Shown here piece after piece: positions 1 through 32,000 of a stretch of 32,000 bases of DNA. The stretch comes from Candidatus Helarchaeota ASGARD archaeon Hel_GB_B. GTDB taxonomy: Archaea > Asgardarchaeota > Lokiarchaeia > Helarchaeales > HEL-GB-B. The translations under genes and the position numbers were made by a program. Position 1 is the first letter of the stretch. Each line of letters begins with the position of its first letter. The notes under the pieces are model-generated. The model was given only the letters and a program-made list of their open reading frames with translations, made no database searches and was not told where the DNA came from. The stretch spans positions 18,981 to 50,980 of the forward strand of contig SUPR01000012.1 of NCBI GenBank assembly GCA_005191425.1, read 5' to 3'.

Positions 1-369
1 TTGGAAAAAAAGACTAAATTCATTTTTTCAATAATCGGAGTAATAACAATAATAATTTCAGTGGTCGGGGGCTCAGAGATTGGAAGAATTGCAATACTAT
101 ATGGTCCAGTAGCAATGGGTTTCATTATAATCATTTTATATTCATATATTGCTATAAAATCAAGTGGGTATGTACGAAAAAGGTCTTTACAAGCATTAAT
201 AGGCATTTTATTATTTTATTCAGGAATTACAATTGATAGCAACATAATTTCAGGGTTTTTAAATTGGATGTTTGGGGTTGAAACTATGTTAATTCGTGCA
301 ATTGCGGCAGTAATTCTCATTATTGGAGTGGTCATATTTGGGCTATCATATAAGAAGACCGAAGAGTAA
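1..369 (+). CDS. Membrane protein, probably the 3' part of a gene starting before the window
   Basis: Open frame from position 1 to TAA at 367-369 with about four hydrophobic segments; no recognisable motif. Confidence 0.7.
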   Translation: MEKKTKFIFSIIGVITIIISVVGGSEIGRIAILYGPVAMGFIIIILYSYIAIKSSGYVRKRSLQALIGILLFYSGITIDSNIISGFLNWMFGVETMLIRAIAAVILIIGVVIFGLSYKKTEE

Positions 370-508
370 AAATTAAATATTTATTTTAGTTAGACCACAT
401 TATTAATGATTTTTATTAACTAACATTGATTTTCATTAAAATTTTCAAAAATAATAAGTAATTTAAAATCAGAAATAAAAAAACAAATTAGAAATGAGAT
501 GAGATTAA

Positions 509-1444
509 ATTAATCCAATAAATATTATTATTGATACAGACCCAGGGCTTGGTCATAAATTTTCAGATGTTGATGATGGGCTATCAATTTTTACTATGTT
601 AAATTCTCCTGAAAATTTCAATATTTTGGGGCTCACAATTTGTTATGGAAATACACCAGTAGAAATTGGATATAGATTAGCAAAAAAGTATTTAAAAATC
701 GCGAAAAAACAGGATATTCCAGTAGTGAAAGGTGCTAAAAATAGGTATCAATTAGGCAAAGAAAATTTAGCTTCAAGATTTATAATTGAACAAATAAATG
801 AACATCCAAATGACATAACTCTTTTTATATTAGCGCCTCAGACAAATATTGCAACTGCATTTATTCGTGACCCAGATTTACAGGATAAAGTTAGCGAACT
901 TGTTATAATGGGCGGTCTGTTCCGTGCCCCAATTTTAAAATTTTCGCCTTTAACTCGATTTTTTGATGAACGATTCTATGATAAAATTAAGTTTAATTCC
1001 CTTGTTAGCGAGTTTAATATAGTGAATGACCCAATAAGTGCTTCGATTGTTTTAAATAAAGATATCAAAACGATTATGTTCCCATTAAATGTTACTTCAA
1101 AATTAACTATTACTAAAAAACAACTTGTAAAAATCAGAGAACGAAACTCTAGTATTACTAATTTCTGCTATCGCAACTTAATACTCTGGAATGCTATAAA
1201 CAAAGTTATCACATTGAAAGGATTTTATCCACACGATGTATTAGTCCCAATTTTCAAAATAAATCCAAAAATTTTTACGATAAAATCATTACCAATAAGA
1301 ATCGATACCCAAAAAATACGAGGAAAAATTCAAATATTAGATAAAGAAAAAGACACAATTAAAAAGAATAATATTAAAAATATTTGCGTAAATTTATCAA
1401 GGACATCATTTCTTGAATGCTTTATGGAAAGGATATTAAGATAA
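509..1444 (+). CDS. Nucleoside hydrolase (inosine-uridine preferring family); start probably upstream of the track's ATG at 596
   Basis: In frame upstream of ATG 596 lies INPINIIIDTDPGLGHKFSDVDDG, the family's DxDxG...DD Ca/catalytic motif. Also APQTNIA, EFNI..DP and the C-terminal HD. An in-frame TAA at 506-508 bounds the frame, so the start is ATT 509/ATA 518 or there is a frameshift. Confidence 0.8.
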   Translation: MNPINIIIDTDPGLGHKFSDVDDGLSIFTMLNSPENFNILGLTICYGNTPVEIGYRLAKKYLKIAKKQDIPVVKGAKNRYQLGKENLASRFIIEQINEHPNDITLFILAPQTNIATAFIRDPDLQDKVSELVIMGGLFRAPILKFSPLTRFFDERFYDKIKFNSLVSEFNIVNDPISASIVLNKDIKTIMFPLNVTSKLTITKKQLVKIRERNSSITNFCYRNLILWNAINKVITLKGFYPHDVLVPIFKINPKIFTIKSLPIRIDTQKIRGKIQILDKEKDTIKKNNIKNICVNLSRTSFLECFMERILR

Positions 1445-1539
1445 CTTGAATTTTAGAAAAGATTTTTATGGTAATTAATAATTTAAAAGGTAGATGAACA
1501 AAATAAATTTAAATTCTTTTTTAATTCCAATTTTTTTAG

Positions 1540-2457
1540 ATGATATTAATGGGCATTTCTGAAGAAGATAAAGAAAAATATTTTAAAGCTGGAAAAATCT
1601 TAGCAGAAACTTTAGAAAAAACTAAAAAATTAGTTAAACCTGGTAAAAAACTTTTAGAAATTTCCGAATTTGCAGAAAATGAAATTAGAAGAAGAGGTGC
1701 TGATTTAGCATTTCCACTAAATATTGGAATAAATGAGATTGCAGCTCATTATTCTAGTCCAATCAAAGATAATAAAACAATCCCTGATAATTGTATTGTT
1801 AAACTTGATTTAGGTGCCAGTATAGATGGGTTTTTAACAGATTCAGCAATCTCAATCAATGTTGGTGGTAATGAAGAGCTAGAAAAATTTATTATAGCAG
1901 CAGAAACAGCACTATCATCTGCACTTAAAATAATTAAAGCGGGCGTATCTATTGTCAAATGTGGTGAAATAATTGAAAAAATTATTAAAAAGTTTAATCT
2001 AAAACCCATTCGGAATTTAATGGGCCATCAGATTAAACAATATAATTTACATGCAGGCATCTCCGTTCCAAATGTTCAAAAATTTAGTTCAGAGATAGAT
2101 TATAAGTTTAAAGATGGTGATGTTTTTGCACTTGAACCTTTTACAACTGATGGGGCTGGATTAGTTTATTCTGGCAATGCTACATATATTTATTCACTAA
2201 TTAAAAAAGTAAAAAAAAGAAATTTACCTGCACACATAATAAATATTTTGACCAGAATTTGGAATGAACGTAAAAAGCTTCCATTTTCATTAAGATGGTA
2301 TAAAGATATACCAAACCACCACATTAAACAATTATTACGGATGAACATTTTACATAAATATCCAGTTCTTGTCGAAATTAGTGGAGGTAAAGTAGCTCAA
2401 GCAGAACATACAATTTTAATTCATAATGATTCTTGTAGTATAATTACTCAAAAATAA
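1540..2457 (+). CDS. map: Methionine aminopeptidase type II
   Basis: AAHYS, KLDLG..IDG, TDSA, GHQI, EPF and QAEHT metal-ligand motifs plus the helical insert of type II MetAPs. The start could be ATG 1549. Confidence 0.95.
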   Translation: MILMGISEEDKEKYFKAGKILAETLEKTKKLVKPGKKLLEISEFAENEIRRRGADLAFPLNIGINEIAAHYSSPIKDNKTIPDNCIVKLDLGASIDGFLTDSAISINVGGNEELEKFIIAAETALSSALKIIKAGVSIVKCGEIIEKIIKKFNLKPIRNLMGHQIKQYNLHAGISVPNVQKFSSEIDYKFKDGDVFALEPFTTDGAGLVYSGNATYIYSLIKKVKKRNLPAHIINILTRIWNERKKLPFSLRWYKDIPNHHIKQLLRMNILHKYPVLVEISGGKVAQAEHTILIHNDSCSIITQK

Positions 2458-2499
2458 TTCCAATGGTAATGATCCAAAATATTGGTAAAGATTTTTTTA

Positions 2500-3540
2500 T
2501 TAAAATTTAATGTTTTTACTTAATTTTAAAAGAAAAAAAACATCTAATTCAATGTTGGATCTGTGAGATTTTATCCATTTTAATAGGTCATAATAAATTT
2601 TTATAGAATTTTTATCAAATAAGAGACTATGATTAGCATTTTTATAATAAATTATTTTTTTATCATTAATATTTATTTTATTATACAATAATTTTGCTCC
2701 AGAATCATCTAATAAAGTATCACTAGTCTCTTGACAAATTAAAATTGGGATTTTGAAGTTTTTTCCACCATTTTCAATGTATTTTTCATTATTTTTAATA
2801 GATTGATCAGCAAATTCAAAGAAATCCTTTTCAAATGTAATAAGTCATGCCGATTATATTCAATAAAAGAAGAAAAATAAGTGGGATTATCAAAATTCTG
2901 GGGTATAGAAATTATTGGTTTATTTAAAATCGGTAAAAAAAGGGAGAATAATAATATTAAAAATGGATTATATTTTAATAATAAATTTATATTGCCGAGG
3001 TATTATTCCTGGTGCTAAGGTAATAATTCCATTAATATTTTCTGGATATTTACAACTATAATTTAATACAATCAATGCTCCAAGATTTTCGCCCATTAAA
3101 TAGATTGGTAATTTTTGTTTTACCTTTATTTTTATTATCAATATCTTTAAATCCGAATAAATATCATTGAAATTTTTTAAATTACCTCTGATTTTTCCTT
3201 TTCGACCATGGCCCTGTAAATCCAAAGCATATAAAATTGTGTTTTTGGCGAATAAATAACAAGCAAGTGGAAAATATAAATCTGAGTGACAGTTTAAGCC
3301 AAGTATCATGATAAGAACTCTTTTAGGGCTTGAGTTTGGCTCCCAATATTTGAAATATACAGGGATATTATCCTTTGATTTAAAATATCCTTCAATTAAA
3401 TTATCATTAAACTGGTTTCCAATTATTTCTTTTCTTAAATTTGTTATTCGTTTAAAATAATTAAAAATTTCATGATTTGAAAATTGGTTAAATACTCGAT
3501 TTTGCGATTGTTTATCTATAAAATGTTTTGTAAAATTCAC
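2500..3540 (-). pseudogene. Decayed alpha/beta hydrolase (lysophospholipase/monoglyceride lipase-like)
   Basis: The N-terminus (DLQGHG, GENLG) and C-terminus (IPILICQETSDTL...NANHSLL) share one frame. The middle (LGNINLLLKYNPF...DLLHLKRISLNLL...MVEK, 3002-2741) is open only in another frame, implying two frameshifts. The nucleophile motif reads GENLG instead of GxSxG, and ILG replaces the usual HG. Confidence 0.8.
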
Positions 3541-3690
3541 ATTAAAATATTATCTTTTATATAAAATAAATTTTATTTGATACTATTTAATCTATTCAAT
3601 TGTTATTTTTCTTACTTTTATATAGAACATCGCATTTCTTATTTAATAAATCACAAAACCATTAAAAATAAAGTGAGGTCATAGAATAGT

Positions 3691-4149
3691 TTAATTTTTA
3701 GATTTATCGGCATAAAGTTTTGCAAGTAAAGCAAATAATACTGCTACTGCGTATTTTGCTGAGATACTATCTATTGCTATAGATAATTGAGCTATCCCAT
3801 TTATTAAAGCAGTAAAAATAGGAACTACAAATGCAAATATTCCAACTCCCATTACAATAAAAAGTATCAATTTAGCAATTCAAATTCTATTAAATAGAAT
3901 CAAAAATGATGAAATGAAAATAATACAACCAACGAAATCTGAAATTAATATCATTATAGCAAGAGTATTTGCAATTATTACTTGTGAAATTGGGTCTAAT
4001 CCTGTAAAATAGTTTTGAATAAATTCAAGATACCGTTGACCAAAAATTGGAATATTTGTTATATCCGAAACAAGGAAAATGATTCTTGAAACGAAAGACG
4101 CTAGAAATGCTTTAATTCTATTCCAAAACCCTAAAACTACTTTACTCAT
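3691..4149 (-). pseudogene. Small multi-pass membrane protein with one premature TGA (3880-3882)
   Basis: After the TGA the same frame continues for 62 hydrophobic codons (IAKLILFIVMGVGIFAFVVPIF...) to TAA at 3691-3693. Confidence 0.6.
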
Positions 4150-4969
4150 TTTGAATCATTCTTTTCAAACTTTATAATTACATTCTCATGTTCTGGACTT
4201 ATCTTATATTTTTTATCTTTTATAACAGTTTTCTTAAATACTATCCTTTTTTTAGGTAAGATGTAGAAATTCATAATAATAATTAAAATTATATTTAATG
4301 GTAAAATATAAAACAAAATACTAAATGCTATCCGTAGGGAAAATTCTAATCCAAACGATAAAAATGACAATGCAACAGATAGAATTACAGCCATACCAGT
4401 TATACTATTAAATAAAGTTCCAACTTTAAGCCCTACTTGGAAAATAGCATTTCTTTTACTGTTATAATAGCGAAATCCAGACTAGTCTATTAGTTTTATA
4501 GGTGCAATTAATAACGTGCTTAAAATTGGAAAAATTAAGATTAATCAAAAAAATAGACCGTAAAAATATTAAATGAGATTGAAAAAACTTCTTGAATTAA
4601 ATTTGCGCCGGTATCAATTATAAACATTAAAATAGAAAAAAACAACGCTGTTGGATAGAGTGATTCTCGAAGATAATTTCCTATACTTAAAGGATAGTCA
4701 TTAGATGTAAAAAAATACATTGATTTAGGTCTATTTCTATTCCTATATATTAAATAATGAACAATTAAAATTAATTTTTTTGCAATAAAAACACTAAAAA
4801 AATACTATAATAAAATAGATAATCCCAATGGAATTAGAAAAAGCTTTAATAAGGAAAAAATGTTTCCATAAAATTCTAGTCCAAAATATCACCCAATAAA
4901 GCTTATAATAATATGAATTACTGGTAAACATATAGATATAACCATAAGTATTTTAATAGAAGTCTTCAT
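4146..4969 (-). pseudogene. Decayed multi-pass membrane protein
   Basis: From ATG 4969 (MKTSIKILMVISICLP) a hydrophobic protein can be read through TGA 4889-4891, TAG 4805-4807, a frameshift near the T-run at 4562-4566, TGA 4545-4547 and TAG 4482-4484, joining the track ORF 4146..4394. Its stop overlaps the next gene's ATG. Confidence 0.7.
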
Positions 4970-5160
4970 GTCAATGATATAATATTTTTCTTTATAAATC
5001 TTAAGTAGATTAAAAATTTAATTTTTTTGAATTTTAAGATTGTTTTTAAAAAAGATAATTATTCATTTTGCAGATTGAATACCAAATGAAATTTAATGTT
5101 TTGTATATATTTTTTAAAAATATTTGTTGTATTAAATTAATAATACTTAAAAAATAGCTA

Positions 5161-5967
5161 TTATTCAATATTATAGAAATGTTTTTTTCGTCTACCTTTA
5201 AATTTTCTTTTTCTTTTAGGCCCTTTAGGACCTTTAGGTATGAATTTTTTATTGTTTAGTTTTATTTTTTTACCAGTGCTATTAACCCGGACATAAATAT
5301 TTTTAGCGATAGATGGGTCTAAAGCATATTGAGTCTGGTCAATTTGAATGACAATTGGTCCATTAAAAGGCATTTTTTGGTGTACTCTTAATTGAACACC
5401 GGGAATTATACCAATGGACATTAATCTATGCATTTCTTTATTTTTATCTGACGTAAAATAAAGACATCGACCTTCTTCTCCGACATCCAATTCATTTAGT
5501 GATTTAATAATAGGTTCAATTTCAGTTGCAGCTGCCTTGCAACATGGACCAGGTGGAATAGCAAATCCATGTGGACAAATTTTAGGATGTCCTAGAAGTG
5601 TGCAGATTGCTGCTTCTACTGAATCATCTATTGTGTGCTCAAAATTACAAGCTTGCTGTTCAAGTATGGCATCATCTTGGAAGTCAACTACGTCTTTTAG
5701 TAGTCGTTCAGCCAGTCTATGTGATCGTATCACATGAATTGCTCTTTCTTTTCCTTTTTCAGCAAAGACAACATCGTTTTTCTCTATACGGATATATTCC
5801 ATTTTTTGAAGTTTCTCTAAGACTTCTTCAGGATTTTTAAAATATTTCATAATTTCCGTAAGTAAGATTGAAACTGGAACTTTCTTTTTATTTTTATCTA
5901 CAATTTCAATCCACATGAATTCAAGAATTTCATCGATAATTCTATAATTTATAAAATTACTTGGCAT
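5161..5967 (-). CDS. DtxR/MntR-family metal-dependent regulator with C-terminal FeoA (SH3-like) domain
   Basis: RSHRLAERLL, ACNFEH and LGHPKICPHG..IP metal-binding/dimerisation motifs; LMSIGIIPG..V FeoA signature; last gene of the feoB operon. Confidence 0.9.
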   Translation of the reverse strand: MPSNFINYRIIDEILEFMWIEIVDKNKKKVPVSILLTEIMKYFKNPEEVLEKLQKMEYIRIEKNDVVFAEKGKERAIHVIRSHRLAERLLKDVVDFQDDAILEQQACNFEHTIDDSVEAAICTLLGHPKICPHGFAIPPGPCCKAAATEIEPIIKSLNELDVGEEGRCLYFTSDKNKEMHRLMSIGIIPGVQLRVHQKMPFNGPIVIQIDQTQYALDPSIAKNIYVRVNSTGKKIKLNNKKFIPKGPKGPKRKRKFKGRRKKHFYNIE

Positions 5968-5986
5968 TTAATCAACTCATTTATAT

Positions 5987-6199
5987 TTATTTTCGCATTT
6001 TTCTGAGGAATTTTATTAATTTAGGGTCATTTGGGACAAATTCATAACCGCAATTATTACATTTTATCATTTCACATTTTGATTTAATTAATTTAGGGCA
6101 TTTTTCACATGCTATTTTTTGATCATTCATTATATCAATTTTATTTCCACATATTGGACACTTTACAAAAAAATGTTTTGAAATCAAATCACCAACCAA
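5987..6199 (-). CDS. Small Cys-rich (Zn/Fe-binding) protein coupled to feoB
   Basis: CPICG, CEKCP, C, CNNCGYEF; overlaps the feoB stop region. Confidence 0.75.
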   Translation of the reverse strand: MVGDLISKHFFVKCPICGNKIDIMNDQKIACEKCPKLIKSKCEMIKCNNCGYEFVPNDPKLIKFLRKMRK

Positions 6200-8258
6200 A
6201 AATTAAGTGCAAAATAAAATTCAAAAGTCCACTGATCAAGATAGAATAAAAGAATATGAAGACCAAAATTAATAATGTTTTTTTAATTCCACGTTCTTTT
6301 CCCATTATTAGAATCGCAGCAATACATGGAATAAATAGAATTATTAGTGTGGTAGCTACAGTATATTGAATTGGCGTCAAACTAGCAAATTCGGCACTTC
6401 CAAAAAGTGTGGCAGCACCCAAATCCCTTCTAATAACCCCAAGTAGCCATAATGCAGCTGCTTCTGGAGGTAATCCCAAAAAATACACAGTAATTGGAGT
6501 GAAAAATGTATTTATATAAATACTTGCATTAGTTTCATTTAAAATACTAATCAATAAAATTCCAATAAAAAATAAAGGAACTGCTTCTGCTAAAAATGAT
6601 TTTGTTTTGTTCCAAGTTTTCATTCCAATATTTGATAATTTAGGAAATCTCATTGGTGGAATTTCTATAATAAATTTTGATTTCTCGCCAGGGACAAATT
6701 TATTTGAAAGATATCCAATAATAAATAATTGTCCAGCAATTATAATTAATACAATTAAAGCCCATTGAAGCCCAACTTGAAATAAAAGTCCTAATATAAT
6801 TCCTAACTGAGCTGAACAAGGAATAGCTAACGCAATCAATAAGGAACTAATAAACCGCTCTTTCTTGGTATCTAAAATCCTTGTTGTTATGATAGCTGAG
6901 GTGCCACACCCTAGCCCAAGCAAAATCGGAATAATTGCTTTACCATTTAAGCCCATTTTATTTGAAAGACGATCTGCATTGACTGCAATTCTGGATAAAA
7001 ACCCAGAGTCTTCTAACACAGCAAATGAAAAAAAGAAAATTGCAACGATTGGTAGAATTAAGCCTATTGTCCATGCAGGCCCTGCGGTTAATAGTCCCAG
7101 ATCTCCAGATAATAAATTAATTAAATGAGTTTTCCAGGGTTCAGCTACTCCACTCAATAAATTTGTAATAAGGACATTCATAAAAGAAGAATATGGGTCA
7201 AATATATATGTCGATAGAAAATCAACAATCAAAATAGCCCCAACATATCCTACAAATAAAAAAACTAATAATAAAACACCTATTGCAATTAATGGCCCAA
7301 AAAATTTATGTAAAGTTATATCTTTTTTTAATTTATTGTCTCTCTTAACTTCCTTAGTTATTTGATACTTATTAATTAAATTTTCAGCTTCTTTTTCTCT
7401 AACCTCGGAAATAATTGTTACAATTGATGTTGTATATGACTTTTTTACAGAATTTATTGAATTTAAAATATCCTCTTTAATTTCTAAGTTTATATTAGAA
7501 TTAATCCAATCTAAAACTATTTGATCTCCTTCTAATAAATTTAATGTAATCGCTCGAACAGAAATTGGAGTTTTAATTGAATTTTTTTTGAAATTTTTTT
7601 CAATTTTTTCAATTAATTTTTCGATATCATCGGAATATTTTATTATTTTTCTATTAAACTGCTCTTTATTTTTATGGACATCAAGGATATTTTTTCTAAT
7701 TTTATCAATTCCAATTTTTTCAACAGCAACAGCTCCTGATACAGGTATTCCCAGTTCATTAGATAGTCCAGCCAAATTAATTTCTATATTATGTGATTTT
7801 GCTTCGTCCATCATATTTAAAATCAGAATAATTGGAATACCAAGTTCAAGTAATTGAAATGTAAATAATAAAGTCCTTCGTAAATTTTTAGCGTCTCCAA
7901 CCTGTATAATTGCTTCGGGGTTTTCGTCCATGATGACTTTTTTTGTGACCTTTTCATCTTCAGACAATGGAACTAAATTATAAATTCCAGGAGTATCAAT
8001 GAAATTAAATGAATAATTTTCTATATTCCTTGTTCCACTCATTAATTCGACAGTTGTCCCCGGGTAATTACTTACATTTGCATATTTTCCAGTTAAATAA
8101 TAAAATATAACCGATTTCCCAACATTTGGATTTCCTACTAGTATTATACGCGGTGATGTGTTCTCTTTGTCTTTATCATTAACTTTTTTCTGCTTTTTGT
8201 GATGTATTCTCCTAAAAATATTTATACCATAACTTTTTTTATCGTTTAGTTCTGTCAT
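6189..8258 (-). CDS. feoB: Ferrous iron transporter FeoB
   Basis: G1 GNPNVGKS, G2 YPGTT, G3 DTPG, G4 NMMD; membrane domain with LEDSGFLSR, GLGC and IPCSA. Confidence 0.96.
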   Translation of the reverse strand: MTELNDKKSYGINIFRRIHHKKQKKVNDKDKENTSPRIILVGNPNVGKSVIFYYLTGKYANVSNYPGTTVELMSGTRNIENYSFNFIDTPGIYNLVPLSEDEKVTKKVIMDENPEAIIQVGDAKNLRRTLLFTFQLLELGIPIILILNMMDEAKSHNIEINLAGLSNELGIPVSGAVAVEKIGIDKIRKNILDVHKNKEQFNRKIIKYSDDIEKLIEKIEKNFKKNSIKTPISVRAITLNLLEGDQIVLDWINSNINLEIKEDILNSINSVKKSYTTSIVTIISEVREKEAENLINKYQITKEVKRDNKLKKDITLHKFFGPLIAIGVLLLVFLFVGYVGAILIVDFLSTYIFDPYSSFMNVLITNLLSGVAEPWKTHLINLLSGDLGLLTAGPAWTIGLILPIVAIFFFSFAVLEDSGFLSRIAVNADRLSNKMGLNGKAIIPILLGLGCGTSAIITTRILDTKKERFISSLLIALAIPCSAQLGIILGLLFQVGLQWALIVLIIIAGQLFIIGYLSNKFVPGEKSKFIIEIPPMRFPKLSNIGMKTWNKTKSFLAEAVPLFFIGILLISILNETNASIYINTFFTPITVYFLGLPPEAAALWLLGVIRRDLGAATLFGSAEFASLTPIQYTVATTLIILFIPCIAAILIMGKERGIKKTLLILVFIFFYSILISGLLNFILHLIFGW

Positions 8259-8329
8259 TTTTAGATTTTTTTCTAATTATTTTCTATTTTTATATTTGGT
8301 TGTTGTTAACTTATTTAATCATAATTATA

Positions 8330-8355
8330 TTTATAAACTTTTAGGTAGACCTAAA
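8330..8355 (-). promoter_or_regulatory. feoB promoter: TATA box (TTTATAAA, 8337-8330) abutting a DtxR-type palindrome TTTAGGT-AG-ACCTAAA (8340-8355)
   Basis: Perfect 7-bp inverted repeat resembling TTAGG-N4-CCTAA DtxR/SirR-family boxes, directly upstream of an operon that encodes a DtxR protein. Confidence 0.7.
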
Positions 8356-8442
8356 CTTACCAGTTCATAAAGATTTTTTTCTTTATATCTATTTTATAAT
8401 ATAATATATCATTTTAAGTTCAATTAATGAATTTTTTAAAAT

Positions 8443-8871
8443 TTATTTCTTTAATTTTACATCTATTGGGATTCCTTTTATGATTGATGAACTTACAACA
8501 CAATATTTTTTATACACATCAAAACATTCTAGTAAATCTTCTTCATCATCTGGGTTCTTTAATTCAACTGTTATATTTACATTGATATTTGTTATTCGCA
8601 GAAATTTTCTACCATTTTCATCTACGTGATGCATCTCTGCTTCAGCCACAATAATCATTTTTTCCAGATCTATTCCAAATTTATCCAAACAAAACTTAAA
8701 AGAAGTACCTTGGCATCCTGCAACTGCTGTACAAAGAAATTCAATTGATGATGGGCCATTATCATTTCCATGAAATGATTTAGGCTCGTCCATTAGAAAT
8801 TCATCAAAATTTTTAATTTTTACTCTAAAAGTAATATTATCTTGAAGTTCTGCTGTAGCTCTTGAGGGCAT
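8443..8871 (-). CDS. OsmC/Ohr-family protein
   Basis: MDEP..FHG.D.GPS..E..AVAGC and second Cys in YCVVS. Confidence 0.85.
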   Translation of the reverse strand: MPSRATAELQDNITFRVKIKNFDEFLMDEPKSFHGNDNGPSSIEFLCTAVAGCQGTSFKFCLDKFGIDLEKMIIVAEAEMHHVDENGRKFLRITNINVNITVELKNPDDEEDLLECFDVYKKYCVVSSSIIKGIPIDVKLKK

Positions 8872-9761
8872 CGTTTTTCAACTTGATTTATTAATTATTT
8901 TGAATTATAATCTCATTAAAATATTTAAAAATAGTGGATAAAAAAGAAAAAATTTCAAAAAATCTACAGATAATTAAATAATTGTATCCATCAATTATAA
9001 ATTGGTTCTTTAAATTTACATTATAATCATGAATTTTAATTACACTATAAGTAAATTATATGATTTCTTTTTTTTAAATTTCTATATTTACGTGTTCTAT
9101 TATCATAATTAAGCATTCTATTTAATATTTTTTGATTATATTACATAAAAGATAAAAGTTAATTGATGTAAGATAGAAATTTGATATTTTTATGGAATAA
9201 AAATAAATGATATAATGTAAAATTGAAAATACTTTTAAAATAAATATCTTAATCGGACATCTATTAATTATTTATTTTGTATTTTTATTATTGGTTAAAC
9301 TTAAAAATATATATTAAAGATTAGTTAAATAAATGCCGTATTTTCAGTTTTACTTAAATGTTTAAGATGTATATATAAATCAATACTAAAAAGAGATTAG
9401 TTTACTAAATTTATTTATATTAAATCGGAAATATTTTGTATCAAAAGGGATTAAAAAGCCTAGAATTTTGTAAATAAAACAAATAATATATATAAATAAC
9501 CAAAAAAATCTTTATAAAATGTTTAAAGGTTAATACATTATTTTACTTCAAATAAAATTCTTTACTGACTTATTTTTAGGGAGTATCTTTTATGATCCTT
9601 AATCATTATTAATTATTAGTATAAATGTGTCCGATATTAAAAACTTTTAAAAATAATAATTAGAATAAAATCAAGAACGTTAGAAAATAGAAGAAATAGA
9701 ACGATAATTTATTGATTAATAATTAATTAAAACTTAATAAAATAAAAAGAGATGAAATTCT

Positions 9762-10778
9762 GTGGATTTATCAGTAGTTGAAATTTTTTTATTTTTGATA
9801 ACAGTTGGTATACTTTTAGGATTAGCATCAGGGTTTGTAGGAGCATCAGCTGTATCTTTGGTAGTACCAATTTTATTTGTGTTCTTTAAATTAGATATAT
9901 TAGTCTGTTTATGTACTAGTTTATTAGTTGATATAATAACTGCTTCAGTTGTCGCAGTGTTGTATTGGAAAAAAGGTAATACTGATCTGAAAATGGGCCT
10001 GATTTTTGGAATTTTATCTTTCAGTTTTGCTATTATAGGATCTTTAATAGCATTTTTATTAGCTTCATTTTCTGAACATATTTTATCCGGACTATTTGGA
10101 TGGGCTCAAATCGGAGTGGGTATAATGATGATAAAAAGAGGTATTACTCCTATATTAAAAAATAAACGAGATAATAGAAATAATTCAAATACAATAGAGA
10201 TTGGAGAATTAATTTTAGATAAAAAAAGACCACAAAATTTAGAAAATAGTGACAGCAATAATAATTTTGTAGGATCAGAAGCGACTCAAATAGAAGTTAA
10301 TGAGAAAGTTAACGGGCCGACTAACGGGAACAAAATAATTAACAACAATATGAATGAGCAAAAAGGAATTACAAAATATTTAGATATGATACCTCATAAA
10401 TGGAGGCGCGTAATTATGTTAATTATTGGAATTTTTATTGGATTAAATGCAGGGTTATTTGGTGCAGGTGGAGGGTTTATGGTAATGATACTATTAATAT
10501 TTTTACTCAATTATCCTACATTAAAAGCAGTAGGTACTGCTACTTTTATTATGATTTTAACTGCATTAGGTGCATTTATTTCGTATTATGTAAGATTTGG
10601 GTTTATTGGCGAATTTGTAATTCAATATAATATTTTGTTTTTTGCATTAATAATTGGAGTTAGCGCAATTGGCGGTGCATTTTTAGGGACATATTCAGCC
10701 CACAAACTATCTGAAAATTATTTAAAAATTGTAATAGGCGTAATAATTATTATATTTGGTATAATAATGCTGATTTAA
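9762..10778 (+). CDS. TauE/SafE-family (sulfite exporter-like) permease with a long hydrophilic insertion
   Basis: Two-repeat membrane topology, SGFVGASA and GLFGAGGG motifs, KAVGTA; GTG start with GAGATGA SD-like element 6 nt upstream. Confidence 0.85.
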   Translation: MDLSVVEIFLFLITVGILLGLASGFVGASAVSLVVPILFVFFKLDILVCLCTSLLVDIITASVVAVLYWKKGNTDLKMGLIFGILSFSFAIIGSLIAFLLASFSEHILSGLFGWAQIGVGIMMIKRGITPILKNKRDNRNNSNTIEIGELILDKKRPQNLENSDSNNNFVGSEATQIEVNEKVNGPTNGNKIINNNMNEQKGITKYLDMIPHKWRRVIMLIIGIFIGLNAGLFGAGGGFMVMILLIFLLNYPTLKAVGTATFIMILTALGAFISYYVRFGFIGEFVIQYNILFFALIIGVSAIGGAFLGTYSAHKLSENYLKIVIGVIIIIFGIIMLI

Positions 10779-10934
10779 ACTCTTAACAAATTATTTTAAC
10801 GAATATAAATTATTATCAAGTCTTTTAATTTTGATTTGATATCTTAATATAAAAAATTTGATTATATATGTAATTTAAATTTGGAATTAACATCTTCATT
10901 TTATTTAGAGTAAATTTAATAATAAAAAGATCAT

Positions 10935-12104
10935 TTAGTGTAATGGACTAATTTTTCTTAAATTGGATACAATATCTTTTAATTTGTTTAAGAAATAATC
11001 AGCTTCTTTAAATGTATTCCTTCTACTCAAGCTTATACGAATTGTCCCTTGTAAGCCTTCATCAGATGTTAGTCCGATTGCTTCTAATACATGTGATGGC
11101 TTGTTACTTTTGGATGAGCATGCTGATCCTGTTGATACAGCAATACCTTCGTCGCTCAATTTTAATAGTATCGATTCACCTTCTATGTATTTCATTGCAA
11201 TATTAACATTATTACATAATCGTTTATCTCCTTTTGTATTAATGTCTGGCCCATTTAACCGGGTATGGGGTATTTCATCGAGAGTTGTTTTTATGATGTA
11301 ATCCCTTATTTTTTGCATATATTTTACATGTTCTGGTCTTGCTATTTCAACTGCTTTAGCAAACCCAACTATACCAGGTATATTCTCAGTTCCAGCCCTT
11401 AAATTAAATTCATGCGCCCCACCGTCTATTAATTTCTTTATTTTATTTTGTAAATCTTCTCTAATGTACAATGCACCAATACCTTTTGGGCCATGAATTT
11501 TATGGGCAGTTATAGAGACTAGGTCAAGATTATATTTTTTTACATCTAAAGGAACTTTTGTAAATGCTTGAACTGCATCTGAATGAAATAAAATATCATG
11601 TTCTTTACAAATTTTTCCAATTTTTTCCAAATCTTGAATTGTACCTATTTCATTATTCGCATGCATTATAGAACATAATATAGTCCTTTTTGTAATCGAG
11701 TTTTCAAGCTGCTCAAAATCAATAAAACCTTCTTTATCAACATCTAAATAAGTCACTTTAAAGCCCATATCTTCCAAACTTTTTGTGGAATTTAAAATAG
11801 CAGGATGTTCAATTTTTGATGTTATAATATGGTCTCTTTCTTTATCTTTAAAAAAATATGCTATGCCTTTTAAAGCAAAATTGTTACTTTCGGTACCACC
11901 TGAGGTAAAAATTAATTCTTCATCTTTTGCATTAATTTTTTTTGCTATTAGTACCCTACTTTTTTCAAGAGCTTCATGAGCCTCTTGTCCAAAAAAATGT
12001 AAACTAGAGGCATTTCCAAAATATTTGTTAAAATATGGTATCATAGCAGATATTACTTCTTCGTCAACTTGCGTAGTCGCAGAATTGTCAAAATAGACCT
12101 TCAT
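10935..12104 (-). CDS. iscS: Cysteine desulfurase (IscS/NifS group I)
   Basis: YFDNSATT, FTSGGTESNN, PLP lysine in HKIHGPKGIG, catalytic Cys in STGSACSS. Confidence 0.95.
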   Translation of the reverse strand: MKVYFDNSATTQVDEEVISAMIPYFNKYFGNASSLHFFGQEAHEALEKSRVLIAKKINAKDEELIFTSGGTESNNFALKGIAYFFKDKERDHIITSKIEHPAILNSTKSLEDMGFKVTYLDVDKEGFIDFEQLENSITKRTILCSIMHANNEIGTIQDLEKIGKICKEHDILFHSDAVQAFTKVPLDVKKYNLDLVSITAHKIHGPKGIGALYIREDLQNKIKKLIDGGAHEFNLRAGTENIPGIVGFAKAVEIARPEHVKYMQKIRDYIIKTTLDEIPHTRLNGPDINTKGDKRLCNNVNIAMKYIEGESILLKLSDEGIAVSTGSACSSKSNKPSHVLEAIGLTSDEGLQGTIRISLSRRNTFKEADYFLNKLKDIVSNLRKISPLH

Positions 12105-12473
12105 CTTTTTTAAACCTCAAAAAATTTTTTCTAATAATTTCTCATCAAGAAAAATCAAAAGCTCATATGTCTATAATAATGGTCTTTTAATAATATCAAT
12201 ATATAATTTATTAAATAAATTTATTTTTATGACAAAATCTTCCCATATTTGAAATTATAGTGTTAATATAAAAATTGCATTAAAAAGTTAATGATTCTTA
12301 TAAATACAAGAAAATTAAAAAATTATTGAAATAAAAAACTGAAAATATTCTTATATTTTTATTCATCTACTAAATTAAACGATTTTTTATTTATTGGTTT
12401 ATATTTTTACAATCTAATAATTCTTAAATCTTTAAAAAAATATGGTGATTTAAAATTAAAAAGGTGAATTTTA

Positions 12474-12854
12474 ATGCAATATAATGAGAAAATTTTAGAC
12501 CATTTCAGAAACCCGAGAAATATCGGAGAAATTGAAGATGCAGATGTTGTAGGTGAGATGGGAAACCCTGAAGATGGTGATTTGGTTTATATTTATTTGA
12601 AAATCAATAAAGATAAAGACATAATAGAAGAAATATCATTTCAGACTTTTGGATGTGGAGCTGCAATTGCGACAAGCTCAATGGTGACAGTAATGGCTAA
12701 AGGAAAAACTTTAGATGAGGCTTTAAAGATTACAAAACAAGATGTAGCAAAAGAATTAGGGGGGCTATCTCCACAAAAAATGCATTGCTCCAATTTAGCA
12801 TCAGATGCATTACATATAGCTATTAAAAAATATCGTAAAATGCAAGAAAAGTAA
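12474..12854 (+). CDS. iscU: IscU/NifU-N Fe-S scaffold with first Cys ligand replaced by Asp
   Basis: HFRNPRN, FGCGAAIA, KMHCSNLA; GNPEDGD where GNPxCGD is canonical. Confidence 0.88.
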   Translation: MQYNEKILDHFRNPRNIGEIEDADVVGEMGNPEDGDLVYIYLKINKDKDIIEEISFQTFGCGAAIATSSMVTVMAKGKTLDEALKITKQDVAKELGGLSPQKMHCSNLASDALHIAIKKYRKMQEK

Positions 12855-13089
12855 ATTATACAGTAAATAATTTTTATTTATTAAAGGAATTATATGATTT
12901 CTTTAAAATTATTTAAGTTTACCTCTATTTCTTTTAGTATTTAAAAAAGTTTTAATAAATGCATTTAATTTCCGAAATTTTTCTAAATTGAATTATAAAA
13001 ACTCTTTTAATAAAATAAAGTGATAGATCTTAAAGAATATCTAGAAAGTAATGAAGATAATTAAATGGTAAAAGAATGGTGTGTACTAA

Positions 13090-14559
13090 TTGAAGACATA
13101 TGCAGAAATTAATAATAAAATAAAAAAGGGCGATGCAGTAGTAGTGACTGCAGAAGAGATGATAAAAATAGTTGAAGATGATGGGTTAGAGACTGCAGCT
13201 AGAGATGTTGATGTGGTAACAACTGGGACATTTGGTGCAATGTGTTCAAGCGGTGCATTCTTGAATTTTGGGCATTCGGACCCTCCAATTAAAATGGAAC
13301 ATGTATGGCTTAATGGTGTCCATGCTTATCATGGTAATGCAGCTGTAGATTGTTATATTGGCGTTTCTAGAATGAGTGATAAACGTCCATTTAAATATGG
13401 GGGAGGGCACGTCATCGAAGATTTATTGTTAGGAAAACCTATTAAACTAAGAGCTACATCATATACAACTGACTGTTATCCTCTAGAAGAAATTGATACT
13501 GTTTTTACTTTAAATGATTTGAATCAAGCAATTTTATGCAACCCAAGAAATTCTTATCAAAGGTATGTTTGTGCAACTAATAGTACAGAAAGAACCATAT
13601 ATACTTATATGGGGAAATTATTACCAAATTTTGGTAATGCAACTTATTCAGGAACAGGAGAGCTTAGTCCTCTGCAAAATGATCCCAATTATGAAACTAT
13701 TGGTATTGGGACAAGAATTTTTTTAGGTGGAGGTGTTGGATATATTGTTGGCGAGGGAACACAACATAACCCAAAAGAACGTTTTGGGAGTCTTTTTGTA
13801 AAAGGTGATTTAAAACAAATGAGTGCAGAATATTTAAAAGGTGTTAATTTTGAAAGATACGGCACTTCAATGTTTGTTGGACTTGGTATTCCAATCCCGA
13901 TTTTAAATCTTGGACTTGCTAAAAAATGTGCAATTAAAGACGAAGATATTTGGACAGAAGTTGTAGATTATGGAATACCAAGAAGGGATAAACCTGTTTT
14001 AAGAAAAATTACATATAAAGAACTTAAAAGTGGGAGAATTGAATTAAATGGAAAAAAAATTAAATGTTCATCTCTCTCTTCATTATATATGGCGAGAAAA
14101 GTTGCAAACGAATTAAAAAAATGGATAATTGAAGGACGGTTTTTTATCTCTGCTCCTGTAGAAAGACTCCCCACCGATACTAAATTTAAGCCTATGAAAA
14201 TGACTAAAGAAATTAAATTTATTCGGTCGGTAAAAAGAGATGCTTTTACATGTAAATTAGAAGATGGAATTAAATATGTAGCAAACTTAATAATTAAAGA
14301 AAGTACAAATCATGTACCTGTCGTGGATAATAATAATAAATTGATTGGTATTGTCACAAGTTTTGATATTACAAAAGGACTAGCTCTGGGTAAAAACAAA
14401 CTTGATGAAATAGTAACCAAAAAAGTAATTTATACTACATGTGATGAACCAATAGAAATTGCTGCGAGAAAAATGAAGATAAATAAAATTTCGGCATTGC
14501 CAGTTGTTGATAAGGAAAATAAAGTAATTGGAATAGTTTCAGCGGAGGATTTGATATAA
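13090..14559 (+). CDS. L-aspartate-semialdehyde sulfurtransferase (DUF39; MA1821/MJ0100-type homocysteine biosynthesis enzyme) with C-terminal CBS pair
   Basis: DVDVVTTGTFGAMCSSG, LCNPRNSYQ, YTYMG..LP, IGIGTRIFLGG; two CBS repeats at the C-terminus; followed by the NIL-ferredoxin partner. Confidence 0.9.
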   Translation: MKTYAEINNKIKKGDAVVVTAEEMIKIVEDDGLETAARDVDVVTTGTFGAMCSSGAFLNFGHSDPPIKMEHVWLNGVHAYHGNAAVDCYIGVSRMSDKRPFKYGGGHVIEDLLLGKPIKLRATSYTTDCYPLEEIDTVFTLNDLNQAILCNPRNSYQRYVCATNSTERTIYTYMGKLLPNFGNATYSGTGELSPLQNDPNYETIGIGTRIFLGGGVGYIVGEGTQHNPKERFGSLFVKGDLKQMSAEYLKGVNFERYGTSMFVGLGIPIPILNLGLAKKCAIKDEDIWTEVVDYGIPRRDKPVLRKITYKELKSGRIELNGKKIKCSSLSSLYMARKVANELKKWIIEGRFFISAPVERLPTDTKFKPMKMTKEIKFIRSVKRDAFTCKLEDGIKYVANLIIKESTNHVPVVDNNNKLIGIVTSFDITKGLALGKNKLDEIVTKKVIYTTCDEPIEIAARKMKINKISALPVVDKENKVIGIVSAEDLI

Positions 14560-14560
14560 A

Positions 14561-14959
14561 ATGGTACTATTAACATTAAATATTTCTCCTCGATCAATTA
14601 CTAATGTTAGTGATTATGCTAAATTAATTAGAAAAGTTCTAGACCTTGACATTTCTTTTAATATTATTCATCTTTCTACCTCTTCAAAATCTGTAAGTAT
14701 GATAATCGAAGTTCCAAAAGATAAAGTGAAAGCTTTAATCACAACGCTTAGGGATTATGACATAATTATAGAAAGAAAAAATCCAATAAGTATTGATGAA
14801 GAAAATTGTATTCATTGCGGTCAATGCATTTCTCTTTGTTCTACAGGCGCGTTATATTTTGACAAGGAGTATAAAGTATGTTATGACCACGAAAAATGCA
14901 TTGGATGTCTTATTTGTGTTGATTCATGTCCTCGCTCTGCAATTAAGGAAAATATTTGA
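14561..14959 (+). CDS. NIL-domain 2x[4Fe-4S] ferredoxin (MA1822-type partner)
   Basis: CIHCGQCISLC and CIGCLICVDSCP; starts 1 nt after the DUF39 stop. Confidence 0.88.
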   Translation: MVLLTLNISPRSITNVSDYAKLIRKVLDLDISFNIIHLSTSSKSVSMIIEVPKDKVKALITTLRDYDIIIERKNPISIDEENCIHCGQCISLCSTGALYFDKEYKVCYDHEKCIGCLICVDSCPRSAIKENI

Positions 14960-15128
14960 ATATATTTTTTAATATATTATTCAATTTTACAAATTTTTTA
15001 AAAATTTTCAATATGAAAAAACTCATAAATTTTAACAATCTAATTAATTCTATAACAGAACAATATTTCAAAATATTTCACTTTTAAAAAACAATATCTA
15101 ATTAAATAAAAAAATTAATGGGATACAT

Positions 15129-16250
15129 ATGTCCAGTGAATATGAATCATTAGATGGTGGAAAAGTTTACCGTTCCTTATTTAATTCAAAATCAATAATT
15201 CTAGCAGTAAATCCACGTTTCAATTTAGGGATTTTGGAAGGTATTTTTAAAGCAGGAAAAGAAATGAATACAATCATTATTTTCGAGCTAGCTCGCTCTG
15301 AGTGTGATCTTAATGGTGGATATACTGGTCTAACACCGCAAACATTTGCCAATAATGTAAGATCAGTTGCAAAAAAAGTGGGCAACCCTAATTTTATAAT
15401 TCACGGCGACCATATTACTATTAAAAAGAGGTCTGACGAAATTATCGCATCTACAAAAAAGTTGATTAAGAACCAAATCGAGAATGGTTATAAGAGTTTT
15501 GCAATTGATGCATCATTCCTGTTTAATTTAAAAGGAAAATCTACTTATGAGCAATTAGAGGACAATATTAAAGTTACTACCGAATTGGCGAATTATATTA
15601 AAGATAATGCTGGAAATATCGAATATGGACTAGAGGTAGAAGTCGGAGAAATTGGAAAAAGAGATGCAAATGGTCTGGTTTATACAACTATTGATGAAGC
15701 ACTTACTTATATTAAAGCATTAAATGAAAATGATATACACCCTAATTTTCTTGCAATAGCAAATGGCTCCACTCATGGAAATATATATGATAAAAATGGT
15801 AAACCAATTGAACAAATAACAATTGATATACCTAGAACAATTGAAATCGCAAAAGCTATTGAACCATATAATGTACGTATCGCTCAACATGGGATTACTG
15901 GTACGCCTTTAGACTTAATTCAAAAGCATTTTCCAAAGGGATTAATCGGTAAAGGAAATGTAGGTACTTATTGGCAGAATATTGTATGGAATGTCCTACA
16001 AGAAAACGAGCCAGAAATCTTCCAAGCAATCAAAAAATGGGTTCTTGATAAATATAAAGCTTCAAATCCAACAAAAAATGACGTCGAAATTTTTGGAAAA
16101 AATTCTAAATATGCTTTTAAAGAGTTCTTTAATCAATTACATTCTATAAAAGTAGAGACCATAAATAAACTGATAGACAGTGCATTTATAGAAGCCAAAA
16201 AATTTTTAGCTGCATTTGATTCTATTAATACAATAAAATTCCTAAACTAA
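15129..16250 (+). CDS. fba: Class II fructose-bisphosphate aldolase family
   Basis: HGDH, AIDAS, EVEVGEIG, AIANGSTHG, IAQHGITGT, KGNVGT. Confidence 0.88.
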   Translation: MSSEYESLDGGKVYRSLFNSKSIILAVNPRFNLGILEGIFKAGKEMNTIIIFELARSECDLNGGYTGLTPQTFANNVRSVAKKVGNPNFIIHGDHITIKKRSDEIIASTKKLIKNQIENGYKSFAIDASFLFNLKGKSTYEQLEDNIKVTTELANYIKDNAGNIEYGLEVEVGEIGKRDANGLVYTTIDEALTYIKALNENDIHPNFLAIANGSTHGNIYDKNGKPIEQITIDIPRTIEIAKAIEPYNVRIAQHGITGTPLDLIQKHFPKGLIGKGNVGTYWQNIVWNVLQENEPEIFQAIKKWVLDKYKASNPTKNDVEIFGKNSKYAFKEFFNQLHSIKVETINKLIDSAFIEAKKFLAAFDSINTIKFLN

Positions 16251-16503
16251 ATAATTATTATTTATAATTTCTTTTTATAATATAAAATAATTCATTTCAT
16301 ATTTTTTCTGCTTTTTTATCATAATTCTGTTTTTTTTATTAATTTTAATAAGATAATTTCATTAATAATCAATTTTAGTTATTATATTATTATTTTCTAC
16401 TGTTCCTTAATTTTAATCTTTCACTAAATAATTTGTTAGAAGTGAAATTAAGGGAGATTTAAATGTAAAAAGATGTAAAAATAGGTTTTATATGCTAATA
16501 AAT

Positions 16504-17748
16504 TTAAAGATTATCAATAATTGTGCTGGCATATTCAGAGCATTTAATTGGTTTTATATTGTCCATTAATCTTGCTAAATCATAAGTTACCTTTTTTTCT
16601 TTAATTGTTTTTTCAATAGATTCCTCGATAAGTTTTGCAGGTTTATCCCAATTTAAATATTTTAACATCATGACTCCCGATAAAATTAGTGATGATGGAT
16701 TAACTTTATCTTGATTTGTATATTTAGGAGCACTTCCATGGGTAGGTTCAAATAATGCAATAAAATCGCCGATATTTGCACCGGGTGCCATACCTAAACC
16801 TCCGATTTGGGCTGCAGCTGCATCCGATATATAGTCTCCATTTAAATTTGGGGCTGCGATTATGTCATATTCATCGGTACGAGTTAAAATTTGTTGAAAC
16901 ATACTATCTGCAATTCGATCCTTGATTAGAATTTTTTCGGTAGGAATTTTACCATTATATTTATCCCATAAATCGTTTTCGGTTACAATTTTATCTTTAA
17001 ATTCTTCTACAGCGACTTCATATCCCCAATCTCTAAAAGCGCCCTCAGTATATTTCATAATATTACCTTTATGCATTAAAGTTATAGATTTATAACCATA
17101 TTTTATTGCATATTTAATAGCAGCTCTGACAAGTCTTTTACTTTTAAATTCACTAATAGGTTTTATTCCAATTCCCGCATCTTGTGGGATTTTAATATCA
17201 AATTTATCTTTTAAAAATTGAATTATTTCTAAATTTTGTTTTGAATTGGATTCCCATTCAATTCCTGCATATACATCTTCAGTATTTTCGCGAAAAATTA
17301 CTATGTCCATTTTTTCAGGATTTTTGACAGGGCTTGGGACTCCATTATAATATTTAACAGGTCTTATACAAGAGTATAAATCTAACTTTTGTCTAAGGGT
17401 GACATTAAGACTTCTAAACCCCCCACCAATTGGTGTAGTTAATGGACCTTTAATTGCTACTATAAAATATTCAATTGCTTTTATTGTATCTTCAGGTAAA
17501 TAATTTCCATATATTTTAAACGCTTTTTCACCAGCAAAAATTTCAAACCAAATGATTTTTCTTTTTATACCATATGCTTTTTTAATTGCTGCATCCCAGA
17601 CCCTTTTAGATGCAGTCATTATATCCCTACCAATTCCATCGCCTTCTATATATGGTATAATTACATAATCTGGTACAATTAATTCATCATTAATAATTTG
17701 AATTTTTTCTCCTTCATCTGGAATAGTTAATTTATCAAATTTGATCAT
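16504..17748 (-). CDS. icd: NADP-dependent isocitrate dehydrogenase (E. coli type)
   Basis: [53 protein letters not shown]; HGSAPKY and TYDLAR NADP determinants. Confidence 0.96.
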
Positions 17749-17773
17749 AATTTCACCATGAACTTGACTTTTA

Positions 17774-18556
17774 TTAAAGATTGATATATTTTTTTACATC
17801 TAAAATATTGTAAATAATCTTAAAATTATATTGATCCATTGCTTTCTTATAAAAAAATCCCACATTTTTATCGATTTTTGTCAAATCATACAAAATTAAT
17901 CCAATGCCAGCAGCATCTGCCGCTAAAATATCGTGGAAATCATCACCTACAAATGCAATATCGGCTAATGAAAAATTAAAGACTTTAGAAAAATCAAGTA
18001 TGACTTTTTTTTTATCTTCTGCATTACGAACTACAAGCATTGAATCGCCTGTAGATTTAGCAGTGTGTTTTCGTTCGTATATTAAATTATTACATGCAAT
18101 ATAATCGAATTTAATAAAGTCCAACGCCGTAAGCGCGGCAATTTCTAAGCTCATAGAGCATATTCCTATTTTTATTCCTTTTTCCTTAATTTTAAGCAAT
18201 AATTCTTTTACTCCAGGTCTTAATGGTATCATTTTAGAAATTTTAGCTAAATTCTCCTTAGAAATGTTCTTGAAAGACCTAAGAATATATGGATAATATT
18301 TTGAAATATATTTTCCATATTCAGTAATAATTTCATCAATAGGTTTTTCATAATTTTTTTTACTAAATAAATTTCTTAAATGTCTGGTATATCTAAATCC
18401 ATAAAAAAATATTCTATTTAAATTAAGAATACCATAAAATGGATTAAAATTATTTTCGGACTCAAAATTTCTCCGTATTTGCCATTTCATAATAAAAGTG
18501 ATTGAATTTTCACTACTCAATGTCCCATCAAAATCAAATAAAATGCCTTTAATCAT
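17774..18556 (-). CDS. HAD-superfamily hydrolase (phosphoserine phosphatase-like)
   Basis: LFDFDGTL motif I, GICS motif II, K, and VGDDFHD motif IV. Confidence 0.85.
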
Positions 18557-18566
18557 TATTCGTTTA

Positions 18567-19370
18567 TTACTCCTCTTTTTTATTATATTTAGACTTATTC
18601 ATTGATAAAAAAAATAAAATTACTCCACCAACTCCTATTGCAATACAAATATAATTAAAGACGTAAGTCCAATTTATGTAAAAAACACTGGAACTAGAAA
18701 AAATGCTTATTTTTAAGCGGTAAGAATAATTTAAAGGGTTTCCATATTCTTTAATAATATCATAAAAAATAATCCATCCAGTATACTCGTCCCATTGAAT
18801 TATTCCCTTCATTGTATAATTGGCTTTTAATTTCTCATCATAAAATTTCCCGGTATCACAATTAATCGTTAAAATATTAAATACTTTGGTCAAATTAAAC
18901 CCTTTTGTTTTACCTAATTCGATTGCTGCTCTTGTCCAATTAAATCCTTGTTTTGAAGTCTTATTTACAGAGATAGGGAGTAAGCACCTAATATATATTA
19001 AACCATCAATTTTATATGTTACATTATAGAGATAATCTGTTCTGTTATATGCAAAATCATCATATAAATAAATGAAATCCCTATAAATCTGGCCGCTTTT
19101 TTTTGTCTGAAATTGCATATAAATATCGTTATAATGGTTTAAATCGCTATTATAGTCATTTATCCCAATTATTTTATATGTTTGTAAAGGTAAATCATTT
19201 ACGGAATTAACAGAACCTGAATACGTTTCGGATAATATGTATAAATTAGAATCATCCAAATTTACACCCCAAATTCTAAAATTTCCAGCTATATTTATTT
19301 GTATCATTCCTATAAACAAAACTATTATTAAAGAAACTAAATAAATCCGAAATTTTAACATGTATATCAT
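18567..19370 (-). CDS. Hypothetical surface protein with N-terminal signal/TM and C-terminal TM anchor
   Basis: Hydrophobic N-terminus, N-x-S/T-rich soluble region, C-terminal TM followed by a basic tail. Confidence 0.75.
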   Translation of the reverse strand: MIYMLKFRIYLVSLIIVLFIGMIQINIAGNFRIWGVNLDDSNLYILSETYSGSVNSVNDLPLQTYKIIGINDYNSDLNHYNDIYMQFQTKKSGQIYRDFIYLYDDFAYNRTDYLYNVTYKIDGLIYIRCLLPISVNKTSKQGFNWTRAAIELGKTKGFNLTKVFNILTINCDTGKFYDEKLKANYTMKGIIQWDEYTGWIIFYDIIKEYGNPLNYSYRLKISIFSSSSVFYINWTYVFNYICIAIGVGGVILFFLSMNKSKYNKKEE

Positions 19371-19570
19371 TTATCTTTTTATTTTTCAATGGAATTTTTA
19401 AATTGTCTATTAATTTTAAACTTCTATTTTTAATAATCTACAATCTTTAATTTATATAAAATTGTAAAAATGCTATTAATTTTTTGATAAAAAATATACA
19501 ATGAAATTAAAAAGAGTTTTTAAAAAATGAAAATATAATTAATCAAATGCCGAAACTCATGGTGATGATT

Positions 19571-19687
19571 ATGCCTATATTAGAACGGATAAAACAAAAG
19601 TTCAATATTAATGATGTTGACATAATTGTTGATATTATTTTGAAAGAAAGTCAATCTTTTGAGAAATTTGAAGATTTTTATCTATAA
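19571..19687 (+). CDS. Possible 38-aa small protein (MPILERIKQKFNINDVDIIVDIILKESQSFEKFEDFYL)
   Basis: GGTGA SD at 19561-19565 and an amphipathic-looking sequence; no homology evidence. Confidence 0.3.
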   Translation: MPILERIKQKFNINDVDIIVDIILKESQSFEKFEDFYL

Positions 19688-19826
19688 TAAATTTGAGATA
19701 AGTTATAACCAATTCTTTTAATTATTCTTTTAATTGGATATACTAAATAATTATCAATGGATTTAGAAATGATAAAAAATTCAATTTTCACAAATATTTT
19801 TATTAAAAAAAGTTGTTGATATTACT

Positions 19827-21437
19827 ATGTTATTTGTTAAATATTATTTCCATTTAAATTTAAGTAAAAAAATCATGAATTTTCTATTCTTAATTATCTT
19901 AATTTCATCACTTGGATTTTTAACGATCGGATCAATAAATTTTCCTATTATTAAGACAATTCAACCATTAAATAATAATAATCCATTAAACTTCAAAACC
20001 CAATCATTTGCCAAACATAAAGATTTTATAGTGATTTGTGTTGAATTTTCAAATAGACCTGCTTCGACCAATCCTTCCTCAATAATGAGCAAAATTTCAA
20101 AAATGGAAGATTATTACAATGAAATTTCTTATGGACTATTAAATATTTCAGGGACATTGGCGGTGCCTTCGGGGTATGATCCAGATGGAGATGGATGGTA
20201 TAATGTTGGGAAATATGATGTTTATTATAATTTTAGTAATTCTGTTGGTTCTAGAGATTTCTTAAAAAGGGTGTATACTGTCGCAGACCCAGATGTTTAT
20301 TTTGCGAAATATAAATATATTATGATAATTTGTGCTGGTAATGATATGGCACAATCATATAACCCAAATGATCTTCATAGCCACTTTATTTCATTTTCAC
20401 CTGGAATAATTAAAGATTTAAGATCAATAACAAATTCAACTATTACCGCCGAATTAGACCCATTTTCTGTTTATTGTCATGAATTCGGGCATGCCCTAGG
20501 ACTTCCTGATCTTTATGATATTGATAACGATGGAATTAATGAGTATTTTGTCGGAAGATATGCATTAATGGCACAAGGTAGTTGGAATGGTGGAGGTCAA
20601 GTTCCAGCTGGAATGATGGGATTCAGTAGGATGAATTTGTCTATTTTAGATGTTTCAGCCACCGTTCTTAATAATACCCATAAACAAGTAAAATTGTATT
20701 CTTTATCTGAAACAAATAATAGTGCATTAATTAAAATTCCAATAACAGGGTCTAAATATTATCTAATAGATTATAGAAAAAAGGTAGAGACTGATAGAGC
20801 ATTACCAGACCAAGGTGTTATAATATCTTATGTAGACGAATCAAAAGGATCTCATTGGAATGGCACCGTGATGTGGCAAAAAAATGGACCAGTTAGAATT
20901 CAAGATGCACATCCTTTAACTTCAGGTGTAAATGGATTAGATGACGCCCCTTTTGATATTGGAATTAACGAAATTTCTTATTTTAATGACAATACCAATA
21001 ATGTCCATATAGTATTACTGCAAAAAAATGGTTCAGACTATTATACTATTGATATTGACAGAACAAACTCAACTACCGATTTAACGCCTCCGACCACAGA
21101 TGTTGTTGTAAATGGTTGGTATTCTGGAAATACTATTTTTATGGGTTCAATTCAATTAGCACCTTATGATTTTAAATCAGGGATAAATAAAACATATTAT
21201 AGAATTAATAATGGTCCATGGCAAAATTATAATAAATATATTATACCACCGTTCTCTTTTCTACCGACTACATATCTTATAGAATATTATTCAACAGATA
21301 ATAATGGGAACATAGAATCAATTAAATCTGTTTCAATTACAATGAATAATATTTTTCTTTTATTAATTATTGGTTTAATAATTGGCTTAGTGATTTTCCT
21401 CATAATTTATAAATTAAGTAAATCTAAAAAGAAATAA
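19827..21437 (+). CDS. M6-family (immune inhibitor A-like) Zn metalloprotease, membrane anchored
   Basis: HEFGHALGLPDLYD zinc motif, ALMAQGSWNG Met-turn, N-terminal TM, C-terminal beta-sandwich (SGINKTYYRIN...YYSTDNNGNIE) and TM. Confidence 0.88.
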   Translation: MLFVKYYFHLNLSKKIMNFLFLIILISSLGFLTIGSINFPIIKTIQPLNNNNPLNFKTQSFAKHKDFIVICVEFSNRPASTNPSSIMSKISKMEDYYNEISYGLLNISGTLAVPSGYDPDGDGWYNVGKYDVYYNFSNSVGSRDFLKRVYTVADPDVYFAKYKYIMIICAGNDMAQSYNPNDLHSHFISFSPGIIKDLRSITNSTITAELDPFSVYCHEFGHALGLPDLYDIDNDGINEYFVGRYALMAQGSWNGGGQVPAGMMGFSRMNLSILDVSATVLNNTHKQVKLYSLSETNNSALIKIPITGSKYYLIDYRKKVETDRALPDQGVIISYVDESKGSHWNGTVMWQKNGPVRIQDAHPLTSGVNGLDDAPFDIGINEISYFNDNTNNVHIVLLQKNGSDYYTIDIDRTNSTTDLTPPTTDVVVNGWYSGNTIFMGSIQLAPYDFKSGINKTYYRINNGPWQNYNKYIIPPFSFLPTTYLIEYYSTDNNGNIESIKSVSITMNNIFLLLIIGLIIGLVIFLIIYKLSKSKKK

Positions 21438-21471
21438 AACAAATCAATAATTTTTTAAAATTCAATTTTTT

Positions 21472-22161
21472 TTATTTTCCTCTTATTCCATAATATATTA
21501 AAAATGCCCCAACTATTCCAGATATTTGAAAAATTAGCCCGAATGAAGATATTATAATAAGAATATGAAGGTTATAAATAATTGCCCAAATATAGAATAT
21601 GTCTAACAAGGTAATACCAATAATAAAAAATTTGAATTTTTGACGGACAATTCCTGTAGTTTCATTAAATACTTTCAAAGAAATTAAAAGTTGTAATAAA
21701 TATATGGATTGGCTAAAAATGAATTGATAAGTCCCAAAAAGAATTGACCAGTGAGGTTCATAATCAATAGTAATTGAAACTCCATTTGGTATACAATAAA
21801 GTCCAAGATTAAGTATAATAAGTGTAATAGTCATTAGAATAATTTTTTTATCTTGAAAAAGCTTTTTATTTCCGAAGTGAAAAATAAAGACTCCTAACAA
21901 CAAAAATATAGATGCAAAATTTAAAATTATTATTCCAATTTTGTTTAAAATAATAATAACAAATGGGATAAGAAAAAACAGATAGAGAATTTGAATGACA
22001 CCAATAATTGAAGTACATATAAAAAAAATAATAAAAAAATGGTTAACTCTGTGATATGGATTTATTCTCCACAATGAAAAAGCAAGACTTAAAAATATAA
22101 TAATAAATAATAAGGCAAAAATTGAAATTACGATAACTCTTGAAGTAAGTAAATCAAACAT
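21472..22161 (-). CDS. Multi-pass (about 6-7 TM) membrane protein
   Basis: Alternating hydrophobic segments over 229 aa. Confidence 0.75.
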   Translation of the reverse strand: MFDLLTSRVIVISIFALLFIIIFLSLAFSLWRINPYHRVNHFFIIFFICTSIIGVIQILYLFFLIPFVIIILNKIGIIILNFASIFLLLGVFIFHFGNKKLFQDKKIILMTITLIILNLGLYCIPNGVSITIDYEPHWSILFGTYQFIFSQSIYLLQLLISLKVFNETTGIVRQKFKFFIIGITLLDIFYIWAIIYNLHILIIISSFGLIFQISGIVGAFLIYYGIRGK

Positions 22162-22520
22162 TAAAGCTAGTCCTCAAATTGTATTGATATCTATTAATAA
22201 TATTTGTAAAAATTCATTAATGAATTATTATAAATTTTTTTTCAAATTAATACCCAATTAAATTTTTTGTATTCTTTATAAAATGCAATTAAAACATATT
22301 TTAGTTATATACTAATTATATTTTAATAATATTTCAGATAGAAATTAAGGATATTTTTTTGAATTGTTAAAAATTAGCCAATTTAAATTAAAATATTTAG
22401 AATCAATTGCTAATAAATTATCAATTTCGAAAGAAAATTTATATTTTAATATATAGTCGGAAATTGATTTATAGATTTTAAGAAAAAGGATATAAATAAA
22501 TGTTTTTAAAAGAAGGTTAT

Positions 22521-22527
22521 AAAAAAA
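22521..22527 (-). terminator. Candidate oligo-T terminator of the hdr operon
   Basis: T7 run on the minus strand 3 nt after the mvhD stop, followed by further U-rich tracts. Confidence 0.35.
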
Positions 22528-22529
22528 GA

Positions 22530-22943
22530 TTATTTATTGAATGGACCTAATTCTTTAATTTGGTTAGTAAAATCTCTAATTAAATTAGCGAATTTCATTC
22601 CTTCAGCGGCAGAAACCCATTCTAATCTTATACGTTTTGGGTCGATGCCCATTAATTTAATAATTTCTTGAGTTTTCTTAAATCTCTTTTCTGCATACTC
22701 ATTTCCGCTGATATAATGGCAATCTCCAATGTGGCAGCCACAGACAAGAACGCCATCTGCACCGTTTTTAAGAGAACGTAAAATAAATGATGGTTGGACT
22801 CTACCCGAGCACATAACTCTTATAATTCTTACAGTCGGAGGATATTGAAATCTGCTTACTCCGGCTAAATCTGCGCCTGCGTATCCACACCAATTGCATA
22901 AAAATGCTACAATTCTAGGCGTAAATTCTTTATTATTATTCAT
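22530..22943 (-). CDS. mvhD: MvhD (hydrogenase/Hdr [2Fe-2S] delta subunit), all-Cys form
   Basis: FLCNWCGYAGAD, RVMCSGRV, GCHIGDCHY. Confidence 0.95.
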   Translation of the reverse strand: MNNNKEFTPRIVAFLCNWCGYAGADLAGVSRFQYPPTVRIIRVMCSGRVQPSFILRSLKNGADGVLVCGCHIGDCHYISGNEYAEKRFKKTQEIIKLMGIDPKRIRLEWVSAAEGMKFANLIRDFTNQIKELGPFNK

Positions 22944-25900
22944 TTTTTATTTCACCCAATTTGATTTCTTCATTTTCTAATAAATAAGCATCAATCATAG
23001 AATTTAATTGGTCAGTGGTAAAGTGTCGAGCTGTAATGGCATCGACTGGACATTCAACTGAACAGGTACCGCACCCTTTACACATAGCTTGAATAATTCG
23101 GGATTTTTCTTCTTGTAATATTACATTTTCGAATGTTTTTTCGACTACATATCTTTCGATGGCGCTATAAGGACAAACTTCTGCGCATCTACCGCAACCA
23201 ATACATTTTGCTTCATCAATTATCATAGTAGTGCCGACTGTAATGATTTTACCTCTTGCTAACAATTGACACGCACGAGCCGCTGCTCCGGAAGCTTGAG
23301 AGACGCATTCTTCTATTGATTTTGGCCATTGAGCTGCACCACATAAAAATACTCCATCAGTAGCAAAATCAAGTGGTCTTAATTTAACATGTGCCTCTAA
23401 AAAGAATGGAGGTATTCCGCGCATAACTGGAACTTTTAAAAATTGTGATATTTCTTCAGCATCTTCATGGGGTACCATTGGGGTTGTCAATACTAGTAAA
23501 TCTGTTTCTATAGAGGTATTACTTTGGGTAAGCATGTTGAAAAATTCAATTAATAATTTATCGCCTTTTTTAGAGACTTTTGGTAATTTATCTAATGTAT
23601 ATCTTGTAAAAAGAACATTTTGTCTAACTTCGCGATAAAATTCTTCGGAACTTTTACCTGCCATCTGAATATCTCTATAAAGAATAGTAACATCGATATC
23701 TGGATTTGATTTTTTAATTAGATAAGCATTTTTAATTGAAGTCCCGCAGCAAATTTTTGAACAATAAGTATATTCTCCATCATTTTGACGTGCACTTACA
23801 CAAAGGATCATTACTACGCTTTTAATATTACCTAGCGAATTTTCTTTTAATTTTTTCTCCAAATCCATTTGTGTTATTACATTAGGATATTTTCCATAAC
23901 CAAACAATCCATCAGGTTTTAATTCTTTACCACCAGATGCAACTATAACTGTACCAACTTCTATATGGTGGACTTGATCTCCTTGTTGGGCTTCGATTTG
24001 GAAATTACCTACATATCCGCTTACTTTACTTAAAGTAGTATTAGTTAGGACTTTGATTTTAGGATGCGTTTCAATTTTTTGTTTTAGTTCTTGTAATAAT
24101 GCTTCTGCATCGTCCATTGACGGGAATATACGGTATAAATTTTTCATAATCCCACCTAATTCGGGTTCGCGTTCGATAATAAATGCTTCAAATCCCTCAT
24201 TAGCCACACTTAAAGCTGCAGACATACCTGAGATGCCGCCTCCAATTATCAAAGCTTTTTTGATGACAGAAACTTCTCCCTGTTTTAAAGGTTTTAATTT
24301 CCTAGATTTAGCAACAGTCATACGAATTAAATCTATTGCTTTTTGTGTAGCTGCTTCAGGTTCTTGCATATGAACCCAGGAGCATTGGTCCCTTATATTT
24401 ACCAACTCGAACAAATAGGGATTTAGACCAGCTTCTCGACAAGTTAGAGCAAATAGAGGTTCATGAGTTCTAGGAGTGCATGAAGCGACAATAAATCGAT
24501 TTAAATTATATTCCTTAATTAATTCTTTGATTCGTTCTTGAGAATCGCTTGAACATGAATAAAGATTGTCTTCGCAAATTACTACATTTGGAAGTTTTTT
24601 AATATTTTCGACTACTTCTTTAACTCTGACAATTCCACCAATATTAATTCCACAGTGGCAGACCATTACACCAATTCTAGGTTCATCTTCAGGTAGTACT
24701 TCTTTTTCAGGTTCTTCAAATGTCATTTCTTTTGCTAAAGTGCCTCTAACTGGTGCAAGTAACTCTGCGACTTTTCCAGCTGCAGAACTTGCATCTGCGA
24801 CGGATTCTGGGATATCTTTTGGCGCCTGCCCGTATCCGCAAATAAAAATTCCAGGTCGATTTGTTTCAGAAGGATTTAATTCAGACAATTCTTTATAAAA
24901 GCCTCTGTGGTCAAATTCAATTCCGAGAATTTTAGCCAATTCTTGAGACCCTTCTGATGGGATTAATGCAGTAGCTAAAACAACTAAATTAGCTCGGTAT
25001 GTAATAGATTCTCCAGTTTTCATATTTTCTGCATGTATGATTAAATCTTGGGTTTCTGGGTCTTCTTCAATAAATGAAACCCGTCCATCAATATATTTAA
25101 CGCCATATTCATTTTGGGCGCGTTGAATAAATTCGTTAAAACCTTTTCCATAGGCACGAACATCACTCTTAAAAACAACACATTCAGTACTTGGTGCATG
25201 TTCTTTAGTAATCATACACTCTTTAGCAATATACATACAGCAAACGCTTGAACAATATGGAACTCCTTCCGTAGCACTTCTAGAACCAACACATGAAACA
25301 AATGCAATTCTATGGGGATGAGTTTTATCCGATGGTCTTAATATTTCACCTTGATAAGGGCCTGATGCACACATTATCCTTTCAAATTCTAATCCAGTAA
25401 CTACATTTGGATACTGATAGCCATATCTTGGAATTCTACCAGGGTCAAATTGGTCAAATCCGGTAACTGCGACTATTGCACCAACTTTAATTTTGCGATA
25501 TTCTGGTTTCATATCATAATTAATTGCCCCAATGTCGCACTGTTTTTCACAAGCTCCGCATTTATCTTTAGTGAGTTTAAGACAATTTTCTGGGTCAATT
25601 AAATAAACAGGTGGGACAGCTTGAGGAAATGGAATATATATAGCGCCTCTTGTTTGTAAGCCCATATTAAACTCGTCAGGGATTTTTAATAATTTTTGAG
25701 CTGGACATTTCATTGCACATTTACCACAACCTTTGCATTTAGTTTCATCGACATACCGTGGTTTTTTTAATACCGTCACTTCAAAATTTCCCACGTCACC
25801 ATCAACTTTAACAACTTCATGATAGGTTAATAGTTCGATATTTGGATGTCGAAAAACCTCGACCATTTTCGGTGCTAAAATACATAATGAACAATCGTTA

Positions 25901-26067
25901 GTTGGAAATGTTTTATCAAGTTGTGCCATTCTACCGCCAATAGAGGGAGATTTTTCTACAAGATAAACCCTAAAACCAGAATTAGCAAGGTCAAGTGATG
26001 CTTGCATTCCTGCAACGCCGCCACCTATGACCATTGCAGCTCCAATTCTTTCATCAAATTTACTCAT
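22936..26067 (-). CDS. hdrA: Large HdrA-like flavoprotein (two FAD-type domains, internal 'N-terminal' module), all-Cys form
   Basis: GGGVAG, TFPTNDCSLCILAPK, CKGCGKC, YCSSVCC, internal IGVMVCHCGINIG and ASCTPRTHE, second GGGISG, C-terminal 2x[4Fe-4S]. Confidence 0.93.
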   Translation of the reverse strand: MSKFDERIGAAMVIGGGVAGMQASLDLANSGFRVYLVEKSPSIGGRMAQLDKTFPTNDCSLCILAPKMVEVFRHPNIELLTYHEVVKVDGDVGNFEVTVLKKPRYVDETKCKGCGKCAMKCPAQKLLKIPDEFNMGLQTRGAIYIPFPQAVPPVYLIDPENCLKLTKDKCGACEKQCDIGAINYDMKPEYRKIKVGAIVAVTGFDQFDPGRIPRYGYQYPNVVTGLEFERIMCASGPYQGEILRPSDKTHPHRIAFVSCVGSRSATEGVPYCSSVCCMYIAKECMITKEHAPSTECVVFKSDVRAYGKGFNEFIQRAQNEYGVKYIDGRVSFIEEDPETQDLIIHAENMKTGESITYRANLVVLATALIPSEGSQELAKILGIEFDHRGFYKELSELNPSETNRPGIFICGYGQAPKDIPESVADASSAAGKVAELLAPVRGTLAKEMTFEEPEKEVLPEDEPRIGVMVCHCGINIGGIVRVKEVVENIKKLPNVVICEDNLYSCSSDSQERIKELIKEYNLNRFIVASCTPRTHEPLFALTCREAGLNPYLFELVNIRDQCSWVHMQEPEAATQKAIDLIRMTVAKSRKLKPLKQGEVSVIKKALIIGGGISGMSAALSVANEGFEAFIIEREPELGGIMKNLYRIFPSMDDAEALLQELKQKIETHPKIKVLTNTTLSKVSGYVGNFQIEAQQGDQVHHIEVGTVIVASGGKELKPDGLFGYGKYPNVITQMDLEKKLKENSLGNIKSVVMILCVSARQNDGEYTYCSKICCGTSIKNAYLIKKSNPDIDVTILYRDIQMAGKSSEEFYREVRQNVLFTRYTLDKLPKVSKKGDKLLIEFFNMLTQSNTSIETDLLVLTTPMVPHEDAEEISQFLKVPVMRGIPPFFLEAHVKLRPLDFATDGVFLCGAAQWPKSIEECVSQASGAAARACQLLARGKIITVGTTMIIDEAKCIGCGRCAEVCPYSAIERYVVEKTFENVILQEEKSRIIQAMCKGCGTCSVECPVDAITARHFTTDQLNSMIDAYLLENEEIKLGEIKNE

Positions 26068-27226
26068 TTAATAACCCCATTGCTTTTGCTACTAATGTAA
26101 TAATATCTTCAACTTCTACATTAATACGTTCTAATTCAGAACTTTTTTTCTCAGATAATGTGCAATTAAAATGGATTTGACATTTAGAGCAAGTAGTAAT
26201 TAAGCAACCCGCTGTTCTCTCGGCTTCTTTTAAGCGGTCGACCCGGATTGCTTTTGAATAATCATTACAATAATTAAAAGCACTTACTCCACAGCATTGT
26301 GAATTTTCTCTAATTCGTTCCATTTCTTTAAAAACAACTCCAACTTCTTTTAAAGCTTTTAAAATTTTTCGCGGAGCCTCATATTCACCCATATGTCTAC
26401 CAAGCCTACAAGGGTCATGATAAGTAACAGTTTTTTCAATTTTTTCTTTAAATTTCAAATTCCCTTTCTCTAATTCTTCTGCCATAAATTGTGTTATATG
26501 TTGAACTTTAAAAGGAAGTTCCCCGAATAATTCGCGATAATCTAATGCTAAAGTCCGATAATCTTCAGCACATGAAGTAATTACTAATCTAATGCCTGAT
26601 TTTTCAATATAATCAATGTTATATTTGGCCAATTTTTTAAAAGTTTCATAATCACCTTGCCAAAGAACATCGTGTCCACTGGGTTTTGCCTTGTCCAAAA
26701 GTACTAATGGTTTTTCTAAAAGATTGTCCAGTATTAATATAGCACTTTTAATTATTTTAGCAAAATCCATTCCTATATCATCAAAATAAGCGCCAAGAAT
26801 TGGAAGTACACCAGGAAAATACCCGACTTCACCTTTATCAGCAAGTCTAACCCCACTTGGGATATATTCTTCCGGAAAATTCGGGACTATACCATCCCTT
26901 GATAAAATATTTGAAACATTTGAAACAAAACAATCATGCGCTTCTTCTACTCTAAACCCTTGTTTGAATAATTCAATTCGTGCAGAACGTATAAATTCTC
27001 CGAAATTTACATTTTGGGGACACTTTTGCAGACAATAATTACAAGTTAGACACGCTAACAAATTATTCTTTTTTAGAATTTCTGTTGGATTGGGATTAGT
27101 TAGGAAATCGAAAATTATCTCACGAGGTGAAAAAGGTTGGTTGTAAGATACCGGACAACAACCTGAACATGTCCCGCATTGATAGCAGTAACTAACTTGT
27201 TTTTTTAAATCAAAACTAAGACTCAT
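26060..27226 (-). CDS. HdrD-like protein: HdrC-type ferredoxin plus CCG domains (first CCG degenerate)
   Basis: CYQCGTCSGCC, CLTCNYCLQKCP; YHDPCRLGRH, CCG, CSKC. Confidence 0.85.
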   Translation of the reverse strand: MSLSFDLKKQVSYCYQCGTCSGCCPVSYNQPFSPREIIFDFLTNPNPTEILKKNNLLACLTCNYCLQKCPQNVNFGEFIRSARIELFKQGFRVEEAHDCFVSNVSNILSRDGIVPNFPEEYIPSGVRLADKGEVGYFPGVLPILGAYFDDIGMDFAKIIKSAILILDNLLEKPLVLLDKAKPSGHDVLWQGDYETFKKLAKYNIDYIEKSGIRLVITSCAEDYRTLALDYRELFGELPFKVQHITQFMAEELEKGNLKFKEKIEKTVTYHDPCRLGRHMGEYEAPRKILKALKEVGVVFKEMERIRENSQCCGVSAFNYCNDYSKAIRVDRLKEAERTAGCLITTCSKCQIHFNCTLSEKKSSELERINVEVEDIITLVAKAMGLLNE

Positions 27227-28746
27227 TTTTCCTCGACCTTTATAATATTTTTAAGTGAGTTATAATAATAAAGGGGCGCCTTATCAATAATTTTAGAAAT
27301 GCTTTTGAAATTTCGAGTTCTTTTTCCTTTCGCAAGTTTTTCTATCAGTGGTATTCCAAAAGGTTTATCGCTAGGTATTTCCTTTACTTGAAAATAGTTT
27401 TCTTGGAGTGCCTCAGTATATAATTTTTCCCCTTTTTCGGTACGGACCACTACAGTAGACCATCCTGGACCTGAGCCTATAGAACCACAAGATATATCTG
27501 ATAATTCATTAGTAAGGTCAACGCAATAATGACATGCTGTGCGTGCTAAAGAAGTTACTTCTTTTATTGGTACTTCAACTGGTTCTTTATCTAAATTATA
27601 AACATAGAATTTCCCTTTATTAATGTCCATTTTTGATACATTATTAATAGGTGTTTTACATATTTCTTCTGAAATTTTTACCACGTTGTTATATGCAAAA
27701 GTTTCCATACAAAATATTCCAATGACATATTCAATAGAACCCCAAATTTTATTGTAAATGTTCGAAAAAACTTGATATTTTCGCATGGCTTGAATTTGAC
27801 AAGGTGTACCTACAAAAGCCAATTTTTTAATTCCAAGTTCTTGAGCAGTATTTAAAGCATCAAAAGTAGGTGCTACTGCATATTTAGTACCTGCTGTTTC
27901 TAAAAGCGCTTCAAAGTTTTTCACAATAACTGGCATTGTATTCCAGGAATTTTTTGCTCTTTTTACTACAACAGCTCCGTCAATAGATTTTTTATCAAAT
28001 AAATATTTTAAAAAAGTAGTAACCATTCCACCATCTTGGCAGACTTCTTTTATTTTTGTATCTTGTGTTTGTGCTGATTTTAATATTCTGTAAGGGCCAA
28101 ATGGCTGGCTATTTAGATCTGAATAAAGATTATATTTTTCTCCAGTAGTATATTCTTTTAGCAAATTTAAAGGTAGAAAGGTCCTTGGGCAATGGAAATT
28201 ACATAGACCACAATGAATACATTTCGATTCATCAATTATTGGTCCGTTATCTTTAATTTCAATTGCACCTACAGGGCATATAGCTTTGCAGGCACCGCAC
28301 ATACAACATAAATCATTTTCTACAATTATGTTAATTGGATCATAGACCGATCGTATACTCCATGGGCTTATTAAGTCCATTGATAAATTTTGCTCATCAT
28401 GTGTCAAAAATAACTTGACACCGTATATCATATTATCAATGTCTCTTAACTCAATCCATCTTTCATTTTGAAGGAGAATTATATTTTTGGAAACAATGAA
28501 TTCCGGAAGATCTAAAGCCTTGCTCAATTCTGGAATAGATGCCGATCCCTTTAATAAAATATATAATAATATACGATATTTATCTATTTCAGAAAGCATT
28601 AATTTATCTAATATTGAATCAACATCATCGGGATGTAATTTTTTCGCATCTTCAATATCAGTTTTATTTTCAAGAAGTGCTCTAACAAACAAACTTCCTG
28701 CATAAGCTTCAGTAGTTGCATTTAACAATTCTTTTGAGATATTCGT
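27223..28746 (-). CDS. wHTH-ferredoxin-FrhB/FdhB (F420 hydrogenase/dehydrogenase beta) fusion; start ACG 28746 or TTG 28728
   Basis: CCMCGAC and CIHCGLC ferredoxin; QDGGMVT, VGTPCQI, GIFCME, ACHYCVD and DISCGSIG FrhB motifs; N-terminal SIPELSKALDLPEFIVSKNI helix-turn-helix pattern. Confidence 0.88.
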   Translation of the reverse strand, partial: TNISKELLNATTEAYAGSLFVRALLENKTDIEDAKKLHPDDVDSILDKLMLSEIDKYRILLYILLKGSASIPELSKALDLPEFIVSKNIILLQNERWIELRDIDNMIYGVKLFLTHDEQNLSMDLISPWSIRSVYDPINIIVENDLCCMCGACKAICPVGAIEIKDNGPIIDESKCIHCGLCNFHCPRTFLPLNLLKEYTTGEKYNLYSDLNSQPFGPYRILKSAQTQDTKIKEVCQDGGMVTTFLKYLFDKKSIDGAVVVKRAKNSWNTMPVIVKNFEALLETAGTKYAVAPTFDALNTAQELGIKKLAFVGTPCQIQAMRKYQVFSNIYNKIWGSIEYVIGIFCMETFAYNNVVKISEEICKTPINNVSKMDINKGKFYVYNLDKEPVEVPIKEVTSLARTACHYCVDLTNELSDISCGSIGSGPGWSTVVVRTEKGEKLYTEALQENYFQVKEIPSDKPFGIPLIEKLAKGKRTRNFKSISKIIDKAPLYYYNSLKNIIKVEEK

Positions 28747-28789
28747 TTCTAATTACCTCCATTACATAAGAGGGTTTTTAATAATTTGT

Positions 28790-28867
28790 AATTATTTACC
28801 CTTCGCATTTAAGGGTTGTCCTCTCGAACCTTAAATTTTTATTGTTCGAGGATCATTCCAAATAATT
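28790..28867 (-). ncRNA. SECIS-like cis-element 3' of vhuD
   Basis: AUGA(28856-53) UC CUCGAAC / A-rich 14-nt loop / GUUCGAG AG GAC, then hairpin ACCCUU-AAAUGCG-AAGGGU, enclosed by AAUUAUUU/AAAUAAUU. Confidence 0.75.
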
Positions 28868-29274
28868 TAATAACGAAGCGGATTTGGGCCGACTCTTTTT
28901 AATTTTTCCATTGTATCTTTAATGGATTCAAGAAATACATTGAATTCAGCAGCACCACATTCATATAAATTTAACCTGCTTTCTCCAAGGGTTAATTCGT
29001 CTAATAGTCGCTTTACAAATTTTATTCGATTTAATGCTTTAATATTTCCATTTATAAAATCACATTCGCCAATATGTCAAGAAATGACCATAACGGCATC
29101 TGCACCCATTCTAAATGCGTGTAATATGTGATATGCATCAACTCGACCTGTACATCTTACTCTGATAATTCGGACATCTGTTGGATATTTATTTCTGGTC
29201 ACACCTGCCAAGTCAGCCGCACCATAACCTCATTTATTACATGCGAATGCTACAATCTTATATTTCTCATTCAT
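28867..29274 (-). CDS. vhuD: Selenoprotein VhuD/MvhD with two Sec (U15, U66); missing from the ORF track
   Basis: MNEKYKIVAFACNK-U-GYGAADLAG...RCTGRV...GADAVMVIS-U-HIGECDF...GPNPLRY*. TGA at 29230-29232 and 29077-29079 align with Cys in CNWC and GCHIGDC of the paralog at 22530..22943. Confidence 0.92.
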
Positions 29275-29324
29275 TTTATTTTCCTTTTTTAAATTTTTTA
29301 ATTATATTTAATTATAATTTAATA

Positions 29325-29397
29325 ACGCCTGTCGGGACGCAATTCCCTATCTCAATAATGAACTGATATTTTTTCATTATTGTCATCAAATAGGCGT
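29325..29397 (-). ncRNA. SECIS-like cis-element 3' of Sec-hdrA
   Basis: AUGA(29386-83) CAAUAAUGAA / AAAAUAUCAG / UUCAUUAUUG A GAU, then hairpin GGGA-AUUGCG-UCCC, enclosed by ACGCCU/AGGCGU. Confidence 0.78.
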
Positions 29398-31350
29398 TTA
29401 TTTTATTAAGGCGTCAATTTCATTCATTATTTGTTCATCTCTGTAATATCTAAATGTTATTGCTCTTACAGGACAACTTGCGGCACAAACTCCACAACCT
29501 TTGCACTTTATTACATCTATTTGTGCTATTCCATCATCGCCAACTTTAATTGCGCTAAACGAGCAATTTCGTTCACAAGTTCCACAACCTATACATAAAT
29601 CTTTGTCGACAATAGGGTTGATGAGTTCCAATCTGAATTTTCCTGAAGATACAAAATCAATCGCCATTGCTGCTGCAGCTCTTGCTGTTGAAACTGTATA
29701 AGGTACTGCCATTGGATTTCTACAAGCACCACCGATATAAACGCCACTTGCTTTAGTTTCGACCGGACTTAAACAAGTGTGTATCTCTTTTATAAATCCA
29801 GACGGTGATAAGTCCAAACCTAATATACTGACAATTTCTTTTGCTTTTGGATGAGGTACCATTGCAGTAGATAATACTACTAGATCAAATTCATCTTTAA
29901 TAATCCTATGACCTATAATGTCCTCGCCCCGTAAAATTAGATTTCGCGTCTCTGGATCTTCTTTAACTTCGGCAATTTTACCTTTAATGAATTTTATTTG
30001 TGGGTTTTCACCTCTAATTCTACTGTAATATTCTTCTTCGTCCTTAGAAGTCGTCCTTATATCTATATAAAAAATATAGACCTCAATATCACCATATTCT
30101 TGGACTAAAAGCTGGGCATTCTTCATGGCGACAAGACAACATACTCCACCTGAACAATAAGCATTAGTTTTTAAATCACGTGAACCAACACACTGTATCA
30201 TTGCAATTTTTTTAGGGGTCTTACCATCAGATACTCTTTTTAAATGTCCACCAGTTGGTCCAGTTGGATTAATAAGACGTTCGAGTTCAATCTGAGTTAA
30301 TACATTATAATATTTACCATATCCATAATCACCGCGTTTTGAAGCATCGTAAACTTCATACCCAACCGTAATAACAATTGCGCCAACTTCAATGTCTTCA
30401 TAAGTCGGTTTCATATCATAATCAACAGCTTCGGCTAAACAATTTTTTTGGCATTGCTTACACTTAATACATGCATCTATGTCAATATACGCTTTTTTAG
30501 GTACTGCATTAGGATGAATTATATTAATAGCTTTTCTAGTACCAAGTCCATAATTGAATTCATTAGGTACCAAAACCGGACATATTTCCATACACCTTCC
30601 ACAACCAGTACATTTTTCCCAATCGACATATGTTGGTTTATGTTCAATAGTTACTTTATATTGACCCGCACTTCCACTGATATTTTTTATTTCACAATAG
30701 GTACGTAATTCGATATTTGGATGTTTTGAAGCCTCGACCATTTTCGGTGCTAAAATTCATATAGCGCAATCATCAGTCGGAAATGTCCGGTCTAATTGTG
30801 CCATCTTTCCGCCGATACTAGGTAAAGAATCCAACAAATAAGTTTTAAAGCCAGCATTCGCAGTAGCTAATGCTGCACTAATTCCTGCAATTCCTGCACC
30901 AATAATTAAGACTTCTTTTATTACTTCCATCTCTTTTAATGGGACATCATCTAATATAGAAGCACGTTCAACACCAGCTTCAATCAATGCTTTTGCTTTC
31001 TCAGTTGCTTCTTCATTTGTAGATGGATTAACAAAAGATACTTGCTCTCTCAGATTCACCATTTGAAAATAATATTGGCTTAGACCTGCTGATTCTAATA
31101 ATGCCCGATATGTAGGTTCGTGTATTTTTGGTGTGCAAGCACCAACAACAACTCTATTTAAGTTATGGTTAATAATATCTTCTGCAATCATTTGTTGCCC
31201 AGGCTCTGAGCACATAAAAGAAAAACTCTTGGATAAGACGACATTTGGTAGTGTTTTTGCGTATTCTGCAACTGCCTCAACATCTACTACACCGCCGATA
31301 TTAACGCCTCATGCACAAACGTAAACTCCAATGCGAATTTCTTCTGACAC
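29398..31350 (-). CDS. hdrA: Selenoprotein HdrA (650 aa) with two Sec (U14, U198); split into two ORFs by the track
   Basis: GTG start with GGTG SD. IGVYVCA-U-GVNIGG (TGA 31309-31311) and FPTDDCAI-U-ILAPKMVE (TGA 30757-30759) are in one frame. They align with CHCG and DCSLCILAPK of the Cys paralog. Canonical HdrA length and domain order. Confidence 0.92.
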
Positions 31351-31388
31351 ATTAAACACCTTTTTTTATTTTTCACCTCTTAATTATT

Positions 31389-31547
31389 TTATTCAATAAG
31401 AGCACGCTTAACTTGAACTTTTATTTTATTTTTATCATAATCGTATATTGGAGCAATCTTTTGTATTAATTTTGATATTTTTCCGCCAGATAATTCTAAC
31501 TCTTCCATAATTTCTTTTGCAAATTCTTTTAATTCATTTTTGTCCAT
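31389..31547 (-). CDS. 52-aa small protein heading the hdr operon (MDKNELKEFAKEIMEELELSGGKISKLIQKIAPIYDYDKNKIKVQVKRALIE)
   Basis: ATG with GGAG SD, charged helical composition, same strand and 38 nt from the hdrA start; below the track's size cut-off. Confidence 0.6.
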   Translation of the reverse strand: MDKNELKEFAKEIMEELELSGGKISKLIQKIAPIYDYDKNKIKVQVKRALIE

Positions 31548-31852
31548 TTTAATTACTCCATAAATAATTCAATTTGAAGTATGAAAATTTTGTTTTAAAT
31601 TTTTTGAAAACTCTAATTTTTTAATAAAATTAATAAACTAACATTTTTTATAACAGATTTAAATTAAACCCCGAAACCTTAAAATTAATAAAAATTTTTA
31701 AAAATTATTGAAAGAAAATCGCTAATAACAAATTATCAATTCATAATTTATCTTTATATTCCCTAGAATTTTTGTTCTAAAAAATGAGGAAGAATTTTTT
31801 TATTTTAAAAAATTAAGAAATATTTGATACATTTGAAAGGTTGAAATCACAA

Positions 31853-32000
31853 ATGGTCGAAGATATAAATTTATTAATCGAAAAATACGAAGGTATTTTA
31901 CAATCAGAACCCGATAATAAAGATATTTTAATGAAATTAGGTATCTGTTATACTTCCATTAATAATTTTGATAAAGCAATCGAAATTTATAATAAAATTC
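31853..32000 (+). CDS. TPR-repeat protein, 5' part (runs off the window)
   Basis: MVEDINLLIEKYEGILQSEPDNKDILMKLGICYTSINNFDKAIEIYNKI fits the TPR pattern (P.N...L..LG..Y....F.KAI..Y). Confidence 0.7.
   Translation, partial: MVEDINLLIEKYEGILQSEPDNKDILMKLGICYTSINNFDKAIEIYNKI

What the first reader, a model, noticed from the sequence alone, without database searches (positions are those of the whole stretch)
22530..31547. One operon carrying both Sec and Cys versions of HdrA and MvhD around an F420-binding FrhB module, without MvhAG or HdrB
Seen: order is sORF, hdrA(2 Sec), SECIS, vhuD(2 Sec), SECIS, wHTH-Fd-frhB, hdrD-like, large hdrA(Cys), mvhD(Cys), all on one strand. The Cys genes overlap by 4-8 nt, while the only sizeable spacers are those holding the SECIS-like elements. 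Established: HdrA-MvhD is the flavin-bifurcation core, FrhB/FdhB binds F420, and Methanococcales keep Sec and Cys isoforms in separate, Se-regulated loci. Inference: an F420H2-linked bifurcating/confurcating complex with two HdrA types. The downstream Cys pair may work as a built-in backup when UGA14 of the first gene terminates under Se limitation.
Basis: partly seen in the sequence, partly recalled or inferred. Interest (0 to 1): 0.75.

Follow-up and report, generated by a model that had tools for sequence, protein, structure and literature searches.

The report
Asgard F420-linked double-HdrA selenoprotein operon
An Asgard (Helarchaeales-type) archaeon has a conserved seven-gene cluster joining a selenocysteine HdrA-MvhD pair and an F420-binding module to a second, cysteine-only fused HdrA-MvhD pair; it looks like one F420-coupled electron-bifurcating redox system, not a selenium-starvation backup.

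Summary
The seven genes lie on the minus strand, and four in-frame TGA codons sit at conserved Cys positions. A SECIS-like element lies behind hdrA and another behind vhuD. The four distal genes overlap by 4-8 nt.

The source is an Asgard archaeon of the Helarchaeales type, not a Methanococcales. Its genome holds an MCR-like gene, F420 biosynthesis genes and SepSecS.

The core triad is hdrA(Sec)-vhuD(Sec)-wHTH/Fd/FrhB. It is present at every FrhB-fusion locus examined across the phylum (about 44), and it always carries Sec. The full cluster adds an HdrD-like gene, a 1043-aa fused 'type II' HdrA and a Cys MvhD. It recurs in at least 8 genomes of three or four families.

The large HdrA is not a Cys isoform of the small one. 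It is an old, separate paralog built as an asymmetric pseudo-dimer. The 'built-in backup' idea is therefore not supported.

An F420-coupled HdrA/MvhD bifurcating or confurcating system is the best reading. Solved precedents exist: Elp-Hdr, Fdh-Hdr and F420-reductase modules. Whether both HdrA modules form one complex, and what the disulfide substrate is, remains open. The HdrD-like protein keeps only one intact CCG motif.

I rate this a new variant of known kinds, of moderate interest. The scan had already noted the three-armed SECIS on another contig of this genome.

The parts
31389..31547 (-). sORF, 52 aa, helical, no family. Conserved upstream of hdrA in L011, L012 and L013 only.
   Evidence: 78-82% identity in L011 and L012
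29398..31359 (-). Type I five-domain HdrA with two Sec (U17 and U201 counted from GTG 31359; U14 and U198 from the likelier GTG 31350). TGA codons at 31311-31309 and 30759-30757.
   Evidence: (PDB HdrA E 1e-211 over residues 8-652; U201 aligns to residue 197)
29325..29396 (-). SECIS-like element of hdrA. It has an outer helix, ATGA (29386-29383), a 9-bp stem, a 12-nt A-rich loop and then AG/GA, plus an accessory hairpin (29347-29334).
28867..29274 (-). VhuD/MvhD-family protein, 135 aa, two Sec (U15 and U66). TGA codons at 29232-29230 and 29079-29077.
28791..28866 (-). SECIS-like element of vhuD. ATGA at 28856-28853, 9-bp stem, 14-nt loop, GA, accessory hairpin at 28815-28799 and a closing helix.
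27223..28728 (-). Fusion protein, 501 aa: an N-terminal wHTH-like domain (about residues 40-100), a 2x[4Fe-4S] ferredoxin domain (about 130-190) and an FrhB/FdhB-type F420-oxidoreductase core (208-480).
   Evidence: (PRK09325 287 bits, cut-off 269)
26060..27226 (-). HdrD-like protein, 388 aa: an HdrC-type 2x[4Fe-4S] domain plus an HdrB-type part. Only the C-terminal CCG motif keeps its cysteines.
22936..26067 (-). Type II (fused) HdrA, 1043 aa, all Cys. Half 1 is a TrxR-FAD domain with the inserted ferredoxin domain and the Cys197-equivalent, but no N-terminal domain. Half 2 is the N-terminal FeS domain, a TrxR-FAD domain lacking the Cys197 motif and the inserted Fd, and the C-terminal ferredoxin domain.
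22530..22943 (-). MvhD, 137 aa, Cys at both positions that are Sec in VhuD.
22521..22527 (-). T7 run 3 nt after the mvhD stop codon, a likely archaeal oligo-T terminator. It is the longest T run in the region, and no internal spacer has T5+.

Best explanation
This is a conserved Asgard operon for a soluble, F420-coupled HdrA-type flavin-based electron-bifurcating (or, in reverse, confurcating) redox system built from two paralogous HdrA-MvhD modules.

Module 1 is hdrA(Sec)-vhuD(Sec)-wHTH/Fd/FrhB. The FrhB core exchanges a hydride with F420/F420H2 at its FAD. Electrons pass through its [4Fe-4S] clusters and the fused ferredoxin domain to the [2Fe-2S] protein VhuD, and on to the FAD of the type I HdrA. 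There they are split between, or gathered from, ferredoxin and a high-potential branch.

Module 2 is HdrD-like + fused type II HdrA + MvhD(Cys). It supplies the thiol/disulfide site, a single intact non-cubane CCG cluster, and an asymmetric pseudo-dimeric HdrA with two further flavins.

In this MCR-bearing Helarchaeales-type organism the flow may run towards F420 reduction (thiols + reduced ferredoxin -> F420H2).

The Sec-versus-Cys difference reflects the history of the two paralog lineages, not a selenium back-up. The FrhB-linked pair is a selenoprotein pair at every locus sampled.

Shown here: gene content, Sec positions, SECIS elements, domain architectures, conservation and F420 biosynthesis genes. 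Inferred: co-transcription, electron path, physical assembly, direction and substrate.
For: Families and domains:
- The FrhB core is above the NCBIfam cut-off. Residues 128-482 match the solved ferredoxin+F420-reductase modules 8RIU_B and 8RJA_E (PMC11493965).
- The genome encodes CofH (494 bits, over cut-off), CofE and CofD. It also has an MCR-alpha-like gene and SepSecS.

Operon layout:
- The four distal genes overlap by 4-8 nt.
- No internal spacer has a T5+ run.
- A T7 run follows mvhD directly.
- No terminator-like site lies on the coding strand.

Conservation:
- The triad is present at all examined FrhB-fusion loci.
- The full cluster occurs in the window, L011, L012, L018, L014/L026, L025, L054 and L069.
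- A related hdrA(Sec)+type II HdrA+HdrD-like+MvhD cluster lies on C122 of the same genome.

Sequence features:
- All three TrxR domains keep the K409/E356 equivalents, read from the alignments. The residues are named in PMC12054007.
- The type II HdrA shows the N-domain/Cys197 complementarity described for ANME fused HdrAs (PMC9012536).

Solved precedents for FdhB-like + MvhD + HdrA: Elp-Hdr and Fdh-Hdr (PMC12350162).
Against: - No transcript, protein or activity data exist. No RNA run could be listed.
- The spacers holding the SECIS elements are AT-rich, and archaeal internal promoters cannot be excluded by sequence.
- Most Asgard lineages have the triad without module 2. Module-2-like clusters also exist without FrhB (C122). 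The two modules can therefore work apart.
- The HdrD-like protein of this clade has lost the cysteines of its first CCG motif. Canonical two-cluster heterodisulfide chemistry is therefore doubtful and the substrate is unknown.
- No FdhA/ElpA-like subunit is present.
- tRNA-Sec was not found above threshold in this 94%-complete MAG.
Confidence: 0.55

Rival explanations
1. Two independent enzymes are merely co-located. The triad HdrA(Sec)-VhuD(Sec)-FrhB alone would be a reduced-ferredoxin:F420 oxidoreductase feeding the H4MPT Wood-Ljungdahl pathway, as proposed for the hdrA-mvhD-frhB clusters of Korarchaeia. HdrD-like/type II HdrA/MvhD would be a separate disulfide-linked bifurcating enzyme with another donor.
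For: - The triad stands alone at about 36 of about 44 loci, and in families f21 and f10 that have no type II HdrA at all.
- Module-2-like genes occur without FrhB on C122.
- The Korarchaeia proposal is in PMC10667645.
Against: - The two modules are adjacent, and the frhB/hdrD-like genes overlap by 4 nt here.
- The same order recurs in at least 8 genomes of three or four families, including distant ones.
- Module 2 has an MvhD but no electron-input module of its own.
Confidence: 0.3
2. One reading: the downstream Cys HdrA-MvhD pair is a built-in substitute. It would take over when translation of the Sec genes stops at UGA under selenium limitation.
For: Sec and Cys members of the same two families lie in one cluster. 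Methanococcales are known to keep Cys isoenzymes for Se-poor conditions (established knowledge).
Against: - The large HdrA is a 1043-aa fused type II protein, 42% identical, with a different domain set. It falls in clades separate from the Sec HdrA.
- Most lineages have the Sec triad without any adjacent Cys pair.
- HdrA positions 17 and 201 and VhuD position 15 are TGA at every locus sampled.
- Canonical Cys-type small HdrAs lie elsewhere in this genome (C68, C98, C107).
Confidence: 0.05
3. This is not a single operon. The SECIS-bearing spacers carry internal promoters, so sORF-hdrA, vhuD and frhB-to-mvhD are separate transcription units.
For: The spacers of 123 and 138 nt are AT-rich and contain TATA-like strings. 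Each Sec gene has its own SECIS, so Sec decoding does not need a shared mRNA.
Against: - The spacers have no oligo-T run.
- Shine-Dalgarno-like motifs precede vhuD and frhB, which is typical of internal cistrons.
- In family f3 the hdrA-vhuD spacer is only 12-21 nt and one SECIS serves both genes, which requires a common mRNA (PMC4989117).
Confidence: 0.15

Closest known systems
Lokiarchaeota/Asgard HdrA-VhuD(FrhD) selenoprotein gene pairs with lokiSECIS (Mariotti et al. 2016, PMC4989117; Asgard selenoproteome 2024, PMC11227280)
   Same: Multi-Sec HdrA followed on the same strand by a two-Sec VhuD. The UGA codons sit at conserved Cys positions. The SECIS has a eukaryote-like AUGA...GA/AA core with a 9-bp stem and an A-rich loop. 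hdrA ends in UAA.
   Different: Those papers describe very short hdrA-vhuD spacers and one shared SECIS. Here, and in several non-f3 families, a 95-210-nt spacer carries a second SECIS for hdrA. The papers I could read do not describe the linkage to FrhB, HdrD-like, type II HdrA and a Cys MvhD.
ElpABC-HdrABC of Methanothermobacter marburgensis and FdhAB-MvhD-HdrABC of Methanospirillum hungatei (PMC12350162)
   Same: [quoted passage not shown]
   Different: There is no ElpA/FdhA-like subunit. The ferredoxin domain is N-terminal and preceded by a wHTH. An HdrD-like fusion with one intact CCG motif replaces HdrB+HdrC. A second, fused HdrA and a second MvhD are present. The organism is an Asgard archaeon.
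Type II (fused) and tandem HdrA clusters with FdhB/FrhB in ANME and methanogens (Chadwick et al. 2022, PMC9012536; PMC12054007)
   Same: An HdrA of about 1000 aa with two TrxR domains. The N-terminal FeS domain, the Cys197 ligand and the ferredoxin domains are distributed in a complementary way between the halves. It neighbours MvhD and an F420-binding subunit.
   Different: Here the half order is reversed: the Cys197-bearing half comes first. There is no molybdopterin-oxidoreductase gene. An additional full-length Sec-containing type I HdrA-VhuD pair sits in the same cluster.
hdrA-mvhD-frhB clusters of Korarchaeia, proposed as a Fd(red):F420 oxidoreductase (PMC10667645)
   Same: The same three families are co-located, in an organism without canonical methanogenesis.
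   Different: In Asgard the pair is selenoprotein-encoding, FrhB carries wHTH and ferredoxin domains, and in this clade a disulfide-reductase-like module is appended.
F420-reductase plug-in subunits of Ca. Ethanoperedens CODH and Fwd (PDB 8RIU, 8RJA; PMC11493965)
   Same: An N-terminal 2x[4Fe-4S] ferredoxin domain plus an FrhB-like FAD/[4Fe-4S] core (E 2e-52 and 5e-50). The source is also an alkane-oxidising archaeon.
   Different: The partner enzymes differ (CODH/Fwd versus HdrA/MvhD). Those subunits have no wHTH domain.
Sec/Cys isoenzyme sets of Methanococcus (vhu/vhc, fru/frc, hdrA)
   Same: Sec and Cys members of the same families occur in one genome.
   Different: There the isoforms are isofunctional, share one architecture and lie in separate Se-regulated loci. 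Here the Cys proteins are architecturally different paralogs co-conserved with the Sec ones.

Membership tests
Asgard HdrA-VhuD selenoprotein pair (lokiSECIS type) | In-frame UGA at positions that are conserved Cys in homologs | tested here: met
   HdrA 17 and 201 and VhuD 15 and 66 align to Cys. HdrA 201 aligns to residue 197 of the solved Sec HdrA.
Asgard HdrA-VhuD selenoprotein pair (lokiSECIS type) | [quoted passage not shown] | tested here: met
Asgard HdrA-VhuD selenoprotein pair (lokiSECIS type) | Very short intergenic spacer and a single SECIS shared by both genes | tested here: not met
   The spacer is 123 nt and has its own AUGA-stem-loop element. The f3-family loci do show the 12-21-nt spacer and one SECIS.
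Asgard HdrA-VhuD selenoprotein pair (lokiSECIS type) | AUGA...GA core, 9-bp stem and A-rich apical loop just after the stop codon | tested here: met
   vhuD element: AUGA/GA with 8 of 9 pairs. hdrA element: 9 of 9 pairs followed by AG, or GA with a 1-nt bulge.
Asgard HdrA-VhuD selenoprotein pair (lokiSECIS type) | Sec machinery in the genome | tested here: inconclusive
   SepSecS scores 380 bits. tRNA-Sec was not found above threshold. The MAG is 94% complete.
Type I five-domain HdrA | N-terminal FeS domain, TrxR-FAD domain, inserted ferredoxin domain and C-terminal ferredoxin domain, aligned end to end with solved HdrA | tested here: met
   (residues 8-652 against 4-650 of 9sfi_A, E 2e-211)
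Type II (fused) HdrA | Two TrxR-FAD domains in one chain, with complementary loss of the N-domain/Cys197 ligand and the ferredoxin domains | tested here: met
   The definitions come from PMC12054007 and PMC9012536.
FrhB/FdhB F420-dependent oxidoreductase subunit | FrhB_FdhB_N and _C domains; score above the curated cut-off | tested here: met
   E 3e-21 and 5e-45; PRK09325 287 bits > 269, but TIGR03289 254 < 331.5
FrhB/FdhB F420-dependent oxidoreductase subunit | The organism makes F420 | tested here: met
   CofH 494 bits (over cut-off), CofE 245 bits, CofD 155 bits
FrhB/FdhB F420-dependent oxidoreductase subunit | F420(H2) turnover | not testable with these tools
   Needs an enzyme assay.
HdrD / HdrB heterodisulfide-reductase catalytic unit | Two CCG motifs binding two non-cubane [4Fe-4S] clusters | tested here: not met
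   the first motif's Cys are replaced (YFPGV, KPSG) in the window, L011 and L012, but kept in L014 and the C122 paralog. Pfam finds one CCG stretch.
HdrD / HdrB heterodisulfide-reductase catalytic unit | HdrC-type 2x[4Fe-4S] domain | tested here: met
   (HdrC chains, E 7e-14)
F420H2-dependent Hdr complexes (Elp-Hdr, Fdh-Hdr) | FdhB-like, MvhD-like and HdrA subunits encoded together | tested here: met
F420H2-dependent Hdr complexes (Elp-Hdr, Fdh-Hdr) | FdhA/ElpA-like subunit and separate HdrB and HdrC | tested here: not met
   None is in the cluster. HdrB and HdrC are on C118.
F420H2-dependent Hdr complexes (Elp-Hdr, Fdh-Hdr) | Physical complex of the subunits | not testable with these tools
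   Needs purification or a structure.
Sec/Cys isoenzyme back-up (Methanococcus type) | The Cys protein is an isofunctional homolog of the same architecture | tested here: not met

The most novel reading that the evidence does not exclude
The two HdrA modules form one asymmetric supercomplex peculiar to Asgard archaea. An F420 module would be wired through a selenium-ligated FeS relay to a type I HdrA dimer. In that relay both HdrA Sec residues ligate the same inter-subunit [4Fe-4S] cluster, and the VhuD Sec residues sit in the [2Fe-2S] site. The dimer would be electronically coupled to a fused type II HdrA and to a single-cluster CCG disulfide reductase. This would give three or more flavin sites that couple F420, ferredoxin and a still unknown thiol/disulfide. 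It would be the missing F420-linked electron hub of Helarchaeales, which were reported to lack F420-dependent oxidoreductases.
Probability: 0.25. Interest if true: 0.7.

Novelty: new variant of a known kind. Interest (0 to 1): 0.45.

Why it matters
HdrA-type bifurcation is central to the energy metabolism of methanogens and alkane oxidisers, but its role in Asgard archaea, the closest prokaryotic relatives of eukaryotes, is unresolved.

This cluster gives a concrete, conserved candidate for coupling F420, ferredoxin and a thiol/disulfide in these organisms. It also supplies an F420 link for Helarchaeales, which were described as lacking F420-dependent oxidoreductases (PMC6478937).

The FrhB-linked HdrA-VhuD lineage is an obligate multi-Sec selenoprotein pair whose Sec residues sit at FeS-ligand positions. 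Sec and Cys paralogs are also co-expressed by design rather than alternated.

For annotation, standard gene callers split or drop both Sec genes, so this system is invisible in most Asgard metabolic reconstructions.

Tried and rejected
- Complex prediction with FrhB(125-501) + MvhD(Cys) gave 'no answer' (score 0.00). This is no evidence either way.
- Sequencing-run searches listed no RNA holder. The listed DNA holders are hydrothermal-vent and marine-sediment metagenomes.
- Rfam found no match to any SECIS family in 22000-32000, even at E<=10.
- aragorn found no tRNA-Sec, and the best RF01852 hit (33 bits) is below threshold.
- The sigma-70 promoter scan gave no more hits than shuffles and does not apply to archaea.
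- A covariance model of the SECIS was not built. MAFFT put the 3' stem arms of the two element types one column out of register. I scored the stems with a script and a genomic control instead.
- Methanococcales origin was rejected. The best homologs and all syntenic loci are Asgard, and the SECIS is of the AUGA...GA kind.
- I did not predict structures for the wHTH or the type II HdrA.

Full report
**What is there**

Seven co-oriented genes lie on the minus strand between 31547 and 22530.
- A 52-aa sORF comes first.
- hdrA is open only if the TGA codons at 31311-31309 and 30759-30757 are read through.
- vhuD needs the same at 29232-29230 and 29079-29077.
- Then follow a 501-aa fusion protein, a 388-aa HdrD-like protein, a 1043-aa HdrA and a 137-aa MvhD.

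Pfam and NCBIfam confirm each family. The small HdrA aligns end to end with solved HdrA chains (E 2e-211). Its second TGA falls on residue 197 of a solved selenoprotein HdrA, the canonical Sec/Cys position. The first TGA lies in the N-terminal VCxCG motif. The two VhuD TGA codons align to Cys19 and Cys70 of the MvhD encoded six kilobases downstream. The gaps are 29, 123, 138, -4, -8 and -8 nt.

**Whose genome**

GC content is about 28%. The closest homologs of the FrhB fusion are named Candidatus Helarchaeota, Lokiarchaeota or Promethearchaeota. The 3.5-Mb MAG is 94% complete. It carries:
- an MCR-alpha-like gene;
- CofH above cut-off, CofE and CofD;
- SepSecS at 380 bits;
- NiFe-hydrogenase large subunits elsewhere.

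tRNA-Sec was not detected above threshold. This is an Asgard archaeon of the alkane-oxidiser type, not a Methanococcales.

**The SECIS elements**

Both large spacers fold into the same three-part structure: an outer helix closed next to the stop codon, an ATGA + 9-bp stem + A-rich loop + GA/AG arm, and a short accessory hairpin. This is the eukaryote-like lokiSECIS of Mariotti et al. (PMC4989117).

That paper and the 2024 Asgard selenoproteome paper (PMC11227280) describe very short hdrA-vhuD spacers and one shared SECIS. I find that arrangement in family f3, with 12-21-nt spacers. In this order, and in families f21, f10 and f18, the hdrA-vhuD spacer is 95-210 nt. There it holds its own AUGA element with covarying stems. 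Only 0.65% of 3222 random ATGA sites in the genome reach 8 of 9 pairs plus GA/AA.

The other Sec hdrA genes of this genome (C41, C122, C167) also have their own element.

**The 'Cys versions' are different proteins**

The 1043-aa HdrA is a fused, type II HdrA in the sense of PMC12054007.
- Residues 1-440 are a TrxR-FAD domain with the inserted ferredoxin domain and the Cys197-equivalent (DCSLC). This half has no N-terminal FeS domain.
- Residues 460-1043 have the N-terminal domain (VCHCG) and the C-terminal ferredoxin domain. This half lacks the Cys197 motif and the inserted ferredoxin domain.

This is the complementarity that Chadwick et al. described for fused and tandem HdrAs of ANME, interpreted there as a built-in heterodimer (PMC9012536). 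Here the halves are in the opposite order.

Each half is 33-42% identical to the Sec HdrA. In a maximum-likelihood tree the groups separate as follows:
- the FrhB-linked Sec HdrAs of six Asgard loci form one clade (support 100/99);
- the second halves of type II HdrAs form another (99/99);
- the first halves group apart;
- the genome's Cys-type small HdrAs (C68, C98, C107) form their own clade.

The genome holds at least eight small and six type II HdrA genes.

**Conservation**

The FrhB fusion occurs in 86 of 301 genomes of the phylum at E<=1e-60. At every locus with enough upstream sequence (about 44 distinct loci) it is preceded by hdrA and vhuD.
- HdrA positions 17 and 201 are TGA in 28 of 28 loci.
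- VhuD position 15 is TGA in all loci.
- VhuD position 66 is Sec or Cys.
- Some lineages add Sec at HdrA position 75.

The extended cluster (HdrD-like, type II HdrA, Cys MvhD downstream of frhB) is found in eight places: the window, L011, L012, L018, L014/L026, L025, L054 and L069. These belong to this order and to families f18 and f3 (genus g5).
- The f18 loci carry extra hdrC and hdrB genes.
- The f3 loci carry an extra FrhB paralog.
- Families f21 and f10 have the triad but no type II HdrA at all.

The Sec triad is thus the stable core, and the Cys module is an add-on that has been kept next to it in several lineages. This pattern, the architecture and the tree argue against a selenium back-up. 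They favour functional coupling or at least co-regulation.

**The other parts**

The FrhB core scores above the PRK09325 cut-off and matches solved FrhB at 1e-59. Residues 128-482 match the ferredoxin+F420-reductase plug-in subunits of the Ethanoperedens CODH and Fwd complexes (PMC11493965). The N-terminal 125 residues hit wHTH families in 6 of 20 orthologs (HTH_5 at 28 bits in a 75%-identical ortholog). This copy itself is not significant.

The HdrD-like protein has an HdrC-type dicluster domain. Its first CCG motif has lost its cysteines in the window, L011 and L012. The f18 ortholog and the C122 paralog keep them. A single non-cubane cluster remains, as I recall for DsrK-type proteins (from memory). 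Canonical CoM-S-S-CoB chemistry cannot be assumed.

The sORF is conserved only in L011, L012 and L013 and has no family.

**Mechanism**

[quoted passage not shown] For Korarchaeia the same three genes were proposed to form a ferredoxin:F420 oxidoreductase (PMC10667645).

All three TrxR domains here keep the Lys and Glu equivalents named as essential for bifurcation. I therefore read the cluster as an F420-coupled HdrA/MvhD bifurcating or confurcating system. The HdrD-like protein would be the thiol/disulfide site.

In an MCR-bearing alkane oxidiser the confurcating direction, towards F420H2, is plausible. This follows the ANME models cited in PMC9012536. The steps from gene content to electron path, assembly, direction and substrate are inferences.

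**Operon status**

No internal spacer has a T5+ run. The longest T run (T7) starts 3 nt after the mvhD stop. No terminator-like hairpin lies on the coding strand. SD-like motifs precede vhuD and frhB. This fits one transcript but does not prove it, and no RNA data set could be found.

**Verdict**

The F420-linked two-HdrA reading is plausible and strengthened by synteny. The back-up idea is not supported.

Every component belongs to a known kind. The combination, the second SECIS and the degenerate HdrD-like protein make this a new variant. The papers I could search do not describe it as a unit.

Noticed in passing
window 29325-29396 and 28791-28866 (minus strand); also L011-L045 spacers: Every SECIS in this gene family is followed by a short accessory hairpin (4-6 bp, loop around xxGCAA/AAGCGR) and closed by an outer helix next to the stop codon. 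This gives a three-way junction and is conserved from Helarchaeales to families f3, f10, f18 and f21. The SECIS papers I read do not describe it. The scan noted it before on another contig (e1-5392994).
   Followed up: partly
window 28756-28773 (minus strand): A small hairpin (CCTC...GGAGG) pairs the Shine-Dalgarno sequence of frhB with an upstream anti-SD. The same feature is present in L011, L012 and C41, which suggests translational control of frhB.
   Followed up: no
G000 contig C41 (L050: 3790-7536): A second hdrA(Sec)-vhuD(Sec)-frhB triad in the same MAG, 84%, 75% and 64% identical, cut off by the contig end. Its divergence equals that of other genera, so it may be an old paralog or a binning contaminant (contamination 4.9%).
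   Followed up: partly
G000 contig C122 (L047: 6659-19734): The cluster is hdrA(2 Sec, own SECIS, no vhuD) - type II HdrA - HdrD-like (both CCG motifs intact) - type II HdrA - type II HdrA - MvhD(Cys). It is a second case of Sec and Cys HdrA paralogs in one cluster, this time without FrhB.
   Followed up: partly
G000 contig C118 (L049: about 2690-18841): A run of type II HdrA genes (one fused to MvhD, 1153 aa), MvhD copies and split HdrA-like genes, followed by separate hdrC and hdrB. The genome has at least 14 HdrA-family genes, an expansion like that reported for ANME-1.
   Followed up: no
window 26060-27226; L011, L012 versus L014, L047: The HdrD-like protein of the Helarchaeales-type clade has lost all cysteines of its first CCG motif. 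The Borrarchaeum-type ortholog and the C122 paralog keep them.
   Followed up: yes
L013, L016, L054, L069 (hdrA): In some lineages the FrhB-linked HdrA has a third Sec at position 75 (CTPK motif of the N-terminal domain), and up to four TGA codons in genus g5. All known Sec positions cluster on the N-terminal FeS site.
   Followed up: partly
G000 C98:6126-6953 and C68:5365-6108: Weaker SepSecS-family hits (66-73 bits) lie about 3 kb from the two Cys-type small hdrA genes. They may be SepCysS-like genes.
   Followed up: no
window 21472-22161 (minus strand): A 229-aa ORF without any Pfam family lies 368 nt downstream of mvhD, beyond the T7 run. It is conserved at the same place in L011 but not in L012.
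   Followed up: no

Follow-up and report, generated by a model that had tools for sequence, protein, structure and literature searches.

Introduction

In the eukaryotic SECIS (RF00031), helix I is followed by an internal loop, the AUGA/GA quartet, helix II and an apical AAR. The literature treats the SECIS of Asgard archaea as a simple eukaryote-like hairpin, and arguments about the evolution of the eukaryotic signal take this picture as their basis. The main text of Mariotti et al. (2016; PMC4989117) gives the lokiSECIS as AUGA followed by a 9-bp stem, whose A-rich loop has AG at its end, and then GA, and it describes one such SECIS as common to hdrA and vhuD, which are separated by a very short intergenic spacer. 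In the main text of Huang, Xiao, and Zhang (2024; PMC11227280), the Asgard type I eSECIS-like element is modelled as a core, an upper stem and an apical loop, with a stem of 7 to 15 bp containing at most two mismatches and an apical loop of 8 to 20 nt. As for the recognition of archaeal SECIS elements, the accounts in PMC4989117 and PMC9723677, as far as their main texts go, know of no SBP2 homologue or other binding protein. Kink-turn cores of a related kind are found in k-junctions, which are defined by a third helix directly opposite the bulge (Wang et al. 2014, PMC4005666; Li et al. 2023, PMC10573300).

Here we describe two elements in a 32,000-nt stretch of DNA (the window) from Candidatus Helarchaeota ASGARD archaeon Hel_GB_B. 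Judging from their sequences and those of their relatives, both are very probably working Asgard-type SECIS elements whose full conserved fold is a three-way junction, with an extra hairpin, P3, that would be a general module of the element and not a speciality of genes that have two or more Sec codons.

Results

Two three-way-junction elements follow hdrA and vhuD

The window has a GC content of 28% and comes from contig C26 of an assembly with 182 contigs and 3.5 Mb in total, whose order also includes Candidatus Helarchaeota Hel_GB_A. Three genes stand in series on its minus strand, namely hdrA, vhuD/mvhD (hereafter vhuD) and an frhB-like gene, with a 123-nt spacer between hdrA and vhuD and the frhB-like gene 138 nt beyond vhuD (Table 1). 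The two in-frame UGA codons of vhuD have their counterpart in its relatives, which likewise contain two TGA codons. The genome also encodes SelB and a UGA-containing selD, which reaches the end of its contig, so that its 3′ end is absent. A Cys-type mvhD paralogue in the window served as a negative control, and a sister family of the same class (f4), which carries the published kind of Loki selenoprotein genes, provided the relatives from which our search models were built.

Table 1. Genes, in-frame UGA codons and predicted RNA elements of the window (positions are those of the window)
Feature	Position	Strand	Details
hdrA, 653 codons	29398..31359	-	Stop UAA 29398-29400; Pfam Fer4 and Pyr_redox_2
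hdrA, two in-frame UGA codons	31309-31311; 30757-30759	-	Sec17 and Sec201 (codons 17 and 201)
hdrA 3′ predicted SECIS, 73 nt	29325..29397	-	Complete three-way junction; RNAfold; full-length match to model R2
hdrA element, P1 5′ arm ACGCCU	29392..29397	-	Pairs with AGGCGU 29325-29330
hdrA element, AUGA (predicted kink-turn bulged strand)	29383..29386	-	Partner GA 29350-29351, after bulged A 29352
hdrA element, P2 and apical loop	29353..29382	-	10 bp, CAAUAAUGAA/UUCAUUAUUG, loop AAAAUAUCAG; RNAfold, sequence
hdrA element, P3 GGGA-AUUGCG-UCCC	29334..29347	-	Loop 3′ end G-C-G
vhuD/mvhD, 135 codons	28867..29274	-	Stop UAA 28867-28869; Pfam FlpD
vhuD, two in-frame UGA codons	29230-29232; 29077-29079	-	Sec15 and Sec66 (codons 15 and 66)
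vhuD 3′ predicted SECIS, 78 nt	28790..28867	-	Complete three-way junction; RNAfold MFE; full-length match to model R2
vhuD element, P1 5′ arm AAUUAUUU	28860..28867	-	Pairs with AAAUAAUU 28790-28797
vhuD element, predicted kink-turn bulged strand	28853..28859	-	G28858-C28818 pair; sequence and family covariation of stub pair
vhuD element, P2 and apical loop	28821..28852	-	9 bp, UCCUCGAAC/GUUCGAGAG, one C.A; loop AAUAAAAAUUUAAG
vhuD element, P3 ACCCUU-AAAUGCG-AAGGGU	28798..28816	-	Loop 3′ end G-C-G; P3 pairs covary across the order
Cys-type mvhD paralogue (negative control)	22542..22916	-	No in-frame UGA; no SECIS-like element 3′

Both elements had been folded by hand in an earlier sequence-only reading of this DNA. 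All of the segments that it listed are present on the minus strand where it had placed them, and RNAfold returned the same three-way junction as the minimum free energy (MFE) structure in each case. For the hdrA element, the drawn junction is both the MFE and the centroid structure (-21.5 kcal/mol; z -3.6 against shuffles), and for the vhuD element it is the MFE structure (-18.1 kcal/mol; z -2.8 against shuffles). Read 5′ to 3′, the hdrA element consists of P1, AUUUG, AUGA, P2, the apical loop, a bulged A, GAU, A, P3, GAC and the P1 3′ arm, while the vhuD element has P1 (AAUUAUUU/AAAUAAUU), GGA, AUGA, P2 (UCCUCGAAC/GUUCGAGAG), its loop, GAC, A and P3. As the reading had it, both elements start at the stop codon: P1 of the hdrA element begins one base past the stop and that of the vhuD element at the final stop base. 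The P1 5′ arm overlaps the stop codon, and in many genes AUGA does so too.

The cores of the two elements differ in detail. In the vhuD element, AUGA lies at 28853-28856 and GAC immediately 3′ of P2, which would give a kink-turn with a 3-nt bulge (A28857-A28856-U28855) and G28854-A28853 opposite G28820-A28819. In the hdrA element, the GA 3′ of the main stem is present as part of GAU and is displaced by one bulged A; that the hdrA core needs such a 1-nt bulge had been recognized from the start, and the A-GAU-A arrangement, bulged A included, is kept in the related genome G001. The sequence is compatible with the tandem trans sugar-Hoogsteen G.A/A.G pairs that k-junctions have after the bulge (AAU; GA opposite GA).

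These features place both elements among the lokiSECIS, and thus uphold their initial identification as SECIS with an AUGA/GA kink-turn core. AUGA stands directly 5′ of main stems of 9 bp (vhuD) and 10 bp (hdrA). The apical loops, AAUAAAAAUUUAAG in vhuD (A-rich, 14 nt) and AAAAUAUCAG in hdrA (10 nt), both have AG at their 3′ end; their lengths are unlike the 11 nt of the Lokiarchaeales and fall inside the range of the 2024 model. Both elements lie 0 to 1 nt from the stops of genes with two UGA codons, none follows the Cys-type copies, and both are recognized by a covariance model trained on other members of the family (R2, below). The bulge GAA_A with three consecutive G/C pairs that marks the euryarchaeal SECIS (eaSECIS) is absent from both.

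A covariance model from another family recovers both elements

Simple pattern matching was useless at 28% GC, a scan of the genome for AUGA-stem-GA giving 527 matches. MAFFT alone did not align the 3′ half of the elements by structure, and we therefore seeded a covariance model from seven f4 elements of the same length (R1). This model was narrow: in a whole-genome search with it, none of the elements of the source genome appeared among the 150 scored of about 4,700 first-look candidates. R1 was then widened to 36 f4 elements from many gene families, with no sequence from the window's order (R2), and R2 searches of fetched loci with filters off recovered elements that the R1 genome search had missed.

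Run with filters off over the 32-kb window, R2 gave full-length matches at 28790-28867 (33.7 bits, E 1e-6) and at 29325-29397 (24.9 bits, E 2.6e-4). No other credible full-length match was found in the window, and nothing near 22542-22916, in agreement with the earlier observation that the 3′ region of the Cys-type mvhD has no similar element. One weak match (13668-13734), inside a 489-codon ORF without UGA, was taken as chance. Elsewhere in the source genome, R2 also recovers elements of hdrA, vhuD and vhuU. Rfam models gave no match over the whole window at the gathering score, SECIS_1 (RF00031) included, and nothing related over 28700-29500 at E<=10.

P1 and P3 covary across the family

We compared the elements with those of relatives. 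In orthologous hdrA elements (from the genomes G001, G002 and G004 and from contig C41 of the source genome itself), the sequences of P1, P2 and P3 all differ, with P1 changing to ACACAC/GUGUGU or ACACC/GGUGU and P3 to UAGGGA/UCCCUA, AAGGGUU/GACCCUU, CAGGGU/ACCCUG or GGGGU/ACCCU. Likewise, the 3′ flanks of UGA-containing vhuD genes from 30 relatives have one layout in common and entirely different helix sequences; their P1 variants include ACUCCC/GGGAGU, ACCCCU/AGGGGU, GCCUCU/AGAGGU and AUCGAU/AUCGAU.

Among 21 distinct elements of the window's order, 95.7% of cells are paired, and all 19 pairs (4 of 4 in P3) have compensatory changes; the covariation score is 1.14, compared to 0.25 for shuffled and at most 0.19 for slid controls. 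Among 70 distinct elements from more than 35 Asgard genomes, 92.7% of cells are paired, again with compensatory changes in 19/19 modelled pairs and a score of 0.808 (shuffled, 0.232), which none of 500 shuffles reached, a shuffle statistic that overstates significance because the elements are related by descent and that comes from alignments fitted with a covariance model, which lean toward the model's structure. A blind ranking by mutual information put the proposed pairs at the top of all column pairs, and a fifth P3 pair was added from it. Because P1 and P3 both covary, the element is a three-way junction, and the closing helix and second hairpin of the sequence-only reading are borne out in both sets.

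Pairing is uneven along the helices. The first two pairs of P3 are nearly always C-G. Of 67 elements, 22 leave the fourth pair (U-A) open. A few elements, such as that of the G001 vhuD, have a weak P1. The first pair of P2 is non-canonical in 27/70, which fits the 3b.3n position of a kink-turn. Between the bulge and the branch, the bulge is preceded by a base that pairs with the one just past the 3′ GA (GC 65, AU 2, GU 2), and a second pair (A-U) also covaries (AU 36, UA 6, GC 3); a third (U-A) is unsupported, with 18 of 34 cells unpaired. Since these stub pairs covary, kink-turn and branch have a short C helix of the ordinary kind between them. The core itself is strongly conserved, with A-U-G of AUGA invariant in 70/70 family members. 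Within the window's order, AC replaces the standard 3′ GA in vhuU and AA replaces it in the C41 hdrA element, so that the kink-turn is not certain in every copy. Two elements of genome G005 keep P1, P2 and P3 (loop AAUGCAA) and lack AUGA/GA wholly.

The most conserved part of P3 is its loop. In 69 elements it reads G (69/69), Y (68/69; C 57, U 11) and R (65/69), mostly as GCA or GCG, and it is usually flanked by U and A; this conservation is on par with that of AUGA and the apical AAA. The UGCG with which the loop had been thought to end is thus correct for both copies in the window, and across relatives the conserved motif is G-Y-R. A mutual-information search for a partner of the loop found no covarying column, which neither demonstrates nor excludes a tertiary Watson-Crick contact. 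J2 and J3, the nucleotides on either side of P3, differ among elements in both length and sequence. We also considered the loop as a GNRA tetraloop or a T-loop, but the registers do not fit, as CCAU-GCG-AUGG has a 3-nt loop and no extra bulged bases. A reading of P1 and P3 together as a split euryarchaeal SECIS (GAA_A bulge, G/C-rich upper stem) was rejected, the P3-flanking nucleotides being unconserved.

P3 accompanies the element in single-Sec and multi-Sec genes alike

A descriptor scan of the source genome located junction elements after four hdrA genes (on contigs C26, C41, C167 and C122) and four vhuD genes (C26, C41, C167 and C118). Others follow a gene cut by the end of contig C121 and, on C128, a single-Sec vhuU-like ORF (DNULSCSAH) behind the large subunit of a NiFeSe hydrogenase. 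The source genome's Cys-type vhuD copies are followed by no such element. In the window's order, hdrA and vhuD each have an element of their own. In f4 genomes, elements stand behind selD and hdrA, behind several vhuD paralogues, and behind small proteins that belong to no Pfam family, among them proteins with GGGUGC, GGPSULC or tandem UU. Many f4 elements are followed by a U-run.

As a falsification test, we built a core-only covariance model without P1 and P3 (R3), which gave 24 strong matches in five genomes. Four of these were outside the R2 list; inspection found a P3 hairpin with a loop of the G-Y-R type behind each. The remaining strong matches coincide with three-helix matches of R2 or with junction elements of the source genome.

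We surveyed 151 genomes of the phylum with R2. All 25 genomes of f4 have between 2 and 10 full-length matches, and in two further families (5 genomes) a GC-rich version follows a two-UGA vhuD in each genome, as exemplified by CCGCCU...AGGCGG with the P3 CCCU-CAAAGCA-AGGG. Families f10 and f15 gave no R2 match, and the vhuD homologues checked there, in 21 and 16 genomes respectively, are Cys-type and free of in-frame UGA. Together, these comparisons demonstrate the fold, its conservation and covariation, and its exclusive association with UGA-containing genes. P3 is general in the Lokiarchaeia, the Helarchaeales-like order of the window among them, and also in at least two other Asgard families.

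Discussion

The elements described here resemble the lokiSECIS in their succession of AUGA, main stem (roughly 9 bp), A-rich loop with a terminal (A)G, and GA or AA, in adjoining or overlapping the stop of hdrA, vhuD, vhuU, selD and prx-like genes, and in the lack of SBP2. Compared to the published lokiSECIS models, as their main texts give them, the conserved unit adds P1, a C stub of 1 to 2 bp and P3 with its G-Y-R loop. It also differs in arrangement from the shared hdrA-vhuD element in the main text of Mariotti et al. (2016), as in the window's order there is one element per gene, with a spacer that is here 123 nt. A closing helix or second hairpin is unmentioned in the main texts of PMC4989117, PMC11227280 and a 2026 review, where the terms 'hairpin', 'junction' and 'lower stem' either do not occur or refer to something else; the figures and supplements of the 2016 and 2024 papers could still draw the hairpin. 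Within the searchable literature, P3 is thus apparently an undescribed extra module on a known kind of element, as had been supposed when it was first noticed.

The eukaryotic SECIS has in common with these elements the quartet of the kink-turn, apical adenines left unpaired and, beyond the internal loop, a lower helix, to which P1 would correspond as the counterpart of helix I. It differs in that P2, at 9 bp, is shorter than helix II, that P3 fills the 3′ side of what would be the internal loop, and that the element abuts the stop codon; no Rfam match was obtained even at E<=10. The vhuD SECIS of Methanococcales and Methanopyrus, by its description in the main text of Mariotti et al. (2016), belongs to the same gene and likewise has AUGA, GAC or AAC opposite, and a short outer stem, but its main stem is euryarchaeal (GAA_A bulge, three G/C pairs), and no side hairpin is described for the stretch that leads from GAC to the outer stem.

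A k-junction had also been proposed. The likeness is real in so far as a kink-turn-type core and a third helix on the non-bulged strand form a three-way junction. In the strict k-junction, however, the third helix lies directly opposite the bulge and the C helix forms with the strand beyond that third helix, whereas here the base that follows A1n is paired to the one that precedes the bulge and the branch comes one or two pairs further out, beyond an ordinary, covarying stub. By the definition in PMC10573300, the architecture predicted from these sequences is an ordinary kink-turn abutting a three-way junction and not a strict k-junction.

We therefore picture the element as follows. P1 would be a closing helix of free sequence that starts at or in the stop codon. 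The core would consist of the stub (..AG/CU..) of 1 to 2 bp, the AAU bulge, tandem G.A/A.G pairs and a 9-bp P2, with an apical loop that has an invariant AAA and a terminal G. P3, a short G/C-rich hairpin with a G-Y-R loop, would leave the 3′ strand between the kink-turn and P1. The junction would hold the very short C stub and thereby fix the kink, and the loops of P3 and P2 may together offer a second sequence-specific contact to the archaeal SECIS reader, for which SelB, a dedicated protein and the ribosome are candidates. One element would serve both UGA codons of hdrA and the other both of vhuD. We infer that P3 braces the kink-turn and is probably a second recognition site. More specifically, and tentatively, the reader (a dedicated protein, SelB or a ribosomal element) might dock on the G-Y-R loop. 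The Asgard SECIS would then be bipartite, with the kink-turn hairpin as one part and the P3 loop, which the junction would keep at a fixed angle, as the other, and the eukaryotic SECIS would have arisen through loss of P3 once SBP2 took over. SelB was examined for a C-terminal extension as a candidate binder of P3; its frame of about 480 aa has no obvious extension that would point to an additional RNA-binding domain.

P1 and P3 might instead form only a structural clamp, by which a short AU-rich hairpin and its kink-turn fold and, after each terminating ribosome, refold on an mRNA of 28% GC, with P3 not specifically recognized. In favour of such a role, P1 is free in sequence and covaries like a pure scaffold, a C stub of just 1 to 2 bp would need bracing, and each terminating ribosome must unfold the element because the P1 5′ arm, and often AUGA, overlaps the stop codon. 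Junction contexts also favour the ion-induced folding of kink-turn-based structures (PMC10573300). However, a clamp needs no invariant loop, and the near-invariance of the G-Y-R positions and of the CC/GG pairs of P3 points to sequence-specific reading, which makes a purely structural role less likely.

By analogy with k-junctions, P3 could also act as an anti-determinant, a helix on the non-bulged strand beside the kink-turn that keeps the abundant archaeal L7Ae off, so that the SECIS is not read as a box C/D-like motif and stays free for the Sec machinery. The UUGAUGA of the hdrA core is indeed box-C-like. We regard this role as improbable, as it is pure analogy and would leave the invariant G-Y-R loop unexplained; in addition, the geometry may differ, given the 1 to 2 bp of canonical stub before the branch.

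The sequence-only reading had linked the extra hairpin to the decoding of two or more UGA codons per gene in a polycistronic mRNA, as both genes of the window have two UGAs and stand in one gene cluster, and it had suggested checking whether single-Sec genes lack the hairpin. They do not: P3 also follows the single-Sec vhuU of the source genome, the f4 selD and small one-Sec proteins of f4, and it accompanies all 24 strong R3 matches. The data therefore lend no support to a tie with two-UGA genes or polycistrons, and with hdrA and vhuD each having its own element in the window's order there is no need for one to act across cistrons, which makes such a specialization very unlikely. Less probable still is an origin of the extra helices in chance or hand folding, or in something else such as a terminator or a regulator of the downstream gene's ribosome-binding site. 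Although spurious helices are common in hand folds of very AU-rich sequence and many f4 elements run into a stretch of U, P3 is nested inside P1, covaries, and is confined to genes with UGA irrespective of the downstream sequence, with none behind the Cys paralogues.

If Asgard SECIS elements are indeed three-way junctions with an invariant-loop hairpin, far more specific search models would become available for Asgard selenoprotein genes. The comparison with the eukaryotic SECIS would change as well, with P1 corresponding to helix I and P3 representing an insertion that eukaryotes lack. Finally, the element would provide a concrete bait, along with a set of mutants (loop G changed, or P3 deleted), with which its reading factor could be sought.

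SECIS number and the stop codon

In every hdrA-vhuD pair that we examined in the Helarchaeales-like order, each gene carries its own SECIS, giving two per pair, and the genes are separated by a spacer of ~120-200 nt. This differs from the Lokiarchaeota arrangement as described in Mariotti 2016 (PMC4989117), in which a single SECIS is common to both genes and the spacer is very short.

Among the f4 (sister family) vhuD 3' ends (L007-L030), many genes terminate at the UGA within the AUGA core, and there the last residues (..T-P-V-E-stop) are encoded by the 5' arm of the closing helix, P1. Because this arm is also coding sequence, the helix and the C-terminus of the protein constrain each other in such genes.

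In the window's vhuD element, the 3' strand of the main stem, P2, together with the following GAC reads CGAGAGGAC, nine letters identical to the conserved core of the 23S rRNA sarcin-ricin loop. As P2 covaries freely outside the window's lineage, we regard this likeness as coincidence.

Elements with deviating cores

Both elements of G005 (family f3) keep P1, P2 and the extra hairpin, P3, whose loop is AAUGCAA, while the AUGA/GA positions are occupied by AAAU/AAAUU; from this arrangement, they look like junction SECIS that lack the G.A kink-turn core. In the window's own genome, the ORF behind the NiFeSe hydrogenase large subunit, which is vhuU-like and has a single Sec (..DNULSCSAH..), carries a junction element in which AC replaces GA or AA on the 3' strand after P2.

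A two-UGA vhuD 74% identical to that of the window is found on DATKTP010000045.1 (L106), a record titled 'Candidatus Deferrimicrobium sp.'; this is probably an Asgard contig that was wrongly binned or labelled.

Locations of the features discussed (G000, the window's own genome)
Feature	Location	Remarks
hdrA-vhuD spacers	window 29275-29397; L002, L003, L004, L031, L033	
vhuD P2 3' strand; GAC	window 28821-28829; 28818-28820	
G005 junction elements	L006:1417-1493; L006:1941-2018	3' of two-UGA vhuD and its hdrA
vhuU-like ORF element	L043:289-361 (G000 C128, ~7650-7720)	minus strand
UGA-containing selD	G000 C31:7806-8315	runs off contig end
GGGUGC or GGPSULC small ORFs	L050:1041-1472; L063:1193-1507; L064:1255-1494	f4 genomes G007, G031, G059
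Tandem-UGA protein	L062:1011-1496; L134; L127	G059, G031, G010

Candidate small selenoproteins

In the gene of a conserved ~150-aa protein, two in-frame UGA codons stand side by side (..HADUUAD.., ..AGCUUEK..); the gene is accompanied by a junction SECIS, and the protein matched no Pfam family. The small ORFs with GGGUGC or GGPSULC motifs encode predicted membrane-anchored products, none of the three matching a Pfam family, and each ORF is followed 3' by a full junction SECIS. The products of these three ORFs are candidates for selenoprotein families so far unlisted.

What the first reader, a model, noticed from the sequence alone, without database searches (positions are those of the whole stretch)
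29398..31350. HdrA with two selenocysteines, including one in the N-terminal CxC cluster motif
Seen: TGA at codon 14 (VCA-U-G) and codon 198 (DCAI-U-ILAPK). Established: the DCxxC position is the Sec site in methanococcal HdrA and ligates the FAD-proximal cluster, and multi-Sec selenoproteins are reported for Lokiarchaeota, so this may not be new. Inference: U14 places Se on the N-terminal-domain [4Fe-4S] cluster about 1.9 kb upstream of the only candidate SECIS, implying long-range, eukaryote-style recoding.
Basis: partly seen in the sequence, partly recalled or inferred. Interest (0 to 1): 0.7.

Follow-up and report, generated by a model that had tools for sequence, protein, structure and literature searches.

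The report
Two-selenocysteine HdrA of a Helarchaeales archaeon
This is an intact gene for the redox enzyme subunit HdrA in an Asgard (Helarchaeales) archaeon whose two in-frame UGA "stops" almost certainly encode selenocysteine. That is the usual, already published state of this gene in Asgard archaea, so the finding is correct but ordinary.

Summary
Observation confirmed. Window 29398-31350 (-) is a full-length 650-aa HdrA with TGA at codons 14 and 198 and no other stop.

Both TGAs sit on conserved Cys positions (CxCG and DCxxC). All four Sec-type hdrA paralogs of this genome carry both TGAs, and its three Cys-type paralogs have Cys at both sites. Of 33 Sec-type Asgard loci, 31 have both TGAs and two have Cys14/Sec198. 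None has Sec14 without Sec198.

The start at GTG 31350 is supported by synonymous-dominated divergence of codons 1-13 and a conserved start position. SepSecS, EFSec, a PSTK-like gene and a Sec-SelD are present, and TGA is otherwise a normal stop.

Multi-Sec Asgard HdrA, decoded over about 2 kb, was published in 2016. This scan had already found it in two other genomes.

- There are two SECIS-like elements, one after hdrA and one after a hidden two-Sec vhuD.
- By the literature, the codon-198 residue contacts the same N-domain cluster, from the partner subunit.
- Residue 14 looks like a spare Cys rather than a cluster ligand. Bathyarchaeia homologs that lost the other three N-domain Cys still keep it.

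The parts
29398..31350 (-). hdrA coding sequence, 650 codons plus TAA stop; selenoprotein with Sec14 and Sec198
   Evidence: One search gives the translation. One search gives a full-length match to solved HdrA (9sfi_A 1.9e-211, 5odc_A 1.2e-206). One search gives the Pfam FAD and Fer4 domains.
31348..31361 (-). GTG start codon (31350-31348) preceded by GGTG (31360-31357) with a 6-nt spacer
   Evidence: The start position is shared with the C41 paralog (ATG), Hel_GB_A (ATG) and the same-genus MAG (TTG), each behind GGTG.
31309..31311 (-). TGA codon 14, Sec in the N-domain C-x-U-G motif
   Evidence: Codons 1-13 evolve mostly synonymously.
30757..30759 (-). TGA codon 198, the canonical HdrA Sec (DCAI-U)
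   Evidence: It aligns to X (Sec) of 9sfi_A.
29324..29398 (-). hdrA-proximal SECIS-like three-way junction: outer helix, AUGA at 29386-29383, a 9-10 bp stem with an A-rich loop, 3' AGA, and a second hairpin
   Evidence: MFE -21.5 kcal/mol, z -3.67. The same architecture follows the stop of all four Sec-hdrA paralogs and of 14 of 25 related loci.
28867..29274 (-). vhuD (MvhD/FlpD family), 135 aa, with Sec15 (TGA 29232-29230) and Sec66 (TGA 29079-29077)
   Evidence: Both Sec align to X in M. maripaludis VhuD 9sfi_K. Pfam FlpD 7.5e-43.
28790..28867 (-). vhuD-proximal SECIS-like three-way junction with a canonical AUGA...GA core (AUGA at 28856-28853)
   Evidence: MFE -18.1 kcal/mol, z -3.43. Paralogous elements follow vhuD on C41 and C167.

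Best explanation
The stretch is an intact hdrA gene of a Helarchaeales (Asgard) archaeon. It encodes a 650-aa flavin/iron-sulfur electron-bifurcation subunit. UGA-14 and UGA-198 are decoded as selenocysteine by the archaeal Sec machinery (EFSec plus Sec-tRNA), directed from a distance by SECIS-type RNA in the 3' region. Two such elements are available. One lies directly after the hdrA stop and has a slightly non-canonical AUGA...(A)GA core. The other lies after the next gene, a two-Sec vhuD, and has a canonical AUGA...GA core. Which element serves hdrA is not shown. I infer that the proximal one does, because every Sec-hdrA of this genome has one, including a paralog with no vhuD behind it. 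In the protein, Sec198 is the canonical CxxU residue next to the bifurcating FAD. In the solved methanogen enzyme that residue reaches the N-terminal-domain [4Fe-4S] 'shuttle' cluster of the partner subunit. Sec14 lies in that N-terminal domain. It is most likely not one of the cluster's ligands. I read it as the conserved spare Cys beside the cluster that works with the partner's C195/U198 pair. If so, both selenium atoms sit at one inter-subunit electron-transfer contact. I put about 0.55 on this last point. Shown: the gene, the UGA positions, the Cys/Sec interchange, the machinery and the RNA architecture. Inferred: Sec insertion in vivo, the choice of SECIS and the role of Sec14.
For: Gene identity: end-to-end match to solved HdrA chains. 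UGA positions: the same two Cys columns in the four Sec-type paralogs, with Cys/Cys in the three Cys-type paralogs. Among related loci the pattern at residues 12/14/47/72/195/198 is CUCCCU in 28, CUCUCU in 3 and CCCCCU in 2. About 125 of the 150 top phylum-wide matches carry exactly two TGAs within residues 1-240. Start and read-through: codons 1-13 differ from three homologs by 5-6 synonymous versus 1-2 non-synonymous changes, with a conserved start site and GGTG. TGA is an ordinary stop elsewhere, closing 216 of 1,368 long open frames. Machinery: SepSecS at 481.7 bits and EFSec at 276.2 bits, adjacent on contig C9; a PSTK-like gene at 156.3 bits; SelD with an in-frame TGA. SECIS: both elements fold into the same three-way junction, z -3.67 and -3.43. 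All three helices are kept with different sequences in paralogs and in other Asgard families. Every hdrA examined ends in TAA or TAG. Role of residue 14: the N-domain has only four Cys. PMC9012536 reports that the cluster is bound by N-domain Cys plus Cys197 of the other subunit. About 69 Bathyarchaeia homologs have C12->S, C47->W/R/Q and C72->S/T and similar, yet 60 keep Cys14 and all keep C195/C198. Two representatives show the reverse, C12/C47/C72 kept with G at 14. Sec14 was never seen without Sec198.
Against: There is no protein, 75Se or ribosome-profiling evidence. No tRNA-Sec was found in this 94%-complete MAG: the best RF01852 match is 33 bits, and ARAGORN finds only 8 tRNAs in all, so the absence says little. 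No Rfam SECIS family matches either element, even at E up to 10. The hdrA-proximal core reads AUGA...AGA, with an extra A, rather than AUGA...GA. I could not read coordinates of 5ODC, 7BKB or 9SFI, so the ligand-versus-spare status of residue 14 rests on comparative patterns only. In full-length HdrA all four N-domain Cys are almost invariant, which is also what a four-Cys ligand set would look like.
Confidence: 0.85

Rival explanations
1. Sec14 is a direct selenolate ligand of the N-terminal-domain [4Fe-4S] cluster. The gene is still a two-Sec selenoprotein.
For: The N-domain has exactly four Cys positions (12, 14, 47, 72). All four are invariant in 30 full-length homologs and present in about 140 of 150 diverse representatives. 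In cryo-EM states where the partner's Cys pair binds another density (PMC13580544, PMC13518236), a fourth ligand must come from somewhere.
Against: PMC9012536 describes the cluster as bound by N-domain Cys plus Cys197 of the partner, which leaves one N-domain Cys spare. Bathyarchaeia homologs that lost residues 12, 47 and 72 keep Cys14 in 60 of about 69 cases. Two representatives keep 12, 47 and 72 with Gly at 14.
Confidence: 0.3
2. Translation starts at ATG 31215 (Met46), so UGA-14 lies in the 5' leader and only UGA-198 is recoded.
For: ATG 31215 opens the table-11 ORF 30757-31215. A UGA this close to the start is unusual.
Against: Residues 3-45 align to solved HdrA, including the CxCG motif. 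Codons 1-13 and 15-45 evolve mostly synonymously, and the upstream start with GGTG is conserved. A Met46 start would delete two of the four N-domain Cys. The TGA itself is conserved at a Cys column in 31 of 33 Sec-type loci.
Confidence: 0.04
3. The TGAs are true stops (a decayed or split gene) or are read as another residue (Trp, or Cys by near-cognate read-through), not Sec.
For: No tRNA-Sec was detected in the assembly, and there is no expression data.
Against: The frame is otherwise intact over 650 codons at 1e-211 to HdrA. The same two TGAs are conserved across families of the phylum. TGA closes 216 long frames, so the code is not reassigned. The TGAs sit only on Cys columns. The Sec machinery and SECIS-like RNAs are present. 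Codon 198 is an experimentally solved Sec site in M. maripaludis (9sfi, PMC13518236).
Confidence: 0.03

Closest known systems
Multi-Sec HdrA-VhuD gene pairs of Lokiarchaeota (Mariotti et al. 2016, PMC4989117) and the Asgard selenoproteome survey (PMC11227280)
   Same: HdrA has more than one Sec, always including the canonical site near residue 200, and every Sec sits on a conserved Cys. A two-Sec vhuD lies directly downstream on the same strand. The SECIS is eukaryote-like, with AUGA, an A-rich loop and GA. hdrA ends in UAA or UAG. UGAs are decoded up to about 2 kb from the SECIS.
   Different: Those papers describe very short hdrA-vhuD spacers and a single SECIS, behind vhuD, shared by both genes. 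Here a 123-nt spacer holds a second SECIS-like element directly after hdrA. One Sec-hdrA paralog (contig C122) has no vhuD behind it. I could not confirm from the held text that codon 14 is one of their 'five possible positions', because Fig. 3 and the supplement are not held. It is very likely, since every locus of the large Lokiarchaeia family f6 that I examined has it.
HdrA (VhuD-associated, Sec197) of Methanococcus maripaludis, PDB 9sfi (PMC13518236); HdrA of Methanothermococcus, 5odc
   Same: Same length and domain order, full-length alignment, and Sec at the DCxxU position. VhuD has Sec at the same two positions.
   Different: The methanococcal enzyme has Cys, not Sec, at the CxCG position. 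Each methanococcal gene has its own archaeal-type SECIS. The operon context here has FrhB-like, CCG-domain, fused double HdrA and MvhD genes instead of Vhu hydrogenase genes.
Eukaryotic SECIS / lokiSECIS
   Same: Located in the 3' UTR, with an AUGA 5' core, a stem of about 9 bp, an apical loop beginning with an A run, and a GA 3' core in the vhuD element.
   Different: No Rfam SECIS model matches. The elements are embedded in a three-way junction with a closing helix and a second hairpin. The hdrA element has AGA rather than GA.

Membership tests
HdrA (soluble heterodisulfide reductase subunit A, flavin-based electron-bifurcation module) | Full-length similarity to structurally solved HdrA with the same domain order (N-domain, TrxR/FAD domain, inserted ferredoxin, C-terminal ferredoxin) | tested here: met
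   9sfi_A E 1.9e-211, query residues 5-649 to chain residues 4-650. FAD-binding Rossmann domain plus Fer4 domains at 241-304 and 579-634.
HdrA (soluble heterodisulfide reductase subunit A, flavin-based electron-bifurcation module) | Four conserved N-domain Cys (CxCG, FMC, GACTPK) and the DCxxC pair | tested here: met
   C12, U14, C47, C72, C195 and U198, with Sec replacing Cys at residues 14 and 198.
Asgard multi-Sec HdrA-VhuD selenoprotein pair | In-frame UGAs only at conserved Cys columns, including the canonical site near residue 200 | tested here: met
Asgard multi-Sec HdrA-VhuD selenoprotein pair | A two-Sec vhuD directly downstream on the same strand; hdrA stop codon is not UGA | tested here: met
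   The hdrA stop is TAA here and TAA or TAG in all loci listed.
Asgard multi-Sec HdrA-VhuD selenoprotein pair | Very short hdrA-vhuD spacer and one shared SECIS located only behind vhuD | tested here: not met
   A 123-nt spacer carries its own SECIS-like element. The same holds in the paralogs on C41 and C167 and in 14 of 25 related loci. The published layout is seen only in family f6.
Eukaryote-like SECIS (lokiSECIS) | AUGA 5' core, stem of about 9 bp, A-rich apical loop, GA 3' core, position just 3' of the stop | tested here: met
   This row is the vhuD element 28867-28790: AUGA, a 9-position stem with one C.A mismatch, the loop AAUAAAAAUUUAAG, and GA.
Eukaryote-like SECIS (lokiSECIS) | The same features for the hdrA-proximal element | tested here: inconclusive
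   AUGA, a 9-10 bp stem and an A-run loop are present, but the 3' side reads AGA (AAA in the C41 paralog). PMC11227280 reports AUGA_AA variants. No Rfam SECIS model matches.
Archaeal Sec-decoding trait | SepSecS, EFSec/SelB, PSTK and SelD present | tested here: met
   The PSTK-like gene scores 156.3 bits, below the equivalog cut-off of 290.5.
Archaeal Sec-decoding trait | tRNA-Sec gene | tested here: inconclusive
   The best RF01852 match is 33 bits against a cut-off of 47. ARAGORN finds only 8 tRNAs in the whole MAG, so tRNAs are largely unassembled or missed.
Archaeal Sec-decoding trait | Sec actually inserted at UGA-14 and UGA-198 | not testable with these tools
   This needs 75Se labelling or selenopeptide mass spectrometry.

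The most novel reading that the evidence does not exclude
Sec14 of one HdrA subunit and the C195/Sec198 pair of the partner subunit form a single selenium-based redox contact, a transient selenenyl-sulfide or diselenide, or a shared ligand site. This contact would carry electrons between the mobile N-domain 'shuttle' cluster and the bifurcating FAD. Asgard enzymes would then be natural double-selenium versions of the very step that the 2026 cryo-EM papers call unresolved. The Cys14-only Bathyarchaeia homologs would be cluster-free versions of the same relay.
Probability: 0.2. Interest if true: 0.6.

Novelty: new member of a known kind. Interest (0 to 1): 0.3.

Why it matters
As a gene call it matters only for annotation. 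Standard callers split this hdrA into fragments of 152 and 447 aa and miss vhuD entirely, so HdrA and VhuD are undercounted in Helarchaeales metabolic reconstructions.

Two things go modestly beyond that:
- Selenium occupies both partners of one inter-subunit contact. Residue 14 is conserved independently of the other three N-domain Cys. This gives structural biologists a specific residue to inspect in existing HdrA structures when asking how electrons pass between the shuttle cluster, the CxxC pair and FAD.
- Several Asgard lineages keep a separate SECIS behind hdrA. This qualifies the published picture of one SECIS shared by hdrA and vhuD.

Tried and rejected
- Rfam found no family at gathering score over the whole window. 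An E-value scan of 28700-29450 up to E 10 gave only chance snoRNA and sRNA matches and no SECIS model.
- RNAalifold on a MAFFT alignment of 11 hdrA-3' elements recovered only the second hairpin, because the 3' arms of the other helices are aligned one to three columns out of register between families. I therefore did not build a covariance model. I used per-sequence MFE folds and a descriptor scan instead.
- Simple SECIS descriptors are unspecific in this 28% GC genome, giving 276 and 173 hits. Only the G+C-containing hits next to selenoprotein genes are credible.
- I tested the idea that the HdrA N-domain is homologous to MvhD, so that Sec14 would equal VhuD Sec15 (MvhD Cys16). BLASTP gave E 2.3 and hhalign gave probability 26% on an unrelated segment. 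A VIA-align wide fold search with a pLDDT-95 model returned only generic alpha/beta folds, such as lumazine synthase at Z about 10. The equivalence stays an analogy of motif position, not a result.
- tRNA-Sec was not found.
- The first genome-contig scan failed; the repeat worked.
- The supplement of PMC4989117 and the Wagner 2017 Science paper are not held. I could therefore read neither the list of five Sec positions nor the ligand list of the N-domain cluster.

Full report
**Observation.** Reading window 29398-31350 on the minus strand with TGA shown as U gives 650 residues and exactly two in-frame stops, both TGA. They are codon 14 (31311-31309, VCA-U-GVNI) and codon 198 (30759-30757, DCAI-U-ILAPK). 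Table-11 ORF calling breaks the gene into 30757-31215 and 29398-30741. The finding's coordinates and contexts are exact.

**What the gene is.** The read-through product matches solved HdrA chains end to end. The best are 9sfi_A (E 1.9e-211, residues 5-649 to 4-650) and 5odc_A (1.2e-206). It carries the expected FAD and ferredoxin domains. Sec198 aligns to the X (Sec) of the M. maripaludis chain. Sec14 aligns to the second Cys of its CxCG motif.

The closest named relative of the first 240 residues is a contig of Candidatus Helarchaeota Hel_GB_A, at 87% identity. The genome is a 3.54-Mb MAG with 28% GC. The window is therefore from a Helarchaeales archaeon, an order that GTDB places in class Lokiarchaeia.

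**Start codon and read-through of UGA-14.** Three results argue against it.
- GTG 31350 lies 6 nt behind GGTG. The C41 paralog, Hel_GB_A and a same-genus MAG start at the same position (ATG, ATG, TTG) behind GGTG.
- Codons 1-13 differ from these three by 5-6 synonymous against 1-2 non-synonymous changes. Codons 15-45 differ by 13-15 against 5-8.
- This is the pattern of translated sequence on both sides of the TGA.

The genome holds seven full-length HdrA paralogs.
- Four have TGA at both sites (this one, C41, C167, C122).
- Three have Cys at both (C68, C98, C107).

A phylum-wide six-frame search with residues 1-240 matched 384 of 400 genomes. About 125 of the 150 best matches carry exactly two TGAs.

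I aligned 110 fetched loci and read residues 12/14/47/72/195/198. The Asgard Sec-type genes fall into three patterns.
- CUCCCU in 28 loci.
- CUCUCU in 3 loci, with a third Sec at the GACTPK Cys.
- CCCCCU in 2 loci (L018, L033).

Sec14 never occurs without Sec198. So interchange at codon 14 is shown, and the double-Sec form is the common state of Asgard HdrA, not a peculiarity of this window.

**Is UGA recoded generally?** No. TGA closes 216 of 1,368 open frames of at least 300 codons.
- Machinery found: SepSecS (481.7 bits) next to EFSec/SelB (276.2 bits) on contig C9, a PSTK-like gene (156.3 bits), and a SelD with its own in-frame TGA.
- tRNA-Sec was not found. Only 8 tRNAs are detectable in the whole MAG, so the absence is uninformative.

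**SECIS.** Directly behind hdrA lies a 135-aa MvhD-family gene (29274-28867). It is visible only when TGA 29232-29230 and TGA 29079-29077 are read through. Both positions align to the two Sec of M. maripaludis VhuD.

There are two SECIS-like RNAs, not one.
- One starts 2 nt after the hdrA stop (29398-29324; AUGA at 29386-29383).
- The other starts 2 nt after the vhuD stop (28867-28790; AUGA at 28856-28853).

Both fold into the same three-way junction: a closing helix, AUGA in the 5' junction, a 7-10 bp stem with an A-rich loop, and a second hairpin. Their z-scores are -3.67 and -3.43 against dinucleotide shuffles. The vhuD element has the canonical AUGA...GA core. The hdrA element reads AUGA...AGA, and AAA in the C41 paralog. 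PMC11227280 mentions such AUGA_AA variants.

Every Sec-hdrA of this genome has such an element right after its stop. That includes the C122 paralog, which has no vhuD behind it. Fourteen of 25 related loci, from several families, have one within 0-7 nt of the stop, and all three helices are kept with different sequences. The large Lokiarchaeia family f6 has none, with vhuD starting 10-40 nt after hdrA.

UGA-14 is 1,925 nt from the first AUGA and 2,455 nt from the second. Rfam recognises neither element.

**Where the two Sec sit in the protein.**
- The 2026 cryo-EM papers describe this cluster as a mobile 'shuttle'. They describe the DCxxC(U) pair as holding an unidentified density or a selenenyl-sulfide between the clusters and FAD, and they call its role unresolved (PMC13518236, PMC13580544).
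- So both Sec of this protein belong to one inter-subunit contact, not to two separate clusters.

The N-domain has only four Cys positions (12, 14, 47, 72). If three of them plus Cys197' bind the cluster, one is spare. Comparative data point to residue 14 as the spare one.
- About 69 Bathyarchaeia homologs have Ser at 12, Trp/Arg/Gln at 47 and Ser/Thr and similar residues at 72. Yet 60 of them keep Cys14, and all keep C195/C198. I checked this in an explicit alignment.
- Two of 150 diverse representatives keep 12, 47 and 72 with Gly at 14.
- The fused double HdrAs of this genome carry the four N-domain Cys in one half and the CxxC pair only in the other half. This matches action in trans.

I therefore think Sec14 is a relay or partner residue for the CxxU pair rather than a cluster ligand. 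This is inference, at about 0.55. It can be settled by looking at deposited coordinates.

**Context.** The operon continues with four more genes.
- An FrhB-like F420 module (501 aa).
- A ferredoxin plus CCG-domain, HdrC/B-like protein (388 aa).
- A 1,043-aa fused double HdrA, Cys type.
- A Cys-type MvhD.

**Comparison with what is known.** Mariotti et al. 2016 (PMC4989117) reported Lokiarchaeota HdrA genes with up to four Sec at five possible positions. These always include the canonical one, and all lie on conserved Cys. The genes sit in tandem with two-Sec VhuD and are decoded over about 2 kb. PMC11227280 extended the survey across Asgard archaea, Helarchaeales included.

This scan had already followed up the same thing in two other genomes, with the same verdict. 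The present gene is one more member of that kind.

Two things differ from the published description.
- The separate SECIS-like element sits in a 123-nt hdrA-vhuD spacer. The papers describe very short spacers and one shared SECIS.
- One Sec-hdrA paralog has no vhuD neighbour.

I could not verify from the held text that codon 14 is one of the five published positions. Its presence in every f6 locus I examined makes that very likely.

**What led nowhere.** An attempted homology between the HdrA N-domain and MvhD failed by BLASTP, hhalign and fold search. RNAalifold on a MAFFT alignment was defeated by mis-registered helix arms. Expression data could not be obtained.

Noticed in passing
window 29275-29397; L002, L003, L006, L011, L015-L026 (first 0-90 nt after each hdrA stop): Many Asgard lineages (own order, and families f20 and f21) keep a SECIS-type three-way junction directly behind hdrA, in an 80-200 nt spacer before vhuD. 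Only the large Lokiarchaeia family f6 shows the published layout of a short spacer with one SECIS behind vhuD. This qualifies statements in PMC4989117 and PMC11227280.
   Followed up: partly
L006 (own genome C122:6668-8674): A two-Sec hdrA paralog is followed not by vhuD but by a TrxR-only HdrA half. Its only nearby SECIS-like element overlaps its own stop codon (UAG AUGA...).
   Followed up: partly
L057-L124 (Bathyarchaeia contigs): A large clade of Bathyarchaeia HdrA homologs has lost three of the four N-domain Cys (S12, W47, S/T72), so presumably the N-domain cluster too. It keeps Cys14 in about 60 of 69 sequences and the DDCAIC pair in all.
   Followed up: partly
L014, L028, L038 (residue 72); L034 (near residue 300): Additional Sec sites occur in relatives. 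One is at the GACTPK Cys of the N-domain (GAUTPK). Another lies in the inserted ferredoxin domain. Both fit the published 'five positions'.
   Followed up: no
own genome C118:60812-61271 (-): An MvhD/VhuD-like gene behind a fused double HdrA has Sec only at the second site (VG-U-HPGDCEY) and Cys at the first. It is followed by a G+C-containing three-way-junction SECIS.
   Followed up: no
window 26060-27226 (-): The 388-aa protein in the same operon has a ferredoxin domain plus a CCG domain (PF02754), so it is HdrC/B-like. The operon is therefore not entirely without an HdrB-type module, contrary to another first-stage note on this window.
   Followed up: partly
L048 (DATKTP010000045.1): A contig labelled Candidatus Deferrimicrobium sp., a bacterial name, carries a Helarchaeales-type Sec-hdrA that is 85% identical to this one. 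It is probably a mis-binned archaeal contig.
   Followed up: no
own genome, whole assembly: ARAGORN finds only 8 tRNA genes in a 3.54-Mb MAG that is 94% complete. The tRNAs are largely missing from the assembly or escape detection, for example because of introns.
   Followed up: no
own genome C9:6245-8925 and C31:7806-8315: EFSec and SepSecS are adjacent genes. SelD carries an in-frame TGA and runs off the end of its contig.
   Followed up: no
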